Part shown: positions 1-64,000 of the stretch, one piece after another
Numbering within the stretch: the first letter of the stretch is position 1
Layout: each line of letters begins with the position of its first letter
IMG/VR virus record: IMGVR_UViG_3300018080_000100
Length of the DNA stretch: 64,000 bases
Reading direction: 5' to 3' (one strand)
Source of the DNA: a virus
Program-made: the position numbers and the translations under genes
The notes under the pieces: generated by a model
The model's database searches: none
What the model was told of the DNA's origin: nothing
What the model saw: the letters and a program-made list of their open reading frames with translations, nothing else

Positions 1-5
1 AGCAC

Positions 6-689
6 CTACGTGACAGACGTAGTTGAAGGCGAATCGCATTGTTCTTCCTCCTCTTCCGTGGGTTCGAAGCTTCCGGTGTAGTTCACCGTTTGTAACTCCA
101 TAACCCCCCGAAAGACACGAATCACATTCACGCATCCAGGGTCCTGGTCGATCTCCCTTGCGCGGTGCATGGGCAACGCCATGAGATGCGCTAGAACCGC
201 CCGGTTCACACATCTGTGGGAGATAACTACCACACGCTGGTCCGGATGCTTAATGGCGAGCTTCTCGATGAAGGCCAGGGCTCGACGGCAAATCTGGGAG
301 AGGTTCTCTCCATCAGGAAAGCCGTATGTCCCTGGGTCCGCCAAGAAGGCGCCATAGTTCTCGTCGTCTTCCCGCATTATACGGTCCCACGACAAACCTT
401 CCCAGCTCCCCATGTCGGCTTCTACGAGGGACGTGCAGAAAGTCACAGGTCCATCCACCGACGTGTTGACGATGCGAGCCGTCTGAACCGCCCGACCCAG
501 GGGGCTCGCGTAAATCGCATCAATGCCCTTACCCTCGAAATACTCGGCCAGGGCGTTAGCCTGCGCAACTCCACGATCGGACAGGCAGATGCCAGTGGCC
601 ATCCGCTGTCCCATCAGGATAGGGTAGTTCTGATCATTGTTGCTCGTGGCACAATGACGCATCAGATAAATGATGCCCGAACCGTCCAT
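6..689 (-). CDS. histidine phosphatase superfamily (phosphoglycerate-mutase-like) protein
   Basis: N-terminal LMRHC(G)-type RH motif and C-terminal VVISH motif. Acidic E-rich tail. Confidence 0.55.
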   Translation of the reverse strand: MDGSGIIYLMRHCATSNNDQNYPILMGQRMATGICLSDRGVAQANALAEYFEGKGIDAIYASPLGRAVQTARIVNTSVDGPVTFCTSLVEADMGSWEGLSWDRIMREDDENYGAFLADPGTYGFPDGENLSQICRRALAFIEKLAIKHPDQRVVVISHRCVNRAVLAHLMALPMHRAREIDQDPGCVNVIRVFRGVMELQTVNYTGSFEPTEEEEEQCDSPSTTSVT

Positions 690-691
690 TT

Positions 692-1450
692 CTACCTCCT
701 AGTAGCTTCCAGCTCCTTGTTGACCATGTCGGCCGCCCATTCGACGTTGGTGCGGCGAAGCATATCCGAATCGAGGATGACGTGGCTGCCACCGACCTTC
801 ATGATCTCGGTGATGCCGGCGAGCTTACGTTCGTCCTCGTTGGGTGTCTCCATATAGTTGTACGCGCGGCGTTGGGCGAATATCAGGAGCGGGATCTTCT
901 TGCCGGCCTTGCGCACAGCGCGCACGTCGTCGTACTCAATGAGGATGCCGTCGGCACCAGCAGCGACTAGCTGCTTGGCTGCCTGCGTGACATGCCCGGC
1001 ACGGCGTACGCGCAACTGCAGGTCGTCTACCATCTCTGCGTCAGTGATACAGTGGGGCAACGCGCTGACGAATATCCGCGGGCGCTTGATCTTGTGCGTC
1101 AGTGCTTTGCTCGCTTCGGCTGCCTCCACTGCAAGTTGTATGCTTTGTGCCCCGGCCAGCGCGCTGACGGTGATCGCCTTGATGCCCTGCTTGGCGGCTT
1201 CCGTCACGCATTGCCATAGTTCAGCCCGGCTGCTCAGCAGCCGCATGTCCAGGACGACGTCGGTGATGCCCAGCTCGTAGAAGCAGCGCACCCCAGAAGG
1301 TCCATGGGCTAAGAAAAAGTTAGGCGTTATGACAACAGTTCGGGTACAAGACCGCATGTCTCGAGCCACCATAATGGCGGCTTCGAGACTAGCGGTATTA
1401 AGCCAGAGTGCCACTGTGTCTCGCAGTAGCTGCTTTGGCAGTTTTTTCAT
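692..1450 (-). CDS. TIM-barrel-like protein (OMP-decarboxylase / KGPDC-like fold?), function unclear
   Basis: Alternating beta/alpha pattern; VVLDMR and GADGILIEY segments. Weak family assignment. Confidence 0.3.
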   Translation of the reverse strand: MKKLPKQLLRDTVALWLNTASLEAAIMVARDMRSCTRTVVITPNFFLAHGPSGVRCFYELGITDVVLDMRLLSSRAELWQCVTEAAKQGIKAITVSALAGAQSIQLAVEAAEASKALTHKIKRPRIFVSALPHCITDAEMVDDLQLRVRRAGHVTQAAKQLVAAGADGILIEYDDVRAVRKAGKKIPLLIFAQRRAYNYMETPNEDERKLAGITEIMKVGGSHVILDSDMLRRTNVEWAADMVNKELEATRR

Positions 1451-1470
1451 TGGGCTCTCCTGGGAGCTTA

Positions 1471-2358
1471 CTACGGGTGTTCACCGTATCCGCGGCAGTT
1501 GGCCTCTTCGAGGGAAGCGACCAGCTGCTGTGCGCCGTCCTCGCCGACGGAGTCTACAAGCGCTTGGCACTGCATACGCGACAGTGTCGTCGTGGCGACG
1601 AGCATATCGACCGTGCTCGGCGCCGTGTACTTGTACGCTTCCGGACGCGATTCCGCAATCGCCTTCAACTGCATTGTGACGAAGACGGTTGCATTGATAC
1701 CCAGGCCGGCATGCAGCGCGTTGACTGTACTCGACCTAACCCACGGACACAAGTCGCGCAACACGTCATAAAGCGCCTTCGACGCTAGTGCAGGCTGCGG
1801 CGCTGCTTCGCGCATGGCTTCGCTGGCCGCAGCCATATCGTCGACGCCGATGTCCTGTCCGCAGACGTTTACCGTTGCCTTGCACTCAGGCGCCTTACGG
1901 GCGCCGGTATCAATAGCGGCCAACTCCATCGCAGCGTCCTCGACCTCCTGGGCCAAGTGCCCGTCGGGCCAATCGGACGCAAAGTCGCCCTCGATGACCC
2001 TGGCCGGGGTAACGCCAGTACGCTTCACACGGATCTGCGTCGGATAGTCGGTAGCCGGGTCCTTGAAGAACTCCACCGTGATCCCGCTATCCCGCAGCGT
2101 GAAGTCCGTACCCCTGCGGAGACCCGTATCGATGGTCTCCCGCAGCACGCGAACGGCTGCCTTTACGTGCTCGTCGATCGCTGCGCGCAGCAGGTCCGGA
2201 TCGTGGAACCACACAGGCTCTTTCGGCAGACGTTCCCACAGGTACGCGGTGTAAAACCCGCGGCCCATCTTGTCGGGATCGTCCTCCGTCACGACAATGA
2301 CCCATTGGTCGCGACTGTAGTGACCGCTCGGGCCTCTCTTCAACTCTCGGTCCATCAT
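1471..2358 (-). CDS. hypothetical protein
   Basis: 295-aa minus-strand ORF in the co-directional array; 4-bp overlap with the downstream gene. Confidence 0.5.
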   Translation of the reverse strand: MMDRELKRGPSGHYSRDQWVIVVTEDDPDKMGRGFYTAYLWERLPKEPVWFHDPDLLRAAIDEHVKAAVRVLRETIDTGLRRGTDFTLRDSGITVEFFKDPATDYPTQIRVKRTGVTPARVIEGDFASDWPDGHLAQEVEDAAMELAAIDTGARKAPECKATVNVCGQDIGVDDMAAASEAMREAAPQPALASKALYDVLRDLCPWVRSSTVNALHAGLGINATVFVTMQLKAIAESRPEAYKYTAPSTVDMLVATTTLSRMQCQALVDSVGEDGAQQLVASLEEANCRGYGEHP

Positions 2359-2756
2359 TCACTTCCTTTCAGTAACAGGTAGATGACGCCCACGTGGAGC
2401 GTCGTTTGGACAAACGAACTACCGAAATACTTCCGGTGCTTGAAGAACCGGTCTCGCTGGTGTCCTTGCCAAAAGGACCCCAGCTGAGAAGTTCTTTTGG
2501 CACCACCGTACTGCTTCAACATATCGCGCACACGCGCTCGAGAATGACCAGCTTCCAGCAATGCTGCGGCGCAGGTAAGCACCGTAGCGTCGAACAGTGA
2601 CAGTAATCTTGCGCTGCCTCGACCAGCCCGTGAGGCCCGCAGGCCCTCTACGAGGTCGTGGTCGAGTGCGTAGCGCAATGTTCGCAAAGGTAGATCTGTA
2701 CGTTCGGCGATCGCCGCTAGGTCTAGCTTTTTGATCACATGATCAACTTTGGTCAC
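2355..2756 (-). CDS. putative HTH DNA-binding protein; its start overlaps the recurring palindromic motif
   Basis: Helix-turn-helix-like segment LDLAAIAERTDLPLRTLRYAL. The inverted-repeat motif at 2729-2750 lies over the 5' end; the true start is uncertain. Confidence 0.35.
   Translation of the reverse strand: MTKVDHVIKKLDLAAIAERTDLPLRTLRYALDHDLVEGLRASRAGRGSARLLSLFDATVLTCAAALLEAGHSRARVRDMLKQYGGAKRTSQLGSFWQGHQRDRFFKHRKYFGSSFVQTTLHVGVIYLLLKGSE
2729..2750 (-). promoter_or_regulatory. conserved inverted-repeat motif overlapping the start of an HTH gene
   Basis: ttttgatcacatgatcaacttt. Confidence 0.4.
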
Positions 2757-2786
2757 CGGTATCCTCCTGCAAGTATGATAGCACTA

Positions 2787-3794
2787 TCAGCTATCTTGAA
2801 CAACCCCCTCTTGAGAAGATTCGTCATTTTCGGCGTCTTTTAGCCGAATGTTCCGCGGAGCCCGGTTCTCAATGGGGGGTAGGTCAGGGCCGGCCGCGGT
2901 AACGATCTCATTGTCCGCCATCACGGCGTCGTAGCTGTCGGACGACCAGTTGCCAAACATCCGTTGCTCAGCCCGACGCCGGTTCGCCAGCTGTTGATAC
3001 GCTGATTCGTACGTAGCGCACGCTGGACTGTAGGATGGCTGCGGGTCTTCCAGCCGATGCGCGCCGCCAACCAGCCGTCCCATGCTCGTAACGTAGGGTT
3101 CATGCCCTGCAGCGTATTCGACAACTACGATGTTATCGAGGCGCTGCAGCACACGGCACATACCCCAAGCGACAGCGTCTCTGGAACGAAACTCCGCAGC
3201 GTTTATGGCCTGATGCCTGTCGTCGTAGATGAGATCCGTGTCTTGCCAGTCCTCGTCCTGATGACGGTTCTGCACCATGTAGGACACACGCGGCGATACA
3301 GGTGGGTTACTCGGAAGGGCGCCCATAGCTACCTCCAGATCAGAACGGCCATCCGGATAGCGCCGGTTGGCTATGTCGTCGTCCGAACGCACCATCGTCA
3401 CAGAGTCGTCGTAATGGCCGAGTCGGCGCGCAGTCTCGGCGGCCGCCACCATCCCTTCCGTCGGTATTGGCTCTACGGTCTCGTAGTGATCCAACAAGCC
3501 ACCAGGCGCAGGCACGCCAGTGATCGTTTCGACCGGCTCTACGTTCACCACCTTGTTATTGGCGATGACCATACGATAGCGCGGATGGCCGGCAGGAAAC
3601 TCGACCAGGACCCGCGCATCGCGATCGATCACGCGGCAAGCAATACGCTCATCACGCGAGCGCCATTCGGCGTCGCGCGCTGCGTTACCCAGGTCAGCAT
3701 ATTCCACACCACTGCCCCAATCGTTCCCATCGCGGGCACGGTGCTGCACCCAAAACTTATTGGGCTTCTCCCGCCTACGAAACGGCCATACCAT
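2787..3794 (-). CDS. hypothetical protein with internal two-fold repeat
   Basis: Two repeat copies: ARDAEWRSRDERIACRVI..FPAGHPRY and AINAAEFRSRDAVAWGMCRVL..YAAGHEPY. Confidence 0.5.
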   Translation of the reverse strand: MVWPFRRREKPNKFWVQHRARDGNDWGSGVEYADLGNAARDAEWRSRDERIACRVIDRDARVLVEFPAGHPRYRMVIANNKVVNVEPVETITGVPAPGGLLDHYETVEPIPTEGMVAAAETARRLGHYDDSVTMVRSDDDIANRRYPDGRSDLEVAMGALPSNPPVSPRVSYMVQNRHQDEDWQDTDLIYDDRHQAINAAEFRSRDAVAWGMCRVLQRLDNIVVVEYAAGHEPYVTSMGRLVGGAHRLEDPQPSYSPACATYESAYQQLANRRRAEQRMFGNWSSDSYDAVMADNEIVTAAGPDLPPIENRAPRNIRLKDAENDESSQEGVVQDS

Positions 3795-4446
3795 CGAAGC
3801 GTTCCTCTGGTCGCGCTATGTCCACGTGCTCCAAGCAGATGCGGGACCACAGCTCGAAATCGTCCATCGCGGCTACCAGCAAGTCCTTCGTACGCCAGTC
3901 CAGCTCGACGATGTCGTCTTCGTTGGATTGACAGTCGGTAGCGGCGCCAAGGTGCAGCACATGCACCACGCCCAGATGTACCTGCCCTACGGGCGTTTGG
4001 TCCTCGTGGACAAGCCCGACAGTGCGCATGGTCCAGACAGGCGGCTGGGGCTTGAATTGCAGCTCCTCCGTCAGCTCGCGCAGCATGCCGCGGATATACA
4101 TGTCGGACATGAACTCGTTGCGCTCAGCGAGACGGCCCAGCTGCGAATACGCGAGATCGCACGGGTTGATGTGCCCGCCGATGCCGATCGAGCGCTTGCC
4201 GTGCAGCCGCTTCTCGCCTTGCCCGCCGCCGCGCCAGTAATTCATGAGGCGCTGGCCGCGTTCCACGATGATGTAGGGGATCAGCTGCTTGAAGCTGGAA
4301 TCCTCTTCTACTGCGTCGCGCGGTTGGAACGACTGGTTGCTCTCTGCGAACAGCGGCGTGTAGTTGCTGCTGAGCGGCATGAAGCCGTTGAAGTAACCGC
4401 ACTCACGAAACAGGGGTGTGCCTACGCACAGAACTTCTTCACTCAT
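3775..4446 (-). CDS. Nudix-like hydrolase (tentative)
   Basis: GGHINP...RGMLRELTEELQF resembles a Nudix box (REuxEExGu). gaaaggag SD upstream of the internal Met start at 4446. Confidence 0.4.
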   Translation of the reverse strand: MSEEVLCVGTPLFRECGYFNGFMPLSSNYTPLFAESNQSFQPRDAVEEDSSFKQLIPYIIVERGQRLMNYWRGGGQGEKRLHGKRSIGIGGHINPCDLAYSQLGRLAERNEFMSDMYIRGMLRELTEELQFKPQPPVWTMRTVGLVHEDQTPVGQVHLGVVHVLHLGAATDCQSNEDDIVELDWRTKDLLVAAMDDFELWSRICLEHVDIARPEERFDGMAVS

Positions 4447-4493
4447 TGTGACTCCTTTCACAGAAATATAGCGACTCTGCCCAGACGGGTCAA

Positions 4494-5228
4494 CTAGAAC
4501 GTCCGGAGCGGAATGCCACCCATCAGGGCAGCGTGTGTTGAGAATGACGACCAATAAGTCCCTATCAACTCCTTGGTGCGTGCTAACGAGAATAGATCGA
4601 TTGCCGAGTCGGCCACAGATGTATGCCGGCCACGTCGTGCGCGCTGCGGGCGCATAGTCTGTTCGCGCCAGATAATACGATCGCCGTAGAGCCGCCGCAG
4701 CCACTTCACGCTGTCGAAGTTGTCCGAACAGAGCAGGAACTGCGCGTCGGCGTCTTCAGCGACTACGCGATCAAGCTCCTTCTTCAACAGCGGGTCGGAC
4801 TGACGACAGTTTGGTAGGTCGGTACGCCGGACATGCAGGCCAATGGCGTCGGCCGGCACGGTCTCCATGAACGCCTCCAGCGTGTCCTCGAACTCTGGCT
4901 GCAGCCGTAGCGCACGCGCCCGTGCTGTGGCAATAGTCATGAATTCGTCGTGGGGGATCTCCAGTTGCGTCCTGTTGTACCATTCGACGATGTGCGTCGA
5001 GCGTTCTCCTACGAACTCGCGGATGCGCTTGTACTTACGCCCATCACGCCGAGACGGCATGATCGCGCAGGTGTCTGGCACGAATACGTCAGCGAACGTG
5101 GAGCTACACGCCGCATGTCGGTTCCAGTGCACCAGAAACGACAAGCCGTAGTAGTCGGCAATCGCCCCAATGCCGGTCCAACCACGCAGCCTGTTGCACA
5201 GGCCGCTCTGCGTGCAGTGCTGCATGAT
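4494..5228 (-). CDS. GT11/GT23-type fucosyltransferase-like glycosyltransferase
   Basis: N-terminal SGLCNRLRGW resembles the GGLGNQMFQY motif. IGLHVRRTDL matches the HxRRxD fucosyltransferase motif I. The longer ORF version (to 5480) overlaps the neighbouring gene. Confidence 0.5.
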   Translation of the reverse strand: MMQHCTQSGLCNRLRGWTGIGAIADYYGLSFLVHWNRHAACSSTFADVFVPDTCAIMPSRRDGRKYKRIREFVGERSTHIVEWYNRTQLEIPHDEFMTIATARARALRLQPEFEDTLEAFMETVPADAIGLHVRRTDLPNCRQSDPLLKKELDRVVAEDADAQFLLCSDNFDSVKWLRRLYGDRIIWREQTMRPQRARRGRHTSVADSAIDLFSLARTKELIGTYWSSFSTHAALMGGIPLRTF

Positions 5229-5266
5229 AACCGGGAACGTGTGGCGCGTACGTCCAGGCGCCGGAA

Positions 5267-5798
5267 TTATGCCGGTCCTTCGCGGGATAGCTTTTCTGCA
5301 AAGCGCCTCAGCCTGCTTTTTCCAGTTCTGTTTACCCACGGAAATGTCCGATCTGGGACGGGCAGATTTAGAAACGCGCATAGCGGCTCCCATCCGTCGC
5401 CGCCGCATACGTCGTACACCAGCAGGTCGTCCTGCCGTTCCGCAAAGTGCTTGTAGACAGCTGCTGTGTGCTCGTCCCATTTTCGTCTATGCAGCGCAGG
5501 ACTGCCTCCAAATTGCGACATGCGGCTGATGATCCACGGGTCCATGTCTCGGACAGTCAGGATGAACTTGCTGCCCGGGTACGCCGCGTCCAGCTCGCGG
5601 AACATGTAGTTGATCGGCGAGTCACAGAAAGCATTGTACTCCTCGTCGAGAGAGTGCAAAGGCGGCTTTCCGTGTCGCTTGTTCTGCCTGGCAACCGTCT
5701 TGACCTTGCGAGCCCAGTGCAGGCAATTGAAGCCGAGGATGTTCAAGGCCTTCTGCAGCGATGCAGTGCCGGTCTTGTTCATCCCTATACCAAGTATG
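5267..5798 (-). CDS. sulfotransferase (P-loop PAPS-binding type), tandem paralog A
   Basis: GIGMNKTGTAS 5'-PSB-like P-loop. Paralogous to 5812-6357. Probable GTG start with an aagggga SD. Confidence 0.6.
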
Positions 5799-5811
5799 AG
5801 TGATTTGGCCA

Positions 5812-6357
5812 CTAGGCTAATCCCCTTCTTTTTAGCGCTCGGCGACGGCGACGGCGTAGGTACGGCGTCGTCTTGTTCTTCCACGGGAACGGCTGATCGG
5901 GCACAGGCACGCCTAAGAACTCGCACAGCGGCACCCAGCCCACGCCGTCGCATAGATGGTACACAAGGATGTCGTCTTCACGGCCCTTGAAGTAGCGTGC
6001 CACCGCCTCGCAGTGGTCGTCCCAGCAGCGAGAGTGGTACTGTCGCGTATCACCGAATTGGATCATACGGCTCTTGATCCAGGCTTCCTTGCTCCGCATC
6101 GTGAAGATGAAACGGCTACCCGGATATGTGATGTCCAATACCTCAAAATGCAGGGGTATGGGGCAGTCGCAGAACGCGCGGTACTCGTCGGTGAGCGAAT
6201 GCAGTATCGGCCGCTTGCGCAGCTGATTCTCCTCGATGACCTTGCTGACACGTACTGAGTCGTGTAGGCAAGGAAACCCAAGCACGTCCAGGGCGCGCGT
6301 CAGTGACACCGTCCCGGTCTTGTTCATCCCTATGCCAAATATGAATGGCTCATCCAT
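5812..6357 (-). CDS. sulfotransferase, tandem paralog B
   Basis: MDEPFIFGIGMNKTGTVS P-loop at the N-terminus. Aligns with the upstream paralog along its length. Confidence 0.65.
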   Translation of the reverse strand: MDEPFIFGIGMNKTGTVSLTRALDVLGFPCLHDSVRVSKVIEENQLRKRPILHSLTDEYRAFCDCPIPLHFEVLDITYPGSRFIFTMRSKEAWIKSRMIQFGDTRQYHSRCWDDHCEAVARYFKGREDDILVYHLCDGVGWVPLCEFLGVPVPDQPFPWKNKTTPYLRRRRRRALKRRGLA

Positions 6358-7093
6358 GATGCTTCCTCGCTGCTTCTTCTAGCGCCGCAGACTCAGCTGG
6401 TGATACACGCCAGCGTTCTGTCTTACGACCTTTCCAGTTACGTCCCAAATGTCCCAAATGCAGCACTGCATAATCAACCCACGGCAGCAGCAGGCGTTTC
6501 TCGTCAGCCCACTCGAGCCCCAGGGCCACATCATACTTGGCCGCAGTGCGGTTTTCACTTATGCCGATTGGACGTGTCGGGTAGTGCCAGAGTTGAAAGT
6601 AGCCTTCGATACCGATCGGGTTGGATGTTGGGCGCTTGCCCCACACCTTGTTCTTACGCACAGCAGGTAGCGGATCAAGCCCTAGAGAATACCAGGACTT
6701 CTTGCGTTTGCACCGCTTCCACTGCGCCTCGGTCTTACAGCTACGACGACGCGCGCTGTAGAGGCACGTCTTGTCCAACTCGTTGAGTCCGACCCTGTCC
6801 GGTGGCGGCGGCATCATCAGGATGTCGGAATCCATAAACAGCAGCCAGCCGTCCGGCTTAGCATAAGCCAGTGCCTCGTTGAGAGCTGCCCCCTTGTTAA
6901 ACGGCGCGTTGTATTTGTTCCAAGCGCATGTCTTGAAGCACTCAGCGCCGCACCGCTTTGCCACCGCTTCCGTCGATCCGTCCGTCAGGCTCGTAGCCAC
7001 TACCACGCGCCCGTAACGTACCGCCTCCGGCAGCGTCAACGCTAGGAAGTCGCTGTAGTCGACGCTCGTCATTATGATGGTGAGCTGTGGCAT
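6350..7093 (-). CDS. GT-A fold glycosyltransferase (GT2-like)
   Basis: DxD-like FMDSDIL motif and N-terminal Rossmann-like beta strand. 8-bp overlap with neighbouring genes. Confidence 0.5.
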   Translation of the reverse strand: MPQLTIIMTSVDYSDFLALTLPEAVRYGRVVVATSLTDGSTEAVAKRCGAECFKTCAWNKYNAPFNKGAALNEALAYAKPDGWLLFMDSDILMMPPPPDRVGLNELDKTCLYSARRRSCKTEAQWKRCKRKKSWYSLGLDPLPAVRKNKVWGKRPTSNPIGIEGYFQLWHYPTRPIGISENRTAAKYDVALGLEWADEKRLLLPWVDYAVLHLGHLGRNWKGRKTERWRVSPAESAALEEAARKHHG

Positions 7094-7096
7094 ACG

Positions 7097-7750
7097 TCAT
7101 TTGGCTTTACGGATCATCTTCTTGTGCCAGCCGCTCATGAAGGACCGACGCCGGTACTTCCCGCGCAGCTCGGAAAAGCCGTCTTGCTGACCTACGATCA
7201 TCTTCTTGGCCACCAGGCACAGCGACTTGGGCTGCACCTTGTAAGCGTACCAGCGATCGATCGGCTGGGTCGCCACGCAGTACGCCGGGAACAGCGAACG
7301 GTGTACAGCATAGGCGTGCCCGCACAGGTAGCCGCCGCGTAGCTGACACAGGTGTTTGCTGAAATCGCGCGCACCCGTGGGTATGTTCACGCGGCGCTGT
7401 GACGGATAGCCGCCCATGTAGAACAGCCGCCAATCCGTCTGCGACAGCTCATGGATAACGCCGGCCATCTCGGAGGTATCGAGCACCTTGATATCGTCCT
7501 CGAAGATAAGGACGTTGTCCAGATCTTCTTCCATCGCCCAGTTAGCGCAGGCGACGTGGGACCGGTAACACCCGCGTTCGGGGTCTTCCGGGTCTTCGAT
7601 TGCAGAGAAGCGCTCCACGCGGTGCGCTATACCCATCTTCTCGAACTCGGCCTGGGCCTGCTCCCAGCGATCGGTGTGGCTGTCCAGGTTGATACAGAGA
7701 ATACGATCGAAGTATCCGCACGGGTTCAGCCCGTCGAATTCCTTAGTCAT
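7097..7750 (-). CDS. glycosyltransferase family 25 (LPS/LOS beta-1,4-galactosyltransferase-like)
   Basis: ILCINLDSHTDRW signature near the N-terminus and an IFEDD acidic motif. Confidence 0.6.
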   Translation of the reverse strand: MTKEFDGLNPCGYFDRILCINLDSHTDRWEQAQAEFEKMGIAHRVERFSAIEDPEDPERGCYRSHVACANWAMEEDLDNVLIFEDDIKVLDTSEMAGVIHELSQTDWRLFYMGGYPSQRRVNIPTGARDFSKHLCQLRGGYLCGHAYAVHRSLFPAYCVATQPIDRWYAYKVQPKSLCLVAKKMIVGQQDGFSELRGKYRRRSFMSGWHKKMIRKAK

Positions 7751-8565
7751 TTGAAGCTCCTAACGGTTGCGGCCAGTGGAAACGGGCCTCTGGCAGAGAA
7801 GTCGACTCTGCCCTTTGAGTGCCACCGTGTCCAGCGCCACGACGGCCGAACTAGTGAAGCTAGGCCGATGTGCTGGCACACCGCTGGGTGCATCCGATAG
7901 ATGTCGCACGCGCTACGGACGTGCGCGCAGAACTTGTTGTCGAAGCCCATACGCATGTTATGGCGTCGACTGGCCCAAGGGAGCACTGCTTTGATGCCTT
8001 CGGGCGTGACGTAGTAGCACTGCGCCGTGACGCCACCATGCGGCACGTACGTCATCGGGCTGCGCTTCTGCGAATTCTTCTTGTTGATCCAACATCCGGC
8101 AACAAGACCGACAGGACGTCGATTTGGTTCAGGCTCTTGCGCTGCAGTCGTCATACGCGCCATCCAGTCCGCGTTGAACACTACGTCGTCCTGCATAATT
8201 ATAATGCCGTGATCACGCCCGAAACTTTCGACCATCCGGCAGAACGCCTGACAGGATGCGTTCACCACGCCGGACGGGCCACGGCCCAGGCGGATGACCC
8301 GGACCTTGCCGTCCAAACCCGGGCTCTTGTTCCGCGAACGCACCTGATCTAGGTCCATATCGCGCCACCGCTGCGACCTCGGCCACGATGCGCCTACAAA
8401 CACCGGCTTGTCCGTGTACAGGTAATCCTTTGTGGACTGCTGGTTGCTGGCATCGTCAAAGACAACTACCTGCTGGTCAGCAGGTAGGTCAGATGCGCTA
8501 AGCGAACGCAGCGTCACATCGAGCATGGTGTGACGGTTACGTGTTACAATCCCGATCGGAATCAT
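7747..8565 (-). CDS. GT-A fold glycosyltransferase (GT2-like)
   Basis: IGIVTRNR...VVVFDDAS pattern typical of GT2 N-terminal region. ATGA overlaps on both sides. Confidence 0.5.
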   Translation of the reverse strand: MIPIGIVTRNRHTMLDVTLRSLSASDLPADQQVVVFDDASNQQSTKDYLYTDKPVFVGASWPRSQRWRDMDLDQVRSRNKSPGLDGKVRVIRLGRGPSGVVNASCQAFCRMVESFGRDHGIIIMQDDVVFNADWMARMTTAAQEPEPNRRPVGLVAGCWINKKNSQKRSPMTYVPHGGVTAQCYYVTPEGIKAVLPWASRRHNMRMGFDNKFCAHVRSACDIYRMHPAVCQHIGLASLVRPSWRWTRWHSKGRVDFSARGPFPLAATVRSFK

Positions 8566-9662
8566 GCCCAGTCCTTGATATACGGCTCGACGGCTATCAG
8601 ATCAGGCCGCTGTTCGACAGCCTGGTCGCGTGATGCCTTATCATAGAAGATTCGCAGCACGTAACCACCCCAACCAGAGCCACAGTATCGATGGCAGATC
8701 TGTCCAGGCATAGACGTCAGTGGCGCCATCCCTTCGTCCAGTTGCATCTCGTGCGTGAGCGCAACGCCCTCCGCTAGTAGATGCAAATTGTTGTCAGCTA
8801 CGCCTGCATGGGCACGCGCGCCGGCTTCAACTAGCTTGTCGTAGTCTCGTGGCGTATCCACGAGGTCAACCGTGCAATGCGGCTTGCCTGTCCATTCCAG
8901 CAGCATTCTGCCGTTCAGCATCTCCGGATTGCGTTTGAGCACCAGCACGGGATATGCACCGGAGCGCCAGCTGCACAGCCCTGTCTCTTTGATGACAGCA
9001 GGGTCTTGCCAGCCAACACCGCTACGCAGCTCCGCGGCCACCGGGTCTTTACCCTGCAACAGCGCCCAGGCCGCAGAGCCGCCCACACCGCCTCCAGGCT
9101 TGTACACAGGCTTATCCAGGCTCATCATCGGCGTGATCGCGCAGTTCACGATGCAGCCGTCGTCGCGCGCCAACCGAGGCACGTCGAGCCAGCCGCCGGC
9201 CAGGTCCACCCGCGCGGGACAGCGATCGGGCGCAGCCATTTTGATGCGCAGGTCCGTGGAGCTAACGCTGTCGGGCACCGGTGTCTTCGGAATCTGTACG
9301 TACTTGACGCCGAGCTTGGCGCACAGCTCCTTCTTCTGCGAGACGTACTTGTCATCGACCGTTGCGGCGAGGATGTCGAAGTCGCCCGAGCGCATCGTCA
9401 GCTCGAAGTTCGTCTCAGGCGCCCAGTCGCTGCCGCCGATTACTACGGAGTCGACGAAGTCTATCGAGAGTAGGATGAGCTTCTTGTGCGACGCAGGCAG
9501 ACAGGGTTCACGACCCTTAATCTGCTTTACGACGTCGTCCGTAGGCACAACGACCGTCAGATGATCGCCGAGTGCTTTGGCTTCGCGAAGAAATTGGACG
9601 TGACCGGCGTGGATAACGTCGTACGTCCCGCTGACAAGAACCTTTACTTTCCGATCTGCCAT
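8562..9662 (-). CDS. bifunctional nucleotidyltransferase (HxGH cytidylyl/adenylyltransferase-like) + GHMP sugar kinase
   Basis: N-terminal KVLVSGTYDVIHAGHVQFL (H-x-G-H). C-terminal KPGGGVGGSAA (GHMP P-loop). Start assigned to the internal MADRK. Confidence 0.6.
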   Translation of the reverse strand: MADRKVKVLVSGTYDVIHAGHVQFLREAKALGDHLTVVVPTDDVVKQIKGREPCLPASHKKLILLSIDFVDSVVIGGSDWAPETNFELTMRSGDFDILAATVDDKYVSQKKELCAKLGVKYVQIPKTPVPDSVSSTDLRIKMAAPDRCPARVDLAGGWLDVPRLARDDGCIVNCAITPMMSLDKPVYKPGGGVGGSAAWALLQGKDPVAAELRSGVGWQDPAVIKETGLCSWRSGAYPVLVLKRNPEMLNGRMLLEWTGKPHCTVDLVDTPRDYDKLVEAGARAHAGVADNNLHLLAEGVALTHEMQLDEGMAPLTSMPGQICHRYCGSGWGGYVLRIFYDKASRDQAVEQRPDLIAVEPYIKDWA

Positions 9663-10399
9663 CTGTAACTCCCGTGCTGATAGTCGAAGCTCGTGAAGCG
9701 ATGCCGCTGCGCCATTTCCGTGTAGACACGGACGAGCAACGTATGGATCGGCGCATCGCCCCAACGCTTCGTATAGATGCCACCGTGCTTCTCGATGGCT
9801 TCCAGCGCTTCTTTGCACGGGGAGGTCAACCAGAGAGACGGCTTAGCGATATGGAAATTGTTGTAGTAGATCTTCCGGTCCCACTTGTAGGTACCGAAAG
9901 CAGGATCATGCGCACGCAGCATCGCCTTCAGGCCGCGGACCGCAGTCTTGGATTCTGGACGTGTCGCGCGCCACGCGTAGACCTTGTTGCCCTCTGCCAT
10001 GACCTCGAACGGGTCGTCGTGCATCTTGGAGCGGATGTACGAGTCATCGTCGAGGCGCATGTAGTAGTCGAAGTCCTTCAACATCGGGTATAGGCCCAAC
10101 GAGAAGAACCGGCACATGTTGCGGTAGCCGATGCTGTGCGACTGTGACAGCGTCCACTCGTTGAACTTGCTTACGTCGATGTGCGGCGGCGGCGAGATGT
10201 CGACCTGCTTGAGCACTACACGCGCGCAGCGCTCTTGCATCTGCCGCAGATGCTCATCCGTGAAGTCGCCCTCGTGGCAGACGACGACTGGGTGTGGATG
10301 CGCATCCAGCAGATTCTTCTGGAGCAGCTTCAGGCTTCTGAGCAGCTTGTCCAGTCTACGAGTCTGTGCCAAGTAGATGATCACTGTATTCATGGGCAT
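9644..10399 (-). CDS. GT15-like (Kre2/Mnt1-type alpha-1,2-mannosyltransferase family) glycosyltransferase
   Basis: YRNMCRFF and YYMRLDDDSY motifs resemble GT15 signatures. SD tgaggag upstream of MPMNT. Confidence 0.45.
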   Translation of the reverse strand: MPMNTVIIYLAQTRRLDKLLRSLKLLQKNLLDAHPHPVVVCHEGDFTDEHLRQMQERCARVVLKQVDISPPPHIDVSKFNEWTLSQSHSIGYRNMCRFFSLGLYPMLKDFDYYMRLDDDSYIRSKMHDDPFEVMAEGNKVYAWRATRPESKTAVRGLKAMLRAHDPAFGTYKWDRKIYYNNFHIAKPSLWLTSPCKEALEAIEKHGGIYTKRWGDAPIHTLLVRVYTEMAQRHRFTSFDYQHGSYRWQIGK

Positions 10400-10506
10400 A
10401 CCACTCCTCACCACATACGGTCGCCCCAACCGCTCGATCCCCTGGAACGCCGCCTGGTGCCGATCGTTGAGTCAAGTCTAGCCGCGTGTACTTCGCAAGC
10501 AGAGGA

Positions 10507-10528
10507 ACTTTGATCACATGATCAAAGT
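10507..10528 (-). promoter_or_regulatory. perfect 22-bp palindrome instance of the motif
   Basis: actttgatcacatgatcaaagt, between csp and the GT15-like gene. Confidence 0.45.
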
Positions 10529-10737
10529 TAGACTACCGTCACGTTCTCCGCCTTGGGCCGTCCGCCCTTGCCCTCTCCCTCGGTGAAGTCGACCTGCTGG
10601 CCCTCGATGAGCGCATCAAAGTCCGACTTCTGGGGGAGCCCTGAACAGTGAAAGAATATGTCGGATCCGCCGGCGTCCGGCTGGATGAATCCAAAACCAC
10701 GCTCCATCACCAACTTCTTGATGGTGCCTCTTGCCAT
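10528..10737 (-). CDS. cspA: cold-shock protein (CspA family)
   Basis: GTIKKLVMERGFGFIQPDAGG..DIFFH with RNP1/RNP2 motifs; 69 aa. Confidence 0.85.
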   Translation of the reverse strand: MARGTIKKLVMERGFGFIQPDAGGSDIFFHCSGLPQKSDFDALIEGQQVDFTEGEGKGGRPKAENVTVV

Positions 10738-10775
10738 CTTCTTCTCCTAACGCTATCTAACGTGTTGTGCTGCGC

Positions 10776-11078
10776 TTAGTTAAGAATCGCGTACAGATCG
10801 GATTCCTTAGCCAGCACGTAATCAACTCCGTCAAGTGTAACGGTTTCCGCGTACGCTGAGAAGAGCACGCGGCTACCTACTGTCACCTGCTTGCAGTCGA
10901 TTCCGACCGCTACAGCGGTGCCCGTCTGCGGCTTCTCGGTCGAGCCCTCGGGCAGTGTAATGCCACCAGGCGACATCGTTTCCCGCGGATCGGGCGTGAT
11001 CAGCACGCGCTCTCCAATCGGCTTGCAGTCCACAGGATTGCACTTACACTTGTCATCACAAGCACATCCACTAGCCAT
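10776..11078 (-). CDS. groES: GroES/Cpn10-like co-chaperonin with Cys-rich N-terminal extension
   Basis: IGERVLI..TPGGITLPEGS..GTAVAVG..VGSRVLF..ILN Cpn10 pattern, preceded by MASGCACDDKCKCNPVDCKP. aaggaga SD upstream. Confidence 0.6.
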   Translation of the reverse strand: MASGCACDDKCKCNPVDCKPIGERVLITPDPRETMSPGGITLPEGSTEKPQTGTAVAVGIDCKQVTVGSRVLFSAYAETVTLDGVDYVLAKESDLYAILN

Positions 11079-11080
11079 CT

Positions 11081-11947
11081 CTACTCTCCTTTGTGGTGGA
11101 AGACCTCTTCCATAGGTGCCCAGACTTCGCCTGGGGGTAATTCGCTGACGGGCTGCTGCAACGGTGTGCATAGCTTCCACCAGCGCTGTGTTTCCTCGTC
11201 CGCAGCCATCTTGGCCATGTCAGCCTCGTAGTCGTCGCCGACGTACTCGTAGTAGCTGAACAGGTAATCGTTCCCATCCGGCAGACGCGCCGCAAAGATC
11301 GAGTAGTTGCGGATGTTGCACTCCTCGATCTTACTCAGAACGGTTGCCCACACTTCGGCATGCAGCCGCCGATACTCGGCAAGCTTGCCCGGCGTGACCT
11401 GCACGACCATGCCGTAGCGGTTTGCAAGGCCCTTAGGCCAGATCGACTGTGCTAGGCTGCACCGCAGCTCGTCGACATCGAATACGACGTTGACGCCGAA
11501 CACACGCCCCTGCACCAGGAAACCCCTGCGTGTCACCCACTCAACCTCGACCACTGCACGGTTCTCTGGGATCTCTGGTACCTTTTCATCGCCGTATGCG
11601 CGTGCTATGCGCTTGAATACAGGCGACAGGATGCAGAAGCCCTTGTTAAGGTCCGACACGCTTATGGTGCGCCCTTCTGGCTCAGCTGCGAATACCAGCA
11701 GGTCGGGGTGAGCATCCAGTACGATGCAGCGCTTCTCCGTGTCAACCTGGCGGTCGAGTTCGATCACGATATCGGGGTCGTCGCCAAAGTCCCACGGCAA
11801 GAACATCCGTACGCGGCTTTCCTTGTCGGTGAACGCCATGGGTAGCCCGGTGACACCCTCCGCCTCGATTGCCGCGGCCACGTTGGGCCGGCGCGGGCGC
11901 AGCCAGTTCATAAACTCCGGCGTGATCTTGTATACATCGGTCGGCAT
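11081..11947 (-). CDS. fusion protein with C-terminal L-rhamnose mutarotase (RhaM/YiiL, Dabb) domain
   Basis: C-terminus EYRRLHAEVW..NYSIF..DGNDYLFSYYEY..QRWWKLCTP..EVF matches rhamnose mutarotase conserved residues. N-terminal ~190 aa unknown. Confidence 0.5.
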   Translation of the reverse strand: MPTDVYKITPEFMNWLRPRRPNVAAAIEAEGVTGLPMAFTDKESRVRMFLPWDFGDDPDIVIELDRQVDTEKRCIVLDAHPDLLVFAAEPEGRTISVSDLNKGFCILSPVFKRIARAYGDEKVPEIPENRAVVEVEWVTRRGFLVQGRVFGVNVVFDVDELRCSLAQSIWPKGLANRYGMVVQVTPGKLAEYRRLHAEVWATVLSKIEECNIRNYSIFAARLPDGNDYLFSYYEYVGDDYEADMAKMAADEETQRWWKLCTPLQQPVSELPPGEVWAPMEEVFHHKGE

Positions 11948-11983
11948 CTTTGTACCTCGCAACTACAAACTAAAGTGCGACTT

Positions 11984-12409
11984 TCACTCGTCGCCCAGTA
12001 GCTCCTCCCATTTGTCAATACGACGTACGTCACTGTCGTCGTGGTATGTGCTGGACTCGTAGGCCCACGTGTCGTGTTCGGCGCTCAGCCGATGCCAGTC
12101 GCCAGGATGCAGCATGATCGACCAGCCGGGCTGCAGCCTAGCGATCTGCAATGCCACCATCGAGTGGATGCCGGTGCGCATCAGCTGTTCTGGGTCGCCC
12201 TGCAAATACTCTACGACCAAACAGCCCGATTCGCAAGTAATTACCTCGGCCTTGATCGGATGCTTGTGAATGCTCGACTTCTTGCCCGCCTTGACGAACA
12301 GCGTCTTCTGGCACAGGTTGTGATTGACGTCATTGAGATGCCACGACTCGTAGCCCCAATCCTTCGGCACAAACTTCGCGGTTTGCACGGGAATGACTTC
12401 AGCTGCCAT
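11984..12409 (-). CDS. cupin-domain protein (sugar isomerase/epimerase-like?)
   Basis: KDWGYESW...H.H...E...PGDWH cupin two-motif pattern. Confidence 0.5.
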   Translation of the reverse strand: MAAEVIPVQTAKFVPKDWGYESWHLNDVNHNLCQKTLFVKAGKKSSIHKHPIKAEVITCESGCLVVEYLQGDPEQLMRTGIHSMVALQIARLQPGWSIMLHPGDWHRLSAEHDTWAYESSTYHDDSDVRRIDKWEELLGDE

Positions 12410-12725
12410 CTTCCTCTTCCTCCTCCTCGGGGTCGCCGTATATCTGTTTAACGTCGGTCTTGAACTCAGTCTTACAGTGTGCGCAGGTCACAATGCAAGG
12501 GGCCATGACCGGAAAACCCTCGTCGGGCTCGATATCGAGCGCGTGGTACACGAGGTTTTCCTCAATGAGCGAGCGGTAAGGCGGCATGATCGCACAGACG
12601 AAGTTCTGCCGTCCACACTCGTCACAATCCCACGCAAACGCGGGGTGTAGTTCGACTTCGATCACACCAGTAGCCCTGCACAGGTCAATATGATTAAGAG
12701 CGCCGCGCCGATGCCTGCTATCCAC
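12399..12725 (-). CDS. zinc-ribbon hypothetical protein
   Basis: CDECG...CAHCK pair of CxxC motifs; acidic C-terminal tail. Confidence 0.4.
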   Translation of the reverse strand: MDSRHRRGALNHIDLCRATGVIEVELHPAFAWDCDECGRQNFVCAIMPPYRSLIEENLVYHALDIEPDEGFPVMAPCIVTCAHCKTEFKTDVKQIYGDPEEEEEEDGS

Positions 12726-12765
12726 ATCGCAATGGCGAATTCGCTTGGAAACAGATCGTTCATGG

Positions 12766-13416
12766 TTACTTAGGCGGCTTGGCGGCGCGTTCGACAGCCA
12801 AGCAGACCTCTCCGTCTTTCTCGATGAGTGTGTTCATGTCGTCGAACGGGATATACGCTCGGCCGTTTTTGCCCCAGTTTTGGCCCCATGAGTTCTTGAT
12901 CCGGAACAGCCCGCGCTCCTTGGATACGCCAGTGACGAGGTAGGCATGCCCGCCGTAGTTTGGCCCTGTGGCCGACAGGACAGCGTCGGCGCCTGGCCGA
13001 TCCATGCCCTTGTACCAGTTGGTGCCCACAACGACCGGTCCGCGCTCCAGCACGGCGTCGAGCAGCGTGTCCACGTCCCAGGCCCACTCGTATCGGTCGA
13101 TCAGGCCGAGCATCTTGAGCACCTTGGCGCCTGCACGCACCGACGTGCCGTCGTAGTTGGTGCCCTTCCACTCGTCGTACTTCTTGCAGATCGTGTATAG
13201 GCCGTCGGGGTTGAGCCAGTGGCGGATCGGCGCGCTGGCCAGCCAGTGCGACCATGCAAAGCCCACACAATGCGGGGTGGCCTTCTGGTCCTGCCAGCAG
13301 CGATGATCCTGCCAGAAGCGATAGACGCGTTCGCTCGCTGTGCGTGGGATGCGGAATCGTCTGTCGCGGGCGTCGGGCTTGTAGCGCCGACCGTAGTTAC
13401 GCTTGGGCATTGTCAT
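12766..13416 (-). CDS. papain-like (C1) cysteine peptidase
   Basis: CVGFAW (catalytic Cys), GGHAYLVTG (His), KNSWGQNWGKNG (Asn/Trp) in C1-family order. Confidence 0.55.
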   Translation of the reverse strand: MTMPKRNYGRRYKPDARDRRFRIPRTASERVYRFWQDHRCWQDQKATPHCVGFAWSHWLASAPIRHWLNPDGLYTICKKYDEWKGTNYDGTSVRAGAKVLKMLGLIDRYEWAWDVDTLLDAVLERGPVVVGTNWYKGMDRPGADAVLSATGPNYGGHAYLVTGVSKERGLFRIKNSWGQNWGKNGRAYIPFDDMNTLIEKDGEVCLAVERAAKPPK

Positions 13417-14032
13417 GCTCCTTGTCTGGGTTTTGCCAACTTAGATCGTACCCGAAACGGCGATCGGCGTGAAACCAGGGCCTTACTGTGTTCCACAGCT
13501 CTGGCGTATACACCTGCCGAAAAGGTGGGTGCGCTGTATTGTAGTTGTCTTCCTGTATCGGCACCTGTGCGGCACCCACGTGCGCCATTACCTCATCGAA
13601 TCCGCGCTGCATGTCCTCGAACGGTACGACGAATGACACGATCGTACGTCCGTACCCGGCGCCTGCCGATGCGCTCGTCCAATGCGCGTTGGGCAACCTG
13701 CCATAAGCATGCGGCTGCAAGCCACGCACCCATTGTTCGAAGGATTTTCTACGAACACGTGAAGCCTGCATACGCTTTAAGAACCAGTAGAGCGACACCA
13801 AACGCGCCATAGGGTGGCGCACGGTCGTAAACCACGTATAGTCACGACACTGCGCATACTGCGGCATCTTCTTGAACTCTGCCGGCGATGTGTGTTGATC
13901 AGCCTGACGCGGCCACCGCGGCATAAACCAACGCTCGGCGCCCAACTCGTCCTGCAGCGTCCGCCCTATCGACGAACTGGCGCAGCGCGGATTACAGAAG
14001 AACAACAGCTTGTAGTCGTGCGCAACTATCAC
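13397..14032 (-). CDS. sulfotransferase-family protein (Sulfotransfer_2-like)
   Basis: N-terminal LLFFCNPRCASSS resembles the xxH/RxPKxxGTS sulfotransferase motif. Basic W-rich body. Confidence 0.45.
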   Translation of the reverse strand: MIVAHDYKLLFFCNPRCASSSIGRTLQDELGAERWFMPRWPRQADQHTSPAEFKKMPQYAQCRDYTWFTTVRHPMARLVSLYWFLKRMQASRVRRKSFEQWVRGLQPHAYGRLPNAHWTSASAGAGYGRTIVSFVVPFEDMQRGFDEVMAHVGAAQVPIQEDNYNTAHPPFRQVYTPELWNTVRPWFHADRRFGYDLSWQNPDKEHDNAQA

Positions 14033-14430
14033 TGGACTAACACCTTGGAGATGTCGAGCAGTGCGTGACAGACGCGCAGGGCGTACTGGTTGGTATTGAT
14101 CAGATCAGGCTCGAGGGCGTGGTCCTCTTCCAGCTCATCGTCGTCCTTCATGGTCTTGACGATCTCGTCCAGGTGCGCAATGCAGTCCTTGGCCGCACAG
14201 CTGCGGATGAACTCGCCATAGCGGGCAGTCAGCTCAGGTACGGTGGCGCCAGCGTCGCGCTCGGTGCGCAGCTTCGTGAGAAACTCCTCCAGCTCCTCGG
14301 CTGCTTCGCGCAACTCAACGGCCAGCTGGGACAACTGGTGCATGTATCGGACGCTACGTGACATGAAGTTCCTCCACGAGGTCTGCAACCTCTTCGCCAA
14401 CTGGATAACCGAACTCCTCGAACCATGCAA
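14029..14430 (-). CDS. hypothetical helical protein
   Basis: 133-aa ORF, 4-bp overlap with the downstream gene. Confidence 0.4.
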   Translation of the reverse strand: MHGSRSSVIQLAKRLQTSWRNFMSRSVRYMHQLSQLAVELREAAEELEEFLTKLRTERDAGATVPELTARYGEFIRSCAAKDCIAHLDEIVKTMKDDDELEEDHALEPDLINTNQYALRVCHALLDISKVLVQ

Positions 14431-15064
14431 GGTACTTTTCTTCGATATGCTGGATATCGAAGTACGGCAGCCGCTGGTGGTAGCCGCCGATACCGACGTG
14501 CTGCCGGTGGCGCTGTTTGCCGTACAGGAAGCCCTGTTCCGGCTCGTATTCAGTGTTCAGCTCAGGTAGAATCTCGAGCTTGATTGCTATGTCTTCCAGC
14601 TGCCGATAGTCGAAGCTGTGGTCTGGGAACAGGTGCCTGGCCAGCATATCCAGCGTACCCACCTTGTTGACCATCATGCTCTCGAATCGGAGCCCCTTGG
14701 TCGCGCACGCCGTCCATTCGAACGCAGGCTCGACAAGCAGCGCCTCCATACCGACGAATACGCCATCGCAGAGTCCACGGCGCTTGTACGACTCGACTTC
14801 CAAGAGCTGGGCAGCTACAGCGCTGCAGAACGCGTCTCGCAGGTCGCGGACGATGGTGATGACTTTGTCGGCCGGGCGCCAGTCCACTGAGATGTCGTGG
14901 GTCTTGATAACCTCGATGAACCCGGCCGGCGGCGGCTCATACGACTGAATATCGGTGGCATAGACGATGCCTGGGAACAGCTTCTCCGCCAGCATGCGCA
15001 CGGCGTTGAACGTCCACGTGGAGCCCGAACGGGCCATTGCCCCGACAACGATCCTGGTCATCAT
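14354..15064 (-). CDS. sulfotransferase (P-loop type)
   Basis: GAMARSGSTW (5'-PSB P-loop) and TIVRDLRD (3'-PB RDxRD-like). The palindromic motif abuts the start. Confidence 0.65.
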   Translation of the reverse strand: MMTRIVVGAMARSGSTWTFNAVRMLAEKLFPGIVYATDIQSYEPPPAGFIEVIKTHDISVDWRPADKVITIVRDLRDAFCSAVAAQLLEVESYKRRGLCDGVFVGMEALLVEPAFEWTACATKGLRFESMMVNKVGTLDMLARHLFPDHSFDYRQLEDIAIKLEILPELNTEYEPEQGFLYGKQRHRQHVGIGGYHQRLPYFDIQHIEEKYLAWFEEFGYPVGEEVADLVEELHVT

Positions 15065-15086
15065 TTTGTTCCTGTGATCAAAATCA
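15065..15086 (-). promoter_or_regulatory. conserved inverted-repeat motif abutting a sulfotransferase start codon
   Basis: ttttgttcctgtgatcaaaatc. Confidence 0.4.
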
Positions 15087-15737
15087 GCGTTCCATCATCT
15101 TCACCCGGTGCTGCGGGCCAGCAAGCGCCATCAGGTCGTCCTCCTGCTCTGGCGTAAGCCATTGCGGGATACCGACTAACGACGCGGCCACCAAGCTCTG
15201 CGCAGCGTCCTCGACGATCTGGCAGCGGAAGAACGCCTGTCGCATAGTCGTACCCAAGGCACAGAAGCCATGGTTGACCATGAAGATCGACTCGGCTTCC
15301 TTGGCAGCCTCCGCCATCCGGTCGGCTAGTTCCTGTGTGGTAGGCGTGACATACGGCACCGTGGCACGCCGGCCCAGATCATTGACTACCTCAGCGAACA
15401 TCGCCCGTTGCGCCATATCTAGGCCTGAGCTGATCACGCCACACAGCCAAGGCGAATGTACGTGGAACACGGCGTGGATGTCTGGACGCGCTCGATAGAT
15501 GGCCAGATGCATCTGGGTCTCAGACGTCGGCTTGTAGGTGCGCGTACGCGGCTTGCCGCTGTCGATCGCCACGGGGCACAGCTGACGTATGTGCAACTCA
15601 CCCAGGGACAACCCGCTCGGCGACAGCCAGGCGGTGTCGCCGTCGCGCGCACTGATGTTGCCGCCAGAGCCAACAACCAAGTGTGCGTCGTAGAGCTTCT
15701 TGCCGTATCGGACTAGGGCGTGTGTGATAGCACTCAT
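15084..15737 (-). CDS. class II aldolase/adducin family (L-fuculose-/rhamnulose-1-phosphate aldolase or ribulose-5-P 4-epimerase-like)
   Basis: VVGSGGNISAR motif and H..H.H metal ligands. Start at MSAITHAL with a TAATG overlap to the upstream gene. Confidence 0.6.
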   Translation of the reverse strand: MSAITHALVRYGKKLYDAHLVVGSGGNISARDGDTAWLSPSGLSLGELHIRQLCPVAIDSGKPRTRTYKPTSETQMHLAIYRARPDIHAVFHVHSPWLCGVISSGLDMAQRAMFAEVVNDLGRRATVPYVTPTTQELADRMAEAAKEAESIFMVNHGFCALGTTMRQAFFRCQIVEDAAQSLVAASLVGIPQWLTPEQEDDLMALAGPQHRVKMMER

Positions 15738-16498
15738 TAGCAATAGTTCTCGTACTGCAGGCCACCAGGAATTTCCACGATGGCCGACTGTTCGATCACG
15801 TGGCACCAGGAGAAGAGTTCGATCATGTAGGCTTCCTTCTTCACGTGGCAGTGCAGGCCGTCCACAGCGAGTTCCAGCGACACAGGAACGTCCTTGTGCA
15901 TCATGCGGATCTCGTGGACCGGTCCCATCGTAGAGCAGGCCAGCGCAATCATTACGCGCCGCTCGTGTGTGTTATCGAAGGACGCCTCGTCCCAGTCCCA
16001 CGTCCATTTGGGCGACACGATGCGCCGCGGCATGTGCGGTAGGCCGCCAGCAGGGAACGGTCGCGGCTCGCACCAGCGAGGTAGCGCATCCACCATGGCG
16101 TAGCGCATGCCAACGGACAGCAGGGAGCTGAAATGCTCGTCATTCGCTGCCTGGTCTACCAACCAGCCCAGCGGATGCTTAGGCTCAGGCAGCCCGTCGA
16201 GCTTCTCTCCGCGGGACATGTGCATGCTAAGCGGTATCGTAGAGAACGGTACTGCCACAGCGCGCGTCCCCGTGGCTATGCCGTGCTTCTTCAGCACCTT
16301 GGCGTACTCGAGGATCTGCGTGGCGACCATGTCCGGTACGTCCGCAGTCTTGTCCGACTTGAGCTGGGACGCCATGCGCTCCTGTTCGGTCTTCATCAGT
16401 GCCTGCTCGGTTTCCATGTCACAGCCGTTGGCTGCCATCAGCGTGGACTGAGAGATCAGGCCGGCGCCTGCCAGCCCTAGAAAGCTTCTGCGTTTCAT
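15737..16498 (-). CDS. secreted protein with twin-arginine (Tat)-like signal peptide
   Basis: MKRRSFLGLAGAGLISQSTLMAANG (RRxFLG + hydrophobic + AxA). Confidence 0.5.
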   Translation of the reverse strand: MKRRSFLGLAGAGLISQSTLMAANGCDMETEQALMKTEQERMASQLKSDKTADVPDMVATQILEYAKVLKKHGIATGTRAVAVPFSTIPLSMHMSRGEKLDGLPEPKHPLGWLVDQAANDEHFSSLLSVGMRYAMVDALPRWCEPRPFPAGGLPHMPRRIVSPKWTWDWDEASFDNTHERRVMIALACSTMGPVHEIRMMHKDVPVSLELAVDGLHCHVKKEAYMIELFSWCHVIEQSAIVEIPGGLQYENYC

Positions 16499-16649
16499 CG
16501 GTCCGCTCCAAATGGGTAGGTTTCACTCTAAGCATTGTTGCCCGGGCCGGGTTGTATGTCAAGAAACCGGGCGACCGCCAGAGAGTAAAGGAAGGGAAAC
16601 CTCTCCGGGGCCGCCCGGCGGACCGATGGCTCGTGTGAGCACCCGACTG

Positions 16650-19271
16650 CTATTGAAGCATCTGTAGCATTTGTTGACGGCGCGGCTCGCCTGGCCCGAC
16701 AAACGGTATGGTAAAGCCCTTCTCCGCCTTGATGCCTTCGATGGCCTTCTGGCGCATCTCTGGCGGGAGCTGCGCGATGAGCTGCGCCATCTGCTGGTCT
16801 GGGATCTTCTTGTAAGCCCACGCCTTGATCAGGTCTTTGACGTCAGCTTGGGAGTCCAAGATGCCTTTCTTGCCGCCCTTATCGCCGTACTTGTTCACCC
16901 AGCCGAACTGTTGTCGTAGATCGGCCATGGCCTGTTCGGGCGTCTGCGGCTCAGGCGGTCCCTGGCGGACGCCAGCCGGTACGTTGGCCTCGTTACGCAT
17001 TCCAGGAGGCCCTTGTAACGCCGGATCGGCCGCTGGTATCTCATTAGGCGGCTCTTCGGGCGGAAGCTCCGGAACTGGCGCTGCGGCTGCTGGCGGCGGC
17101 ACAGGGCCAGCAGGCTCTACGCCAGGAATCTCAGGCGGCCCTTCGGGCATTGTTGGCCCAGCCGGGGGCTGTTCAGCGCCCTCAGGCGCTGCCTGGTCGC
17201 CTCCACCGCCGAACTGGTTCATCACCCAGTCGCCACCTCCGAAGGCCCATCCGAGCCCACCGAGACCGAGCGCGCCGCCGAGCATGGTCATCATGCCGTC
17301 GCCGCCCATCAGGCCGTTGATGAGCCCCATGACAGCGCCACCGACGCCGACGATGAGACCGAGCTTCTCGTGCCAATCCGAGTTCTTCCACCAATCGATG
17401 GCCTGCTCGATGTAGCCCGGATCCTGCTTTAGCTGCTCAGGATCAGCGCCCATCTGGGCCGCGTCCTGCTCGGCTTTGTACTCGAACGCCTTGCTGAGGT
17501 CGTCGGCATCGTATTCACCGTCAGCCCACTGGCGGGCGATCTTGCCCATGGCCTGCTCAACAGGGATGCCCTGCTCATAGGCCAGCTTGTGCGCCTTCTC
17601 GATACTGCGGTTCGCAATGACCTGCTGCACGGCACGTGGCACCTGCTCCTGTGGCACCTGCCCGGAGTTGATGGCGGCCGTCAGCTGCTCGATCTGTTGC
17701 GGCTGCATCGGATTGCTCATGGCGCGCTGGAAGGCGTCGTCGCCTACAGGGCCCTCGTAGATCATCTGGGCGACCGCTGGGTCCAACGGCTGCTGTGGTG
17801 CTGCAGGAGGCTGTCCAGGGGCCTCAGCGGCCGGAGGCGGCTGTTGTGGTGCTGCGGCCGGAGGCGGCTGTTGTGGTGCTGCGCCCGGTTCTGGTTGCGC
17901 TGGTGGCGCTCCAGTAGCCGCTCCTGGAGCCTGAACGGTCCCAGAGGCCGATGGTGTTGCAGGAGCGCCCTGAGCGCCCTGAGGGCCGCCCATCTCTGGG
18001 ATCGGTCCTGTGGGCGGCAGCTCTGTAGCAGCGCTTGGCTGCGTAGCGGCAGGCGGGTTGGCCTGTGCTGCTGCCGCGCCAGCCTGTTGGCCAGCGGCAA
18101 ACGATTCGGTCGGTGCGCTGGGCGCTGCTGGCGTTAGCGGCGCTGGTTTCGGTCTGTTGCCCTGCATGAGGCTTTCCATGTGCTTCACGAGTATGGATTG
18201 CTGTGTTGGATATGCTTCGACCGCTGGTGGCCCTTGTTCGCCGAAAGACTGTTCCCACTTCTCGTACTCGGCTTGCGCTGCGTCGAAGAAGCCTTTCTTC
18301 TCTTCATCGGTGAGTCTTGCGAGCACCTGTTGCTCGGGACTGCCCTCTGGCCACATGCCAGCGCCGACCGAACCCATCTCGCCGAAGATCAGGCCCAGGA
18401 AGCCCTTGCCTTTGCCGACGACATACGGCAACGCCGTCGACGCCGTATCGAACATGATACGCCCGGTGTCGGTGAATTTGTCGCCGGGGCCCTGCTTAGC
18501 GGCTGAGCTTTCAGTGTCGTGCCACCAGTCGTCGAATCCGCGGCTGGTCCGTGGACTGAACAACTGGTGCATACCGCGCTCATACGCGTTCTGGTACGGC
18601 ACACGCGCCGAGCGCATTGCTTCCACGCCGTGATCAGTGATGCCTAGAGCATCAGTGCCGTAGGCACCGAGCTGTCCGATACCACCAATCACGTCGCCCC
18701 AGAAGCCGCCTGCGCCGCCCAGTGCGCCTTTCGTTGCAGCTACAACTGGCGCGATGAAGCCTGGGTTACGAATTTGACGCCCGCCGGGGGCGTTGAAACC
18801 CTGCTCAGCACTGATCTGGTCCTGTGTGGCCCAGCCTGGCCCTTCATCGATTCCAGGCGTATTTTGCCACTGCCATTCGTTCTTCCGGCTCGGTGTGCCT
18901 ACCTTGTGTCCCGGATCCAATCCCGGCTTGGTAGCCGGATCGATACCACGAGAGATGAGGTCGGCACGCATGCGGGCCTGCTCTGCTTCGATCGACGGAC
19001 GCGGCCCCGGTGCAGGGCCAGGACCGTCCCAGGCTAGCTCCGGCGGCTTGAATGCGGGCTGTTTCGCCCCACGTGCGTACATGGCCGCGCCCATACGGCC
19101 ACCGATCGGGCCGGCGAGCGGGAGAGCCTGCTTCTCGAGCGCCGCACCCTCAGTGAATAAAGATGCAGGGCTGCCTGCTGACCGCTGGCGTGGTTGGTCA
19201 GCAGACAGGCCCTGCGGAGCGGATTCGATGGTCAAGGCAAAGGCTGCCTTGATTAGCTGTTCTGTGTTCAT
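16650..19271 (-). CDS. large low-complexity P/A/Q-rich protein with Gly-rich membrane-like segment (putative internal virion/ejection protein)
   Basis: 873 aa. Long PAPQQPPPAA tracts and GGALGLGGLGWAFGGG glycine-zipper; no enzymatic motifs seen. Confidence 0.5.
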   Translation of the reverse strand: MNTEQLIKAAFALTIESAPQGLSADQPRQRSAGSPASLFTEGAALEKQALPLAGPIGGRMGAAMYARGAKQPAFKPPELAWDGPGPAPGPRPSIEAEQARMRADLISRGIDPATKPGLDPGHKVGTPSRKNEWQWQNTPGIDEGPGWATQDQISAEQGFNAPGGRQIRNPGFIAPVVAATKGALGGAGGFWGDVIGGIGQLGAYGTDALGITDHGVEAMRSARVPYQNAYERGMHQLFSPRTSRGFDDWWHDTESSAAKQGPGDKFTDTGRIMFDTASTALPYVVGKGKGFLGLIFGEMGSVGAGMWPEGSPEQQVLARLTDEEKKGFFDAAQAEYEKWEQSFGEQGPPAVEAYPTQQSILVKHMESLMQGNRPKPAPLTPAAPSAPTESFAAGQQAGAAAAQANPPAATQPSAATELPPTGPIPEMGGPQGAQGAPATPSASGTVQAPGAATGAPPAQPEPGAAPQQPPPAAAPQQPPPAAEAPGQPPAAPQQPLDPAVAQMIYEGPVGDDAFQRAMSNPMQPQQIEQLTAAINSGQVPQEQVPRAVQQVIANRSIEKAHKLAYEQGIPVEQAMGKIARQWADGEYDADDLSKAFEYKAEQDAAQMGADPEQLKQDPGYIEQAIDWWKNSDWHEKLGLIVGVGGAVMGLINGLMGGDGMMTMLGGALGLGGLGWAFGGGDWVMNQFGGGGDQAAPEGAEQPPAGPTMPEGPPEIPGVEPAGPVPPPAAAAPVPELPPEEPPNEIPAADPALQGPPGMRNEANVPAGVRQGPPEPQTPEQAMADLRQQFGWVNKYGDKGGKKGILDSQADVKDLIKAWAYKKIPDQQMAQLIAQLPPEMRQKAIEGIKAEKGFTIPFVGPGEPRRQQMLQMLQ

Positions 19272-19279
19272 GGCTATCC

Positions 19280-20182
19280 CTAAAGCTGAATGCCGGGCCA
19301 GCGTGCAATCTTGTCTCGGCTCGGGCTGACCTTCTTGTCGCTGAGCCCGTCAGTCGCTTCGGTGGTCGGACATGCCGGCTTGAACCCGCCAGCGGCCGGA
19401 CCGTATGTGCTGTTCTGCAACACCTGCGTCACGCTGGGCACGAGCATGGCCAGCTTGTCGTAGGCATCCTTTTCCTGCGCAGCCTCCTGCTTCTTCTTTT
19501 CCTTCTCTGCCCGCTGGTTCTCGTACTGCTGTTCGTAGTTGTTGCCGGGCAGCCACTTGTCGAGCAACATCGAGGTCGGTAGGCCGGCAGCCAATCCGCC
19601 GATGCCCATACCAGCTAGACTGCCCAGCGGATGTCCAGTCATTCCACCGGCTGCGCTACCAACACCCATACCAGCAAGCAGGGGAACCACTGAGCCCCAG
19701 GTGTGCAGACTGTTACGCTCTGTGTCTGGCATTTCACCGCTTTCCCAGCTAGGCGCCTTCTGCCGCCCGCCAAGCGCATAACCGGCAACGCCGCCTGCGC
19801 CCATACCGCCGAGCGCGCCGAGGCCAGCACCAGCGCCGATGTCTTCACCCATGAGATGTGCGATAAGCGCACCTAGGCCAGCGCCACCGGCGCCGCCACC
19901 GAGCATACCAAGACCGGTCTTAGCGCCACGCCGTGCACCTCTCGCATAGCCCTCAGTGCGGTTGCCGGACGGCGCAAACATCGCACCAAGTCCGCCGCCG
20001 ATGAGGCCGGTGTCCGAAATGCTCTGCTTCTCCAGTGCGAGCTTCTCCAGCCGCTCAGCACACGCCTCGGCCATCTTACGACGACCCCTGCGCTTCTTGA
20101 GCGCTTTGGCGACGATCTTGTCCTGCTCGTCGTCCTCTTCGATCGGCTTACGGACGGCCATTATGTCTTGTGGGTCAGGCAT
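19280..20182 (-). CDS. glycine-zipper membrane protein
   Basis: Repeated GxxxG/GAGLGALGGMGAGG segments; basic N-terminus. Confidence 0.5.
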   Translation of the reverse strand: MPDPQDIMAVRKPIEEDDEQDKIVAKALKKRRGRRKMAEACAERLEKLALEKQSISDTGLIGGGLGAMFAPSGNRTEGYARGARRGAKTGLGMLGGGAGGAGLGALIAHLMGEDIGAGAGLGALGGMGAGGVAGYALGGRQKAPSWESGEMPDTERNSLHTWGSVVPLLAGMGVGSAAGGMTGHPLGSLAGMGIGGLAAGLPTSMLLDKWLPGNNYEQQYENQRAEKEKKKQEAAQEKDAYDKLAMLVPSVTQVLQNSTYGPAAGGFKPACPTTEATDGLSDKKVSPSRDKIARWPGIQL

Positions 20183-20195
20183 CGTTCTCTCCTTG

Positions 20196-21647
20196 TTATG
20201 CGTATGACGACAAGCGGCCGGCCTGGTCGAGCTGGTCTCGTAGGCCGCTGTGCAGGATATCCGCGCTCTGGTCGCTCATGGCGGTGTTGAACGCGTTGGG
20301 GTCATGCCCGGTCTCGAACTGGTCGCGCCGGGCCAGGTAGTTCTGCTGCGGCAAGCTGACGTCAGCACCGCCACGCAAGCCAGCACGCGCCTTGGAAGCG
20401 ATCATGTCGCCCCGGCGCTCTAGGCCGCTGTAGTAATCCATCATCTTCTGGGCGTTGGCCTTCTGGCCCTCGCCGATCACGCTGCCACGGCTGGACAGTC
20501 CACCAACGTCGCCCTGTCGGAGCGAATCGTAGTATTCCATCTGTTCGCGGAATCGGCTGTCGGCCCACGGTGACTTCTGTTCCGGTACCGCACCACCGCC
20601 ACCGGTGGCCTCGAAGCGCGCTGTGGCGTCAGGGAGATCCATGCTATCGGGCGGAGGGCTTTCCATCGTGCCCGACGCCATCGCATCACCAGGCGTACCA
20701 GGCTCAGCAGGCGCGTTCATGCCATCCATCCTGGCAATCTCAGCCTCGAAGCCTGGGCCACGAGGATTGGGCGGCTCGTTCATGCCATCCATCCTGGCGA
20801 TCTCTGCCTCGAAGCCTGGGCCACGAGGGTTCGGTCCAGGCCCGCTCTCTGGCATGCGCGCGTTCATGTCGGCCACGGCCGCCTCAAAACCAGGGCCACG
20901 AGGGTTGCCAGGCTCAGGCGGCGCATTCATGCCGTCCATACGTGCAATCTCTGCTTCGAAGCCTGGACCACGTGGATTGGGCACAGGACCACTCTCAGGC
21001 ATCCTGGCGTTCATGTCGGCCACAGCAGCATCGAAACCAGGGCCACGAGGGCTGTCCGGCTGTTGCCAGTTGATCTCCGGAAGCGGAGGCCCAGGGTACT
21101 TGTCCTTGGCGAGGTCAGGCGCACCAGGCTTAGGCGCATTGCCTGTAGGCTCACCGACAGTATCCCAGTTGACGTCCGGGAGCGGACCGCCAGGCGGCTG
21201 GTCGTAGGCTGCATCAACAGGCCCGCCCATGGCCGGGCTGATCGGCTGCTGCGGTGCTTGCGGAGTTGCAGGCTGCTGTGCTGCTACAGGCTTAGGCGCA
21301 GGACGCCGGCCGCTCGAATAGAACGAGTAATCGGCTGTTCTGTTGGGGTTGGCCGGGCCGCTGAGTGTTGCGCCCGGTGCGCCACCAGCGCCGACACCGC
21401 TGGCAGCAAGCGCCTTGGGTATGTCCTGAAAGCCCTTGTTGGCCATCATGGGCAGCTTAGCGGGCGGACGGGTAGGCGGCTTCAGCCCACCGACGCCACC
21501 TGCCATTGGCTTGGGGCCTACTGGATTGAGCGCCTTGAGACCGGCGCCTCCGACGCCACCAGCGCCACCAAGAGTCTTAGGTGGCTCAATAGGGGCAGCT
21601 TCCTTGAACAGGCCCACGCCGGCCTGCAGAAGTTCTTGAGAGTTCAT
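20196..21647 (-). CDS. tandem-repeat protein (PRGPGFEAxxAxMxxxMPESGP units)
   Basis: Five to six ~24-aa repeats (NPRGPGFEAEIARMDGMNAPPEPG), visible as DNA tandem repeats around 20650-21060. Confidence 0.55.
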   Translation of the reverse strand: MNSQELLQAGVGLFKEAAPIEPPKTLGGAGGVGGAGLKALNPVGPKPMAGGVGGLKPPTRPPAKLPMMANKGFQDIPKALAASGVGAGGAPGATLSGPANPNRTADYSFYSSGRRPAPKPVAAQQPATPQAPQQPISPAMGGPVDAAYDQPPGGPLPDVNWDTVGEPTGNAPKPGAPDLAKDKYPGPPLPEINWQQPDSPRGPGFDAAVADMNARMPESGPVPNPRGPGFEAEIARMDGMNAPPEPGNPRGPGFEAAVADMNARMPESGPGPNPRGPGFEAEIARMDGMNEPPNPRGPGFEAEIARMDGMNAPAEPGTPGDAMASGTMESPPPDSMDLPDATARFEATGGGGAVPEQKSPWADSRFREQMEYYDSLRQGDVGGLSSRGSVIGEGQKANAQKMMDYYSGLERRGDMIASKARAGLRGGADVSLPQQNYLARRDQFETGHDPNAFNTAMSDQSADILHSGLRDQLDQAGRLSSYA

Positions 21648-21692
21648 TGTCCGCTCCTTGGACTTGTGTTCCGCTCCTCTAATTTACCAGCT

Positions 21693-22331
21693 TTACCCCT
21701 CTGGGACATAGAGACCTTCGAACAACTTCCAGTCGATCTGGTCGGTGATCTGGCGGATGTGTTCGGGCTTCAGTAGCTCCAAATACTGCTTTTCCGTGTA
21801 GTATTGGCGCTTGAACTTGTACTGAGGCATCCCTCCAGGGGTACTGCCTGGCCGTACAATCGTCTCCGGCAGCGCGTCCCAGCGCTTCTTCGGCGGGCCC
21901 AGCAGCTCGGTCATCGGCGCGTAGAGCGCGTCCAGCGACTCCAGCACGTCCTCGTACCGAACGATGGCCTTGTCGTACTTCGTCTTGAACCAGGCCCGGT
22001 AGAAGTTGTTGTACTGCCCGATGCGGTAGCCCAACTTCGCTGGCCCGTACGAAAACGGAATCTTGGTGTCGGGGATCTTGGTGCCCTGATGGCCTGCCTG
22101 CACTGCCCATGCATGCCAACTGACGATCCACGCATAGGGATCCTTCAAATTGATCAGCAGAACAGTATTGAGCGGCCAATCTCTCGAGTCCTGTACTGTG
22201 CGGTGCTTGGTAGTACGCCCGCGCTTACCGCGGCGACCGACCAGGTGATTGTATCCCCAACCATCTTCCACCATCTTGCCACACATGGTCGTGCCAGAGC
22301 GTGGCAATCCTCGCTGTTGTACCTTACGCAT
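21693..22331 (-). CDS. sulfotransferase-like P-loop protein
   Basis: GLPRSGTTM P-loop near the N-terminus and later aromatic/basic motifs. Embedded in the virion-like module. Confidence 0.45.
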   Translation of the reverse strand: MRKVQQRGLPRSGTTMCGKMVEDGWGYNHLVGRRGKRGRTTKHRTVQDSRDWPLNTVLLINLKDPYAWIVSWHAWAVQAGHQGTKIPDTKIPFSYGPAKLGYRIGQYNNFYRAWFKTKYDKAIVRYEDVLESLDALYAPMTELLGPPKKRWDALPETIVRPGSTPGGMPQYKFKRQYYTEKQYLELLKPEHIRQITDQIDWKLFEGLYVPEG

Positions 22332-22339
22332 ATCGGTCC

Positions 22340-23026
22340 TTACGTCTTGGAGAACTTGTTCAGTGTGCTGTCTATCAACGTGGACGGTAACGGCTTGCCG
22401 AGCGCTTGCTCAGTGGCAGCGAATTGGTCCGGTCGTGACATCATGTTCCACGTGGTGCTGCCTGCAGCCTCTCCAGCGCGCTGACCGAAGTTCTTAGCCC
22501 AGTCAGGCGACCAGTCTGGCAGGTAGCTCTGCGCCTTGTTGGCACCTACGCTAGGCGCTGCAAGACCAGCGAAGTACCGCGGAAGCTCCTGCGCTGCCAC
22601 GCCTAGTCCGCCGCCTAGTGCACCACCACCGAGCATGCCCTTGGATATGCCGCTGAGCATATTCGACATGTAACCGGCCTTGGGCGCAACCTGATCGTAG
22701 TCAACGCCCATTGACTGCAGCATCTGGATCTCTTCGGGATCCAGCTCGCCCGCTTCCTCGACGTTGACCATCTTCATGACGATCTGCGGGTCGATACCGG
22801 CTGACAAGAGCTGCTGCGCCATGTCCTGATCGATCGGTTCGCGGTAGCCGCCGCTGATGTTGCTCAGACCGCCAGCAAGGCCACCAGCAAGGCCACCAAG
22901 GCCAGCGCCCACGATACCGCTCTTGAGCGTCGGATCCCAGCCAGACATAGCTTCCTGGGCCTTGGAGGCCAGGTTGGCCATCCAAGGCGCTACGGCGACT
23001 TTCTCTAGGGTTGCGTACTTGTTCAT
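22340..23026 (-). CDS. glycine-rich membrane protein
   Basis: GIVGAGLGGLAGGLAGGLSNISGG glycine zipper. Confidence 0.5.
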   Translation of the reverse strand: MNKYATLEKVAVAPWMANLASKAQEAMSGWDPTLKSGIVGAGLGGLAGGLAGGLSNISGGYREPIDQDMAQQLLSAGIDPQIVMKMVNVEEAGELDPEEIQMLQSMGVDYDQVAPKAGYMSNMLSGISKGMLGGGALGGGLGVAAQELPRYFAGLAAPSVGANKAQSYLPDWSPDWAKNFGQRAGEAAGSTTWNMMSRPDQFAATEQALGKPLPSTLIDSTLNKFSKT

Positions 23027-23036
23027 TGTCTTGTCC

Positions 23037-24200
23037 TTATAGCCACGGCACAGGATCGCCGATGTCTGGGAACTCCGACAGGTCTACGGGCGACAAAGAA
23101 TAGCCGACCGGCAACGTTGCAGCGATCAGATCGTATTGACCATTGACTGCGCACGAGCCGCTCACCTTCTCTCCATAGTTGGCAACAGCCCAGTGCTGCG
23201 ATACCCACACCAACTCGTTGTTGACGATGATGAACTGCGGATCCCCCGAATCGCCGGTATAGATCTGTTTGTCTGGCGGATAGAAAGCCGCACGCTGCGC
23301 ATCGCCCGAAACGAACTCTGGATCTCGTGTACGGAAGCTTTGCCACTTGGAGGTGCCGTAGCACCCGGTTATGTCCATCACCAATGCGTCTTCGCGGTTG
23401 TTGCGACTGTTCTGGCAGAACGTCGGTATGCCGTAGGCTTTAACATCAGGGTCTTCGAAGCTGATGTAGCTCTTGCCAGTGAACTTCACGGCGTCTTCAG
23501 GCCGCAGGAACTTGCACGGCGTGATCGTGCCCGGTAAGTCTAAGTTCAGCTCGCACACTGTTATGTCAAGCGTATGTCCGCCATCCTCCGGCGGCCTGAA
23601 GAGCGATGTCTTCGACTGAATTGTGCGCTTCTCTACGGCGTTGGCCATCGTTATGAAGTGCAACTCAGCGCCGACTGGTGGATCCCAATGCGTTGCGGCT
23701 ATCACGTGCTTGGGCGTGATCAACGTACATGCCTGTTGGCGGTTATTCGTGTTGTACGGCGAGATGCACGTCATATCGATGTCCGCTGCCCAGCAGTTGA
23801 CATTGCGCACGTACGTGTCGGTCTCCTCGACACGGGTCGTGTACATTGGGAGCGCCACATCGGGATCAAGCCCACGGATCCGATCGTCGACCATGGCCGA
23901 GGCGTGCTCAAACAACGTGATAGGCGCCTGCGACGAGGACGATGACGACTCCACGACAACAGGCTCAGGGCTGACCGTACGAGGTGTCTCCTCGCCAAGG
24001 TGCCAGGGGTCGTTCTCTGTGGAGGCTCTGTCTGGCGCAGGGTAGCCGTCAGGGATGCCAGAGGCGCGCGGCTGTGGCCGCCACACAGGGTAGACGTGGA
24101 TCAGGCTGTCCTGGGGCACAACGGTAGCGTTAGGGCGCCGATACGTGGTTCGGATACCCTCCCGCTCTAGGAATCGTCGTGCGTCGCCTGTGATTGCCAT
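23037..24200 (-). CDS. chymotrypsin-fold (S1) serine protease-like protein, paralog 1
   Basis: ITPKHVIAATHW (His region) and GDSGDP (GDSGxP catalytic Ser motif). 50% similar to the neighbouring gene. Confidence 0.5.
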   Translation of the reverse strand: MAITGDARRFLEREGIRTTYRRPNATVVPQDSLIHVYPVWRPQPRASGIPDGYPAPDRASTENDPWHLGEETPRTVSPEPVVVESSSSSSQAPITLFEHASAMVDDRIRGLDPDVALPMYTTRVEETDTYVRNVNCWAADIDMTCISPYNTNNRQQACTLITPKHVIAATHWDPPVGAELHFITMANAVEKRTIQSKTSLFRPPEDGGHTLDITVCELNLDLPGTITPCKFLRPEDAVKFTGKSYISFEDPDVKAYGIPTFCQNSRNNREDALVMDITGCYGTSKWQSFRTRDPEFVSGDAQRAAFYPPDKQIYTGDSGDPQFIIVNNELVWVSQHWAVANYGEKVSGSCAVNGQYDLIAATLPVGYSLSPVDLSEFPDIGDPVPWL

Positions 24201-25367
24201 TTATGCCTCCGATGCGCGCCATGCGCACATTGGGCCGACGTCTGGAAACCCGGATATGTCAATCGACCCCAATTCGTAGCCTACCGGTAACAGCGCATTG
24301 ATGTCTGCTGCCATTCCGCTTAGAAACGGTCGGCCGGTGCCGCCGTCCCGCTGGGTGAGGATGCTCGTATGCATGTTTATGAGCGCCAACTCGCCGTTGA
24401 CGATAGCACACGTCACGTCGCCCGAGTCGCCGGAGTTGATCTTGTTCGGATAGAACGCGTCGCGCGTTGGATCGTAGGAACGGTAATACCACGCTGTACG
24501 GTACTTGACCTCCGGATACAGCCCGCCAATATCCATCACTTGGCCATCTTCGCGAGCGCTGCGGCTGTTCCCTACGAACACTGGCATACCAACGGCTTTG
24601 TTCTCCTCGGTGATGGGCGCAAACAGATAGCCAGGTCCAGCAAACTTCACATCGGCCTCCGCCGGCAATAGCTTGGCCGGCGTGATCGTCCCTGGGAGAT
24701 CAGAGCTCAACTCGCCGATACGCATATCAGCCGTCTGTGGCCCAGTGCTCGGGTCGATGTACGTCACGTCGGTCCAAGACATGAGCGTACGCTTCTCGAC
24801 CACGTTGCCCATAGTGACAAAGTGGAGCACGCTCCCGATAGGAGGATACCAGCCAAGGTGCGTCACCGATATCACATGCTTGGGCGTGATTAGCGTAGCG
24901 CTCTTCATGTGGTTATCGTCGTTCCACGGAACGAGGCAGGTCATATCGACATCTGCGGCCCAGAAGCTGGTATTCCGTACGTACGTCTCGGTCGCACCAT
25001 CTCGGACGGTGAACATGGGCACGGCGACATTCGGATCCAGTCCTCGGATACGGTCGTCGATCTGCGCTGTGGCATGCTCTAACAACGTAGTGGTCTGCAC
25101 CGACGACGAAGATGAACTCTCCTCAGGCACCACGGGCACGACAGTGCGCGGCGTGACTGGGCCAAGATGCCAGGGGTCGTTCTGCGTGGAAGCTCTGTCG
25201 GGGTTAGGCGCGCCGTTGAGGATGCCAGAGGCACGTGGGAACGGCCGATCCACAGGATAGTCGTGGATGGCGCTGTCACCAGGCACAACGGTCCCGATCG
25301 GTCGCCTGTACGTTGACCGCATCTTCGCGCGCTCCAAGAAGCGCCTAGCGTCCATGGTGACAGTCAT
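24201..25367 (-). CDS. chymotrypsin-fold (S1) serine protease-like protein, paralog 2
   Basis: ITPKHVISVTH and NSGDSGD motifs; collinear with 23037-24200. Confidence 0.5.
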   Translation of the reverse strand: MTVTMDARRFLERAKMRSTYRRPIGTVVPGDSAIHDYPVDRPFPRASGILNGAPNPDRASTQNDPWHLGPVTPRTVVPVVPEESSSSSSVQTTTLLEHATAQIDDRIRGLDPNVAVPMFTVRDGATETYVRNTSFWAADVDMTCLVPWNDDNHMKSATLITPKHVISVTHLGWYPPIGSVLHFVTMGNVVEKRTLMSWTDVTYIDPSTGPQTADMRIGELSSDLPGTITPAKLLPAEADVKFAGPGYLFAPITEENKAVGMPVFVGNSRSAREDGQVMDIGGLYPEVKYRTAWYYRSYDPTRDAFYPNKINSGDSGDVTCAIVNGELALINMHTSILTQRDGGTGRPFLSGMAADINALLPVGYELGSIDISGFPDVGPMCAWRASEA

Positions 25368-25375
25368 TGGCGCCC

Positions 25376-25699
25376 CTAGATCTTAGCGACGATACCCCAG
25401 TCAGCGTCACATGCAGCACCGCTGCCCTTGATCGTGACTTTGGTGATCCCTGACCGCTTACGGCGGAAGACCAGCGTAGCACCAGGGCGCATGGTAATGA
25501 AGTCGGCAGCGTCGTGCAGACCTTCGATGTTCACCATGCCCGGGTTAGCCGAGCTGGACAGGATGTGCACCATGAACGACGTGCAGCCCTGCTTATCTGA
25601 GTAGACGACCGTGCCGCCCGTACCGTAGTTTCCAGTTCCTGCTGTGGCCATTCGTTGGCTCCTTACAGTGAAAGTCCTAGTCCGCTCGCTTCGCCCCAC
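25376..25699 (-). CDS. hypothetical protein
   Basis: 107-aa ORF in the array. Confidence 0.4.
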   Translation of the reverse strand: MGRSERTRTFTVRSQRMATAGTGNYGTGGTVVYSDKQGCTSFMVHILSSSANPGMVNIEGLHDAADFITMRPGATLVFRRKRSGITKVTIKGSGAACDADWGIVAKI

Positions 25700-27345
25700 T
25701 CCGGGAGATCCTCTGCGCTGCCGTCAGCGGGCACGAGCGTTTCGTAGCATCCCATGCAGTACCCTGCGCCTCTGGGCCGTGACCGCTCCAGGATGTCGTG
25801 CCGTATGTACTCATTGAAGTATCCGACCGGGGTGCTGTAGATGTTGTTGCCTACGTCCTGGCCCACAGACCCGTCGAACAGCGTGAAGTCGCCGCCCGGT
25901 GCATCAGTGAAGATGTTGGCCGGCGTTGCCTCTGAGAGGTTCCCCGAGCCACCCAGCACGCTTTGCGCTGTCCCGTCTCCGTCGTCCATGTTGTAACCGG
26001 CCGTGATCGATGCTGGCGGGCTGCCACTGAAGCTGTAGCAATTGCTACCTATCGCTGAGCTGATATTGTTCTGGGCGTAGAGTACGGGGATGTCGCTGAA
26101 GATCTGCCAGTCGAGGAAGGCCCCAGTGACGTCGTATGCCGTGTTGTTGTAGAACCAGAGACTGACATACGCACCCGACACGCAGTGGAACACATCAATT
26201 CCGATGTCGTAAAACAGGCAGTTGGCGAACGAGATGAAATGTGGCGAAGAGCCCGCGAACAAGTTCAGCCCGTTAGACAAGCCATGGAACGTGCAGCGAT
26301 CGAACGCCCAGAACGTGTACGAGTTGCCAGGTGATACACCGTTCGACATGTCCTTGAACTCGATGCCGGTGACGCGGAGGAACTCTCCATTGCCTTGGCC
26401 GTTGACACCGCCGTTATTCACTTGCGTGGCAATGTACGGTGACTCGCCATCTGCCGGCTCAATAAAGGCATTCTGCGACGCCCAAGGCGCCCCGAACTCC
26501 ACACCACCAAGGTCGCCACCGCCGTAGCAAATGGCGTACTCGTCGTCTCCACTACCACCGCGCGCAGCTGACCAGGCAGCCAACGTCGTGTAGTCGCCCA
26601 CGGTGACGAGGTTCGTAGGCACGTCGTCAGCCAAGGCCATGCCGCTCTGCGAGACGGTCAGCGTGCCAGGAAGCTCATCGTCGTACCCTACACCGGTGAA
26701 GTACCAGGCCAACGAGAGCGTTGCCACCTCGTCCGGAGGCACCGGACTGCCTGCATAGGCGCCGGTGCCGGACAGCTGTGCCCGCTCATCTGCGGTGAAC
26801 ACACGGCCCGTGATCTTACACCAGTGGGACATCTTGTTGCCACTGTTGATGTAGTTTGTGTCGCCCTCCTCCCTCCGTCCGAAGTTCACGTAGTCAGTGC
26901 AGTAGACAGAGACCGGCGCCTGCATGTACGTCATGTACGACTGCTCCACGCCATCAACGTAGATCCTCGCACGGTAATCGCCGGACAAGTACTCCACAGT
27001 AATGTGCCGCCATCCAGGATTACCGTTGAACGGGGCGGTACTGGTTAGAGTCGTACCGCCACCGAACTCTCCAGTGTCTATATCGACTTTTACATTCCCT
27101 GCCTGGATGAACACGCTGTCTTCCGGTATCGTGATGGCGAACAGCATCCCGGAACCGCCATCGTTCCACTCCAGCAGCGTTTGGAAACCACTGCCGGCGT
27201 TGCTGTCCATGAACACCCATCCCGCTATCGCCCAACCATCCTGCGGCAGGTCGAACACCGAGTTCTGGTTCACGCGGACGTACGACGATCCACTGAACTC
27301 CCAGCTCCGGGCTGCAGGCGTGATTGTCTTGGTTGTGGTTCCCAT
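25663..27345 (-). CDS. tailspike/depolymerase-like protein: LamG/ConA-like N-domain + right-handed parallel beta-helix
   Basis: N-terminus GWAIAGWVFMDSNAGSGFQTLLEWNDGG (LamG-like). C-terminal repeated NxxG/I-rich beta-helix coils (NGLNLFAGSS...FYNNTAYD...). Confidence 0.45.
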   Translation of the reverse strand: MGTTTKTITPAARSWEFSGSSYVRVNQNSVFDLPQDGWAIAGWVFMDSNAGSGFQTLLEWNDGGSGMLFAITIPEDSVFIQAGNVKVDIDTGEFGGGTTLTSTAPFNGNPGWRHITVEYLSGDYRARIYVDGVEQSYMTYMQAPVSVYCTDYVNFGRREEGDTNYINSGNKMSHWCKITGRVFTADERAQLSGTGAYAGSPVPPDEVATLSLAWYFTGVGYDDELPGTLTVSQSGMALADDVPTNLVTVGDYTTLAAWSAARGGSGDDEYAICYGGGDLGGVEFGAPWASQNAFIEPADGESPYIATQVNNGGVNGQGNGEFLRVTGIEFKDMSNGVSPGNSYTFWAFDRCTFHGLSNGLNLFAGSSPHFISFANCLFYDIGIDVFHCVSGAYVSLWFYNNTAYDVTGAFLDWQIFSDIPVLYAQNNISSAIGSNCYSFSGSPPASITAGYNMDDGDGTAQSVLGGSGNLSEATPANIFTDAPGGDFTLFDGSVGQDVGNNIYSTPVGYFNEYIRHDILERSRPRGAGYCMGCYETLVPADGSAEDLPEWGEASGLGLSL

Positions 27346-27352
27346 GATACGG

Positions 27353-27829
27353 CTATCCCTGCGGTGCTAGTGGTTCGACATCTCCGCCTATGTCTACAGC
27401 AGTCACCTTCACCTCACTAGGCCGACGTGTCGGCCGTGTCACCCCTGTGGTGATCTTCGGCACGTACTCGTTCTCGTCGAGGATCTTCCGGCGAGTATCG
27501 GCGTCCAGGCCGGTCAGGTCGCAATACTTCGAGCACGCGTTTTCGTAGACCTTATGGCCGTCGACCTCGCCCACTTCCTCAAGCACAGGCAGGTCCATTG
27601 TTGGCGCCTGGGCGAACGGCTTACGCTGCTCCGTCTTTGTGTACGGATGCACGACCACGGGGTCAGGCGCCTTCGAGCCGTTCAACTGCGCCTCGATAGC
27701 CCTGTCCTCGGTAGTCATGGGCTTCCAGTCGACGATCTGCAGTAGCCGCTTCTCCTCGCGGCCCCATCTCGCACCGTCCTTCTTGATGCAGATGACCTCA
27801 CCGGTCTTTGGGTTGACTAGCGCTTCCAT
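27353..27829 (-). CDS. hypothetical protein
   Basis: 158-aa ORF. Confidence 0.4.
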   Translation of the reverse strand: MEALVNPKTGEVICIKKDGARWGREEKRLLQIVDWKPMTTEDRAIEAQLNGSKAPDPVVVHPYTKTEQRKPFAQAPTMDLPVLEEVGEVDGHKVYENACSKYCDLTGLDADTRRKILDENEYVPKITTGVTRPTRRPSEVKVTAVDIGGDVEPLAPQG

Positions 27830-27832
27830 GCG

Positions 27833-28630
27833 TTACTCCCTGATAAGGTCAAGCGTTGTCTTCCACCACTCCCAACGTGGATTCCACTCACGGTAGCGCC
27901 CGCCGTCCCACCAGAGGAACACGCCGTCCGTGTGCTTAAAGGCGTAGGACAGCAACGTGCGCCAGGCAATGCCCGACATCGGCTCCGGCCGTCCCTTGTC
28001 CAGCCACCATGGCCAGATAATCGGCATGATCGGCGTGGTGGGCGCCACGAAGCGCAGGGCCTGGAAATGACGCTCCATCCACAACAACGACTGCTCCAAG
28101 CCGACTGGCCGGCCAGGCTGATGCACGCCATCTCGGTAACCGTGGTCGAAGTAGCATTGCGGGGAAATGTAGTCCTGCAGCTCAAGCATCGGCTTGAGTG
28201 GGCGCACCACGTTATCGAACCAGTGGTCAGGATCGTTCAATACTGGTCCGGCCCAGCACGCTGGCTCCTTGTAGTATCCGTACATCAGGTCGGGCCTGAT
28301 CCGCCTGCACCAGTTGAGCAAGCGGATGCGCTTCTGCATGGCATCCGGCCGAAACTCCATGCCGCCCGTTGGCACCGGCACGGCAGTCCGCCAGGACCCT
28401 CCGTTGTTACCAGACTCGATATTCAGGTACATCAAACGACCGGCGGGCTGCTGCATCAGCCGCGCCTCCATACGCTCCTCATCGATCCACCCCGAAGCAT
28501 CGATCTCGCCATCGACCTTCGGGAAGATGATCCCATGTCCCATGAAGTGGACATTCTCACTAATACCAAACAGCGCCGGGTCGGGCTGATTGTTGAACCG
28601 TAGGTTCGGAAACGCGTAGAGGGGCGGCAT
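27833..28630 (-). CDS. hypothetical protein (possible glycoside-hydrolase-like barrel)
   Basis: W/Y/D-rich with alternating pattern; no firm family call. Confidence 0.35.
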   Translation of the reverse strand: MPPLYAFPNLRFNNQPDPALFGISENVHFMGHGIIFPKVDGEIDASGWIDEERMEARLMQQPAGRLMYLNIESGNNGGSWRTAVPVPTGGMEFRPDAMQKRIRLLNWCRRIRPDLMYGYYKEPACWAGPVLNDPDHWFDNVVRPLKPMLELQDYISPQCYFDHGYRDGVHQPGRPVGLEQSLLWMERHFQALRFVAPTTPIMPIIWPWWLDKGRPEPMSGIAWRTLLSYAFKHTDGVFLWWDGGRYREWNPRWEWWKTTLDLIRE

Positions 28631-28639
28631 TCTTGTCTC

Positions 28640-29005
28640 CTACCAGCGGAAGTGGAATTGGTATCCGTACGGGCGGTACTGTTGGCCGTAGGGCTGTGTG
28701 TTGTAGTGAGGGCCAAAGTACAGCTGCAGGCTCTGCGATCGGTAGTTATGTGGGCAGCGCTGCTGTGGCGCGTACTGTGGGCGCGCTCTGGGCGGCCGTT
28801 GGTACGTGGGCCGCGGCCGGTACTGGCGGTACTGCCGCTGGTACTGCTGTCCGTACATCGGGCGCTGGCCGATCTGCACCTGCACGCCTACCTGCGGGCC
28901 CATGCCACGCTTCTGGGGATGGTTGTCGGCCATACGCCACGACTGTGCGCTACACATGGCAGTCACGGCGAAGAACAGTGCGATAGTGAGTAGAACGCGT
29001 TTCAT
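28640..29005 (-). CDS. secreted low-complexity Q/Y/R/P-rich protein
   Basis: Signal peptide MKRVLLTIALFFAVTAMCSAQ, then QQYQRQYRQYRPRPTYQRPP repeats. gaggaga SD before the Met at 29005. Confidence 0.5.
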   Translation of the reverse strand: MKRVLLTIALFFAVTAMCSAQSWRMADNHPQKRGMGPQVGVQVQIGQRPMYGQQYQRQYRQYRPRPTYQRPPRARPQYAPQQRCPHNYRSQSLQLYFGPHYNTQPYGQQYRPYGYQFHFRW

Positions 29006-29019
29006 CAGTCTCTCCTCGG

Positions 29020-30249
29020 TTAGTTGGTCAGACGCTCCAGCCAATTTTGATCAGCTGAACAAGATTCGGCTGCTTTCCTGTGCCCTGCCAGCACATTGGT
29101 ACTCAGTTTGCCCTGTGGGTACTTTTTCTGGAGCCAGTCGAGCATACCCAGCTCGCCGCCCTGTGTGAGGAACATCAGCTTCTTGTCGCCGGCTGTACGC
29201 TGGTGGAAGTCTACGCCCAGGTCGCCTCGATCCTTCACGGTGAGGTCGCCACAGTTGTAGTCGGCCAGCTCGGCATACTTGTCCATGGCCACCTTACCAG
29301 CCATGCCGTTGAAACCGCCCACTCCCACTCCTTTACCCAAAGCCCCAGTGGCGATCGGGAAGCCCAGGCCGCTGGCGCTGCCTACACCCATATGGGCCAT
29401 TGAAAAGTCCCCTGGAGCCCCTTGCCAGCTCTGCGGTTGCTGCTGTTGTACAGGCATCGGGGCCTCGTGTTTCTCCATACCGGCGAGGTTCTGCCCGGCC
29501 GCGGCCATCACTCTTGGATCGTCGGACGGAGCAACCGTAGGTGCTTGCTGTGCTGGCACTTGGGCCACGCCAGGGGGCATAGCGATGGATGGCCGCGCTG
29601 ATTTTTCAAGGCTTCGCGTCCCCAGCTCGGAGGGTGCCGACGGGGGCGCATCCGCAGTAATCCCCTCTTTTGGGAACACAGAGGTAGCCACAACGGCTGC
29701 ATCCACGGCCTTTTTGATGCCACTGATAGCAGCGACCATGCGCGCGGTTTGGACATCATCAGGTAAGAAATCACAGAGTGCTATCGGTGCTGCCACTCCC
29801 GACGCAGCCTTGTCGCAGCCCCCAGACTCCATCACTTCGAGCTTGTCGTAGTATTTTCTGTCCTCTTGTAGGTGATCTTTGGCGATCTCCTCGGCCAGCT
29901 CCTCGTCGTTGACATGCTCCATCTCCACTTCTTCGCCCTTGTCAAGCTGGTCCTCTGGGTATGCGGAGTCGGGTTTGCCGTCAGCCAAACCACCAGTCAG
30001 CCGATCGGGACCAGAGGCCATTTTGCCCACGATAGCGTGCATCCAGGGGGCGTACGCCTCCTTCTTGCGCCCCTTTTTCTTAGCGCGCTCAGGTAGGTCT
30101 TTGCCCTTGGACTCCTCGTTCCATTCGTCCACGTCAACGCCCTCAGCCTCAAGCTCGGCCTTGTTGGCATTGAAGTAACGCCGCTGAGCGTCGCTAGCGT
30201 ATGGCATCGTGCCGCTCCTAGAAGGTTCCAATCCGTTGTTCCACGCCAC
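29020..30249 (-). CDS. hypothetical protein
   Basis: 409-aa ORF; acidic N-terminal region and Q/P-rich middle. Confidence 0.45.
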   Translation of the reverse strand: MAWNNGLEPSRSGTMPYASDAQRRYFNANKAELEAEGVDVDEWNEESKGKDLPERAKKKGRKKEAYAPWMHAIVGKMASGPDRLTGGLADGKPDSAYPEDQLDKGEEVEMEHVNDEELAEEIAKDHLQEDRKYYDKLEVMESGGCDKAASGVAAPIALCDFLPDDVQTARMVAAISGIKKAVDAAVVATSVFPKEGITADAPPSAPSELGTRSLEKSARPSIAMPPGVAQVPAQQAPTVAPSDDPRVMAAAGQNLAGMEKHEAPMPVQQQQPQSWQGAPGDFSMAHMGVGSASGLGFPIATGALGKGVGVGGFNGMAGKVAMDKYAELADYNCGDLTVKDRGDLGVDFHQRTAGDKKLMFLTQGGELGMLDWLQKKYPQGKLSTNVLAGHRKAAESCSADQNWLERLTN

Positions 30250-30297
30250 TCACTAGTATGGCGCATCTACACAGGGCTGGCAATGCGTGTCTGATAG

Positions 30298-30327
30298 CTA
30301 AAGAAAAGGCCCCAAAGTGGGGCCTAG
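30298..30327 (-). terminator. rho-independent terminator
   Basis: aggcccc-aaagt-ggggcct hairpin, followed on the minus transcript by UUUUCUUUAG. Confidence 0.6.
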
Positions 30328-30366
30328 ATTAGTTCAGATGATCGGCTAGCATGGTTGGCTTCTTGC

Positions 30367-31041
30367 TCAGCTGAGCGATAGGCCCATGCGCGCCAGTGCC
30401 TCGACAACGTATCGACAGCGTGTCTTGCCCATACCGGCTACCTTGCGCAGGCCCGCTTCCGAGTATGACAGAAGCGCGTCGATCGTAAGGATGCTTGCCT
30501 GGTGGAGCACATCTAACGTACGTGGATCCAAACCGTCCAGCGTAAAAACTGGCAGACGCGCCGGATCCTGCTTGTCCGCGGCCATTGGGTTGTTTAGATA
30601 TGTGTGAGCGTGAAAATGTCCAGGATCAACGCACACCTCATGCGCATCTGCTGGATAATTAGCCCGCGTCAACAGCTCCAGCAGCCAGTTATGCATATGG
30701 GCTGCCCATACGTTGGTGAATGCTGTAGGACTATCCACGTAGCTGTTCACGGACACGTATACCTGCAACCGTGGCGGCGGTGGCTTGTCGGCAACACTCA
30801 TCCGTGTGAACATGTTGACTTTCGGCGCCCAGCACGCACGCGCATCTACGAGCTCGTGTAGAACCAGCTGCAAAGCCTGTTCGTCGACCGCGCTGAGCGC
30901 AGCTATCATCCGTGACTCGATGTGTGTCAGCGCGCCCAACAGCATCGTACCGACGAACGAGTCGGTAGCCAGCTTCATCTTGCCCGTAGCTTCGGGCATA
31001 TCGCCGTCCAGCAGGTCTATAGTCGTCTCGTACTTTTCCAT
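30367..31041 (-). CDS. protein with RNA-polymerase alpha-CTD-like helix-hairpin-helix domain
   Basis: C-terminus LDGLDPRTLDVLHQASILTIDALL..LRKVAGMGKTRCRYVVEALARMGLSL parallels the alpha-CTD [30 protein letters not shown]. Confidence 0.45.
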   Translation of the reverse strand: MEKYETTIDLLDGDMPEATGKMKLATDSFVGTMLLGALTHIESRMIAALSAVDEQALQLVLHELVDARACWAPKVNMFTRMSVADKPPPPRLQVYVSVNSYVDSPTAFTNVWAAHMHNWLLELLTRANYPADAHEVCVDPGHFHAHTYLNNPMAADKQDPARLPVFTLDGLDPRTLDVLHQASILTIDALLSYSEAGLRKVAGMGKTRCRYVVEALARMGLSLS

Positions 31042-31055
31042 CCTATCCTCCTTTC

Positions 31056-31078
31056 AAATCTTGTTCATGTGATCAAAA
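31056..31078 (-). promoter_or_regulatory. conserved inverted-repeat promoter/operator motif
   Basis: aaatcttgttcatgtgatcaaaaa lies directly upstream of the aaggagg SD and ATG of 30367-31041. Confidence 0.5.
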
Positions 31079-31101
31079 AGAAGGGCGCCCGAAGGCGCCC
31101 C
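31075..31101 (-). terminator. rho-independent terminator (UUCG loop)
   Basis: gggcgcc-cgaa-ggcgccc hairpin + U-run on the minus transcript, downstream of 31133-31495. Confidence 0.6.
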
Positions 31102-31132
31102 AGGTCAAAGGTCACCAGGCAACGCCTGCTCG

Positions 31133-31495
31133 TTAGTTGTTGCTTGGATCTGGCCCTCGGTGACAACGCGCCTGTTGAAGTGCACGCACGGCAAGCGTTA
31201 CATACCCTTCTGGGGGTGTTAGCTTGCTGTTGAGCCCACTAAGCATTTCGTGCAGCGTGAAAGCCATGTTACCCAGCATGGCAAGATCGTCACTGCTACG
31301 GCTCCACACCGTGACTTCCAGCTGCGTATCTGTAAGCTCATCCACAAATACGCGATAGCCATTTTCGTGCGCATGGCACAACGCCTGCAGTGTGTCCTGC
31401 AAGCTCTCGTGATCGTGGTCGGCCAAGCAGTGGACTACCAGCAACAGGAACGCCTCGCGCTGCCGGCTTGACGGACTGAGCGGGTCGCCGCCCAT
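31133..31495 (-). CDS. hypothetical small protein (paralog of 32758-33126)
   Basis: REAFLLLVVHCLADHD...GYRVFVDELTDTQLEVTVWSRSSDD aligns with the other copy. Confidence 0.5.
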   Translation of the reverse strand: MGGDPLSPSSRQREAFLLLVVHCLADHDHESLQDTLQALCHAHENGYRVFVDELTDTQLEVTVWSRSSDDLAMLGNMAFTLHEMLSGLNSKLTPPEGYVTLAVRALQQARCHRGPDPSNN

Positions 31496-31510
31496 TGGAA
31501 AGCTCCTTTC

Positions 31511-31534
31511 AAATCTTGTTCATGTGATCAAAAA
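31511..31534 (-). promoter_or_regulatory. conserved inverted-repeat promoter/operator motif
   Basis: Second copy of aaatcttgttcatgtgatcaaaaa, upstream of 31133-31495. Confidence 0.5.
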
Positions 31535-31553
31535 GGGCGCCCGAAGGCGCCCC
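31530..31553 (-). terminator. rho-independent terminator (UUCG loop)
   Basis: Hairpin identical to the 31083-31101 copy, downstream of 31564-32139. Confidence 0.6.
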
Positions 31554-31563
31554 AGGTCAAAGG

Positions 31564-32139
31564 TCACCAGGCATCAGGCATCTCAGGATACCCGTCCTCC
31601 ACTTCTTCCTCGACGTCGAGGTCATCGTCCAGATACCACTTCTTGCCCTCCTCGATATGCGGGTCGAGCGACTTGGTATCTACACGTACCGAGCGCATCA
31701 GCGCCTCGATCAGCTGGCGGACGATAGCGCCTTCGCCGTCTGGGTCTCGAGCGATTTCACGCCCGATGTCCTTGAGTATCTCAGGGTTCTCCATCAGCTT
31801 CTTGATGAAGTATTGGCCCTCGGACTCAAGGCGGTTGAGCTGAGGATCGACGCTGCGCGTGACCTTCAGCAGGGAGTTGCACAGCTCGGCCTTCTGCATC
31901 TCGTTGTATGCCAAGGCGAGCCTGTGCAGCTCGGAGCCAGCGCCCATCTGCTTGTTCGGCCCAACGCGGGCCTTGGCTCTGAGCAAGATCTCGTCCAGCA
32001 AGACCTCCTGGGTCCGCTGGATCTTGGCCGTCCGGTGGGCCGGTACCGGCCTGAATAGCTTGACTGCGGTAATTCCAGCGCCTGCGCCTACGACGACGCA
32101 AAGCACGGCACACAATAGCATTACGATACGCTTACTCAT
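31564..32139 (-). CDS. membrane-anchored hypothetical protein
   Basis: N-terminal TM IVMLLCAVLCVVVGAGAGITAV; helical remainder. Confidence 0.5.
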   Translation of the reverse strand: MSKRIVMLLCAVLCVVVGAGAGITAVKLFRPVPAHRTAKIQRTQEVLLDEILLRAKARVGPNKQMGAGSELHRLALAYNEMQKAELCNSLLKVTRSVDPQLNRLESEGQYFIKKLMENPEILKDIGREIARDPDGEGAIVRQLIEALMRSVRVDTKSLDPHIEEGKKWYLDDDLDVEEEVEDGYPEMPDAW

Positions 32140-32172
32140 GGGGTTGCTCCTTTCAAGAGCGGGTTAAAGAAA

Positions 32173-32706
32173 TCAACCGTGCCACTGCTGTGACACGGCT
32201 TGTGGGTCGTTCGGCGCGAGATGATAGCGCTCAACTAGGGACGCCAAGTCCTCATGGGTCGTACGCAAATCCGTACCGCCTTCGGTATCTGTCGCGTGGT
32301 AGCGTGTGACACTGACCTCATGGCAACGCCCTTGACGATGGACGAAGCGCATCGCATAGGACAGCCAAATGAAGAGATCATCTGTGAACTTGGCCCGCTG
32401 CGCTGCGCTGAACACGCCAACCGCATCGTTAAAGATCACATAGACCCACACGTCACGGCACAGTACCTCAACGAGAATCTTGGTGCCATGGTCGACATCG
32501 CCGAACACATCCATGAGCAGCGTCTGCGCACGGGCACTGTCGTCTTGATTGACAGCCTCAATAAATGCATTACGCAGATGCGCGGCGGACATGCAAAACA
32601 GGGTACGCCAAAAGCCATCATCCAGTTCATTCAACGCTGCGCCCGCCGGGTCGATAAAATCGACCTCGCTGGGTGGTGGTCGGTCGTGAAAATCATCAGA
32701 CGCCAT
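32173..32706 (-). CDS. hypothetical protein
   Basis: 177-aa ORF; shares a 33-bp 5' leader repeat with 31564-32139. Confidence 0.45.
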   Translation of the reverse strand: MASDDFHDRPPPSEVDFIDPAGAALNELDDGFWRTLFCMSAAHLRNAFIEAVNQDDSARAQTLLMDVFGDVDHGTKILVEVLCRDVWVYVIFNDAVGVFSAAQRAKFTDDLFIWLSYAMRFVHRQGRCHEVSVTRYHATDTEGGTDLRTTHEDLASLVERYHLAPNDPQAVSQQWHG

Positions 32707-32757
32707 GGGTTGCTCCTTTCAAGAGCGGGTTAAAGAGCTATGGCTTGTGCCATAGTG

Positions 32758-33126
32758 TCATTCACGAGCGGCAATAAGAGCTGCCGGAAGCTGTCTGCGC
32801 TGCAGCACACGCACATCGATATCATCGAAGCCCTCGGACTCATCGTCCTCGTAGCGCTTGTCGTTGAGGTCGTTGAGCATCTGATACATCTGGATGGCCA
32901 GCTTGCACATCTCCTCGAAGTCCCCGTCGTCGCGATCCCAGATCGTGACTTCCAAATGGTTGGCAACGGGTGTCTCCAAGTGTACTCGATAGCCGGGGGC
33001 ACAGACCTGACACCGTGTCGACAGCGCGTGCTGCAGCAAACGCACGTCTCGATCGAGCACTCCGTTTATGACCATCAGCAAGAAAGCTCGGCGATCATTA
33101 TCCTCCGGGGTGAATTGCTTACACAT
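32758..33126 (-). CDS. hypothetical small protein (paralog of 31133-31495)
   Basis: RRAFLLMVINGVLDRD...GYRVHLETPVANHLEVTIWDRDDGD. Confidence 0.5.
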   Translation of the reverse strand: MCKQFTPEDNDRRAFLLMVINGVLDRDVRLLQHALSTRCQVCAPGYRVHLETPVANHLEVTIWDRDDGDFEEMCKLAIQMYQMLNDLNDKRYEDDESEGFDDIDVRVLQRRQLPAALIAARE

Positions 33127-33144
33127 ACGTCTTCCTTTCGTGGG

Positions 33145-33480
33145 TCAGAACGGCCTGACCTTGGAACGGGGCCTGCCACGGGCAGGCCAGGGTTTAGGCA
33201 CCGTACGGTGCCAGTGGACAATGTCATGCAGGGTCACGCTGTGCTGCTCCCGGGCGCGGTGGATACGATGCGCCAGGTACTGACAGATCTTGTGACTGAT
33301 TCCGAACTGCGTAAGGGCGGCAGCATGCTCGCCTAGGGCGACTAGCTGCGCCAGGGCGGCCCTGCTCGCGTCGCTGACCTCTTGGCCAGCGTCTTCCAGG
33401 GCCTGGTTGATCGCGTAGCAGACATCCACTACGGCTGTATCGTGGTACTTATCGGTCGTCACTCCATCGGGTAGTGGCAT
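33145..33480 (-). CDS. hypothetical protein
   Basis: 111-aa ORF. Confidence 0.4.
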   Translation of the reverse strand: MPLPDGVTTDKYHDTAVVDVCYAINQALEDAGQEVSDASRAALAQLVALGEHAAALTQFGISHKICQYLAHRIHRAREQHSVTLHDIVHWHRTVPKPWPARGRPRSKVRPF

Positions 33481-33482
33481 GT

Positions 33483-33845
33483 TTACTCCCTTGTGACCTC
33501 AAGCACGCGCTTCTCAGCGGTCTTGCGGGTGGTGAACAGCACCACGGCATGGATCTTGGCCGGGCACCGTAGGATCAGCTCGTGGAACCAGACGGCCACG
33601 TTCGAGGCATACGCCTCTGCCAGTGGCTGGTGCTTTCGTGCGACGTCGTCGCCGAAGACGACAACGATTGTCAGCGCGGTAGCGGAATACTCGCCACACT
33701 CCGACAAACGGGTGTCGAAGCTTCCGGTGGCAAACGTCTCCTCGCCATCGAAGATCACGTCCAGGATGGCATTCAGTGACGGGACGTGCTGATCCATCAG
33801 CGCCTGGGTGGCGGGGATGTTCAGCGAGTCAGATAACTTGTCCAT
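33483..33845 (-). CDS. hypothetical protein
   Basis: 120-aa ORF with the motif at 33858-33882 upstream. Confidence 0.4.
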   Translation of the reverse strand: MDKLSDSLNIPATQALMDQHVPSLNAILDVIFDGEETFATGSFDTRLSECGEYSATALTIVVVFGDDVARKHQPLAEAYASNVAVWFHELILRCPAKIHAVVLFTTRKTAEKRVLEVTRE

Positions 33846-33857
33846 CGTTCCTCCTTT

Positions 33858-33882
33858 TGAACTTTGTTCATGTGATCAAGAT
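33858..33882 (-). promoter_or_regulatory. conserved inverted-repeat promoter/operator motif
   Basis: actttgttcatgtgatcaagatt. Confidence 0.45.
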
Positions 33883-34739
33883 TCGTCCTCTGCGGCCTCC
33901 TCTTCGCGCAACTTGCGCAGTCTGCGGTGTTGTTTCTGTCGCTCCGCAACAGTGGGCTGAGAACCGAATATCCTCCGCTTCCGCGGGGGTGGCGGTTCGG
34001 CACCGGGCTTGTCGCTCGAATCGCTCAAGCTGCTTCGAGCTATGAGCTTCGTGCGGGTGGAATCCTCAGGCGCGATAAACCAGTCGCGCATCCAGCGACA
34101 CAGCTTGGCCATCTGCTTGTCCTGGCCCTTGCCCATACGTGAGCCGATATTGGTATCTTTGCCGTATTGCATGCCCGGCACCTCGATACCAACAGGTATG
34201 CCGATCATAGCCATCAGGGCGACAAACATTCCGAGGGTGTTGTAGTCGTAGCCCTCCTGCTTGAACAGCACGTCGTGCAACCGTACTTCGTAGTATTTGC
34301 CCGCCCTGGAGAATCCACTGGTAGGCGGTGCCCAACGTAGACGGCGACGCACTTCCTTAGAGAGATTCACAAACCACATGCTATCGAAGGTCATCTCGAC
34401 AGCAGGGTGTTTGGGTTCCAGCTCGGCCTGCAGCCTTGCCTGCTCTTTGAGTAGCCGCGTTTTGTCGGCGGTTATCTGCGTGAGCTTCTGGGTCAGCTTG
34501 CCCAGCTCAGCTTCCAGCTCAGCGATACGGGCATTCGTCGGAGCCAGCGCAGCAACTGCTTTCTTGGCACGCTCATCGGCCTCGGCTGCCTGCGTGCGCA
34601 GCTCCGCGTTCGTACGGCGTAACTGCGCCTGTAAGTCTTGTACCTTCGTTAGATACGACATGGCCGTCTCGTCGTGCGCAACGTACTTTTGTAGATCGGC
34701 CATAGCCGCCTTAGCTTCTCGTCTGAGTTTCGACGCCAT
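33876..34739 (-). CDS. coiled-coil hypothetical protein
   Basis: Heptad-like LQAQLRRTNAELRTQAAEADER...KTRLLKEQARLQAELE. Confidence 0.45.
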   Translation of the reverse strand: MASKLRREAKAAMADLQKYVAHDETAMSYLTKVQDLQAQLRRTNAELRTQAAEADERAKKAVAALAPTNARIAELEAELGKLTQKLTQITADKTRLLKEQARLQAELEPKHPAVEMTFDSMWFVNLSKEVRRRLRWAPPTSGFSRAGKYYEVRLHDVLFKQEGYDYNTLGMFVALMAMIGIPVGIEVPGMQYGKDTNIGSRMGKGQDKQMAKLCRWMRDWFIAPEDSTRTKLIARSSLSDSSDKPGAEPPPPRKRRIFGSQPTVAERQKQHRRLRKLREEEAAEDES

Positions 34740-34760
34740 GTCGATCTCCTTTCGTTAGGT

Positions 34761-34787
34761 AAAAAGAAAGGCCCCGTGAAGGGGCCT
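34761..34787 (-). terminator. rho-independent terminator
   Basis: aggcccc-gtgaa-ggggcct hairpin + UUUCUUUUU on the minus transcript. Confidence 0.55.
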
Positions 34788-34800
34788 TGAGTAATCAGGC

Positions 34801-35007
34801 CTACTCGGCCATTGCCGCCATGGCAAATCCGTCGGCCAACCGTTGGCCGTACGTGGGCGTCTCATCCGTCTCCGCTTGCAGGAACGTGTCCGGCGCAGCC
34901 TGTACACGGATATCGCGCTTGCGTGGGCGCGAGTCACGTACACGCAGTACGGACATGTCGCATCGGTGATGAACGCCGCGGTGACAGCCACAAATCTTGC
35001 AGTACAT
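34801..35007 (-). CDS. small Cys/His-rich protein
   Basis: MYCKICGCHRGVHHRCD. Confidence 0.35.
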   Translation of the reverse strand: MYCKICGCHRGVHHRCDMSVLRVRDSRPRKRDIRVQAAPDTFLQAETDETPTYGQRLADGFAMAAMAE

Positions 35008-35075
35008 AGTAAGGTTCCTTGTAAAGAGGGAGGGGTAAGCTACTGGTCCAACATATTAGACTGCCGCGTTTTCGC

Positions 35076-35098
35076 ATTTTGTTCACATGATCAAGATA
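35076..35098 (-). promoter_or_regulatory. conserved inverted-repeat promoter/operator motif
   Basis: attttgttcacatgatcaagata, upstream of 34801-35007. Confidence 0.45.
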
Positions 35099-35107
35099 GC
35101 TGATGGC

Positions 35108-35133
35108 TAAAAGAAAGGCCCAGAATAGGGCCC
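35108..35133 (-). terminator. rho-independent terminator
   Basis: ggccc-agaata-gggcc hairpin + UUUCUUUUAGCC tail. Confidence 0.5.
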
Positions 35134-35279
35134 TTCCTTGAATTGGTCGCTCGCCAGAACCCGCACAGAAAGTCCGGGGAGGTACGCCTAGCAGCCAACT
35201 GGCTACTGCCCTACGCGCATGTGTTACGCAGGACTTCGATGTTCTGGGCGTTGCACCCAGCACTCCCTGGACCCGCAGG

Positions 35280-36683
35280 TTATGCCGTAATCTCCTCGGG
35301 GTCGTGCATCTTGTCTGGTGCAGTCTCCGCGGGGAGAGGCATCTGCTCTGAGATGTCAGCCCGGAACGTCAACGCCTCTGTTCCCGGCTTCTTCTCCGGC
35401 TTGACCTGTTCGTGGAAACGCCGCATGGCGCTCGTAGTCAGGCCGTAGCGCCGCTTGTTGTCCTTCTCGGTGTTCCTGGTGATCTTACGCAGCCGATTGG
35501 CCAACACTGCGGCATTCGCCTCGTATGTGTCAGCCTGCGCTTCGGCGTTGTTCATCAGACACTCGATGAAGCGTTCGATCGTTGCCGCCGGATAGTGGTA
35601 CTGTGCACGCACCAGAGCGGCGCGAACAGGTGCCACACTCACATGCTTTTCGTGAGTGAACCGGTTGAACACAGAACAGGTCTCGCCGAAAGCCTCAGCG
35701 TGATCCTCAAAGAAGCACAACTGTGCCGGCTTGGACGGAGTTTCGCTCGGATGACGCATGCCGCGCATCGTCCAAGTGATGATGGGCGAAGAGCCATTCA
35801 AGTCGATCTTGCAGAAGCCTGCAGCGTTCTCAACCGTACGCTGCCGCCCAAGGTCCATCATCCGCACTGCCGCTTCGCTGAGCCCGACGAAAACGAGCGT
35901 CCTGAACGCAACGTCCTCTTCGATGCCGGCACGCAGCCGCGTCTGCCCATCGCCCAAGAACGGCTCCGGGAAGACGACGAACGAAATACCTTGTGGGGTA
36001 TCCGCCCAATTGTTGCTCGCCATGTCACTGGCGAACTGGCGCATGGTCGAATGCCCGATGGGCCGGTTGCGGCTGTTGTAGTGCTCCAGCCAATCGCGCC
36101 CGATAGTGGGAGCGACAGTCATCGGCGCTACCATCATGCCGAGACCGCACGGGACCAGCCGGGGCAGTCCCAGCTGCTTACCGAACGACTGCATCTGACG
36201 CTCTTCCGCCACCGTGATCTCGGGATCGAAATCCAGATCCAGCTCGATACGCTTGCCGCGCATCGGTGCCGGTAGCGTTGCCGGCTTGAACGCCTTGGTC
36301 GCCACAACCGATTCGGCAGACTTCAGACCCTTCAGGATGTCCATGACATCTTCTAGGTCCGTACGCACGCCGACAGGCTGCATCGTGTACAACATGCGGC
36401 AGTTCTCGCTCTTCTGTGGCTTAATGAAGAGCTCAATGCCGCTACCATCTTCGGCGAGACCCTGAACAAGCACCGGCTTGCCCTTGGCTGCGGGTGCCGG
36501 CGCCACGGGCGTCAACAACCACTTGCCGTCGATAGACTTCGCACGCAGGGCATTTTCGAGTCTTGCACGCGCTTGGCGGTGCACTCGCACGGATCCCACG
36601 CCATCCGTTAGGGTGAGTGAAAGTGACATACTTTCCTCCTCCTCTATTGGACAATACCCGGGCATAACGACTAGCCCGTACAT
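35280..36683 (-). CDS. hypothetical protein (467 aa)
   Basis: Long ORF; motif at 36705-36726 upstream. Confidence 0.5.
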   Translation of the reverse strand: MYGLVVMPGYCPIEEEESMSLSLTLTDGVGSVRVHRQARARLENALRAKSIDGKWLLTPVAPAPAAKGKPVLVQGLAEDGSGIELFIKPQKSENCRMLYTMQPVGVRTDLEDVMDILKGLKSAESVVATKAFKPATLPAPMRGKRIELDLDFDPEITVAEERQMQSFGKQLGLPRLVPCGLGMMVAPMTVAPTIGRDWLEHYNSRNRPIGHSTMRQFASDMASNNWADTPQGISFVVFPEPFLGDGQTRLRAGIEEDVAFRTLVFVGLSEAAVRMMDLGRQRTVENAAGFCKIDLNGSSPIITWTMRGMRHPSETPSKPAQLCFFEDHAEAFGETCSVFNRFTHEKHVSVAPVRAALVRAQYHYPAATIERFIECLMNNAEAQADTYEANAAVLANRLRKITRNTEKDNKRRYGLTTSAMRRFHEQVKPEKKPGTEALTFRADISEQMPLPAETAPDKMHDPEEITA

Positions 36684-36704
36684 CTTCTAATGCCGTGTTT
36701 CAGC

Positions 36705-36726
36705 ACTTTGTTCACATGATCAAGAT
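36705..36726 (-). promoter_or_regulatory. conserved inverted-repeat promoter/operator motif
   Basis: actttgttcacatgatcaagat. Confidence 0.45.
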
Positions 36727-36738
36727 CGGCTGAGGGCT

Positions 36739-36778
36739 AAAGAAAAGAGGCAGGGCCCTGGGCTTGCGCCCAGAGCCC
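36739..36778 (-). terminator. rho-independent terminator
   Basis: gggccctgggc-ttg-cgcccagagccc imperfect long hairpin + UUUUCUUUAGCCC tail. Confidence 0.5.
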
Positions 36779-36799
36779 TGCGGGATCGGAGCCTCTGTG

Positions 36800-37297
36800 T
36801 CATGCGCCACGCATGGCCTTGGCTTGTCGTTCAAGCTCCCAGTCCATCGCGTAGCCTTGATCGCCTTCCTCGTACTCCCGGTACGCAGCGTCCCATGCGC
36901 GGCGTTCGGCGCTGTCGCTGTCGAGGAAGCCGGCGTGGACCTTGGCCCACTCGTATGCGTGTACGTCGTCGGGTTCGACGATCCACCAGTGTTCGGTGTC
37001 GTCGTGGTGCGGTGTCATAGTCCAGTGCTGCCCATCGACGTTGATCCTGAGGCCGACGCATCGGCTCTCAACCAACCTATCGCCGTCGAGATCCAAACGC
37101 GCGTCGAACAGTGACGGACTGCAGCCAATGGTGTTGTCGAGCAGCTCGATCTGCACGTGCTCTCCCGGCTCGATCGAAGGGCTCGACGGATGGCCTGCTT
37201 GCTGTATGACAACAACCAGGCGGTTAATCCACACGGATCTGTCGCTCAAGCCGAAAGCCCGAGCAAGGTCCGCCATCTTGGTGAACGAGAAGTACAT
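36800..37297 (-). CDS. hypothetical protein
   Basis: 165-aa ORF. Confidence 0.45.
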   Translation of the reverse strand: MYFSFTKMADLARAFGLSDRSVWINRLVVVIQQAGHPSSPSIEPGEHVQIELLDNTIGCSPSLFDARLDLDGDRLVESRCVGLRINVDGQHWTMTPHHDDTEHWWIVEPDDVHAYEWAKVHAGFLDSDSAERRAWDAAYREYEEGDQGYAMDWELERQAKAMRGA

Positions 37298-37464
37298 GGT
37301 GAGTTCCTTTCGAGAACTAAAGAAGGATTGGACAAGAGCGTTAGCTCTCTACCTTATATTGCCCCGTTTTATGTCGTTTTTAAGCAGCGTAGCGGGATGA
37401 TACGACGGATAATGAAGAACGCCCCGATTGAGTATGAGACCTCGGGGCCACGGTCCCAGCACAT

Positions 37465-38241
37465 TCACGTGTAGGCCACGTGTTTCTCCTTTCTGTGTCT
37501 ATGCGCCAACAGCACGCAGGTGCCGATGATCAGCATGGTGATCGTGGATGGTTCAGGCGTAATCGCAAAGCCTCCTGTGCCATGATCGAAAGAGCCTACG
37601 AACGACGCCTCGACTGTGTCCACGTCGATGGTCCACAGCGTACCGTTGTTCCAGGCATACAGCCCGTCGGGACCGTAATCGAACGCCCAGAACGTGTGAC
37701 CGGGTAGCTGGCCAAGCGGGGTCGTTGAGCCAGACAGCATATCGACCTCGACCAGCCACTTGGATGCCTGATCCCAAATGAACGCCCGGCTGTCTGGCGC
37801 AATCGCAAACGCCTCGATACTGACATACGGGAAGAGCGTGTGCATGACCCAGTAGCCGCCGTGCTCGGTATCGATCATGACCAGTTCGTTGTCATAATTG
37901 ATGCCAAACAGGTTATCCATTGGATCGAACGCTATGCTCCTGCATGTCCGGGGCGTCGTGCCGATGTACGTGCCGAGGCCAGACACGGGATCGATAGTCC
38001 ACAGCTTCTCGTGCATGCTGGTGGCGTACAGCGTGCCGTCTGAGCTGCTATCGAGTGCGCGCACAGCCGCTATGCCGCTAGGGCCGCGTTGTGACTGTAC
38101 GCCGGTTGAAAAGTCGGTGAGGTACAGAACAGAGTTGGCTGTACTGTCAACGACGTAGCCGACAGTCTCCGCGCTAGCAAAGCACGGAGTCAACAGAATC
38201 AGCAGCAATGCGTACCGCATCGTCGAACTCCTCCTCTTCAT
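37465..38241 (-). CDS. secreted beta-propeller-like protein with PEP-CTERM-like C-terminal sorting signal
   Basis: Signal peptide MRYALLLILLTPCFASA. C-terminus ITPEPSTITMLIIGTCVLLAHRHRKEK (PEP + TM + basic tail). Confidence 0.5.
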   Translation of the reverse strand: MKRRSSTMRYALLLILLTPCFASAETVGYVVDSTANSVLYLTDFSTGVQSQRGPSGIAAVRALDSSSDGTLYATSMHEKLWTIDPVSGLGTYIGTTPRTCRSIAFDPMDNLFGINYDNELVMIDTEHGGYWVMHTLFPYVSIEAFAIAPDSRAFIWDQASKWLVEVDMLSGSTTPLGQLPGHTFWAFDYGPDGLYAWNNGTLWTIDVDTVEASFVGSFDHGTGGFAITPEPSTITMLIIGTCVLLAHRHRKEKHVAYT

Positions 38242-38560
38242 AGGGGAGCATTAGCGTCTGCCAGTAATCGTCTTGTGCCATTTCTGCCATCCAGCCTTCA
38301 ACGCCAAGACGGTGCAGCCGCGAGTAATGCTTCCTGATGTAAGGAACACGGGGGTCTTCCTCCCTGTCCAAACGCTCCAGCTCCGCTATCGCTTCGTCCG
38401 TCTCAAGCAGCAGTAGCCGCTTGAGCCAGGACAACGTGTACTTCGCGTCGCGCACAAGCTGCGCATTCAACGCGCTACTGGCCGCCGACGACGTCCGTGT
38501 GGACGCTGTCCGCCAGTAGTCAGTGACGATCTGCAACACTCTGTCGCGGGTATACGACAT
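38174..38560 (-). CDS. hypothetical protein
   Basis: 128-aa ORF; overlaps the downstream gene start, boundaries uncertain. Confidence 0.35.
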   Translation of the reverse strand: MSYTRDRVLQIVTDYWRTASTRTSSAASSALNAQLVRDAKYTLSWLKRLLLLETDEAIAELERLDREEDPRVPYIRKHYSRLHRLGVEGWMAEMAQDDYWQTLMLPYEEEEFDDAVRIAADSVDSVLC

Positions 38561-38578
38561 CGCATACTCCTTTCTGGG

Positions 38579-39019
38579 TTAGCGTCGCCTGCCGAAGAAA
38601 TAGATGCCGTGGTGAGTTGCGGCAATGGGCTCGTCGGTCGCTGACATGCCGCCTCTGCGCACAGTCTCGCCCGCCAGCGGGTTGAACTTGAGGATCGGTG
38701 GCGCATGTGCGCGCCATACATCGATGCTCCCGGGCAGTTTGACTTCCCGCCCTTCTGATAAGAGGTTCGCCCACTCGCTGTGATAGGCGGGGATGATATA
38801 CCACGTACCGTCCGGCGCGACCATGTACTTGCGGTACTTGGTCGTCTCGTCGTTCTCGGCGACCGTGGTCTCAACAACAGCCCAGCGCTCATAGGTGGGC
38901 AGCTCCGAGACCAGTGTCATACCGTCACTGCGCTCTCCTACGCCGCCGACGCTGTAAATCAGCACGAAAGCGATGGCCACGATGGCCACGATGGCCACAA
39001 TGAAATCCTGTGTACGCAT
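38579..39019 (-). CDS. membrane-anchored hypothetical protein
   Basis: N-terminal TM FIVAIVAIVAIAFVLIY, encoded by a gccacgatg x3 DNA repeat. Confidence 0.4.
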   Translation of the reverse strand: MRTQDFIVAIVAIVAIAFVLIYSVGGVGERSDGMTLVSELPTYERWAVVETTVAENDETTKYRKYMVAPDGTWYIIPAYHSEWANLLSEGREVKLPGSIDVWRAHAPPILKFNPLAGETVRRGGMSATDEPIAATHHGIYFFGRRR

Positions 39020-39042
39020 GGGTTAGATTCCTTTCGTAGGGA

Positions 39043-39077
39043 TGAAAAGCGGAGGGGCGGCGACAAGCCGCCCCTCC
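39043..39077 (-). terminator. strong hairpin + U-run (terminator or attenuator)
   Basis: ggaggggcggc-gacaa-gccgcccctcc 11-bp stem followed by GCUUUUCAUCC on the minus transcript. Confidence 0.45.
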
Positions 39078-39333
39078 AGGGCCAGTACCTCCCTCATCGG
39101 GAAGTTCAATGTGTACGAAAAACGCGGCCGAGAGCTCAATGAGCACCCGGCCGCGATGGTCCGTTTCCGCATACTGCAGGCGAGATTTGAATAAAGACTC
39201 CTGCAGGCCAGTCGTGACCGCAAGGCTGTCGAGGCAAGGATCTTCGCCTCGGTGGGTACGGGCGCAAGGCTCATGTCAACCGTGCGCTAACGGACAACCT
39301 TTACACCACCGTCCTCCACGACACTCACCAACC

Positions 39334-39687
39334 TTATGCGGGAACGGCACGCGCGATCTCGTCCAGCTCTTCCAGCAGATCAGAGACCTCGATCACGTCC
39401 GGCAGCATTGTCGCATGCTCGCTCGGATCAGCGTACTCGTAGATATTCACGTCGCCCTCGCGCTCCTCGGCCATGATGAACTCATGGGCCAGCGCGTCGG
39501 GGCTTTCGGGGTACTCACGAACGCGTACGACGAGCACCCGGCAGTTGTCTCGTCGTCGCCTGCGCCTCTCCACGTAGTAGAAGCGCACGGAACCGCAGAG
39601 CGTACTGTCTGCAGTCGTCAGAAAATTGATCACCGGGACACCAGGCGGCAGGCCTTCAAGCCAAGCCTGTGTTTCTTGAATGGTCAT
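39334..39687 (-). CDS. hypothetical protein
   Basis: 117-aa ORF. Confidence 0.4.
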   Translation of the reverse strand: MTIQETQAWLEGLPPGVPVINFLTTADSTLCGSVRFYYVERRRRRRDNCRVLVVRVREYPESPDALAHEFIMAEEREGDVNIYEYADPSEHATMLPDVIEVSDLLEELDEIARAVPA

Positions 39688-39710
39688 GGGTCGTTCCTTT
39701 CGGGGGAAGG

Positions 39711-39938
39711 TTACTTATGGCAGCCCTTCAGGGCATGACGCTCGGCCAGCTCTATATCGATAAAGCCGACGCGGGTACTACCGATCGTCATCTGCCAGTC
39801 AATGTCATTCTCTATGTCGAGATGACGTTTGTTTAATCGCCAGCCCCTGCCTTCGTTGAAGAGCTTGATGGGGCCGTCAGGTAGCGTTTGCGTTACAGTC
39901 TCCTTTCCTTGTGGGACTGGGTTGTTTCCTACTAACAC
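39711..39938 (-). CDS. hypothetical protein
   Basis: 75-aa ORF. Confidence 0.3.
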   Translation of the reverse strand: MLVGNNPVPQGKETVTQTLPDGPIKLFNEGRGWRLNKRHLDIENDIDWQMTIGSTRVGFIDIELAERHALKGCHK

Positions 39939-40006
39939 ACTGTCCTCCTTTCACAGGGAGACCCGCTGGGCGCCCCACCGCGGGTACGCCCAGCGGGCAC
40001 AACTCA

Positions 40007-40228
40007 TTATTTCATGCGGAGCAGACACCACGGCATCCTGACGCCCAGCAGATACCAGCTAGGCGACCAGATGAAAATGGCAGCTAGCAGCAATCCGAAT
40101 TCGCTGCGCGTCCATTCGGCGGTATGCATAGCCCAATCACACACGTGGTAGGCGAGTATACCGCCCATGAACCACAGCACAGCTGCCAACGCGGTGACAG
40201 CTATCAGCGCCCTCATACGCTCTGACAT
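40007..40228 (-). CDS. small membrane protein
   Basis: Two predicted TM helices (ALIAVTALAAVLWFMGGILAY; LLLAAIFIWSPSWYLLGV). Start at the internal Met. Confidence 0.3.
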   Translation of the reverse strand: MSERMRALIAVTALAAVLWFMGGILAYHVCDWAMHTAEWTRSEFGLLLAAIFIWSPSWYLLGVRMPWCLLRMK

Positions 40229-40860
40229 ACGTAGCCCTCCTGCCGTAATAGCCTGCGCATCCCGTCCAGATCGTCTGCAACCCGGAGGTCGAAGATCGGC
40301 TGCATGACTTCTTGAATACGCGCCTCGGTCTCGGGGAAATACGTGCGCCGTCCGTATCCGTCTGGGCCGTACTTCAGCCACAGATGGTTTGCCGCCCGCC
40401 GCAGCTGCGCTACTTCGCTCAGCTCTGGATGGTGGCGCTCGCCGTGGGCGTATGCACGCAAATATGCGTGCGCCGTGTCCACTGGCGTACGATCGGCGTC
40501 CGCAACAATTTGCTCCAACACGGTCTCCGGCTTGCCGGTCGACGCTCTGTGTTGGCGTACTGCGCCTGCAATGGCATTGAGTCCTTTTTCGTTGAACTCG
40601 CGCTGCAGCACTTCGTCATTGAGCACGATCTGCGCTCCCACGTTCTCGTGGTCCTCACGGCCTTCCGCCAACCCGACGTCGTGGTAGATGGCTGCGATCT
40701 CAGCCAGCATCACTTGGTCGGGCGCGTGGATACGCGCAAGGTAGGCCGCCTGACGTCGGACGGCCCGCATGTGTCTTTGGTCATGGCCCAAGTCGAACCC
40801 GTCGTATAGCCGGGCGACTTCGAACAACCTGCGGTGCAGGCTGGTCGTACACTGCGACAT
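40213..40860 (-). CDS. HD-domain phosphohydrolase
   Basis: H..HD...AAIYHDVG pattern; HD motif with downstream conserved His/Asp. Confidence 0.55.
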   Translation of the reverse strand: MSQCTTSLHRRLFEVARLYDGFDLGHDQRHMRAVRRQAAYLARIHAPDQVMLAEIAAIYHDVGLAEGREDHENVGAQIVLNDEVLQREFNEKGLNAIAGAVRQHRASTGKPETVLEQIVADADRTPVDTAHAYLRAYAHGERHHPELSEVAQLRRAANHLWLKYGPDGYGRRTYFPETEARIQEVMQPIFDLRVADDLDGMRRLLRQEGYVCQSV

Positions 40861-40942
40861 GAACTACCCTCCTTAGCTAAGGGGAAAGAAATGATAAACG
40901 TCTCCACGTGATAATGCCCTACACATGGTAGTTTTTAAGGGC

Positions 40943-40969
40943 TAAAGAAAGGCCCACGAACGCGGACCT
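40943..40969 (-). terminator. rho-independent terminator (weaker)
   Basis: Hairpin ggtccgcg-uuc-gugggcc (two G:U pairs) + UUUCUUUAGCCC. Confidence 0.4.
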
Positions 40970-40986
40970 TTCCCAAATGATAAGGC

Positions 40987-41742
40987 TCATTTGGTCAGAC
41001 GTGCAGCACGCCGCGCCTGTTCGGCAGCGTCATACTCGTCCAACCGTATGAGTGTTTGGATGTTCTCTGGCAGATGCGCACGGAGTCGGCGCATCGTCGC
41101 TTCGTGGTAGTCGAAGTTAGGGTCATAGCCTTTCGGCGTTTCCTTGTTTCCGACTACCGCCCACAACATTGGGGTTTCCACCCACGGCTCTAAGAACTCG
41201 CCGTTGGCAGCCAACCGGTTGAGGGACGTTATGATACCCTCGCGGGCATCGTGGTCGCCGATCCAGACGAGATCGTCCTCGTCCTTGGCGAAATGACCAC
41301 TGGACGTGTACTCCCAGTGATTGTCTGTAGAATCCGGTCGCCAATTGTACCAGCACTTTGCATTGTTCACGCACATGGATGGCTCTGCACCGCGTTCGCC
41401 GATCCAATCGAGATATTCGCAAAGCAACAACTGACCGGGGGATCTCCAGTATGCATGCCAGTAGAGCCAGCACCTGTCTGACTCCACTAGTTCCGCACCT
41501 ACGGGCTCGAAGCCGTTACTACGCAGTATGTGGTCAAACTTGATCATAGAGCAGCTGAAGTCGGTGTCTCCAGCGTTTTCCATGACCCTGCGTTTGTTTT
41601 GCACATGTGCGAAATGCAGTTGCAAGCCCAGTGCCTCCGTGTCCTTATCCTCCTTGTAAGACTTGCCCGTGATCCGCTCGGCTTCTGCCAATGGATCAAA
41701 GCGCATGGCCTCCTCTGGAGTCTTGGGCAACTCAGGTAGCAT
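40987..41742 (-). CDS. hypothetical protein
   Basis: 251-aa W-rich ORF. Confidence 0.45.
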   Translation of the reverse strand: MLPELPKTPEEAMRFDPLAEAERITGKSYKEDKDTEALGLQLHFAHVQNKRRVMENAGDTDFSCSMIKFDHILRSNGFEPVGAELVESDRCWLYWHAYWRSPGQLLLCEYLDWIGERGAEPSMCVNNAKCWYNWRPDSTDNHWEYTSSGHFAKDEDDLVWIGDHDAREGIITSLNRLAANGEFLEPWVETPMLWAVVGNKETPKGYDPNFDYHEATMRRLRAHLPENIQTLIRLDEYDAAEQARRAARLTK

Positions 41743-41756
41743 CCGTTCTCCTAACC

Positions 41757-42740
41757 CTACATAAGGTGGACGGGAGTGTTTTTGTCGTAGACCACAAAGT
41801 CACGCGCAATCAACTGCATGATCTGTTCGGTACTCAGTGGATCGCTCATCACGCCGCTCACCAACGCGATGCGCTCATCGCCTTTGACGATGAACAAGCG
41901 CTCTGGATGCGTAGCCCATTCGATAGCCTTCCGCGGGTCGTCCTTATGCGACTGTAGCGCAGCTGCGTGAATACGCTCTCTGGCTTCCAGCTCGTCGGGG
42001 TGGGTGTCAGCGTCAGGCTTGGGCCGCGTCTCTGCCTGTCGCTGCTTGACCATCTCCACCAACAGCTCTGGCGCACCTAGGCGCTCCAACATCTCGGGAT
42101 TAGCGAGGTCGCTGAGCATTTCCACGATAGCACCACGGCTGGCGTACAACGTGTGCAATGCCAACGCGGCGTCGATGCGCTTTTGCGTGTAGCTTACCAG
42201 CGCTTGCACGAACTCGTCGCGCGCCGCCTCGATTACGTCCGCAGGCATACCATCGCGTTCTTGATCGATTTGCTCCAGTATGTTCGCGAGCACGTCCTTC
42301 GGGTCGTGAACAGTGTCTGTAGCAAGGTCACCGTGTATCGCTCCGAAGATGGACACCATCGTGCCATCGTGCTGTATCTGATCCAGCACTTCGCTCTTGT
42401 GCATAAGCCCAACAGCGTAGAGCTCGAACGCGATGTCCGGCCAGACCCGATCCAGCACGTACATGGTCAACACCCAGCGGTCAGCCAGGTTGCGCAGGTC
42501 CAGCTTCGACAGAAAGCGCTCTTCCAGCTTGTCGTGCTGCTCTGGCGGCACCATCTCTTTCAGCATCGCCTCCATCGGCTCCAAAGCCTCATCGACCGCG
42601 GCGGGCGTAGCCTCCAGTATGTTGCGTGCGGACCGCAGCAGGCTAACGTAGGCTTTCGACGCTTCCGGCGTCATCATCGGCATAACTGTCTCCTTACAGA
42701 CCCCTACAATGAAAAAGCGGCTGTGCCCGGGGTTGAGCAC
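41757..42740 (-). CDS. hypothetical protein
   Basis: 327-aa helical ORF. Confidence 0.45.
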   Translation of the reverse strand: MLNPGHSRFFIVGVCKETVMPMMTPEASKAYVSLLRSARNILEATPAAVDEALEPMEAMLKEMVPPEQHDKLEERFLSKLDLRNLADRWVLTMYVLDRVWPDIAFELYAVGLMHKSEVLDQIQHDGTMVSIFGAIHGDLATDTVHDPKDVLANILEQIDQERDGMPADVIEAARDEFVQALVSYTQKRIDAALALHTLYASRGAIVEMLSDLANPEMLERLGAPELLVEMVKQRQAETRPKPDADTHPDELEARERIHAAALQSHKDDPRKAIEWATHPERLFIVKGDERIALVSGVMSDPLSTEQIMQLIARDFVVYDKNTPVHLM

Positions 42741-42767
42741 AGCCGCTTTGTATATGGTTACTGCCCG

Positions 42768-43325
42768 CTACTTCGTATTCGTGATCGTGCCGTATCCCTC
42801 GAAGTCGGCCGACTTGCTGACGGCATGACGTGTCTTGGGCGTGTTACTCACTGCCGGCTCGGCAGACGATGATCGGTAAGATCCGTAATGCGCCCATGGC
42901 ATACGATACGGGTCACCACGCCGCTGAGGCGGCACATACCGGTCGGGCGGTTGCGTATCGGGCACGCTGATCGGCGGTGGTAGCGCTTCACGCGCCCGCC
43001 GCTGTTCCCGTGTCACCTCGTCGAGATGCCGTCGAAGGTCCTCGAGGATCGCGTCGTTGACGTCCAGCTCCTCCTGTGGCGGCGAGTGGTCCTCCGTGAG
43101 CTCTTCGTCGGCAGCGAACCGCATCAGCGTCTCACAGGCACAGTTCTCGCACTTGGCCAGCCGGTCAAGCGCGGTCTCGTACGGCACGGGCGTACCACGC
43201 GGAATCTCCACGTCGCCCTGCCAATCGCAATTGGTACAGAAACACTCGATTGTGTACGTACCTTCCGGCTTTTCAGCCTTGCCGTCTCTCAGACGTATAC
43301 CGCGGGGTGCTCGATCTTCAGCCAT
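42768..43325 (-). CDS. zinc-ribbon hypothetical protein
   Basis: CFCTNC....CENCAC. The inverted-repeat motif abuts the ATG. Confidence 0.45.
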   Translation of the reverse strand: MAEDRAPRGIRLRDGKAEKPEGTYTIECFCTNCDWQGDVEIPRGTPVPYETALDRLAKCENCACETLMRFAADEELTEDHSPPQEELDVNDAILEDLRRHLDEVTREQRRAREALPPPISVPDTQPPDRYVPPQRRGDPYRMPWAHYGSYRSSSAEPAVSNTPKTRHAVSKSADFEGYGTITNTK

Positions 43326-43326
43326 G

Positions 43327-43349
43327 ATTTTGTTCTTGTGATCAAAGTT
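43327..43349 (-). promoter_or_regulatory. conserved inverted-repeat promoter/operator motif
   Basis: attttgttcttgtgatcaaagtt, immediately 5' of the ATG at 43325. Confidence 0.45.
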
Positions 43350-43875
43350 CGCCGCCGTTGCGAGTCTCGTCCTCCTTCGGACAAGCGCCGCTTATTGGGC
43401 ATTCGTCGCAATCACACTCGCCGTCCTCAAGCATCTGGGCGATAGGCCCCAGCTGCGTGGTTGGCTGCATAGCCGGTGATGGCGGTTGCGTCGGCGGGCA
43501 GAAGTGTTTCTGGTAAGCCAGCGCATACTCTGCGCTTACCTCCATCAACTCCATTGTACGGACATCGCGCCTGATGCCAGTCGGCGAGTAGCGCCCACCG
43601 TAGGGCACCATAGCAAATGGCCCCGTGTTTTGCACATGGGGTACGTCGCCGATGCGGTCAAGCGGTTCCAGGATGATCCATGGCGGGCAGTACACCTCGA
43701 TGCGGAATACACGCCCGTGGAGGCTCTTATCCTCCTCTAGCTGCGGACCATCATCACCATACATAGCAGGCGGAAACTGCATTGATGGCGGGTTGAACGG
43801 ACCCTTTGTGACGGTCACCATCTTTCCTGGGGTGTAGTCGTCAGGTTTTAGTGTGCGCACGTTTGGTACCTCCAT
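43342..43875 (-). CDS. hypothetical protein
   Basis: 177 aa; C-terminal CDCDECPISGACP. Confidence 0.45.
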   Translation of the reverse strand: MEVPNVRTLKPDDYTPGKMVTVTKGPFNPPSMQFPPAMYGDDGPQLEEDKSLHGRVFRIEVYCPPWIILEPLDRIGDVPHVQNTGPFAMVPYGGRYSPTGIRRDVRTMELMEVSAEYALAYQKHFCPPTQPPSPAMQPTTQLGPIAQMLEDGECDCDECPISGACPKEDETRNGGEL

Positions 43876-43916
43876 GCAACATTATGACAGAATCCGGGCA
43901 GAGGCGTAATAGACGC

Positions 43917-44123
43917 CTAGCCCACCTCGTGGGTGACGAGCGTACGCCCGCTACTCACTTCGACGACCGCGCCGCGGACAGCATCAGGACGCTTTGAGAC
44001 GCTCCTGGCCAACTGCTCTGCCTCGTCAAAGTCATCCGTGTAGTCGACGATGATGTCGTTCTCACCTTCCGGACGTTCGACGAGTATTTGATACGCGCCG
44101 GCTCGTTTGGGGTAATGCGTCAT
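43917..44123 (-). CDS. hypothetical small protein
   Basis: 68 aa; overlaps the next ORF. Confidence 0.3.
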   Translation of the reverse strand: MTHYPKRAGAYQILVERPEGENDIIVDYTDDFDEAEQLARSVSKRPDAVRGAVVEVSSGRTLVTHEVG

Positions 44124-44349
44124 TGAACACCTCCCTGTAGAGATCTGAAACGCGGCGGGTAGCGTTCCCGCCGCCGTTTGGGAGATGCAACCAGATAGAT
44201 TGCGACCCTGCCGCTGTCCTCCGAGGCTGCATCTTGCTCCATTTATCCCGGACTAGTTGCCATACGGTCCCAGACCGGTCGATGGCGTAACCAGGCCAGT
44301 CCGGCAGTTGCCGGATTTCCACGGACAGCTTCGGCAGCTTCGTGGCCAT
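44062..44349 (-). CDS. NUMOD4/HNH_3-like N-terminal fragment (possible homing-endonuclease remnant)
   Basis: LPDWPGYAIDRSGTVWQLV resembles the IPGFEGYEVSNLGRVRS NUMOD4 motif; only 95 aa. Confidence 0.3.
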   Translation of the reverse strand: MATKLPKLSVEIRQLPDWPGYAIDRSGTVWQLVRDKWSKMQPRRTAAGSQSIWLHLPNGGGNATRRVSDLYREVFNDALPQTSRRVSNTRRTSGR

Positions 44350-44945
44350 TATCGCGCTCGTAGTTTGATGTTCCTCGGGCGTCTGTTTTCGCGCTGCTCA
44401 AGCCGGGCGTTCCAGCCGAGCGGGTCGTCATCAGATTCCTTTGGCTTCTCTGCTACGCGTTTGCTTGCCGCTTCTCGGTCGCGGCCTATCTCTTCAACAA
44501 GGCCGGCTACACGATCGAACAGCGTGGTGCTGCCGGTGCTGGCGCCTGCGATCAGCGGCTCCCGCGCTGGGTCTGCCTGCTGCAGCACCTCTTCCGTCGT
44601 GACGCCTTCTGCGGGCGGGTGATGCGAAACCTCAACCTCGTGGGTGCTGGTGATCTCCTGCCATATCTCGTCTATGTGTCGACGCTGCGCGTCTGCCATC
44701 CGATCGAAGAAGTCGCTGTTGTCCAGCTCTCCGCCAGACCGCGGCGGCGGTGGTGGTAGCAACGACGTAGGTAGTCGCGACGGACGCGACTGTATACGCG
44801 GTACACCGGATAGGTCCAGCGGATCACGCCTCCAAACGCCGCCACCCCTGCGCACCTTCCAGGCAAGGACAGCCGCGACTACGATGGTCCCCAGGAAACA
44901 AATGCCGAAGACCATCAACGTGGTGAGCTGTCCGGCCGTGAACAT
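44349..44945 (-). CDS. membrane-anchored hypothetical protein
   Basis: N-terminal TM LTTLMVFGICFLGTIVVAAVLAW. Confidence 0.4.
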   Translation of the reverse strand: MFTAGQLTTLMVFGICFLGTIVVAAVLAWKVRRGGGVWRRDPLDLSGVPRIQSRPSRLPTSLLPPPPPRSGGELDNSDFFDRMADAQRRHIDEIWQEITSTHEVEVSHHPPAEGVTTEEVLQQADPAREPLIAGASTGSTTLFDRVAGLVEEIGRDREAASKRVAEKPKESDDDPLGWNARLEQRENRRPRNIKLRAR

Positions 44946-45407
44946 CTATGTCGCAGGTCCACGCATGAACGGCTCGGGCTGGTCGCCAGTTACGGCTACC
45001 GCCTCGGTCGACGTTACGCCCTGTTGACCCCGTACGCTGCGGCCTTGTGTCACATGGTACGTATCGGTCTGTTCTAGTGCGCCAGGTGCCTCAACCGTCT
45101 GGGGCACCAGCGCTACGTCGAAACCGCCGGCCAACGTCACACCAAAGCCCTGTGCAAGCATGATATGTGTCTGCGGCGGATGATCGAGCAGGAACTGGCG
45201 ACTGGCTTCGAGGAAGTGCTTGATACCGGCACGCGCCGCCATCTTCTCCTCGTGCGTCTCCAGCGTGGCGTCGAGTTCGTCCAGTGGCGCTTCGCGCGCT
45301 GGCTCACCCGGGGCTCCCAGCTCCTTCTTCTGGTACTGATCCAGCAAGAACTCCAGCAACTCCTTCGGTTCGCTCGTTGGCATCGGATGCCTCCTGATAT
45401 TCTGCAA
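44946..45407 (-). CDS. hypothetical protein (start uncertain)
   Basis: Overlaps the upstream SEC-C gene if the first Met is used; an internal Met at ~45242 is possible. Confidence 0.35.
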   Translation of the reverse strand: MQNIRRHPMPTSEPKELLEFLLDQYQKKELGAPGEPAREAPLDELDATLETHEEKMAARAGIKHFLEASRQFLLDHPPQTHIMLAQGFGVTLAGGFDVALVPQTVEAPGALEQTDTYHVTQGRSVRGQQGVTSTEAVAVTGDQPEPFMRGPAT

Positions 45408-45873
45408 CGGTAGCGTCCCACTCTTCCACCTCTTCCGGTGTGATGAGACACTGATTCTTAGGCGTGACCAGCCGACCGAGTTTGTCGACGGCGTAGATGA
45501 ACTTGGGTTCGGCCTTAATGTTGGCCATGCCCTGCAAGACTGTCGTCTTGAGCTCGTCCGGGTCGCCTTCCATGAAGGCCATCAGTTGTGACGGATTGGG
45601 GGTGAAACCCCACTGCTTGACGAATGCCACAACAGCAGCCTTCTGTTCGTCGGTGTACTGTGACGCCAACGTCTTGTACGGATTCACGACGGGCGGTGGC
45701 GGCGGTTCTGGCCGTCCACAGCAGCGCTTGAACTTCTGGCCGGAACCACAAGGGCAGCGTGCGTTCCTGCGTGTAGCTGGCGCCTGATTACGGATAGGCG
45801 CCAGCTTGGTCCGTTCGGGCTTGCGCCCAGGCTTACGACCGTAGGTGGCCGTATTTCGACGTTTCGACATCAC
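45304..45873 (-). CDS. SEC-C motif (zinc-binding) protein
   Basis: RCPCGSGQKFKRCCG matches the SecA C-terminal metal-binding motif. Confidence 0.45.
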   Translation of the reverse strand: MMSKRRNTATYGRKPGRKPERTKLAPIRNQAPATRRNARCPCGSGQKFKRCCGRPEPPPPPVVNPYKTLASQYTDEQKAAVVAFVKQWGFTPNPSQLMAFMEGDPDELKTTVLQGMANIKAEPKFIYAVDKLGRLVTPKNQCLITPEEVEEWDATVAEYQEASDANERTEGVAGVLAGSVPEEGAGSPG

Positions 45874-46523
45874 TACAGCAGGTCGGGTTCCTGCTCCTCC
45901 TCGGGCTCGTCGTCCTGGGTATCGACACCCGTCGTGTCAGGATCGACATTGACTTCTGGTACCTCGACCGGCGTACCCCACGGACGGGGGAACTCAGCTG
46001 TTTCTTCAGCCTCGTCGACTGTCACCGCATTGGCGGCGGCGCCGCGAACACTATCGGCCGCCTGCTCAGCGTCGACCTCGGCTACCGGACGGTTCGACTC
46101 GATGGCCCGGTCAAAGCCGACTGGGGCCAGTTCGCCGTCGCCGACCAATGGATCGACCTCGACCGGCGGCTCGGCTGTCTCGGGGACGTTGGCTGTGGCC
46201 GGCGGGACCAGTGGCGTGAGTGGTTCGGCCTGCTTACCCAGCGGCACGCGGTCCTTATCCGGTATGTCGATACCGAGCTTGTCCGCGAGCGAGAGCACCT
46301 CACCAGGTGCTGGGCGCTTTGGGCGTAACACCTTGGGGCGGCGCGCTGCGGGTCTTCCGCGACCGTGGCGGCCAGCTGTGGCGTCGGTGATGCGGCCCTC
46401 GGCCTTCTGTTTGGCGTAATCTAAGCGATGATCGATCTGATTCTTGATAGGCATTTCAGTGGTCTCTCTGAACAAGGAAGACGGAGGGCCCGCCAATCGG
46501 GCCCTCCGTAGGTCTCCCATCAT
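45873..46523 (-). CDS. acidic hypothetical protein
   Basis: 216 aa; D/E/P-rich. Confidence 0.4.
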   Translation of the reverse strand: MMGDLRRARLAGPPSSLFRETTEMPIKNQIDHRLDYAKQKAEGRITDATAGRHGRGRPAARRPKVLRPKRPAPGEVLSLADKLGIDIPDKDRVPLGKQAEPLTPLVPPATANVPETAEPPVEVDPLVGDGELAPVGFDRAIESNRPVAEVDAEQAADSVRGAAANAVTVDEAEETAEFPRPWGTPVEVPEVNVDPDTTGVDTQDDEPEEEQEPDLL

Positions 46524-46554
46524 CCTCTTACATTACACATCTGGCGTCAACCGC

Positions 46555-46872
46555 TTACTCGAGGAGAACGCGCACGCGCGGCCGGACGACAATGACTTGC
46601 CGCGGCACTCGTACGACAGGCGTCCGTACGACGACTCCAGGCCTTGTGATTACTCTGTACACACATCGCGGGGCTACTGTAACAATACGGCGCGGCGCAA
46701 CCACAACGCCGCCGACAGCCACCTCCGCAGGCTGCTGTGGGGCTCGGAATTGAGGCGCTACGATCACATTGGGTACAGTCACTTCGACCTCTGCGGACTG
46801 CGCTGGCGGCGCGCATGCCACGGCGCACAGCCCAGTCAGCAACACAACGAAAACGAGGGTCCAAAAACGCAT
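46555..46872 (-). CDS. small secreted V/R/P-rich protein
   Basis: Signal peptide MRFWTLVFVVLLTGLCAVACA. Confidence 0.45.
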   Translation of the reverse strand: MRFWTLVFVVLLTGLCAVACAPPAQSAEVEVTVPNVIVAPQFRAPQQPAEVAVGGVVVAPRRIVTVAPRCVYRVITRPGVVVRTPVVRVPRQVIVVRPRVRVLLE

Positions 46873-46884
46873 CGAGATCTCCTT

Positions 46885-47934
46885 CTAGCGTTGGAGTTCC
46901 GTCCATCCTGCCGCAAATTGCTTTCTGCGGTTCAACAGTCCGATGGACGCTTGCTTCTTCATCTTGACGATAAGTGCTCGGTCCTGCAAGGTGGACACGA
47001 GCGTATCCGCGAATTCCCTATAACCGGATATCACCTCCGGCACGCCAAGCCAGTTCTCCTTGGTCTTGGCTGGTACGAGCACGGAGTTCTTCCAGGATTT
47101 CAGGAATTCGTTTTGTGGGCGCATGTCCCACGAGAGCACGGGCGCACCCATGCACAACGAGTTCAGGCCGATAAGCCCGAAGCTCTCAAATCTGGACGCC
47201 CAAACGGTCAGGTCAGCCCGTGCGAACAGCATAAGCCTGTGCAAGATATTCGGATGGAGGACAAGCACGACTCTGTCACCGAACTGCTTACGTAGGTCTT
47301 TCACTATACGCTTGGAAGACAATGACCATTTGCGTCCACAGGCAATCATCACGTTCGCGTGCGGTACCTCCGCCAATGTCCTGTGCATCATGTCGAATAT
47401 CGCCTGATCGCTTCTTTGCGGTTGCGTATCATAGAGCGGGAAGTAGACACACAGGTTGTTGTGCGGTTCGTCGGTGTTCCTGCGAGAGATTGGGACAGGC
47501 ACGTCCCAGGGCATCATGATCGGTGTAGTGCTGTCTAGCTGCCAATGCCGCTGGAGCGCATGACCGACACAACGATACGGGATGATGATCTTATCGAATG
47601 CGAGCACCGTGGCTGCGTCATTGGGTGTGAGTCGCTCCCACTCGATAAGCAGCGCGGTTTCAACGTCCAGGTGCTTGATGCGCCGCAGTTCGCGCTTCCT
47701 GGGCACGTGTGTCCAGATGATACGGCTGCAACGCTGTGCCCACTTGAGCAAGCGCTGTTGCCGCGCGCTGACTACTGCAGAATCCCAGACGCGGGCTACT
47801 TCACGACGTACGACGCCCTTACCGTAGATGGTAGACGGCAGACCTTGATCCCTGGCCCTCTCGGCCAAATGGACCGCAGCATGCGCAACTTCGTGCTGCT
47901 GGTATCGGGTTATGATCCCGAGCCTGTCTGCCAT
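46885..47934 (-). CDS. GT-B fold glycosyltransferase (GT4-like)
   Basis: FESFGLIGLNSLCMGAPVL corresponds to the GT4 E-x7-E / EGFG..EAMA.G.PV motif region. Confidence 0.55.
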   Translation of the reverse strand: MADRLGIITRYQQHEVAHAAVHLAERARDQGLPSTIYGKGVVRREVARVWDSAVVSARQQRLLKWAQRCSRIIWTHVPRKRELRRIKHLDVETALLIEWERLTPNDAATVLAFDKIIIPYRCVGHALQRHWQLDSTTPIMMPWDVPVPISRRNTDEPHNNLCVYFPLYDTQPQRSDQAIFDMMHRTLAEVPHANVMIACGRKWSLSSKRIVKDLRKQFGDRVVLVLHPNILHRLMLFARADLTVWASRFESFGLIGLNSLCMGAPVLSWDMRPQNEFLKSWKNSVLVPAKTKENWLGVPEVISGYREFADTLVSTLQDRALIVKMKKQASIGLLNRRKQFAAGWTELQR

Positions 47935-47979
47935 GTGGATTGTCCGATAGGTCGTCGTTCATCGTCCTTGAGCCTTAGG

Positions 47980-49995
47980 TTACATCATGGGCATGCCACC
48001 CATGGGCTGACCGCCCATCGGCGGTGGGGCCATGCTTCCTTGCTGGCCCGCCATTGCAGCCTCCTGGCCCATCTGCCTGCCACGAGCTTCGGACTGCGAG
48101 TCCATCTGCTCCAGCAGCGACTTGACCAGGCTGTGGATCGTCGGATTACGCTGCTTGAGCTGTCGCAGCGCAGATTGCCGCTGGCCGCCAGGCATAGCGT
48201 AAATCTGCTGAGCAATGGTCTGTGCAATGGATTCCAGTTCTGGCGGGGTGAGCCCCTGCTCGTTGCCCATAGGCAGCTGCGCCATGACCGCCTGGACCGG
48301 ATCCATCGGCATCGCTGCCTGATCCGGTGACGGTGCCTCGCCACCCATAGGTGCGGCACCACCGGCTGCTCCGGGCTGGACCGGCGGCACCACGCCACCA
48401 GCACCTGGCCCAGGCATAGCGCCCATGGCCGCAGGATCGCCCCCAGCGGCTCCTGGGCCGCCTGCGCCCATTGCCAGTTGATCGCCCAGTCCGCTCGCTT
48501 CGAGCTCCTCCTGGGCCTTCTGGGACTCCTCAGCGACGAATTTCTGCTCCTCCAGCATGCGCTTCTGCTCGTCCTCGAATACCAGGCCCACGCCTCTGCG
48601 AAGGCCGGTAGTCTGGGAGACCTGGCCACCCATCATCAGCTGCAGGACAGCCAACTGACGGTTCAGGTCGTCTGCGTGGCTCGGGCGCGCTAGCCGGGCG
48701 GTCACCTCGTCCCAGCTGAGCGCCACCGAGATCTTGTTGCAGATCCACTGGAGGTAGTTGTTCAGCATGTAGGTCAGGTGGCTCCAGTGACTCTCCATGA
48801 GCCGCAGGGCCGCGGGCGCAGCCTGTACAGTGAGATCGCCCTTGTAGAACTGCACAGGGATACCTACCGAAGACAGCAGCGTGTCGAGCGCCTGGTCCAT
48901 GAGCTGGTAGGGTGCCAACTGGCTGGCCTCACCACCGAGCGCCTGGTAGCGCACCGGGAACGGCAGCGTGAACCACGTGGTCGGGTCTTGCCGCCGCTGC
49001 CGCAGCATGGAATTGACCTGCCCAGTGAAACCGCCGAGATCGGCAGTGAACAGCGGGTCTGTCATCTCACCGCCGCCTGCTCCGCCGCCCGGCCGAGGCT
49101 CGGGGGTCAGCACGCGGAACGGGATGATATAGTCGAGGCCGATTGCCTCGTTGTATCGGTGCAGTACCTGGAGATACCAGGCCTGCCGGAAGTTGGTCAG
49201 CACGCGGCTGATGCCCCAGCCTTTGTTCAGTACACCAGCAAGGGTATCCTCCTTGCCATGGTAGATCACGTCCTTGTTGAACTCGATGTGCGTGTTGTTC
49301 TTGACAGCCTGCACAACCTCCCACGGAGCGCGCTCCAAATGGAAGAGGGTACCTCTGGTGATGTACTGCTTGTAATGCTGCGGGATGCGCCAGATGTGTC
49401 CGACCTCGTCGGTATACGGATCCCAGGCGAGTTCCATCTCGTGCGGGCTCCAGCGCTTGATGATCAGATCGTCTTCCTCGTGGGAGCGGCGGTCGATGTG
49501 CGTCCACTTGCCGTGGTAGTTGCAGAATGGGCAATGCGCACGGAACTCTGAGCCCTGCCACGTGTAGCTGAACTTCTCGTTGCCGTGGATCTGGCGCAGG
49601 GGCGCCTCGAACCCACAGCCCGGGCACGAGAGGTTGCGCCGGAACGGGATCACGACCGATCCGAAGAAGTTGCCGTAGGTGCAGTAGTCGAGCGCGGCCT
49701 GCCGCAGCTCTGTATGGATTCCCAACGTGTTGTTCAGGAAGTCGAGATACTTCTCCTTCCCGTCACGGTCAGTGCCGTCGATTTCGACCTCAGTGATGAA
49801 GTACGAGATCACCCGGTCTACTGCAGACCGGTAGACACCGTTTGCCAACATGATGTATTCGCACCACCGCATAGCGTTCTGCAGTGAGCTGGGCATCGCT
49901 GTCGAGGCATAGTCACAGAATGGGTCCGGGAATGGCTCGACGTTTTGCGAACCGAGATTGGCCCCACCCGTGAAGTTGGGAATCAGATACGACAT
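47980..49995 (-). CDS. putative portal (head-tail connector) protein, T7 gp8-like, with zinc-ribbon insertion
   Basis: Segment LMDQALDTLLSSVGIPVQFY and the M/A/G/Q-rich C-terminal tail parallel T7 gp8. CPGCG...CPFCN insert. Confidence 0.45.
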   Translation of the reverse strand: MSYLIPNFTGGANLGSQNVEPFPDPFCDYASTAMPSSLQNAMRWCEYIMLANGVYRSAVDRVISYFITEVEIDGTDRDGKEKYLDFLNNTLGIHTELRQAALDYCTYGNFFGSVVIPFRRNLSCPGCGFEAPLRQIHGNEKFSYTWQGSEFRAHCPFCNYHGKWTHIDRRSHEEDDLIIKRWSPHEMELAWDPYTDEVGHIWRIPQHYKQYITRGTLFHLERAPWEVVQAVKNNTHIEFNKDVIYHGKEDTLAGVLNKGWGISRVLTNFRQAWYLQVLHRYNEAIGLDYIIPFRVLTPEPRPGGGAGGGEMTDPLFTADLGGFTGQVNSMLRQRRQDPTTWFTLPFPVRYQALGGEASQLAPYQLMDQALDTLLSSVGIPVQFYKGDLTVQAAPAALRLMESHWSHLTYMLNNYLQWICNKISVALSWDEVTARLARPSHADDLNRQLAVLQLMMGGQVSQTTGLRRGVGLVFEDEQKRMLEEQKFVAEESQKAQEELEASGLGDQLAMGAGGPGAAGGDPAAMGAMPGPGAGGVVPPVQPGAAGGAAPMGGEAPSPDQAAMPMDPVQAVMAQLPMGNEQGLTPPELESIAQTIAQQIYAMPGGQRQSALRQLKQRNPTIHSLVKSLLEQMDSQSEARGRQMGQEAAMAGQQGSMAPPPMGGQPMGGMPMM

Positions 49996-50010
49996 GGATC
50001 CGTCCTTGGA

Positions 50011-50295
50011 CTAGAGACTTGTCGACTTGCGGCAGACACGGCTCATCTTGACGACGGGGTCTTGGCTTTCGAGCCGCTCGATCTCCTCCTCTTCGGTACG
50101 GTCACTGGCCGTCTTCTCCGCCGGCTCAAGGTCCGGGGTCACCCCGGGCTTCACAACGGCTTGTTTTTCCATGGCAGCCCATCTCCTTATATCTGCGAGC
50201 GTCTGCTCGTTCAGTAACACGTCGTTCAACCCCATGATAGCAGTCTTTCTACGGCATGCCACCTGCAATCTCTGGCGTGGCAGCATTGGCAGCAT
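50011..50295 (-). CDS. hypothetical protein
   Basis: 94 aa. Confidence 0.3.
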   Translation of the reverse strand: MLPMLPRQRLQVACRRKTAIMGLNDVLLNEQTLADIRRWAAMEKQAVVKPGVTPDLEPAEKTASDRTEEEEIERLESQDPVVKMSRVCRKSTSL

Positions 50296-51325
50296 ACGGG
50301 GCCTCGCCCTTGATCAGGAATACTTGGAATTCCTGATCACCCAGCGGAAAGATGATATTCGGGTCCTGCACGAAGTAGATCGAGTCGCTTCCGGCGATGT
50401 GGACGGCGATGTCCTTATCGGTAGACTGCAGCCTCGATCGTGGGTAGCCGACACAGCTGGTGTCGTAGACCAGCACCAACACGTGCTCCTCGCGCACCAC
50501 GTCGTGATACCAAGTCTCGATGGCTATCGGCGAGCCCGAAACCTCCAACGTTACCTTGAACGTCGGCGCGCCGCTGGCCTTAGCGTTGCCGACAGGGCGC
50601 ATAGCCTGCGGCTGAGACCGCTGGTTGAACAGCGATGCCGGCGCCGTCTGTGGCTGCGGTGGTGGCGCAGGGGCGGGCGCTGGGGCCGGTGCGGGCGCGG
50701 CAGGCTGCGCAAACGCCGCCTGCTTCACAGGGCCCTGATGTGGATTTGGTGCGACAGGCGTCTGTACGACGGCGCGTGGTGCGGCATCCTGCGGACTAGG
50801 CGGCGCGCCTGGCGGTGCTACTGGTGGCGCGGGCGCGGCTATGTTTTGGTCCAACACTGCGTGCATCCCATCTTGCATGTTCGCTTCTCCTTGTGGCGCC
50901 AGCTGCTGGACCTGATCGATCGCCACACGGCGATAGACCGAAGAGGCGCGATCGCGCAGGTCGTCGATCGAGACAGCTTGGCGTATCTGTGCGTTATTTG
51001 TGGCCTGGCTGACGACATCAGCCGATATCTTGGACATGTCAACGACGAATCCACCACCAGGTGCGTCGGGATCGATGTGCACTTCCTTCGCAGAGGCGTC
51101 ACGCTCCCAGTTAGGCGGCGCACCGTCGATCGTGGAGCGTCCGACGACGAAGCCGGGGATCGTCTGCGGCAGTGCCACGGCCATTGTGGAGCCGCGGCCG
51201 ACATGCTGCTGGGCTGCAAGATCGCGATATGCCGTTTCGGTGGGTGTCCCAAGCACGCTTGCCTGGTTCCAGAAATTGTTATCCATGATGTTCCTAGTGT
51301 AGCCGTCGGCCAGTGCTATCATCAA
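50249..51325 (-). CDS. hypothetical protein with P/A-rich linker
   Basis: 358 aa; a PAPAPAPAPAPPPQPQ linker separates two domains. Confidence 0.4.
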   Translation of the reverse strand: MMIALADGYTRNIMDNNFWNQASVLGTPTETAYRDLAAQQHVGRGSTMAVALPQTIPGFVVGRSTIDGAPPNWERDASAKEVHIDPDAPGGGFVVDMSKISADVVSQATNNAQIRQAVSIDDLRDRASSVYRRVAIDQVQQLAPQGEANMQDGMHAVLDQNIAAPAPPVAPPGAPPSPQDAAPRAVVQTPVAPNPHQGPVKQAAFAQPAAPAPAPAPAPAPPPQPQTAPASLFNQRSQPQAMRPVGNAKASGAPTFKVTLEVSGSPIAIETWYHDVVREEHVLVLVYDTSCVGYPRSRLQSTDKDIAVHIAGSDSIYFVQDPNIIFPLGDQEFQVFLIKGEAPYAANAATPEIAGGMP

Positions 51326-51326
51326 T

Positions 51327-51362
51327 AGCTAAATGAACCTCGGGGGCGCCGAAGCGCCCCCA
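51327..51362 (-). terminator. hairpin with UUCG tetraloop (putative terminator)
   Basis: gggggcgc-cgaa-gcgccccc 8-bp stem, downstream of 51402-51662; weak U tract. Confidence 0.4.
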
Positions 51363-51401
51363 AGGATCAATTTACACGGCTACAGAGCCCATTACCAGCA
51401 T

Positions 51402-51662
51402 CTACGCCAAGACGGCGTCGACATCGGCGGGGCACAGTTCCAGTTCGCGCAGATCCCATTCGCTGAGATCAGCTTTCAGAATCTCGTATTCCGTGACACT
51501 CTCTTGGAGCGCGTCAGGGTCTTCAGTTGCCCGCAGAGCAAGGACGGCCTCGCATACTGGGGTAAACTCGCAGGGTAAGTCAGGTATACGCCGCAGCGCC
51601 GCTTCACGTTCCGTTTCGTGCATAGCCGCAAGCGTCTCTTCCGTACTGACAAAGAGGCACAT
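51402..51662 (-). CDS. hypothetical protein
   Basis: 86 aa, acidic. Confidence 0.3.
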   Translation of the reverse strand: MCLFVSTEETLAAMHETEREAALRRIPDLPCEFTPVCEAVLALRATEDPDALQESVTEYEILKADLSEWDLRELELCPADVDAVLA

Positions 51663-51666
51663 CCCA

Positions 51667-51951
51667 TTATCCTCCTGAGAACCAGGACGCGTCAGCGTCC
51701 GTATTAGCGAGTAAGTCTTCTAAGCTGATGTGGCAGAACCACAGATAGTCGGGAGCGCGCGCAGCTAGCATGGCCTTGCGAGACAGGGCCACTACCAGTT
51801 CGCCGTCAACTGATGCGCGTATAGGCGCATGGACAGGAAAGTCCTTAGGCCAAAGTGGGAAGATCAGTGGCGCAGCGCTGTTTGCGTTCTCCAACCAGAC
51901 GGTGACATCTCCGTCACCTACGAACGAGATTTTCCGGACTTCTTCGGGCAT
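51667..51951 (-). CDS. hypothetical protein
   Basis: 94 aa. Confidence 0.3.
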   Translation of the reverse strand: MPEEVRKISFVGDGDVTVWLENANSAAPLIFPLWPKDFPVHAPIRASVDGELVVALSRKAMLAARAPDYLWFCHISLEDLLANTDADASWFSGG

Positions 51952-53477
51952 GACTGGAACCGTGGGTTGATATCGTCGAACGAAACGTTCCAGGTGACGC
52001 CATCGCGGATGCCTTGCAGGTCTTCTGCGAAGATACGCCGCCGTTGAAAATTGACGACCATGGGCACGAAGCGCACCGAGGTCTTCCGGAGAAACTCCGC
52101 AAGCGGCATTTCCGCCGGCTCACGGCCAGTGAGCGTGTACTGCATGAACTCAGCGCCTTCCAGCGCCTCGTTACCTGCCGCATCGCGGGTGATCAGACCC
52201 ATGTCTTCGACACGCTTGCCATTGAGCGTCGACACTCCGCAAACGTCGATGACTGGGGTCAGGTCTTCAACCTCCGGTAAGGACGCCGGGTGCGTCTTCA
52301 ACGCCTCCACGTCGTACCGCTTGACCAGGTAGTCAGCACCGACGGCTACACCGGATACGCCGGTCAACTCGGTCCGTGCTTCGGTCGGAATATGGTCGGG
52401 GATGCCCATTTCCGCAAACACCATGTAACCCTGCGGCCATGCGAAAGATCCACACGGACGCAGATGACGGTTAGCTCGGTGTCGTCTCTCCAAGTGGTAC
52501 CTGAACGCCTCCTCCTCGCGGCCAGCGATGGTAGGATCGTCGATCAGGTCTGCCTTGGTGTGTCCAGCGCGTCCTGCGATATCGTCGAGCATCGCATCCT
52601 CGCGATACACAACTATCTGCGCAAGCAACGCACGAATGGACGCAAGTGCCGTCCCCATAATGGCTTTATTCTCGAGATCGAGCCGTGCTCCGTGTGCAGC
52701 GCCGAAGTTCTCTGCCTTCAGGCCGGCGGCCGCACGCGACTCCTCGAGCTTCTTGCGATGGGCTTTGCAGATCTGATGCGCGTTACGCGAGTCCCGTGCT
52801 GACATTTTGACACCGTGTGCTGGCATAAGCTTCCGCTTCTTTGCCGCGACCAACGAGTCGACTGTCTGCAGACCGGGCGTAAGCCATAGATCCTTCAGCC
52901 ATCTGTTACCCTCTGGTCCTCCCAGCTTCCATTGACCATCCTTGGTGAATGTCAACGCGTATCCGCGACACATGAATCGTTCCCCGAACAGATGGGTGAC
53001 CACGTAATGGGTCTTACCGACATTGTCTGCGGGGCGATTCATTTTGACTGATCCCTTTGGAGGCATAGGGACCATCGCGACGAGGCCAAGAAGGTCCCGC
53101 TGCAGCTTGCGCACGCCGACCCGCACTAGGGCGGTCCAGCGGCACAAGTTCTGCAACGGCAGCGCCAACGAGACCGCCTGCTTTTCAACAACCTCTTCGA
53201 GTTCGAGGATGTTGAGCAGCGGGAGTTGCGCCTCGCTTCGCGCGTGATTCACCTTCTGACAGAACAGGCGCACGGCCTGTAGGATTTCGGGACAACCGCG
53301 CTCGAAGAATAGCTCCTTCGACCAGGCTGTGCCGTTGTTATAGGCGTCGAGCAGCTGGTCAGCCATACCTATGGCAGGCGCCGTAAACGTCTGTTCCTTA
53401 GGGGCCGCTGCTGTTTCTCGCACCTCTACGGCGGCTGTGTTGCCGCCCAGATTAAGCGTTTTGAGATCTTTTATCAC
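51918..53477 (-). CDS. hypothetical protein (519 aa)
   Basis: Long ORF, no recognisable motif. Confidence 0.45.
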   Translation of the reverse strand: MIKDLKTLNLGGNTAAVEVRETAAAPKEQTFTAPAIGMADQLLDAYNNGTAWSKELFFERGCPEILQAVRLFCQKVNHARSEAQLPLLNILELEEVVEKQAVSLALPLQNLCRWTALVRVGVRKLQRDLLGLVAMVPMPPKGSVKMNRPADNVGKTHYVVTHLFGERFMCRGYALTFTKDGQWKLGGPEGNRWLKDLWLTPGLQTVDSLVAAKKRKLMPAHGVKMSARDSRNAHQICKAHRKKLEESRAAAGLKAENFGAAHGARLDLENKAIMGTALASIRALLAQIVVYREDAMLDDIAGRAGHTKADLIDDPTIAGREEEAFRYHLERRHRANRHLRPCGSFAWPQGYMVFAEMGIPDHIPTEARTELTGVSGVAVGADYLVKRYDVEALKTHPASLPEVEDLTPVIDVCGVSTLNGKRVEDMGLITRDAAGNEALEGAEFMQYTLTGREPAEMPLAEFLRKTSVRFVPMVVNFQRRRIFAEDLQGIRDGVTWNVSFDDINPRFQSCPKKSGKSRS

Positions 53478-53790
53478 TCGGGCTCCAGTTGTCTGACTCT
53501 ACTGGAATTCTGAACGTAGGTCTTCTGCGCCTGGCGACGAAACGACGACGGGCAGTGCCCGCCTTGTCGTCGCGTACAAAGGTGTGCATACCAAAGATGC
53601 GTAGATGCGGGCGCATGACCTGCCATAACTCAGCAGAGACTAGCTCGTAAGGACGCCCACTGGGCGTATGGGCCAGTCTCTCCGTGCCGGGGAAATCGTA
53701 CTCGTAGACTATCTTGCGTCCGCCATTTGGCAACGCAGGTGTCTTGTGTACGAGACCACGGCGCACATTCAATGGGAGATGATCAAGCAT
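53452..53790 (-). CDS. hypothetical protein
   Basis: 112 aa. Confidence 0.35.
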   Translation of the reverse strand: MLDHLPLNVRRGLVHKTPALPNGGRKIVYEYDFPGTERLAHTPSGRPYELVSAELWQVMRPHLRIFGMHTFVRDDKAGTARRRFVARRRRPTFRIPVESDNWSPSDKRSQNA

Positions 53791-53887
53791 TCATTAGGGT
53801 CCTCCCTCTACAGCAGTCAACAGAAAAAGGCGCCAAGACCACATAGTCTTGACACCTTATAATGCCGCGTTCTGCAGTAGCGTAAAG

Positions 53888-54505
53888 CTACGCTATTTCC
53901 GGGTCTTCGCCCGGAGGCGCAGCCTCCTCGCCTACGATCGGCGGGACGACTTCCACTTCGGCATCTTCTGCCGGTGGTGCGAGCGTGTCTTCCGGCTCGG
54001 CGTCTTCCTCAGGCGGGCCTGTGTCGTAGGCGTCATCAGGACGGCCGATCACGACGTCGTCGAGATTCGGTCTGTCGTCCATCAGGCCAGTTTGATCGAG
54101 ATACGGTTCGATTTCGCCGCCCTCGATCGGGGTGAGCTGGCGTCCGTCGAACAGCTGCCATGTACGCCCCTTCTGGATCTGATAGCGCTGTCCGCAGAAC
54201 ATATGCAAGAAGTACGTGTTATCCCGCTCTGCGTTATGCTTGGCGCGGATGTCAGCGATCAGCTTGCACAGCTCATCTACAGATTCAAACTCCGAAACGG
54301 TAGGCGCAGCACCGCCTACGACGCCCCAGACAGCCCAGATTCGGCCGCGGAAGTCGCTTTTCAGCATGTCGTCAATGAGTGTGAAGACATGCTTCAAGCG
54401 CCCGACGATGGCCATTGTTGCTGCAGGCGTCATCTGGTCGGCCGTAGGTTGTTGGGGCGCAGACGGAGTCTCAGTCGTCACGAGTTTGTCTGGTTGTTCG
54501 GTCAT
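53888..54505 (-). CDS. acidic hypothetical protein
   Basis: 205 aa; D/E/P-rich C-terminus. Confidence 0.4.
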   Translation of the reverse strand: MTEQPDKLVTTETPSAPQQPTADQMTPAATMAIVGRLKHVFTLIDDMLKSDFRGRIWAVWGVVGGAAPTVSEFESVDELCKLIADIRAKHNAERDNTYFLHMFCGQRYQIQKGRTWQLFDGRQLTPIEGGEIEPYLDQTGLMDDRPNLDDVVIGRPDDAYDTGPPEEDAEPEDTLAPPAEDAEVEVVPPIVGEEAAPPGEDPEIA

Positions 54506-54508
54506 CGA

Positions 54509-54844
54509 TTACTCCGCTGGTTTGATTGGCTTGGGCGGCGGCTGCTTCGAAGGGCTCGCCTTGTCGAACGACGGCTCGACAGGCTTTGGGGCCTTGTCCA
54601 CCGACTCAGCTGACACCTTGCCGGCCGCTGCCGATACCTTGACGGTTTGGCGCACCTTGCGGCCCCGCTTACCGACGACGTGCGTTCGCAGCAATGACTG
54701 CGAATACTGGCCGCGGTAGAAGTACGGGCTGACCACCAGCGTAGCGCCAGGGTGCTGCTCGCTGTTGGCAATTGTCTTGCCGTCAGCGTCGAGGAGCGCC
54801 CAGGTACCCTCTACCGCAGAGGGTGTTTCCATTTTGACTTCCAC
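54509..54844 (-). CDS. hypothetical protein
   Basis: 111 aa, Lys/Pro-rich C-terminus. Confidence 0.35.
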   Translation of the reverse strand: MEVKMETPSAVEGTWALLDADGKTIANSEQHPGATLVVSPYFYRGQYSQSLLRTHVVGKRGRKVRQTVKVSAAAGKVSAESVDKAPKPVEPSFDKASPSKQPPPKPIKPAE

Positions 54845-54845
54845 G

Positions 54846-55607
54846 TTACAGTCCTCTCAGTGATTTGAATTTGTCCAACATGGATTGGTAATCCGGGTTG
54901 TCCTTGTGCTTGAGACGTCCGATATCGCCAGCAATGACGGCATGACCCATCTCGACAACCGGCGGACGCGCTGGGCGCTCAACGAAATGCGGGCGCCCGC
55001 CCTGCGCTTTGGCTGGGCGGATCTCCCAGCGCCCCTTGTTCGTGTCGGCGCAGAACACCGTCACGGAGATGCGGGCTATGTCCGGTTTCAGGATACTGAA
55101 ACGTTCCACTAGCACTGGGTCGAGCATATCGACCGTGCCGGTGAACGTCTGCGCGTACAGCTTCTTCCTATGATCCACCGTTGCCACGCCGTCGAGGAAG
55201 CTCTTGAGAGAGTCCCAATACTCGTGGCGACAGGCGCAGATCACGTGGCCCCAGGTGAGCGGGCCAACATGGATAGGAGAGTTCAGCCCGTCGAACAGCA
55301 GCGTCTTGAACGGCTGCTGGATGATCTCAGTGCCGATCGGCTGGGCTGCATACCAATCAGCTACAGGGTCGTTCTTGGGGTACTCCATCCCGCAGTACGT
55401 GAACAGCGCGCCGTGGTTGAAGAAGTGCCAATCATCGACCAGCTCGCTCAGCGCGAATTTGGACACGTCCGTAGGTACGGGCGTGCCTTCCGCGCTTACG
55501 ATACGTGTGCTGCCAGCCGGTACGGGCAGGTCGCCTTTGTGCGTTACCTTGCCAGTCGGCTTGATCTGGGCACCGCCCATGATCCGTTGCATCTCGTCTT
55601 CTAGCAT
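54846..55607 (-). CDS. hypothetical protein
   Basis: 253 aa. Confidence 0.4.
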   Translation of the reverse strand: MLEDEMQRIMGGAQIKPTGKVTHKGDLPVPAGSTRIVSAEGTPVPTDVSKFALSELVDDWHFFNHGALFTYCGMEYPKNDPVADWYAAQPIGTEIIQQPFKTLLFDGLNSPIHVGPLTWGHVICACRHEYWDSLKSFLDGVATVDHRKKLYAQTFTGTVDMLDPVLVERFSILKPDIARISVTVFCADTNKGRWEIRPAKAQGGRPHFVERPARPPVVEMGHAVIAGDIGRLKHKDNPDYQSMLDKFKSLRGL

Positions 55608-55624
55608 TTAGCTGTCCTCCAAAG

Positions 55625-55700
55625 GCACCAGCAGGGTATCGAACCCTGACAGTTGGGGCTATGTAACCCCTGTCGCCACCACCATGGTGCAGATGCCCGG
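55625..55700 (-). tRNA. possible tRNA or tRNA-like element (canonical T-arm; irregular D region)
   Basis: The minus-strand reading has CAGGG-TTCGATA-CCCTG (T53-C61 consensus) followed by the acceptor 3' strand CTGGTGC, with a matching 5' GCACCAT. It sits in a 130-bp intergenic gap. Confidence 0.3.
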
Positions 55701-55737
55701 CCACCGGGTTGGCCTAGAAAGCGGAGTCTGACGACAT

Positions 55738-56460
55738 TTACACCAACTGAGCGCGCTCAACCAGCGTCTTGACCGTTTCGGCCTGTCGCAGGGAGCTGGT
55801 CGCCAACTCCTCCGCAGTCGTCTCCACATTGTAGTATCGAAGGAGACTGTAAAGGTCCAAGTCCTTCTGATCGTTGGATGGCAAAAGGACGTCGAACGGA
55901 TCATATACACCAACAGGATTATGCCAGAGCTTGACGGGCACTACAACCCGCTCGGCGTCCGTAACCTGTGTATTCCGATGGAGTACCTCGGCCGCTGCGA
56001 TGCGCAGGACCTGCTTCAAGTTGAACCCGAACAACGAGGCGTCGGGGTCTGCGTCTCCGTACCGAAGCGACGTGGCGAATTGCCGCGGATACGCTTCACG
56101 GAGGAAATTGATGAGCGGCAGCGCCACTCGCGCGCGGCTGAGTTCCCCGGTCTTCAGCACCTGCGTGTACACACATGTGCCGTCCTTGTCGAGGATGACT
56201 GCCGAGGCCAACACGCCGACCATTGGCCGATGCGCATGATTCTCATAGGCGTCGTCGCTTGGGACGACACTGCCCGCAAATCCGAGCGGCGGGAACTTCA
56301 TGTGTTCCTCGCGCTCGCCACGTACCTTGGCGATGTGGTTGTCGATAGTCGCTTGCTTCGACATCGTGCCAGGTACTTTGATTGGCCCGAAGAAGGTCGA
56401 GCCGTCCTTGGCGCCCACTATGGTCGCCCCGAAATAGAGTGCTTCGCTAGGCAAGTTCAT
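55738..56460 (-). CDS. hypothetical protein
   Basis: 240 aa; motif at 56466-56492 upstream. Confidence 0.4.
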   Translation of the reverse strand: MNLPSEALYFGATIVGAKDGSTFFGPIKVPGTMSKQATIDNHIAKVRGEREEHMKFPPLGFAGSVVPSDDAYENHAHRPMVGVLASAVILDKDGTCVYTQVLKTGELSRARVALPLINFLREAYPRQFATSLRYGDADPDASLFGFNLKQVLRIAAAEVLHRNTQVTDAERVVVPVKLWHNPVGVYDPFDVLLPSNDQKDLDLYSLLRYYNVETTAEELATSSLRQAETVKTLVERAQLV

Positions 56461-56465
56461 GCCTC

Positions 56466-56492
56466 CTCAATCTTGATCATGAGATCAAATTC
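56466..56492 (-). promoter_or_regulatory. inverted-repeat motif variant
   Basis: caatcttgatcatgagatcaaattc (centre differs). Confidence 0.35.
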
Positions 56493-56495
56493 CGT

Positions 56496-56972
56496 TTAGG
56501 TGTCGAACACCGACAGCGCAACTTCTGGCGCTTCTGGCATATGCGTACGGTGGGCGTCCAGCGCGCTCTTCTCGAGGTTGAAACGCGCGCACAGATCGCT
56601 GATGATGCTCTGCCGTACGAGTTCAAACGTGTCCTCAGGCACCAACAATAAATGTCCGGTCTCGTTGCATTTCGGACACGGGACAGCGGCATTACGGTCG
56701 TCCGGATCGTCCACAAGCGCGTGACCGTCGCAGTGTTCACACATACGTAGAAGCGGACCCAAGCGCTTTTCGACCAGCCTGCGCGCAGCACCCATTTGCT
56801 CTGTGGCAAACTTGGCGTTGATACCGTAACGGCTCTTCCAGCGACTAACTAAGTACCAGATGCCGCCACCTGACCAATAGTAGCTGGCGGCGTCTGCACC
56901 ACAGTCCGGGCAATTACGGCCAGCCGACACGACGCCACACGCACAATCATATTCAAACATCCGTATGCTCAT
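56496..56972 (-). CDS. zinc-ribbon protein
   Basis: CACGVVSAGRNCPDCG...CDGH...CPKCNETGH, multiple CxxC. Confidence 0.4.
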   Translation of the reverse strand: MSIRMFEYDCACGVVSAGRNCPDCGADAASYYWSGGGIWYLVSRWKSRYGINAKFATEQMGAARRLVEKRLGPLLRMCEHCDGHALVDDPDDRNAAVPCPKCNETGHLLLVPEDTFELVRQSIISDLCARFNLEKSALDAHRTHMPEAPEVALSVFDT

Positions 56973-56993
56973 CGCACGCTCCTTCGTACAGGG

Positions 56994-57611
56994 TTAGATT
57001 CCGTCCTTGTAATGGCTGATTGCCATGTCACAGATATGCATCGCGTCCGCGATGTTGTCGGCGCCCGACTTCTCGTAGTCCACCGGGTCCAGCTTAACAC
57101 CGAACCTCTCATTGGCAGCCTCGATCATCTGTACCTTGTTGGCATTGCCTTTGCCCGTTGCGTGCTTTTTGATCGTACCGATCGCATAGCCCGTAGCCGG
57201 GACGTCGTGCTCTTCCGCCCAGGTGCAGAGCGTGATCTTGAAACCGCCTAGAAGCTCGGCTGCCGTGGCGATGCGCGCCACGATCATGCCGATACGCTTG
57301 CCGCCGAAACCCTTGATGTCCGGCGAAAACTTCACGTCCTCGAATGCTAGCAGGTCGGGTTTGAGCACCGACAAGAACTGCTTGAGGCGGACGTGGCGCA
57401 GAGGCCCTGTGTCGTAGGGCCCTACAGATAGGTCCAGCTGGCCCGCCACGATGCGGGCCTTGCGTGCTGGATCCTTTGGGTCGATATCCGCCCAAGCCAC
57501 GCCGCAGTTGGTGCCTAGGTCGACACCAACGATACGGCGTTTATGGGCTGGAAGACCCCTGACGGCCTCAGTGAGATCGTCGGGGTCGTGGTACTGCTGA
57601 ATCTTAGGCAT
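56994..57611 (-). CDS. ruvC: RuvC-like Holliday junction resolvase
   Basis: IVGVDLGTNCGVAW (first catalytic Asp), E in LAFEDV, ADAMHICDMA (catalytic D..H). Start at the internal MPKIQQ. Confidence 0.6.
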   Translation of the reverse strand: MPKIQQYHDPDDLTEAVRGLPAHKRRIVGVDLGTNCGVAWADIDPKDPARKARIVAGQLDLSVGPYDTGPLRHVRLKQFLSVLKPDLLAFEDVKFSPDIKGFGGKRIGMIVARIATAAELLGGFKITLCTWAEEHDVPATGYAIGTIKKHATGKGNANKVQMIEAANERFGVKLDPVDYEKSGADNIADAMHICDMAISHYKDGI

Positions 57612-58530
57612 TGCCTGCAGATACGCCCTTTCGCGCACAACAGCGCGCTGCGTGCGCGTCGTACAACTCACGAAACATATCGCGAAGCACAGGACCGGTG
57701 TTCCTCTCGTCGATGGCCTTCGCCCTGTCGCGCAGTTTCCTCGGATCATGCGCACATAGCGCAGTAACGAGCATATCGCGCTTCGCTTTCTCGGCGAATA
57801 CGAATGGTTGCTCCTGCAACACACCGCCGATAGCCGAGAATATGACGCCTGGCACCTCGCCTTTGAGTTTCGGCCACGCGCCGCGCAGAACCTCGACGGT
57901 ATATCGCAACAGTTTCGGCGAACCGCCGTTTGGTTTCAAATCGAAGAGCTTCTCGATGTAGCTGAGCGCGTTGATCCGCACCCAACCTTTTCCGAGATTC
58001 AGCCGGGGCGCGTTGATGACGCACCGCTGTTTAGCCAAGATCCTATGGATGGCTACGCAGCGCATATTACCCGCACGCACCTGTTCGTGGAACCACTTGC
58101 CGTCCCGCTTCGCGCCGGTCGACGCCGCTTGGTCTTCACACGCAACAGCCGCAGTCGCGTACTGCTCATCGGCCTCCTGCAACAGCCGACAAAGACTTTC
58201 CTCGTAGGCACGGCCTGTAGACGTGTACATAATGCACGGCAATTGTAGGCCCTCGGCGCGTGCTGCTAACACAGCCTCAGGATGCCGCACCACATGGGCC
58301 GAAACGTCGGCGCGCAGACATACAGCCGGCAACGGCCAGGCTGTTACATCCAGTGTGCGCAGCACGTCGACCGCACTCTGTGGTACCTCCGGTAGATAGT
58401 CGTCCAGCTGCAACGCCGAAGCGTCGAAACTGTGCACTAGGCGATCAAGCCATAGCTTGCTTGCTACAGCGGCGGGTGCCGCCGCTTTGTCAGCTACTGA
58501 TTGCGCCGACCCGTTACACGAATCGCTCAT
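57604..58530 (-). CDS. hypothetical protein
   Basis: 308 aa. Confidence 0.4.
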   Translation of the reverse strand: MSDSCNGSAQSVADKAAAPAAVASKLWLDRLVHSFDASALQLDDYLPEVPQSAVDVLRTLDVTAWPLPAVCLRADVSAHVVRHPEAVLAARAEGLQLPCIMYTSTGRAYEESLCRLLQEADEQYATAAVACEDQAASTGAKRDGKWFHEQVRAGNMRCVAIHRILAKQRCVINAPRLNLGKGWVRINALSYIEKLFDLKPNGGSPKLLRYTVEVLRGAWPKLKGEVPGVIFSAIGGVLQEQPFVFAEKAKRDMLVTALCAHDPRKLRDRAKAIDERNTGPVLRDMFRELYDAHAARCCARKGVSAGNA

Positions 58531-58536
58531 CTTGTC

Positions 58537-59289
58537 TCACTTCATTGCGCGGGGCGCTACTCCCGCTAGCTTCTTGTGCTCTTCCATCAGATGGTAGAGC
58601 AACAAACTGTCCACGCCTGCGCTGTGCGCCTGCGAACGATCCACCCCAGCTTTTTCGAACAGCTGATACTGTTCGTCGCAGTAACGATCCAATGCCCACA
58701 TGACGCCCTTCCGGCGTAGTGCCCCTATCCGCCATGCAAACTGCTGCAGGGTCTCGCCCGGCAGCGGTAGCGGATCGTCATAGTCTTCCAGCTGACTTGC
58801 CTTCTCAGCGATGCCGGTGTCGTACACCAGCTCCGGGTCGAAGACGAACGGAATGTTGAGCCAGTTATGGAAGTGCGCCTGGAGCAGCTCGATGTCGAAC
58901 TTCCAGCCGTTGTGCGCCACGAGGATCTCGCGACGCTCTTCCATGGTCTCGAACATGTCCAGATAGCGCTTGAGCACCTCTAGCGGAGGGCGCCCGAGCG
59001 CTTGCAGCCGGTCCCACGTATGGTAGAACGATTTGCCCTGCGCCTCCATGCCACGCTGTGCGGCCTGGAGTTGCTGCTGGAACTGCAGATGGTCGATGTC
59101 CGGGAAGTCTGGCCAATTCAGCAAGACCTCCGCGTTCTCGACTACCTGACCATCACGAACGATCGTATGCCCGATAACGCAGATTGCGCTACTCTCAGGC
59201 CGCAGACCGTTCGTTTCCAGGTCGACGCAGGTGTAGTTATTCGGGAAACCGAAGCGTCCCGCAAATCGTTCAAACCAATGTGCTGACAT
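58537..59289 (-). CDS. DnaQ-like (DEDDh) 3'-5' exonuclease
   Basis: CVDLETNGL (Exo I), VAHNGWKFDIELL (Exo II), HSAGVDSLLLYHL (Exo III). Start at MSAHWF. Confidence 0.6.
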   Translation of the reverse strand: MSAHWFERFAGRFGFPNNYTCVDLETNGLRPESSAICVIGHTIVRDGQVVENAEVLLNWPDFPDIDHLQFQQQLQAAQRGMEAQGKSFYHTWDRLQALGRPPLEVLKRYLDMFETMEERREILVAHNGWKFDIELLQAHFHNWLNIPFVFDPELVYDTGIAEKASQLEDYDDPLPLPGETLQQFAWRIGALRRKGVMWALDRYCDEQYQLFEKAGVDRSQAHSAGVDSLLLYHLMEEHKKLAGVAPRAMK

Positions 59290-59311
59290 GATTGATAGCC
59301 GCCTAAGCCGC

Positions 59312-59902
59312 TCAGTCAAAATGTATTGGGTCGTATTGATCCCGTTCCGGGCTGGTGGGCCCTGCAGTGCCGTTCCCAAGAGGGTGGCTGTCTGCTGCAT
59401 GTCCGTCTTTCTGGCCGAAAAAGCCTTGGACTGCCTCGTTTACATCGTCCAGGAACTCCTGGAACGCAACTGGAGGATCGGAGTCCGGTCGGGCGACGTC
59501 CTTAGCGCCCGCCCATACAGCAGACAACAAAACCTGACCCAGTCGCGCGTAGAAAAGCATCTGCAACGCGGGCGGCAATTTGTCAAAGCCGACCTTCTCC
59601 ATCGCGGCGGGCGGGCTCTCGAGCTTGATGACGAGGTTTAGCGCCTGCGCCAGCATTTTCGGAGCACCGCTCTCCATGATGGATTCATAGGTGATGTCGT
59701 GGTCGGCAAGGAAGTCCTTGAGCCACGGCTCCCACGTATCAGGTTCGAGCGCGTACATCGCGCCCAGAATCATGTTGGGTCCGACGTGTGCGAAATCGCG
59801 TTCTGGGTTGTAGAACGGATCGCGCCCGCCCGCACGGGGCTCCTTACGCCGGATCTGCAACATGTGCCGATGTGGCTTTTTGTTCGCTGGTTCTTCACTC
59901 AT
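59312..59902 (-). CDS. hypothetical protein
   Basis: 196 aa. Confidence 0.4.
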   Translation of the reverse strand: MSEEPANKKPHRHMLQIRRKEPRAGGRDPFYNPERDFAHVGPNMILGAMYALEPDTWEPWLKDFLADHDITYESIMESGAPKMLAQALNLVIKLESPPAAMEKVGFDKLPPALQMLFYARLGQVLLSAVWAGAKDVARPDSDPPVAFQEFLDDVNEAVQGFFGQKDGHAADSHPLGNGTAGPTSPERDQYDPIHFD

Positions 59903-59912
59903 GTGTCTAATC

Positions 59913-60641
59913 CTACATAGTGCGATTACCGGTTACAAGCGCCAGCCGCTCAAGCAGCACTTTGTCGACGGTGCGTGGCTGTTTATCCACCACCTCGAAA
60001 CGTGCCGCGAACATGTAAGCGCCGCTGTCGCTAGTATACGGCTCAGCGTATCGCAATGAAAGTACACACGTAGGTAACGACAGCCGTGTCAAGGCAGCGA
60101 GTGTAGCGCAGATCTGCGTGACCTCCCCGTCGTACACGTCGCGGATCATGTCTAACGTACCTGTGCGGAAGTTTGTACCCCGGAACAGCGAGGAATCCCG
60201 CACATGAGCCATCAGGCGATTACGACGGAATTGCCGCAGAAATGTTACAGAAACATGTCCGCCGATGCGCATAGCACGCGATAGCTCGCGTTGCATCCAC
60301 ACGCACAGCGGCGATGTCAAAGCCGTGCACATGTCAAGATAGGCAAACTGTAAAGACCCGGGTCCGCCAAGCTCCAGCCGTTCGAGCTCCATACAGCGCA
60401 CATCCCAACGCGTAAGCCGCATATCTGCAAGCCTCCTACGAATGTGCGGTATGTGCATGCCGAAATGCTCGACGGCCACGCCAGACGTAGCCGAATCTAT
60501 CCGACCAGTCCGTAATAAATGCTGTATATCCAGGCATTCAGGGCCCGGCAACGTCAGCATTGCATCCACCTTGTACGGGAGCGCGAGCTGCTCAGCTCGT
60601 ATGCGCTGCTTGACTGGGGTGTCCCAGTCCGTCCGTGTCAT
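59913..60641 (-). CDS. hypothetical protein (start uncertain)
   Basis: The ORF extends to 60764 but would overlap the upstream gene by ~170 bp; a later Met is chosen. Confidence 0.35.
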   Translation of the reverse strand: MTRTDWDTPVKQRIRAEQLALPYKVDAMLTLPGPECLDIQHLLRTGRIDSATSGVAVEHFGMHIPHIRRRLADMRLTRWDVRCMELERLELGGPGSLQFAYLDMCTALTSPLCVWMQRELSRAMRIGGHVSVTFLRQFRRNRLMAHVRDSSLFRGTNFRTGTLDMIRDVYDGEVTQICATLAALTRLSLPTCVLSLRYAEPYTSDSGAYMFAARFEVVDKQPRTVDKVLLERLALVTGNRTM

Positions 60642-61350
60642 GATCGACACGCGTGCGCTCCTCGAAGACGTGTGACCAATATCGGGTATCGGTCTTGTCG
60701 TGCTCTTGGTCCCAGATGACATGCCTTGCCATCGCTGACGGTACACCGTATTTGGCGCACGCATTCAACCAGTGATCTTCGATCTCGTGGTAGCGTGTGG
60801 CCGTCAGCTTGCCTTTGCCAATACCGTACCATCGCGCTACGTGCGTATCGATCGCCACAACTTCGCACTCGCGCGGCCAGCACATCTCATGGGCGAACGA
60901 GATCGTCTTCAATCCCATCCACGTCATCCGCTTGTTGTTGTCGTTGTCGGTGATCTCCTCCAGGCGGTCGCGCCAGCCTGTCCACGGCAAGTGTGAGCGC
61001 CCCACCTCAGCGGGGCTGCCCAGAACACGTGGACCGCATTCGTCGCGCGCCAACGTAGTGATGCACCAGGCAGCCTGTGCCTTGGCGCTATGAAGACCGA
61101 TACCGCCAGCAACCAGCAACTCCTCCAGCTCCGACAACGACGACCACGGCATAGACATCACGAGCTTGTAGGCTCTGACGTTCTGCTCCCAACCAGTATT
61201 GATCGCCATAGTGGCGAACACCCACCGCTGCCAGCGTTCGTGGAGCGTCTGCGGCGCAATGGATTCCCAGTATTCGAGATAGCGGGCTACGACCTGCGGG
61301 TCGAGGTTTTTGATGCGGTCAGCTACTGCTGCCTTACTCCCCAATTCCAT
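60592..61350 (-). CDS. HhH-GPD superfamily (EndoIII/glycosylase-like) protein
   Basis: MGLKTISFAHEMCWPRECEVVAIDTHVARW parallels EndoIII VGRKTANVVL...IAVDTHIFRV. Confidence 0.45.
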   Translation of the reverse strand: MELGSKAAVADRIKNLDPQVVARYLEYWESIAPQTLHERWQRWVFATMAINTGWEQNVRAYKLVMSMPWSSLSELEELLVAGGIGLHSAKAQAAWCITTLARDECGPRVLGSPAEVGRSHLPWTGWRDRLEEITDNDNNKRMTWMGLKTISFAHEMCWPRECEVVAIDTHVARWYGIGKGKLTATRYHEIEDHWLNACAKYGVPSAMARHVIWDQEHDKTDTRYWSHVFEERTRVDHDTDGLGHPSQAAHTS

Positions 61351-62221
61351 ATCCGGCCTCCGGGTGTCGCTCGCGCCATATTTCGAGAAGCTGCTCGTCC
61401 GTATAGCCGCCAATCTTGGTGTCGTACTGCTGCATCTTCATGCCCTTGATCTCGAGCAATCCGTCGACTTCTTCCTCAACGGCGTCGGCGACCAACAGCG
61501 GGTACCGCTGTTTCATGATGCGGTAGACGTCGTTGAACACCAGGCGGATTTCCCGCTCGGCGTACCGCGACGTGCGCATCATTAGGATATGTCGCAATGC
61601 CCGTAGATTGGCCGACCAGCCGATCTCGTTGGCTTGGCCGTTCGGGGCGATTCTGCGCAGCGCAGATGTGATCTTCTTCTTCAACGCGAACGCCATCGTG
61701 TCGTCGGTCGACAGCCCTGTCTTATTGGCCATACGCTTATAGGCCTTCTGGATCTTCTTGACGATCGCCTTGATCTCGTCCTCGACGCACTCCAACAGCG
61801 GATCGCTGATGAAGTCGATCTTGTCGATCCGGCAGTAACGCCCCGACGTCTGGCTGAAAGCCACGCCGATGCGGTGACGGACGAACTCGTGGGTCATTAC
61901 CCGGCTGCAATTCGTGGTGACGAAGTTGAACCAGATATGCTCGAAGACCGACCCGTGGCCCGTCTCGAAGCAGTTCTCGATGTTGTTCTTGACGTCGCGG
62001 ACACGGGAGACATTCGCGTTCTTCCCTAGTACCAGTGACTTGTAGCACAACTTCGCGTAGAAGGCGATCATCGCCTCTTCGGGGGTCAAGCCGTCGTGTA
62101 CGGCTTCGTTGTATGACTTCAGAAAGTCTTCCTGACCAGTGGCCTGCAGATAAGCATGCAGCCCCTCCTCGTCGACCGATGTGTGGCCGATAAGGAAGGT
62201 CTGCGGGGTTACGAACTTCAA
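61334..62221 (-). CDS. thyX: flavin-dependent thymidylate synthase ThyX
   Basis: ThyX signature RHRIGVAFSQTSGRY (RHRx7S) and SxxEH..RxS context. Confidence 0.8.
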   Translation of the reverse strand: MKFVTPQTFLIGHTSVDEEGLHAYLQATGQEDFLKSYNEAVHDGLTPEEAMIAFYAKLCYKSLVLGKNANVSRVRDVKNNIENCFETGHGSVFEHIWFNFVTTNCSRVMTHEFVRHRIGVAFSQTSGRYCRIDKIDFISDPLLECVEDEIKAIVKKIQKAYKRMANKTGLSTDDTMAFALKKKITSALRRIAPNGQANEIGWSANLRALRHILMMRTSRYAEREIRLVFNDVYRIMKQRYPLLVADAVEEEVDGLLEIKGMKMQQYDTKIGGYTDEQLLEIWRERHPEAGYGIGE

Positions 62222-62674
62222 CTAGTCCTCCATTTTGTCAATGAACAGTATTCCGTCGAGATGGTCGATCTCGTGCTGGATGACCCTGGCGGCCATACCA
62301 GTCAACGACCCCACGAAGCGGACGCCGTTTAGCTGCCAGGCTGTAACGTGCACCTTGGCGGCACGGCGCACCATACCGAATTCGTGTGGCACGCTCAGGC
62401 AGCCCTCCATCTCTCTTGTTATGCCGCCTCGGCGGCGTTCGATAACTGGGTTGATGAGTATCAGCTCACATTCCGTGCTTCGCGGATTGGCTTCGCTGTT
62501 CATCACCAGCACGCGCTCGGTGAGCCCGACCTGTGGGGCAGAGACCCCGTAGGCCTTCTTCTCGTACATCAGCTCGCGCATTTCTTCGAGCTGTTCGCGC
62601 AGCTTCATCGTAACTGTCTCCACGGGAGTACACACGACACGTAGCGCTTCATTCGGATGGATTAGGATTTCCAT
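62222..62674 (-). CDS. def: peptide deformylase
   Basis: GVSAPQVG (motif 1), EGCLSVP (motif 2), QHEIDHLDG (motif 3, HExxH). Confidence 0.85.
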   Translation of the reverse strand: MEILIHPNEALRVVCTPVETVTMKLREQLEEMRELMYEKKAYGVSAPQVGLTERVLVMNSEANPRSTECELILINPVIERRRGGITREMEGCLSVPHEFGMVRRAAKVHVTAWQLNGVRFVGSLTGMAARVIQHEIDHLDGILFIDKMED

Positions 62675-63165
62675 TAGCTGGCGGCCTCCGCTGCTTCTGA
62701 TTCTTCTTCGCGCAGTTTGATACGCCGAGGCGCACGCTCCGCTAGCTCGGGCGGTGGCGTTTCGCCTGCGGCCACGTACAGATCGGCGTCACGCAACGCC
62801 GTCACTTCGTCGACGTAATCCTGCAGCGTTTCGAGCATGTACTGCGTGATATGCGCCTCCGCCTGCTCGCGAAAACGATCCCATATTTCTTTGGCGCGCT
62901 CGCCGAAACTGTCGACGCGGTACCGCGCTTTAGTTTCGATGGCGCCGCTGGCATAGAAGCGCATAATATCGGAGCCATCGGTACGGCAGATCGACGTAGC
63001 TTTGCCCGGATCCTTCCAGCGCGCCAGGAGCCGCGTGAATACGTCGAGCAGCTCCTCGTCCCAGTGGTACAGCTCCTGCTCAGCCTTGCGCGCCTTAATC
63101 TCCTCGTTAAGCCTTTCGTGCTCTTCGCTTGTCATAGGCATTATACATGCGGTCCCTCGGGACAC
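62674..63165 (-). CDS. hypothetical protein
   Basis: 163 aa, helical/acidic. Confidence 0.4.
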   Translation of the reverse strand: MSRGTACIMPMTSEEHERLNEEIKARKAEQELYHWDEELLDVFTRLLARWKDPGKATSICRTDGSDIMRFYASGAIETKARYRVDSFGERAKEIWDRFREQAEAHITQYMLETLQDYVDEVTALRDADLYVAAGETPPPELAERAPRRIKLREEESEAAEAAS

Positions 63166-63914
63166 TCCTCCTCTGCGAGAACCTCGTACATGTCACGGCC
63201 CCAGAAACTCGGAGTAAAGGGCCACAAGTTACACGTATCCGGCACACGGTCTTTGACCATCTCCGGACGCGTACGTGAGAGCGGTTTCTCGGCACCCGTC
63301 CATTCGGTGCCTAGGAACTCGCACACTTTCTGCATCGTACCCTGGTAATCGAGCATCAGCTCTTGGTACGTCACGATGGCGCGTGCCCATGGCATCCCGG
63401 TCACCATCTGCCAGAACGCGCCAGTCCGATTCACAAACTCAGCGCAGTTCTTCTCGTTGAAGATCGGTGTCTGTGACGCCAGCGGCCCCTCATCTAGCGT
63501 GCGCACCCACACGTTGTCCGCCATGCAGACGCAGTTGGAGATGTACACAGCCATCGGGTTGCGCGACATGACCACTACTTTCATGTCAGTGTCGCCCAAC
63601 GCCAGCGGTACGATTTCCGGGCGCTTATAGAACGACGCGTCGATGATCTTGTAGCCATAGTGCGTCTCGCAGTCCTGTGCGAGTGCAGGCAGCACCTTGT
63701 CGTTGAACCATGCAGACTCCGCTTGCGGCGCCAGCGGTACGCCGCCCTCTAACGGTACGCCTTCTTGCTCACACGCGACAATACGGTGGGTGTTGTTCGG
63801 GTTGAACAGCTCACGCCAGCACATGCGTACGCCCGGGACCTGATTCAGCGATGCTGCCATCAGCGTCGTCCCCGACCTCGCCATCCCGATCACCGCTATC
63901 TTCTGCTTCGGCAT
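63141..63914 (-). CDS. sulfotransferase (P-loop type)
   Basis: IAVIGMARSGTTLM P-loop; aaggagacgg SD upstream. Confidence 0.6.
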   Translation of the reverse strand: MPKQKIAVIGMARSGTTLMAASLNQVPGVRMCWRELFNPNNTHRIVACEQEGVPLEGGVPLAPQAESAWFNDKVLPALAQDCETHYGYKIIDASFYKRPEIVPLALGDTDMKVVVMSRNPMAVYISNCVCMADNVWVRTLDEGPLASQTPIFNEKNCAEFVNRTGAFWQMVTGMPWARAIVTYQELMLDYQGTMQKVCEFLGTEWTGAEKPLSRTRPEMVKDRVPDTCNLWPFTPSFWGRDMYEVLAEEECPEGPHV

Positions 63915-64000
63915 CTACCGTCTCCTTATGGGTTGCAGCCGGACATTCCAGATATCCGACATGACATTTGTAACAGCGGTGGTCATAGTTGTACGGACAC

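Follow-up and report, generated by a model that had tools for sequence, protein, structure and literature searches.

A FucM-like mutarotase fusion, a lyxose-isomerase-type cupin and a FucA-type aldolase in a sulfating glycan island of a probable phage: candidate parts of a nucleotide-sugar supply line with host-derived additions

The FucM protein of Acidovorax avenae (PDB 7byu/7byw) is a member of the RhaM superfamily that, as cited in PMC11199699, belongs to a non-phosphorylating L-fucose pathway. Fuculose-phosphate aldolases such as E. coli FucA are class II zinc enzymes, and the fucose/rhamnose-degrading microcompartment of Planctomycetes and Verrucomicrobia has a class II aldolase as its signature enzyme (PMC4207490). 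The D-lyxose/D-mannose isomerases, represented by E. coli O157 Z5688 (3kmh/3mpb), B. subtilis YdaE (2y0o) and a Thermofilum protein (7nzo), are cupins of about 170-230 residues. Among phages, the cyanophages S-SM2, S-CAM1, S-SSM7 and Bellamy carry a 'heptose/LPS' module, T4-GC304-308, which is noted in PMC7378029. Here we compare with these systems a stretch of 64,000 nucleotides, hereafter the window, from IMG/VR record IMGVR_UViG_3300018080_000100, in which a sequence-only reading had proposed a deoxyhexose salvage or modification theme uniting a mutarotase, a cupin and an aldolase.

All three ORFs were confirmed at their proposed coordinates, each on the minus strand; gene calls made independently gave the same products for at least 10 public metagenomic contigs. 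We infer that the sequence represents a large and probably viral genome, with contigs of up to 226 kb, and that a planctomycete or another PVC bacterium is its most likely host. No phage hallmark gene was detected when ten large ORFs of the window were scanned against PHROGs, a tRNA scan of the window recognized no tRNA, DNA similarity searches of the region against 50,697 phage records gave no match, and promoter and terminator counts showed no excess over chance. A His_Phos_1 protein is encoded at 6-689. The three ORFs lie within a glycan-building and sulfating island of about 16 kb, at about 3.8-16.5 kb of the window, with at least three sulfotransferases and at least four glycosyltransferase-like genes, namely a strong GT15 match and weaker GT25 and two GT2-like matches, one of them sub-threshold. 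The GT15-like gene (mannosyltransferase family; 9644..10393, minus strand; Pfam Glyco_transf_15 3.2e-23) is confined to the lineage carrying the mutarotase fusion, and is lacking in L022 and in the distant relative L015. Five unrelated genes, comprising sulfotransferases, a papain-like peptidase and small ORFs, are interspersed among the aldolase, cupin and mutarotase genes. Between the aldolase and the cupin lie a sulfotransferase (13397..14032, minus strand; Sulfotransfer_2 3.7e-10) and the papain-like (C1) peptidase (12766..13416, minus strand; Peptidase_C1 1.6e-5; phrog_16701 3.9e-52), the latter being the best-conserved gene of the region with 63-84% identity in L015, L016 and L022. A GT11-like fucosyltransferase that had been proposed at 4494-5480 was dropped, as this ORF had no Pfam or PDB support and the proposal had come solely from visual reading of an HVRRTD motif.

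The ORF at 11081-11947 encodes 288 residues and contains all of the motifs EYRRLH, NYSIF, DGN, QRWWK and EVF. Its C-terminal domain (residues 176-288; 11081..11422, minus strand) matched Pfam rhaM (PF05336) with an e-value of 2.5e-28, scoring 98.8 bits against a cut-off of 23.4 and spanning profile positions 1-104 of 105 over the C-terminal ~108 residues. The earlier match of this region to L-rhamnose mutarotase was upheld at the level of the superfamily but not of the type: the closest solved relative is the L-fucose mutarotase 7byu (E 2.5e-33; 52% of residues identical across the full domain), whereas E. coli YiiL is recovered far more weakly (E 6e-6), RhaU and FA22100 are likewise less close, and the L-rhamnose mutarotase equivalog TIGR02625 yields 44.8 bits against the 99.6 needed. 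An AF2 model (pLDDT ~90) adopts the Dabb fold, and Foldseek aligns it with 7byu (TM 0.88) and 1x8d (TM 0.78) and, after these, with other Dabb proteins. Y192 and H196 align with Tyr18 and His22 of YiiL, a pair which we take to be catalytic, with residue roles as in the YiiL structure paper; Y192 is invariant in 26 homologs. The domain is thus FucM-like, providing a real link to 6-deoxyhexoses, and its sequence suggests that it may act on L-fucose. However, FucM is a free-standing protein of about 110 residues encoded in a catabolic cluster, whereas the window domain is the C-terminus of a fusion in a probable phage, with no fucose dehydrogenase or lactonase gene near it. No RhaM domain was found in the 50,697 phage records.

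The N-terminal domain of the fusion (residues 1-175; 11423..11947, minus strand) is an orphan, with no match in Pfam (even at E<=1), PHROGs, NCBIfam or the PDB and no relatives in an IMG/VR scan. Its sole homolog is in the ortholog P0002, which is 80% identical, and the dN/dS ratio of 0.13 indicates that it is under purifying selection. The AF2 model of this half was too poor for use. Tandem RhaM-RhaM lipoproteins exist among the RhaM homologs, and the orphan domain was likewise considered as a degenerate second RhaM; hhalign aligned the two in register but without significance (E 0.15, probability 0.4%), and this idea was rejected.

The ORF at 15084-15737 (minus strand), whose start shares 1 nt with the stop of the gene upstream, encodes a 217-residue protein. 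Its assignment as a FucA-type class II (zinc) aldolase was borne out by Pfam Aldolase_II (3.8e-40), by the GSGGNISAR motif, and by its best solved relatives, fuculose-phosphate aldolases (6btd at 2e-23); FucA-type aldolases score better than epimerases. Aligning the protein with FucA of E. coli and with PVC homologs shows E73, H92, H94 and H156, equivalent to Glu73 and His92/94/155 of FucA, to be invariant, and the phosphate-binding residues align too. Despite this likeness, which extends to length and fold family, the two are only 23% identical, Tyr113 of FucA has no Tyr opposite it (the loop reads MFAE, with Ala at that position and Phe one before, in a stretch where the alignment is uncertain), and no fucI, fucK, fucO or fucU lies near the window gene. 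The protein also falls below every NCBIfam equivalog cut-off (TIGR01086, NF040649 and others), scoring best with FucA_Meth (105 bits vs 250) and lower with fucA (60 vs 400), the AraD models (40-45 vs 257-389) and RhaD (40 vs 170). A 3-oxo-tetronate decarboxylase was ruled out by scores and context.

The closest homologs of the aldolase are chromosomal genes of Planctomycetota, with 59-70% identity, and its homologs occur in cellular contexts, all 80 of the 80 genome loci being PVC. An FGGY kinase gene is found near the ortholog in 28 of these loci and a RhaA gene in 17, making a 6-deoxyhexose link of the aldolase plausible. These relatives, together with the role of class II aldolases in the microcompartment described above (PMC4207490), would suit a catabolic function, in which aldolase and mutarotase help the host to degrade the fucose or rhamnose of sulfated polysaccharides and thereby fuel infection, unconnected to the glycan-building genes around them. 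The joint absence of both from two related contigs points the same way. However, the RhaA/FGGY-kinase clusters house the more distant PVC orthologs, and the closest planctomycete loci have Zn-dehydrogenase, RpiB and RPE-like genes instead. Moreover, both genes are embedded in a biosynthetic island, and the isomerase and kinase steps of catabolism are absent from the phage, Pfam scans of selected window ORFs having recognized no RhaA-, FucI-, FucK-/FGGY- or FucO-type genes. Cyanophages, too, keep class II aldolases within glycan modules, as seen in S-SM2 and Bellamy; these are only 24-25% identical to the window aldolase and were therefore acquired independently of it. Given this balance, we consider a purely catabolic function unlikely.

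The gene at 11984-12409 (minus strand) lies 36 nt upstream of the mutarotase gene, which directly follows it in the same direction, and 2.7 kb from the aldolase, with unrelated genes between. Its 141-residue product is indeed a cupin, matching Pfam Lyx_isomer (PF07385) at 2.4e-8 (33.9 bits vs a cut-off of 20.8), besides a weak match to Cupin_2. The suggested kinship with RmlC-type epimerases was not borne out: no such match appeared in Pfam or NCBIfam, and no RmlC was among the top 50 fold matches. The Lyx_isomer match covers only profile positions 83-193 of 222, and the equivalog NF051472 is not reached (20.5 bits vs 350). An AF2 model (pLDDT 93.5) retrieved the lyxose isomerases 3kmh, 3mpb, 2y0o and 7nzo as top Foldseek matches, with generic cupins scoring nearly as high; sequence searches of solved structures returned nothing meaningful. 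The protein matches phrog_7851 (9e-18), and an IMG/VR scan recovered no relatives. H48, H50, K53, E55 and H106, forming the HxHxxKxE...H metal and lysine motif common to the D-lyxose/D-mannose isomerases, are invariant in 83 family members and give a full metal site. With 20-23% identity to these isomerases, and about 40-90 residues shorter than the characterized ones, the protein appears to be a minimal metal cupin of their type, and motif and model together suggest that it is probably a metal-dependent aldose-ketose isomerase. The family, T4-GC307, is widespread in phages, where it is annotated as 'cysteine dioxygenase' or 'nucleotidyltransferase'.

Methionine salvage also pairs class II aldolase-fold proteins with cupins. 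An MtnB-type dehydratase or DrdA-type aldolase paired with an acireductone dioxygenase cupin, for methionine salvage or 5-deoxyribose disposal, is nevertheless very improbable here: the MtnB model does score 69 bits on the aldolase, but this is far under its cut-off of 137 and under the FucA-type models as well, the cupin matches lyxose isomerases with no match to acireductone dioxygenases, and the cellular aldolase orthologs lie outside mtn clusters.

In contrast to the pentose catabolism genes expected of lyxose isomerases, the genomic partners of the window cupin are a kinase and a nucleotidyltransferase. Using tblastn we recovered 36 cyanophage records with a cupin 34-38% identical to it (E down to 1e-11). 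In all four loci that were inspected the cupin lies beside a CTP_transf_like/NTP_transferase enzyme and a kinase of the PfkB or GHMP type; HAD-like proteins of small size and SDR epimerases are also nearby, and no SIS-type isomerase was recognized among the scanned module genes of these loci. Fusions of CTP_transf_like and cupin, with (P0332) or without (P0234) a PfkB domain, were also found. Hence, the cupin family belongs with heptose/mannose-type kinase-nucleotidyltransferase modules. The T4-GC304-308 module shares with the window, besides the cupin, a homologous cytidylyltransferase-like enzyme (34-37% identity), a kinase and glycosyltransferases, and two of the phages have a class II aldolase there as well. 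In the window, however, homologs of the PfkB kinase, the HAD-like proteins and the SDR epimerases are missing, the kinase-like domain and the transferase form one protein, the aldolase has a separate origin, and a mutarotase and many sulfotransferases are added.

The likely partner of the window cupin is encoded 2.3 kb downstream on the same strand (8562..9662, minus strand), as a 366-residue fusion of a cytidylyltransferase-like nucleotidyltransferase (Pfam CTP_transf_like 2.4e-10; NCBIfam rfaE_dom_II 2e-16; solved relatives are cytidylyltransferases) with a GHMP-kinase-like domain. The kinase-like half has no Pfam match even at E<=1; it shows three colinear local matches, none reaching significance (E 0.1-0.3), to motifs I-III of a phage GHMP kinase that Pfam confirms, and a weak NCBIfam fucokinase fragment at a GGW motif (E 1.3e-3). 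A co-variation comparison covering just three related lineages showed that the cupin is kept in the two related contigs that lack both aldolase and mutarotase fusion; in L015, which has neither of the two, the nucleotidyltransferase-kinase fusion is kept alongside the cupin.

These observations bear on the proposed deoxyhexose theme, in which all three enzymes would act on L-fucose or L-rhamnose in a single salvage or modification pathway ending in a fucosyl- or rhamnosyltransferase. The FucM-like mutarotase domain supports it, as do, to a degree, the aldolase orthologs beside RhaA and FGGY kinase genes, the weak fucokinase-type GGW motif and the HVRRTD motif. However, the cupin does not share the theme, as its family is tied to heptose/mannose-type modules and persists where the other two are missing. 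The putative fucosyltransferase is without support, a ketose kinase, RhaA and FucI were not recognized in the scanned parts of the window, and the three genes are separated by unrelated ones. A single shared pathway thus seems rather unlikely to us.

We tentatively favor, at somewhat short of even confidence, the explanation that these are three separately acquired sugar enzymes, namely a phage nucleotide-sugar supply line with two host-derived add-ons. Families, folds, catalytic residues, synteny and fusions form the basis of this proposal, from which we infer the substrates of the enzymes, the direction of the aldolase and the coupling between the parts. The cupin would convert a ketose to an aldose, which the nucleotidyltransferase/GHMP-like kinase fusion would turn into an aldose-1-phosphate and then an NDP-sugar, feeding the neighboring glycosyltransferases, and the resulting glycan would then be sulfated. 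The FucM-type domain would speed anomer interconversion of a free L-fucose-like aldose, supplying an anomer-specific kinase in a salvage reaction. The lack of HAD, PfkB and SDR homologs in the window fits a free-sugar route of this kind, in which a mutarotase would be useful. The FucA-type zinc aldolase, presumably captured from a planctomycete, would reversibly interconvert a ketose-1-phosphate with DHAP and an aldehyde, and might either supply a ketose precursor or drain a 6-deoxy-sugar phosphate into glycolysis. One substrate common to all is not obvious, since the sugars for which FucM-type enzymes are known differ in configuration from those of lyxose-isomerase-type enzymes.

A bolder version, which we regard as quite improbable, is that the genes of the island form a full 'reverse-catabolic' route leading to an activated sugar, independent of the host nucleotide-sugar pathway. 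The aldolase would join DHAP and an aldehyde into a ketose-1-phosphate, a phosphatase (e.g. the His_Phos_1 protein or a host enzyme) would free the ketose, the cupin would isomerize it to an aldose, the mutarotase fusion would provide the right anomer, the GHMP-like domain would phosphorylate C1, and the transferase domain would generate the NDP-sugar for the glycosyltransferases. If this were true, the T4-GC307 cupins would be the missing isomerase of phage heptose/mannose-type pathways, replacing the SIS-fold GmhA.

Phage glycan-modifying islands and cyanophage 'LPS/heptose' genes are already known. The present locus would add a sulfating island with multiple glycosyltransferases, carried by a probable phage of PVC bacteria, for which very few phages are known, and, as measured against the 50,697-record phage collection, the first mutarotase domain of the RhaM/FucM type, as part of a new fusion. 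It would also offer a testable function, that of a sugar isomerase, for a large and mis-annotated family of phage cupins. If the parts do cooperate, the phage would build its own activated sugar and remodel the host surface or its own virion, with consequences for superinfection exclusion and for the flow of carbon through communities degrading sulfated polysaccharides.

The window has a G+C content of 59% and carries nearly all of its sizeable ORFs on the minus strand with very small intergenic gaps. Its genes recur on metagenomic contigs in public ENA, JGI and Logan assemblies, the longest of 226 kb. The majority of its ORFs are without a family assignment; those assigned include Cpn10, a cold-shock protein, ThyX, peptide deformylase, thymidylate kinase, an HD protein and several PHROG families. 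No terminase, capsid, portal or tRNA gene was recognised in the 64 kb, and from gene content and architecture we infer that the source is probably a large phage. Several minus-strand genes outside the region considered below have no family match, namely those for three big Pro/Ala/Gly-rich proteins of 873, 300 and 483 aa (16650-21647; elevated G+C of 0.63-0.64; weak homologs in the related contigs L015 and L022), the last with repeat units resembling NPRGPGFEAEIARMDGMN, and two paralogous neighbours (387 and 388 aa; 23037-25367) that both have Ser-rich linkers and resemble each other at the N-terminus. A 258-aa protein (37465-38241, minus strand) gives weak, sub-threshold matches to DUF4394 and to a C-terminal PEP-CTERM-like element; this tag, if real, would suggest a host with an exosortase.

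A glycan/sulfation island spans approximately 3.8-16.5 kb and comprises a GT15-like glycosyltransferase, a GT25-like gene and two GT2-like genes (the latter three with weaker Pfam support than the first, one of them under the gathering score), at least three sulfotransferases with Pfam support, further ORFs with a sulfotransferase-like P-loop recognised by eye, a nucleotidyltransferase/kinase-like fusion (8562-9662), and the mutarotase fusion, cupin and aldolase genes. Sulfotransferase-like genes are unusually numerous (5267-6357, 13397-14032, 14354-15064, 21693-22331 and ~61.5-62.2 kb, the last as L021 1742-2461); those backed by Pfam are a tandem pair of Sulfotransfer_4, one Sulfotransfer_2 and one Sulfotransfer_1, and two additional ORFs show an RSGST/RSGTT P-loop by eye. 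Genes for PAPS synthesis were found neither in the window nor in the 10 kb past its start. The island also holds a minus-strand gene for a papain-like peptidase (12766-13416; TPHCVGF, GGHAY and NSWG motifs; phrog_16701, E 4e-52), the region's best-conserved gene, with 63-84% identity to its counterparts (L015 5160-5906, L016 435-1079, L022 10004-10759). The island is bordered on the minus strand, at 6-1450, by a gene for a member of the histidine-phosphatase superfamily (E 8e-49) and one for a weakly matching OMP-decarboxylase/HUMPS-like protein (E 2e-4), which may serve sugar or nucleotide metabolism; thymidylate kinase comes next, beyond the window.

The sequence-only reading had delimited the mutarotase fusion, cupin and aldolase ORFs correctly, and every motif it quoted was found. 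Its call of a cupin at 11984-12409 (141 aa) stands, given a match to Pfam Lyx_isomer (E 2.4e-8); no RmlC, a type it had suggested for comparison, appears among the fold matches. A word-indexed search recovered only one relative, and a full HMMER search of representatives recovered 1,561 proteins at E<=1e-3, chiefly of 110-170 residues. In an 83-member alignment H48, H50, K53, E55 and H106 are invariant, reproducing the HxHxxKxE...H pattern of lyxose isomerases. The AF2 model from this alignment (pLDDT 93.5) finds the D-lyxose/D-mannose isomerases 3kmh, 3mpb, 2y0o and 7nzo as top fold matches, with generic cupins close behind.

Certain members of the cupin family are fused to a PfkB kinase and a cytidylyltransferase-like domain, and some only to the transferase; two others start or finish with a DxDGT motif that is HAD-like by eye, Pfam detecting only cupin domains there. 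Furthermore, 36 cyanophage records contain a homolog, 34-38% identical, labelled 'cysteine dioxygenase' or 'putative nucleotidyltransferase'. At all four cyanophage loci inspected it lies amid a cytidylyltransferase-like or NTP_transferase enzyme, a PfkB or GHMP kinase and SDR epimerases, a module corresponding to the 'heptose-related LPS' gene set described for cyanophages (PMC7378029). Small proteins of this module labelled 'phosphoheptose isomerase' (T4-GC306; S-SM2 locus L104 6615-6926 and 8256-8585, Bellamy L106 7603-7911, S-SSM7 L107 5643-5978) are ~105 aa long and begin with DxDxT, one with a weak HAD_PNKP profile match; they look like small HAD phosphatases, not SIS isomerases, and the adjoining 'cysteine dioxygenase' GC307 is a lyxose-isomerase-like cupin. 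Since none of the scanned module genes was recognisable as a SIS-fold isomerase, the isomerisation step would most naturally be assigned to the cupin. The counterpart partner in the window is the nucleotidyltransferase/kinase-like fusion, 2.3 kb downstream of the cupin on the same strand, which contains a cytidylyltransferase-like domain (rfaE domain II model, 2e-16) and, in its remainder, three colinear GHMP-kinase motifs, the kinase assignment being at motif level only. Together, the fusions, the cyanophage neighbourhoods and this window gene link the cupin family to the activation of sugars and not to the handling of deoxy-sugars.

The C-terminus of the 288-residue product of 11081-11947 had been ascribed to the mutarotase family, which is confirmed by a Pfam rhaM match (E 2.5e-28) across the final ~108 residues. 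Against solved structures this domain is closest to the Acidovorax avenae L-fucose mutarotase (E 2.5e-33), reaching only 6e-6 with E. coli YiiL and weaker values still with the remaining rhamnose mutarotases; the protein also scores under the NCBIfam rhamnose-mutarotase equivalog cut-off. The confident AF2 model of the C-terminal half is best fitted by the A. avenae structure 7byu (TM 0.88, 52% identity) and then by other Dabb-fold proteins, and counterparts of YiiL Tyr18 and His22 are present. With the domain as query, tblastn matched none of 50,697 phage records. The sole detectable relative of the N-terminal 175 residues is an ortholog of 80% identity from a 4.4-kb contig; because dN/dS against it is 0.13, resembling that of neighbouring genes, this segment is a genuine constrained domain. 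Comparison with RhaM for signs of a decayed copy gave no significant match. Further long matches proved to be tandem RhaM-RhaM lipoproteins; such duplications behind a lipoprotein-type signal peptide occur in many bacterial proteins of 220-285 aa (among homologs P0003-P0038), and in yet other proteins the RhaM domain has a URO-D-like, PHP-hydrolase, SDR or enolase-superfamily domain as its fusion partner.

The class II aldolase recognised at 15084-15737 (217 aa) is upheld by Pfam Aldolase_II (E 3.8e-40), and among solved structures the fuculose-phosphate aldolases are closest to it. Aligned with E. coli FucA, the protein shows equivalents of Glu73, His92, His94 and His155 and of the phosphate-binding residues, Tyr113 being without a clear counterpart. 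All NCBIfam equivalog thresholds are missed; FucA-type models rank top, with epimerase and MtnB models lower, and a methionine-salvage pair is accordingly highly improbable. The start of the gene overlaps by 1 nt the stop of a minus-strand gene (15737-16498) whose 253-aa product bears a twin-arginine-type signal (MKRRSFLGLAGAG...); a 30% identical homolog of this product occurs in L015, where the aldolase is absent. Close homologs of the aldolase number in the hundreds, the nearest being chromosomal genes of Planctomycetota (59-70% identity), followed by Verrucomicrobiota, Kiritimatiellia and Lentisphaerota; it looks, from these relationships, like a ketose-1-phosphate aldolase of host origin. 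Among 80 ortholog loci in these groups, 28 have an FGGY kinase gene close by, 17 a RhaA gene and ~24 Zn-dehydrogenase genes; planctomycete loci have two Zn-dehydrogenase genes, joined in two cases by RpiB and an RPE-like protein. In these phyla, the microcompartment that degrades fucose and rhamnose has a class II aldolase as its signature enzyme (PMC4207490), and no shell-protein Pfam family is listed among neighbours at the annotated loci. Such surroundings would suit a purely catabolic set of auxiliary genes, which we consider rather unlikely for the window, where no RhaA, FucI or FGGY gene was recognised among the ORFs scanned.

A single 6-deoxyhexose pathway uniting the three genes, as the sequence-only reading had proposed, would draw on the fucose-type affinities of the aldolase and mutarotase; it is unlikely, and the distribution of the genes bears on it. 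Two distant relatives of the genome were recovered. L015 retains the cupin, a small upstream ORF, the peptidase, Cpn10, CSD and the nucleotidyltransferase/kinase-like fusion and is without the aldolase, mutarotase fusion and GT15; L022 carries a pair of cupins, only one of them with metal ligands, and no aldolase, mutarotase, GT15, nucleotidyltransferase/kinase or GT25. The second L022 cupin (11302-11739) is a paralog adjoining the conserved one, 29% identical to that of the window, with the HxH...E ligands lost. As both relatives keep the cupin alone of the three, it is a core gene whose presence does not depend on the other two; the aldolase, mutarotase and GT15 co-vary across a sample of just three lineages. 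Cyanophages S-SM2 and Bellamy contain class II aldolases within glycan modules, acquired independently of the window aldolase, which argues that such enzymes can serve phage glycan-precursor supply; unlike those modules, the window is missing HAD-like, PfkB and SDR parts.

Each of the enzyme families is already known, as are glycan islands in phages. The mutarotase fusion is new, as is any mutarotase domain in a probable phage, and so are a FucA-type aldolase of planctomycete derivation within a sulfation island and the argument for a sugar-isomerase role of the phage cupin family. On the families, folds, catalytic residues, fusions and synteny shown here, we tentatively favour a sugar-activation toolkit, with the following putative substrates, direction and coupling. 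The cupin would convert a ketose to an aldose, and the FucM-type domain, encoded 36 nt downstream, would bring the anomers of a free, L-fucose-like aldose into equilibrium. In the nucleotidyltransferase/kinase-like fusion, the GHMP-like domain would then phosphorylate C1 and the transferase domain would make the NDP-sugar; the aldolase may either supply this line or drain deoxy-sugar phosphate into glycolysis. From the activated sugar, the adjoining glycosyltransferases and sulfotransferases would build a sulfated glycan.

Follow-up and report, generated by a model that had tools for sequence, protein, structure and literature searches.

What are the two adjacent, similar genes at positions 23037-25367 of a 64,000-nucleotide stretch of viral DNA (IMG/VR record IMGVR_UViG_3300018080_000100, hereafter the window), and what might a phage use them for? 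The original prediction described them as tandem paralogs resembling S1 serine proteases, next to a tailspike gene. The pair itself is confirmed, and the interpretation placed on it (a tail-associated proteolytic or peptidoglycan-peptide activity, or duplicated receptor-binding modules on a protease scaffold) is partly supported. The genes form an S1-type pair with a complete predicted triad; the neighbouring 'tailspike' can be described only as a LamG_3 protein, by orthology. The pair and its junction are arranged as follows.

24201-25367, minus strand: gene A, 388 aa, the upstream copy, with an N-terminal module, a poly-Ser linker and a C-terminal S1-like serine hydrolase domain.
23037-24200, minus strand: gene B, 387 aa, with the same architecture as gene A; the protein used for modelling.
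24198-24210, minus strand: A/B junction (sequence read directly), with a GGAGG Shine-Dalgarno sequence at 24206-24210, the gene A stop codon TAA at 24201-24203 and the gene B ATG at 24198-24200.

Both reading frames lie exactly where they had been placed and share 52% identity over their full length (207/396, E 6e-124). The three common motifs, i.e. the N-terminus, the His region and GDSGD(P), are present in both, reading MTVTMDARRFLER, ITPKHVISVTH and GDSGDV in gene A and MAITGDARRFLER, ITPKHVIAATH and GDSGDP in gene B. The two genes are tandem paralogs from an ancient duplication. Their divergence is greatest in the second barrel and its loops, and with a dS of approximately 1.0-1.3, near saturation, dN/dS values are rough. 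The coding GC pattern of the pair equals that of its neighbours (GC3 0.71) and the ORFs antisense to it resemble shadow frames. The gene A protein matches the family HMM with an E-value of 1e-90 and is found as identical copies on eight contigs read, the longest on record being 226,656 bp. The gene A stop codon directly abuts the gene B start codon, a layout which suggests, at the sequence level, that translation of the pair is coupled.

The C-terminal domains and their candidate catalytic residues are located as follows.

24204-25094, minus strand: gene A S1-like domain, aa 92-388, with candidates H170 (24858-24860), D214 (24726-24728) and S315 (24423-24425).
23040-23927, minus strand: gene B S1-like domain, aa 92-387, with candidates H171 (23688-23690), D212 (23565-23567) and S318 (23247-23249).

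Direct sequence searches with A and B gave no match in Pfam (E≤10), PHROG or PDB, and neither did a five-sequence profile against PDB. With a five-sequence alignment, AF2 reached a pLDDT of 32; a usable model was obtained after an exhaustive profile search had added distant relatives. In this model, the domain is predicted to form the two six-stranded beta-barrels of the chymotrypsin fold, and its structural matches are S1 proteases only, none of them S74 or beta-helix proteins, in line with the S1 resemblance seen originally. Using hmmalign, H57, D102 and S195 of chymotrypsinogen share columns with H171, D212 and S318 of gene B, such that the GDSG serine does align with a His/Asp triad, as had been anticipated. 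In a PDB profile search, 'aaH' falls on the 'TAAHC' of trypsin and GDSG on GDSGGP. When the family was compared to a single chymotrypsinogen sequence by hhalign, only the Ser region was aligned, with a probability of 20%.

Conservation was counted over 260 relatives, and domain scans covered 71 relatives. His, Asp and Ser of the triad are present in both paralogs and in 258/260 relatives. In gene B, G316 is equivalent to the oxyanion-hole Gly193 and D317 to Asp194; across the family, these are conserved in 248 and 260 of the 260 relatives, respectively, as is G319 in all 260. An exception is the gene B ortholog at locus L004, which has NDSGD, with Asn replacing the oxyanion-hole Gly. The proposed His-region motif (ITPKHVI.ATH) is present, but the catalytic candidate is its last His (H170 in A, H171 in B) rather than the 'KH' His. 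The former position is conserved in 259/260 relatives; the latter (B H165), kept in 253/260, falls on chymotrypsin Trp51. A V8-like catalytic role of H165 was rejected: H171 is the better conserved of the two, and both the strand pattern and the alignments to trypsin and chymotrypsin favour it. The A/B motifs are not due to chance, as they occupy (nearly) invariant columns over about 2,200 representatives of family clusters and line up with the motifs that hold the catalytic His and Ser in solved trypsins. A chymotrypsin fold (clan PA, S1-like) with a predicted His-Asp-Ser triad is near-certain for this domain.

Compared to S1 proteases such as bovine chymotrypsin, the Saccharopolyspora erythraea trypsin (5dj7/5dk1), human activated protein C and MASP-2, identity is only 12-15%. 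Unlike these, A and B have an extra, highly conserved N-terminal elaboration of about 50-60 aa (helix 96-108, YVRN..CWA motif) and larger second-barrel insertions, and they show neither a disulfide pattern nor an Ile16-type activation N-terminus. The family motif is GDSG(N/S/D)P versus GDSGGP in S1, and the family is, unlike S1, phage-encoded and fused behind Ig/LamG modules or a unique N-terminal module. In Staphylococcus aureus V8, the glutamyl endopeptidases and Spl (S1B; 1qy6, 6q12, 5mm8), the likeness is confined to the 'NKH' motif, which supplies the catalytic His of V8; its equivalent in A/B, H165, is less conserved than H171.

The family to which A and B belong is large, phage-associated and unnamed. 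It comprises at least 2,200 clusters at 50% identity, all members being labelled "hypothetical protein", and a literature search returned no description of it. In two phage structure papers found by that search, chymotrypsin is named solely as a digestion reagent. PF00089 (Trypsin) is matched by 5 of the 71 relatives at E≤0.01, the best being P0006 with 28.4 bits, where the cutoff is 20.6. Since A and B have no Pfam match and few relatives reach PF00089, the family is a divergent sister family and not a PF00089 member by score. In a tblastn search of a phage genome collection, only MW202510, a metagenome-derived genome, carries the family; the 'trypsin-like serine protease' of phiM9-type T4-like phages, considered as a possible relative, belongs to a different family. 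Pattern scans of IMG/VR, metagenome and genome collections retrieved no relative of gene B. In the relatives, the S1-like domain sits C-terminally behind Ig-like modules, the partners being typically Big_2, besides LamG, fn3 and propeller modules; in P0009, it is fused to LamG_3. A and B themselves have no Ig domain and lack the family-typical Big_2.

Instead of such modules, both window proteins carry an N-terminal module followed by a linker.

25128-25367, minus strand: gene A N-terminal module, aa 1-80, with DARRFLER at 25329-25352; proposed anchor or pro-region.
23961-24200, minus strand: gene B N-terminal module, aa 1-80, with DARRFLER at 24162-24185.
25101-25118, minus strand: gene A poly-Ser linker, aa 84-89, SSSSSS.
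23931-23948, minus strand: gene B poly-Ser linker, aa 85-90.

The module of gene A is 90% identical to that of its L004 ortholog (69% for the whole protein) and the module of gene B 94% (71% for the whole protein), and this conservation pattern is the one basis on which an anchoring role is proposed. The module has no further copy within the window and no homolog beyond the window lineage in a database of 5.8 billion sequences. In gene B, its pLDDT is low, alignment coverage there consisting of window-lineage rows only (at most 3/71). The poly-Ser linker is kept in both paralogs and both L004 orthologs. A Tat signal peptide based on 'ARRFLER' was rejected after reading the sequence directly, as the x spacer is absent and the charged, polar EREGIRTTYRRPNATVVPQDS follows in place of a hydrophobic h-region.

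Upstream of gene A, three further features were examined.

25663-27345, minus strand: LamG_3-type protein (by orthology), 560 aa; candidate fibre or spike partner.
25376-25699, minus strand: conserved short ORF separating gene A from the LamG gene; 107 aa, or 91 aa if translation begins at an internal ATG.
30255-30325, minus strand: terminator-like hairpin at 30325-30307 and, after it, a promoter-like site at 30283-30255, both from a consensus scan only.

The 560-aa protein is 73% identical to a 517-aa protein of L004 that matches Laminin_G_3 at 8.4e-10, and the operon of its sole distant homolog includes a weak Mu gp36-like match. Beyond LamG_3 by orthology, its designation as a tailspike finds no support in PDB, phage genomes or Pfam. 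The small ORF occupies the same position in L002, L003 and L004. A and B belong to a long operon of co-directional genes that also encodes large low-complexity proteins, and the site at 30255-30325 is, from its sequence, the probable start of this gene run. Among the window proteins scanned, no capsid, tail, terminase or portal genes were recognised. A 212-aa ORF of the window was considered as a sulfotransferase and rejected, given that only its GLPRSGTT loop matches (pairwise E 0.008) and no Pfam match was found; it remains a lead. Elsewhere, relatives adjoin Mtd_N, beta-helix and tape-measure-type genes, and in L001, L005 and L006 the S1-like gene lies beside fibre-like and not capsid genes. 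Across 11 loci, the S1-like gene is the only neighbourhood family common to at least three loci.

As a tentative overall reading, which includes the fold, the triad and two specificities and which is possible rather than probable as a whole, A and B would be virion-surface proteases, docked through their N-terminal module and cutting a host envelope protein. The strongly conserved module of about 85 aa would dock each protein on the tail-fibre or spike apparatus, perhaps on the LamG protein encoded just upstream, with poly-Ser as a flexible linker and the protease as the distal head facing the host. Upon host contact, the head would cleave an envelope protein or peptide (S-layer, fimbrial or another surface protein), exposing a receptor or opening a path. 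A and B would then be the proteolytic counterpart to polysaccharide depolymerase tailspikes, made together from one message and probably coupled in translation, with the divergence of the second barrel and loops conferring two substrate specificities. This proposed layout resembles that of enzymatic tailspikes and fibres, which are anchored at the N-terminus, carry the enzymatic or host-facing domain at the C-terminus, are encoded among fibre genes and keep their N-terminus while the C-terminus diverges. Depolymerases differ from A/B in being beta-helix glycanases or lyases with polysaccharide substrates, and Peptidase_S74, found C-terminally in tail fibres and endosialidases, is a Ser-Lys auto-cleaving intramolecular chaperone of another fold, so that neither is a chymotrypsin-fold triad enzyme; the latter (PF13884) was rejected for A/B, with no Pfam match and structural matches to S1 proteases only.

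Other substrates are conceivable for an S1 fold whose triad is intact, namely peptidoglycan peptides, phage proteins or, rarely, esters. Bacteriolytic S1 enzymes of the alpha-lytic protease type from Lysobacter attack the cell wall, and a virion- or lysis-associated peptidase cutting stem peptides or cross-bridges of the host wall during entry would be consistent with the intact triad; the extracellular or virion-type domain partners fit a wall-directed enzyme equally well. Such a role is nevertheless unlikely, as the cell-wall-binding domains LysM, SH3 and PG_binding are absent from all family members scanned, and known tail-associated peptidoglycan peptidases differ in both family and location. 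These are M23, CHAP and NlpC/P60 enzymes, usually found in tail-tip, tape-measure or internal proteins and not known at the C-terminus of Ig-domain fibre-like proteins.

An assembly or maturation protease, which would process phage proteins in the infected cell and have no functional part in the virion, also appears unlikely. Candidate substrates are fibre precursors, the neighbouring low-complexity proteins or the enzymes' own N-terminal pro-regions. The operon shared with such low-complexity proteins is compatible with this, and the conserved N-terminal module and linker could act as a pro-peptide; pro-regions are a common requirement among secreted bacterial S1 proteases. However, an intracellular enzyme has no need of adhesion modules (Big_2, LamG, fn3 or propeller) or of a strictly C-terminal position, and the S1 module is kept across loci while its neighbours are not, which argues against a dedicated phage-encoded substrate.

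It is quite improbable that the protease fold is put to a non-catalytic use, be it as a head that binds the receptor or, in the manner of UmbA, as a connector holding an extended peptide in the cleft. This component of the Streptomyces umbrella toxin (8w20, 9oee) shares the trypsin fold with the A/B family. It binds the UmbB N-terminus as a connector, always lacks a complete triad and has no detectable activity (PMC11062931); in the toxin, it is the lectin that lies distally, with the trypsin domain proximal, whereas in the A/B family the S1-like domain itself is C-terminal. A pseudoprotease of this type was rejected based on the complete triad of A, B and nearly all relatives, which, together with the near-universal GDSG, would be unexpected without selection for catalysis. 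Little credence is also given to a decoration enzyme of capsid or tail that digests an environmental protein matrix (biofilm, mucus or particle-bound) for phage mobility, displayed on Hoc-like Ig domains. The Big_2 regions of relatives do have PDB matches among Ig-like domains of Hoc-like, major capsid and tail tube type, but the gene neighbours in the three loci named above are fibre-like and the window proteins have no Ig domain.

A prohead (capsid maturation) protease, for which nothing speaks beyond being a phage-encoded serine protease, can practically be dismissed, as already implied by the original prediction: the chymotrypsin-like fold effectively refutes it, no PHROG or Pfam prohead protease match was found, no portal or capsid genes were recognised nearby, and adhesion-domain fusions and fibre-gene neighbours point elsewhere. 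Prohead proteases differ from A/B in fold and genomic position and have no adhesion domains, S77, S78, S80, U9 and U35 having a herpesvirus/HK97-type fold and S49 a ClpP-type fold.

Known phage virion enzymes mostly target polysaccharides, as depolymerase tailspikes do, or peptidoglycan, by means of M23, CHAP and lysozyme domains. Here, a deep family alignment assigns a fold and an active site to a pair missed by Pfam, PHROG and PDB sequence searches. A more far-reaching and rather doubtful proposal is that active chymotrypsin-fold heads on the fibres of uncultured phages of the PVC superphylum (Verrucomicrobiota, Planctomycetota and Kiritimatiellota) are widespread virion-borne 'protein depolymerases' that digest a protein surface layer first, the ancient duplication in this jumbo-size phage giving two specificities. 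Within this proposal, the strongly conserved N-terminal segments, which are unstructured in the model, may also dock in a partner's substrate cleft, as UmbB does in UmbA, and so act as a latch or pro-inhibitor that is freed on host contact. Almost no cultured phage-host systems are known for PVC bacteria. If true, host-surface proteolysis would join the known phage routes through the cell envelope, and the family would provide a functional handle on the phages of PVC bacteria as well as a new, highly diverse set of secretion-independent proteases for enzymology.

Genes A and B encode a divergent variant of the S1 protease type in an unusual phage setting. They are tandem paralogs (52% identity over the full length, E 6e-124) and lie inside a long co-directional gene run with the following features:

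30255-30325, minus strand: terminator-like hairpin, then a promoter-like site (consensus scan)
25376-25699, minus strand: small ORF of 107 aa (91 aa from an internal ATG), in the same position in contigs L002, L003 and L004
24201-25367, minus strand: gene A, the upstream copy, ORF of 388 aa
23037-24200, minus strand: gene B, ORF of 387 aa
21693-22331, minus strand: ORF of 212 aa with GLPRSGTT, two genes downstream of the A/B pair
16650-21647, minus strand: three consecutive large low-complexity proteins of 873, 300 and 483 aa (composition)

Both ORFs at 23037-25367 and all motifs reported in the original prediction (N-terminal MxxTxDARRFLER, ITPKHVI..TH and GDSGD(P/V)) are present in the translated sequences. 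Their coding GC pattern is that of the neighbouring genes (GC3 0.71), and the antisense ORFs opposite them behave as shadow frames. At the junction, the gene B ATG abuts the gene A TAA stop with a GGAGG five nt upstream, an arrangement which suggests translational coupling. The hairpin near 30.3 kb is strong and intrinsic-terminator-like (stem of 8 bp with 6 GC pairs, T-run). Directly after it comes the sole sigma-70-like promoter match within 10 kb, which lies just before the DUF5661 gene (29020-30249). The two probably form an operon boundary and may be the start of the gene run holding A and B. A 224-aa protein (30367-31041, minus strand) has a C-terminus weakly like an RNA polymerase alpha-subunit CTD or helix-hairpin-helix (E about 5e-4, below Pfam cutoffs).

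Neither protein matched Pfam (even at E<=10), PHROGs or PDB sequences. Only four close relatives are contained in a 5.8-billion-sequence protein database, being the window's own two and a second tandem pair on the 8.6-kb contig L004; AlphaFold2 on a five-sequence alignment gave a pLDDT of 32. An exhaustive profile search covering 1.84 billion cluster representatives returned 2,200 proteins at E<=1e-3 and 1,289 at E<=1e-10, with the C-terminal ~285 residues common to all matches. Five of 71 relatives match Pfam Trypsin at E<=0.01, the best being P0006 with 28.4 bits (cutoff 20.6). A and B belong to a large, uncharacterized, phage-associated family. Every source-labelled member is named hypothetical protein, BFVD holds one close structural relative, also uncharacterized, and among 50,697 deposited phage genomes only the metagenome-derived MW202510 carries the family. 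The precomputed Pfam accession PF26918.1 on family proteins P0204, P0206, P0219, P0233, P0234, P0239, P0255 and P0261, for which nothing was found in the searchable literature, may be a recent model spanning part of these proteins.

Next, an AlphaFold2 model was built on the 71-sequence family alignment (mean pLDDT 76.5, pTM 0.75), with residues 90-387 of gene B mostly above 85 and residues 1-69 below 50. Foldseek matched this model to 815 PDB chains at E<=1e-3, with only S1 proteases among the top matches (activated protein C, neutrophil elastase, chymotrypsin, factor IXa), in agreement with the predicted trypsin fold. A domain-only family profile matches Saccharopolyspora erythraea trypsin at E 2.4e-4, aligning 'gtlisprhvllaaHy' on 'GTLAAPNKVVTAAHC' in the His region and 'isGDSGsp' on 'CQGDSGGP' in the Ser region. 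When bovine chymotrypsinogen A is aligned to the family HMM, His57, Asp102 and Ser195 fall exactly in the columns of H171, D212 and S318. Invariant columns in the 71-sequence alignment, in gene B numbering, are W137, H171, D212, L218, D317, S318 and G319, while H165 is kept in only 66. Counted over 260 family domains, the triad is complete in 258, every domain has D317 and G319, and 248 have G316, the equivalent of oxyanion Gly193. Since alignments and conservation both point there, the catalytic His is A H170 and B H171, the last one of the ITPKHVI..TH motif. A V8-like catalytic role for the 'KH' His was rejected: its match to the catalytic residue of V8 is confined to a short stretch of local alignment, it occupies the position of chymotrypsin Trp51, and 253 of 260 domains keep it, against 259 for the last His. 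A and B each code for a serine hydrolase of the chymotrypsin fold, active by prediction, whose triad is complete and strongly conserved; the original prediction was correct in its observation and in its core structural reading.

The S1-like domain ends at most 5 residues from the C-terminus in 233 of 260 proteins, preceded by an N-terminal extension with a median of 145 aa; no signal peptides are apparent among the N-termini inspected. These extensions contain Big_2 (17/71) or Big-like Ig domains (10/71), and PDB matches of the Ig domains include a phage short tail fibre, a Hoc-like protein, a tail tube protein and S-layer proteins. In larger members, the S1-like domain is fused with LamG_3, fn3 and DUF285, TSP3, FG-GAP and fn3, or an RCC1 propeller and Big_7. 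The LamG_3 of P0009 is the same domain type as the upstream neighbour in the window and L004. Two complete S1-like domains per chain occur in P0005, P0059, P0069 and P0126, one of them a 4,782-aa giant; therefore, module duplication recurs independently of the tandem genes.

Of the two L004 genes, one groups with gene A (69% identity) and the other with gene B (71%), which dates the duplication before the split of the two phages. All pairs have a dN/dS of 0.21-0.32, with dS near saturation. A and B differ most near residues 201-220, 241-260, 281-300 and 321-360, mostly in the second barrel (strand positions from the AlphaFold2 model). The public calls of the L004 genes (4934-6097 and 6099-7277, called as 360 and 287 aa) are 5'-truncated, and upstream in-frame translation recovers both full N-terminal modules. 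Between the window and L004, the N-terminal ~85 residues are 90% (A) and 94% (B) identical, compared to 69% and 71% for the whole proteins, so this region is better conserved than the enzyme domain. All four proteins have a six-Ser linker after this module, which was not found elsewhere in the window or in the 5.8-billion-sequence database. A Tat signal reading of 'ARRFLER' was rejected because the motif lacks a downstream hydrophobic region.

The neighbourhoods of S1-like genes point toward the tail-fibre apparatus. On L005 (36 kb), Mtd_N (tail-fibre) proteins of 191 and 872 aa lie immediately before the gene and a sulfotransferase after it; L006 (46 kb) has the same sulfotransferase neighbour, and a giant PhageMin_Tail-domain protein is encoded in the same co-directional run as the S1-like gene. 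In the complete podophage genome MW202510, the S1-like gene comes after the internal virion protein, a structural protein and a beta-helix-like protein with DUF1565, and before an fn3 protein; on L007 (362 kb) it comes after a 707-aa protein. In the window and L004, a LamG_3-type protein and the small conserved ORF precede the pair; this ORF, which lacks a family match, overlaps the LamG gene 3' end by 37 nt. In a comparison of 11 loci, the S1-like gene itself was the only family common to three or more, so it recurs in otherwise dissimilar genomes. The 'structural region' of the original prediction is putative, since scanning of window proteins revealed no structural hallmark gene. For the upstream 560-aa protein (25663-27345, minus strand), PDB, phage-genome and Pfam searches gave no support for a tailspike identity beyond LamG_3 by orthology.

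A bona fide Sulfotransfer_1/3 gene lies directly after the S1-like gene on these two unrelated phage contigs (L005:11230-12030 and L006:3440-4240), and GLPRSGTT of the window's 212-aa ORF resembles the sulfotransferase PAPS-binding loop (loop only, E 0.008); a linkage between the two gene types is suggestive. In the window, sugar-metabolism genes are unusually many for a phage (4494-5480, 8562-9818, 11081-11962, ~15.0-15.7 kb and 46885-47934), comprising a GT1 glycosyltransferase, a second GT-like protein, a heptose kinase/adenylyltransferase-like protein, an L-rhamnose mutarotase domain and a class II aldolase. Close to the S1-like gene of L005, there are likewise several glycosyltransferases and a pyruvyl transferase. 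Such genes could modify virion or host-surface glycans, and, speculatively, the conserved poly-Ser linkers of A and B are putative O-glycosylation sites. The 873-, 300- and 483-aa proteins, without Pfam or PHROG match, contain much Pro, Ala, Gln and Gly and have hydrophobic stretches resembling glycine zippers; the first and last have a common N-terminus (MN..ELL.A..L..E.AP), and about five 'NPRGPGFEA..A.M' repeats occur in the 483-aa protein.

We infer that A and B are fibre-associated enzymes on the virion surface. The conserved N-terminal module would serve as anchor, followed by the poly-Ser stretch as linker and the protease as a distal head cleaving a host-surface protein, with two paralogs possibly providing two specificities. 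An environmental decoration enzyme is a rival explanation. Another is a non-catalytic scaffold or connector like UmbA, the trypsin-like protein of Streptomyces umbrella toxins; however, UmbA has lost both triad and activity (PMC11062931), whereas the phage family keeps the triad in 258 of 260 domains. A further rival is a peptidoglycan-peptide hydrolase; no wall-binding domains occur among the scanned family members. A processing protease outside the virion fits poorly with the fusions to adhesion domains and the strict C-terminal position, and a prohead protease is excluded, being incompatible with the chymotrypsin fold.

The host range is hinted at by GTDB matches of one typical subfamily: all six (contigs L011-L016) are PVC superphylum MAGs, four from Verrucomicrobiota, one from Pirellulaceae and one from Kiritimatiellales. 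Other family source labels include Opitutaceae and Didemnitutus, in agreement with PVC, and one Paceibacterota. PVC hosts would account for why cultured phages lack the family.

Follow-up and report, generated by a model that had tools for sequence, protein, structure and literature searches.

Protein sorting by the PEP-CTERM/exosortase system occurs widely but is little understood; so far it has been regarded as a purely cellular process linked to exopolysaccharide. The proteins sorted by this system (EpsH, XrtA) carry a signal peptide and, at the extreme C-terminal end, a Pro-Glu-Pro motif followed by a helix and a basic cluster; their bodies are enriched in Ser, Thr and Gly and depleted in basic residues, and a cellular genome typically has several of them, with a median of eight (Haft 2006, PMC1569441). 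They are confined to diderm bacteria with EpsH/exosortase, and the Planctomycetes are among the phyla that have both (Haft 2006, PMC1569441). The protein described here is encoded in the window (the whole stretch of 64,000 nucleotides that was analysed) and has the same layout, a body of the same kind and a match to TIGR02595, but it is phage-encoded and the phage has one copy.

Phages are themselves known to place proteins in the envelope of their host. The surface proteins of phage morons and lysogenic conversion, such as Bor and Lom of lambda and Imm and Sp of T4, are accessory envelope proteins that use host export. The focal gene resembles these in being an accessory gene in a small unit of its own, with a product that is predicted to be targeted to the envelope and would be dispensable for virion assembly. 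The lambda and T4 proteins follow lipoprotein or beta-barrel routes, whereas an exosortase route is proposed for the focal protein, and we know of no such phage surface protein that uses it. The sole report of a PEP-CTERM domain on a virus-like mobile element that we found in the literature concerns HOG10 of the Dehalococcoides IME1 virus-like elements, where the domain annotation is mentioned in passing and without analysis (bioRxiv 10.64898/2026.09.15.751708). That element differs from the present one, as it is small and integrative, a proposed filamentous or budding virus of a non-diderm host, and the HOG10 sequence is unrelated to the focal protein. In length (about 250–290 aa) and architecture the focal protein is like the DUF4394 (PF14339) and DUF6923 (PF21959) PEP-CTERM propellers of Planctomycetota, Nitrosospira and other diderms (MHC4499097.1; Pirellulales MAG CAZICK010000012). 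Those relatives with a readable context are chromosomal, with a GC content of 44–47%, whereas the focal gene is borne by a phage with 59%.

The gene and the parts of its product lie as follows.

37465–38241, minus strand: focal gene, longest open reading frame, 258 aa
38228–38236, minus strand: Shine-Dalgarno sequence GAGGAGGAG, read from the sequence, 7 nt upstream of the ATG at 38220
38170–38220, minus strand: signal peptide, predicted signal peptidase I cut after ASA (hydropathy, A-x-A rule)
37561–38169, minus strand: five-bladed beta-propeller body with DUF4394/DUF6923-type repeats (AlphaFold2, Foldseek)
37468–37560, minus strand: PEP-CTERM sorting domain, made up of TPEP, a helix, HRHRKEK and HVAYT (TIGR02595, family alignment, tail HMM)

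The likely coding sequence is 37465–38220 (minus strand), 251 aa plus stop, and M8, the second ATG at 38220, is the probable start because the strong Shine-Dalgarno sequence precedes it. The 251-aa product is identical to the database protein P0001. Motifs of the Shine-Dalgarno type stand before 60% of the minus-strand ORFs, as compared to a background of 16%.

By heuristic prediction, a basic n-region, a hydrophobic core and an A-x-A site can be told apart in the N-terminus, MRYALLLILLTPCFASA followed by ETVG, and in the alignment this stretch coincides with the signal peptide of every homolog. A lipoprotein signal was ruled out, as LTPC is no lipobox and A-S-A followed by E fits signal peptidase I. 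Hydrophobic segments were seen only at the two termini, with no internal transmembrane segment in either the hydropathy plot or the AlphaFold2 model, and the mature protein is about 200 aa. The model, made with an alignment of 57 sequences (pLDDT 93, pTM 0.86), has 20 strands, which we read as five four-stranded blades, and a C-terminal helix at residues 226–248. All Foldseek matches of this model are beta-propellers. Ser, Thr and Gly are raised in the propeller body and Lys and Arg lowered, which supports its identity as a PEP-CTERM protein because it is the pattern described for that class.

The fold matches in BFVD include propellers of phiKZ-like phages named 'virion structural protein', and it is conceivable that the propeller is a virion component, for example a receptor-binding module, rather than a protein of the cell surface. 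We find this extremely unlikely. The BFVD matches reflect a generic similarity among propellers, with TM scores of 0.4–0.5, the signal peptide and the C-terminal anchor would remove the protein from the cytoplasm, the compartment in which tailed phages build their virions, and all the relatives with a readable context are chromosomal PEP-CTERM proteins. With fold matches as generic as these, any surface activity ascribed to the modelled propeller is speculation.

The C-terminus quoted in the earlier note, ITPEPSTITMLIIGTCVLLAHRHRKEK, occurs in the ORF; after it come HVAYT and the stop codon. Its hydrophobic helix, STITMLIIGTCVLLA, is 15 residues long with Kyte-Doolittle values of 2.1–2.6, and the basic cluster HRHRKEK ends 5 residues before the stop codon. 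The TIGR02595 profile is covered from position 1 to 23 of 24 and gives 17.1 bits, a marginal pass of the curated cut-off of 16, and Pfam PF07589 gives 17.3 bits, under its gathering score of 20.7. PF07589 is a model that detects merely 22% of the TIGR02595 instances (Haft 2006, PMC1569441). The motif by itself is weak, since a loose regular expression for the tail has about 0.4 chance matches per shuffled window, and it is homology that makes the identification solid. In the family alignment the P-E-P column is invariant and the TPEP of the window sits in that column; the full-length members (250–290 aa) have canonical [IV]PEP...LLLLGLG...RRKR tails that run column for column with the tail of the window, and 37 of the 57 family members match TIGR02595 on their own. 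An HMM built from the tails of 44 homologs, the window protein left out, was searched against the 965 six-frame ORFs of the window and matched the focal ORF only (E = 4.7e-5), the next-best ORF being at 0.18. Judged by profile, alignment and tail HMM together, the focal protein ends in a genuine PEP-CTERM domain, homologous to and co-linear with the canonical tails.

The earlier note had claimed a cleavable signal peptide, a repetitive beta-propeller-like body and a layout of PEP motif, transmembrane helix and basic tail. The signal peptide agrees, as a prediction, with the hydropathy, the cut between ASA and ET and the alignment with the homologs, the body was recovered as a propeller by AlphaFold2 and Foldseek, and the layout was found again by TIGR02595, whose use the note had proposed as a check and which matched above its cut-off, as well as by the family alignment and the tail-only HMM.

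The focal tail scores lowest of the family on the family tail HMM, 19 bits as compared to 30–37 for the cellular copies. It is without the Gly-rich LLGLG core, has one Gly, a basic cluster interrupted by His and five extra residues. No second PEP-CTERM tail turned up in the window, in the flanks or in the loci of 80 relatives. A tail that has diverged this far, falls under the Pfam threshold and is the sole one in the phage DNA examined, where cellular genomes typically have several, could be a C-terminal membrane anchor only; the propeller would then be tethered to the inner membrane in the periplasm, where it could be a factor for superinfection exclusion or lysis timing. However, a pure anchor could lose the invariant P-E-P and the layout, both of which are kept, and TIGR02595 still matches above the curated cut-off. 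Some cellular family members also have tails of this kind, P0191 having a very similar TPEPSS...ITML tail. The single copy is no argument against function, because the relevant genome is that of the host. We consider an anchor without sorting possible but rather doubtful.

The nature of the element is given by one gene in particular.

47980–49995, minus strand: portal protein, 671 aa (portal fold, portal homology)

This gene identifies the element, by fold and homology, as a tailed phage. In the searches for capsid and terminase genes described below, it alone gave a lead, to the portal. The portal has 239 relatives in IMG/VR, several of them from the same sample series, the related contigs are about 200–230 kb, and the genome of the phage is about 226 kb. 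The organisation is one-stranded with 94% coding, phage genes for ThyX, peptide deformylase, RuvC and a cold-shock protein are present, and one phage relative has a tubulin gene. The same 64 kb also code for numerous glycosyltransferases, for at least four sulfotransferases and for sugar-nucleotide enzymes. The GT15, GT25, papain-like protease and sulfotransferase genes of the window raised the question of a eukaryotic giant-virus origin, which is ruled out by the Shine-Dalgarno usage and the phage portal. Pfam recognised neither the portal of the window nor that of Arash as a portal, and scans of the window for tRNAs and Rfam families gave no match.

Pfam, PHROGs, PDB sequence search and tblastn recognised neither a major capsid protein with the HK97 fold nor a large terminase in about 84 kb, which comprise the window and 10 kb to either side of it. 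PHROGs and Pfam were run on the ten largest ORFs as well as on the full set of 82, the PDB sequence search on four large ORFs, and tblastn on the ORFs of 519, 358, 287 and 1350 aa. This result, the many window ORFs (the majority) that have no family match, and the absence of the element itself from IMG/VR (exact 30-mer) and INPHARED (megablast of 24 kb) would be in line with a contig that is not phage, or with a gene brought in by chimeric assembly, the focal gene really being a bacterial one from a chromosome or plasmid. The portal fold and homology, the many IMG/VR relatives and the conserved genome sizes speak against it, as does the absence of cellular housekeeping genes. The same focal sequence was found in independent assemblies (JGI, ENA and Logan), where 16.7 kb of flanking DNA agree as well, no independent copy differs from the others, and the GC of the gene matches its neighbours. 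A non-phage origin is therefore very unlikely.

The focal gene belongs to a unit of four ORFs, and the remaining parts of the locus are these.

39050–39078, minus strand: intrinsic-terminator-like hairpin, 12 bp with 10 GC, T-run, at the upstream edge of the unit
38579–39019, minus strand: first ORF, 146 aa, N-terminal hydrophobic segment, no family match
38174–38560, minus strand: second ORF, 128 aa, overlapping the focal gene at its start, no family match
36800–37297, minus strand: fourth ORF, 165 aa, no family match
36750–36781, minus strand: intrinsic-terminator-like hairpin, 14 bp with 11 GC, T-run, closing the unit

The focal gene is flanked by both of these strong hairpins. In a relative with 80% portal identity the synteny stops just before the focal region, and this relative lacks a homolog of the focal gene. 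Hundreds of portal homologs were found at 47–96% identity, whereas no homolog of the focal protein is above 44%. As read from the hairpins and the synteny, the gene sits in a lineage-specific, terminator-bounded cassette and is accessory. The open reading frame, the Shine-Dalgarno sequence, the conserved copies, the composition (GC and GC3 are equal to the phage mean) and the terminators indicate that the gene is intact and expressible.

A region that is lineage-specific and absent from the closest sampled relative, a gene without orthologs in hundreds of related phages and a diverged tail are also what might be expected of a functionless passenger, a host gene that was acquired horizontally and, in a hyperplastic part of the phage genome, is on its way to being lost by drift. 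It appears improbable, as the reading frame is uninterrupted and preceded by a strong Shine-Dalgarno sequence, the product has a full-length fold of high confidence and the sequence is identical in independent samples. Furthermore, the gene has become fully like the phage in composition, which implies that it has resided there for long and has not decayed.

The homologs of the focal protein fall into one DUF4394/DUF6923 family of about 1,080 cluster representatives. By phmmer the focal protein matches proteins of 250–290 aa with precomputed PF14339/PF21959 at E values from 1e-41 to 1e-28, a profile search gives 300 bits, and the identity is 35–44% from end to end; PF14339 run directly on the focal protein gives 27.1 bits, under the gathering threshold of 29.6. 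No relatives of the focal protein were found in INPHARED (tblastn) or in IMG/VR (scans with the single protein and with an alignment), and PHROGs gave no match with the focal protein and three homologs. The homologs P0157, P0153, P0005 and L011 sit among genes for TonB-dependent receptor, GroES/EL, MgtE and hydrogenase, and the annotation of P0008 names it a PEP-CTERM protein from a Planctomycetota bacterium. We scanned 185,579 species genomes with a tight alignment of four sequences, by way of two family-specific peptide patterns, and the sole full-length match was in the Pirellulales MAG, where two more PEP-CTERM genes adjoin the homolog; a scan of the species genomes with P0157 alone gave no match. 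An exosortase was not found in the 20 kb surrounding the Pirellulales homolog, and the polytopic membrane genes beside it, which were considered for this role, are hydrogenase-4/Nuo subunits.

As part of the explanation favoured below, we find it fairly likely that the gene came to the phage by horizontal transfer from a diderm bacterium. Among its relatives the closest with a name belong to Planctomycetota/Pirellulales, a link that is based on two named homologs of about 40% identity. None of these Planctomycetota homologs can be the donor, because their loci have 44–47% GC as compared to 59% in the phage. The organisms of the sampled cellular homologs were also ruled out as the host, the tetranucleotide similarity of their loci to the phage being about zero or negative.

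No genes for exosortase, PrsK/R/T or EPS export were found in the approximately 84 kb of phage DNA examined, of about 226 kb, and in a hydropathy scan of the same stretch every ORF had at most two hydrophobic segments, none being polytopic. As no exosortase was seen there, the phage would need a double-membraned host that is exosortase-positive. The host is probably of this kind, and plausibly belongs to the Planctomycetota. The earlier note had suggested that the identity of the host is constrained by the gene, and this is reasonable, PEP-CTERM being limited to diderms with exosortase and the named full-length relatives being Planctomycetota. The tail could be processed by the exosortase of such a host, and the phage therefore probably puts the protein on the surface of the infected cell. 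The hijacking of the host exosortase pathway for display on infected cells, as the earlier note had put it, is an inference of this kind.

The explanation that we hold to be fairly probable is that an uncultured jumbo tailed phage of about 226 kb carries the gene as an intact 'moron', which was derived from a diderm bacterium and codes for a surface propeller that is processed by exosortase. During infection the Sec system of the host would export the propeller protein and the signal peptide would be removed after ASA. The C-terminal helix would then hold the protein briefly in the inner membrane, so that the basic cluster lies on the cytoplasmic side and TPEP at the periplasmic face, where it may be recognised by the host exosortase (EpsH/Xrt). 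The exosortase would cleave the protein and hand the propeller to the outer envelope or the exopolysaccharide layer. There the propeller would most likely be a binding module that alters the surface of the infected cell, by receptor masking, superinfection exclusion or changed aggregation.

A more far-reaching version is that the phage remodels the host surface in a coordinated way. The propeller would be cargo, the glycosyltransferases, sulfotransferases and sugar-nucleotide enzymes would build a sulfated glycan or EPS coat, and the exosortase would attach the protein to this coat or embed it. We think this unlikely, but if it is true, this would be the first virus exploiting the exosortase pathway.

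The finding is limited to a single gene of a single phage lineage, the function of which we infer. For an abundant uncultured clade of phages of about 200–230 kb the gene is a sequence-based clue to the host, a diderm with exosortase; to our knowledge, isolated phages of Planctomycetota are very scarce. The protein is small and confidently folded and could be a test substrate for exosortase processing, the chemistry of which, as far as we know, is still not settled. A substrate carried by a phage in which no exosortase was seen (about 84 of about 226 kb) suggests that viruses feed cargo into the exosortase pathway, and exosortase sorting would then join the host export routes that are used by the accessory genes of phages.

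The open reading frame that the earlier note placed at 37465-38241 on the minus strand is present at exactly these coordinates, is 258 aa long and ends in ...FAITPEPSTITMLIIGTCVLLAHRHRKEKHVAYT*. A Shine-Dalgarno sequence, GAGGAGGAG, lies 7 nt 5' of the second in-frame ATG (38220), so the product is likely to be 251 aa, which is also the form in public protein collections (P0001, the focal product itself). The N-terminus, MRYALLLILLTPCFASA followed by ETVG after the putative cleavage site, has an n/h/c layout and is predicted, by a heuristic call, to be a signal peptidase I substrate. The AlphaFold2 model, made from a 57-sequence alignment, is very confident (pLDDT 93, pTM 0.86) and has 20 beta-strands and, after them, one C-terminal helix (residues 226-248); the strands may be read as five four-stranded blades. 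Foldseek searches with the model, in the PDB and among viral models, gave only beta-propellers, e.g. Pizza designs, Kelch, PknD-NHL and YWTD, and together with the model they confirm the repetitive propeller-like body that had been suspected. As modelled, the fold gives no specific functional lead, and it is very improbable that the propeller is a component of the virion. The mature body is richer in Ser, Thr and Gly and poorer in Lys and Arg than other phage proteins, the same composition bias that Haft et al. described for PEP-CTERM proteins (PMC1569441).

The TIGR02595 search proposed in the earlier note was positive, if marginally: the score was 17.1 bits where the curated cut-off is 16, and the match spans profile positions 1-23 of 24. 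Against PF07589 the tail scored 17.3 bits, under the gathering score of 20.7; according to the domain-defining paper this profile recovers just 22% of TIGR02595 instances (PMC1569441). Judged from the sequences, homology is a stronger argument for a PEP-CTERM tail than the TIGR02595 score. With HMMER, 1.84 billion cluster representatives were searched exhaustively and gave 1,080 relatives at E <= 0.001, many of them 250-290 aa long and aligning end to end with the focal protein at 35-44% identity, and nearly all full-length relatives retrieved carry textbook tails such as IPEPATLLLLGLGAVMLRRKR. In the family alignment the first two motif residues, P and E, do not vary and conservation of the second P is 90% or more; the TPEP of the window stands in those columns, and 37 of the 57 family members have a TIGR02595 match of their own. 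When a tail HMM was made from the tails of 44 homologs, leaving out the window protein, its only match among the 965 six-frame ORFs of the window was the focal ORF (E = 4.7e-5); the runner-up scored 0.18. With the family tail HMM, the phage tail scored 19 bits as compared to 30-37 bits in the cellular copies, and it has one glycine where an LLGLG core is usual, its basic cluster is interrupted by histidine, and it carries five additional residues. The main alternative is that this diverged tail is now merely a membrane anchor, which we consider unlikely but deserving of real weight. The PEP-CTERM identity is supported, as far as sequence can tell, by the marginal HMM score, the motif layout, the C-terminal position, the predicted signal peptide and the tail homology. 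By homology and fold the protein also belongs to the DUF4394/DUF6923 propeller family, in which it is divergent and scores below the Pfam threshold.

The organisation of the window does look viral. Of 86 candidate genes 72 are on one strand, 94% of the sequence is coding, and Shine-Dalgarno motifs precede 60% of the starts compared to a background of 16%. Among the recognised genes are those for ThyX and peptide deformylase, a RuvC-like resolvase and a cold-shock protein, as well as DNA polymerase fragments and thymidylate kinase. The majority of the window ORFs lack a Pfam or PHROG match, no DNA match to the window was found among deposited phages, and neither the focal protein nor an exact window 30-mer was found in IMG/VR. 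Decisive for the phage nature is a predicted portal gene:

47980-49995, minus strand, portal protein ORF of 671 aa, tblastn and BLASTP match to gp204 of Salmonella myovirus Arash

The match to gp204, which is annotated as portal, has an E of 5e-52 in tblastn and 9e-62 in pairwise BLASTP, where it is co-linear over residues 1-499. Mass spectrometry of purified virions has detected gp204 through 32 peptides (PMC10585845). The AlphaFold model of the ORF has an overall pLDDT of 67, with large parts of the core near 90. There are 825 portal homologs (47-96% identity among the 120 listed), many on contigs of 200-229 kb and some interrupted by inteins; portal relatives occur in 239 IMG/VR viral contigs, several sharing the sample series of the window. 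The longest contig encoding the focal protein is 226,656 bp. The portal evidence, its relatives and this contig therefore indicate a tailed phage of jumbo size, and the portal match and its viral relatives confirm the phage origin claimed for the carrier. No capsid or terminase gene was recognised within the ~84 kb inspected.

Directly downstream of the portal, a 349-aa ORF (46885-47934, minus strand) has a weak Glycos_transf_1 match; the pairing looks ancient because the ORF is kept beside the portal in nearly all of 80 related loci, at 22-60% identity. A related 227-kb phage (L018, ENA ERZ26692762, 64% portal identity) has a tubulin gene (PF00091) at 14361-15476, ThyA in place of ThyX, and two glycosyltransferases adjoining the portal.

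The focal gene is part of a four-ORF unit between two strong intrinsic-terminator hairpins:

39050-39078, minus strand, terminator-like hairpin (12 bp stem, T-run, GC-rich), upstream edge of the unit
36750-36781, minus strand, terminator-like hairpin (14 bp stem, T-run, GC-rich), other edge of the unit

Its three partner ORFs have no family matches. A 467-aa protein (35280-36683, minus strand) is encoded 116 bp beyond the downstream end of the unit and starts at 36683, 66 bp past the 36750-36781 hairpin; it matches phrog_5931 (function not assigned, E = 1.6e-21) and has weak tblastn matches in phages of Vibrio and of Moraxella and in an uncultured 485-kb phage.

Relatives of the focal protein were absent from PHROG families, INPHARED and IMG/VR, and neither a family member nor a PEP-CTERM tail occurred in any of 80 portal-anchored loci (1.24 Mb) of related phages. 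In the closest long relative (80% portal identity) the synteny stops directly past the HD-domain gene, at ~40.2 kb in the window, and homologs of the focal gene and of all window genes beyond HD are absent from its next 9.5 kb. Every homolog with readable context has a chromosomal setting: P0157 is beside TonB-dependent receptors and a histidine kinase, P0153 beside GroES/GroEL and UroD, and P0005 beside a T2SS ATPase and MgtE. NCBI annotates one homolog, from a Planctomycetota bacterium, as a PEP-CTERM protein, and two peptide patterns specific to the family, searched in 185,579 species-representative genomes, gave a single full-length relative, in an uncultured Pirellulales MAG. There (CAZICK010000012, L011 10001-14352) the relative is followed by two more PEP-CTERM genes, the three having near-identical tails, IPEPCTLxLLGLGGLGLLRKRR, and adjoining a hydrogenase-4/Nuo-like membrane complex; no exosortase was found within 20 kb. 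In GC (0.574) and GC3 (0.726) the gene is equal to the phage average (0.589 +/- 0.024 and 0.689 +/- 0.074), and the loci of the cellular homologs have 44-47% GC. Taken together, these comparisons suggest an accessory gene that was acquired horizontally and sits in a variable region. Either the gene has resided in the phage for long and adjusted its composition, or the donor was an unsampled host of similar GC.

The focal gene and 16.7 kb of its flank are identical in independent assemblies, which excludes a chimeric assembly; a non-phage or chimeric origin is scarcely credible. Since the independent copies are identical, they also leave no variation for a selection test. That the gene is a passenger without function seems rather improbable.

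The 64-kb window has an unusual number of glycan-modifying enzymes: glycosyltransferases of families 1, 2, 15 and 25 and at least four sulfotransferases, together with a cytidylyltransferase, an aldolase of class II, a rhamnose mutarotase and a lyxose isomerase. The Aldolase_II, rhaM, Lyx_isomer, GT2 and Peptidase_C1 matches are counted in the set without assignment to specific ORFs; located members are:

9644-10429, minus strand, GT15
8562-9818, minus strand, cytidylyltransferase
7097-7750, minus strand, GT25
5267-5812 and 5812-6357, minus strand, Sulfotransfer_4, two adjacent genes
63141-63914, minus strand, Sulfotransfer_1/3

That these enzymes and the exosortase cargo belong to one coordinated programme of surface remodelling is speculative: nothing connects the glycan genes with the focal cassette, and phage glycosyltransferases can modify DNA instead, as a preprint indicates (bioRxiv 10.1101/2023.12.21.572611).

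It was also possible to observe other unusual genes. Tandem paralogs of 387 and 388 aa (23037-24200 and 24201-25367, minus strand), 52% identical, have GDSGD and ...TH motifs that by eye look trypsin-like; Pfam and PHROG gave no match for either. The block 16650-22331 (minus strand) has a raised GC of 0.63-0.64, a strongly negative AT skew and low-complexity Gly/Pro/Ala-rich proteins of 873, 300 and 483 aa without family matches, the last with NPRGPGFEAEIARMDGMN repeats. About 5-9 kb past the left edge of the window (L004 15721-19773), a 1350-aa protein, matched weakly and by LigD_N alone and without relatives in deposited phages, adjoins a 2H-SAK/InPase-domain protein and a thymidylate kinase.

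In the literature we found no account of a tailed phage that carries a PEP-CTERM cargo protein, and the sole mention connected with viruses is an annotation, made in passing, for Dehalococcoides IME1 elements (bioRxiv 10.64898/2026.09.15.751708). The kind of protein is already known; the unusual point is its genomic setting, the carrier differing from that of the PEP-CTERM system in being a tailed phage.

PEP-CTERM proteins are known only in outer-membrane bacteria with an EpsH/exosortase homolog, Planctomycetes included (PMC1569441), and in the planctomycete Stieleria maiorica a PEP-CTERM gene is linked to EPS genes (PMC7293339). Because of this confinement the host is plausibly an exosortase-positive diderm, with Planctomycetota as leading candidate on the basis of two named homologs at ~40% identity. 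No ORF in the window and 10 kb on either side has more than two hydrophobic segments, and thus there is no exosortase candidate in this region. It is plausible that the phage hijacks the exosortase of its host. Following the established PEP-CTERM/EpsH model (PMC1569441), the protein would be exported, its signal peptide removed, and the C-terminal helix would hold it temporarily in the inner membrane until the host exosortase recognises TPEP and cleaves there, which would deliver the propeller to the outer envelope or the exopolysaccharide. Our best guess is that the propeller, once at the surface, would have a binding or masking role.
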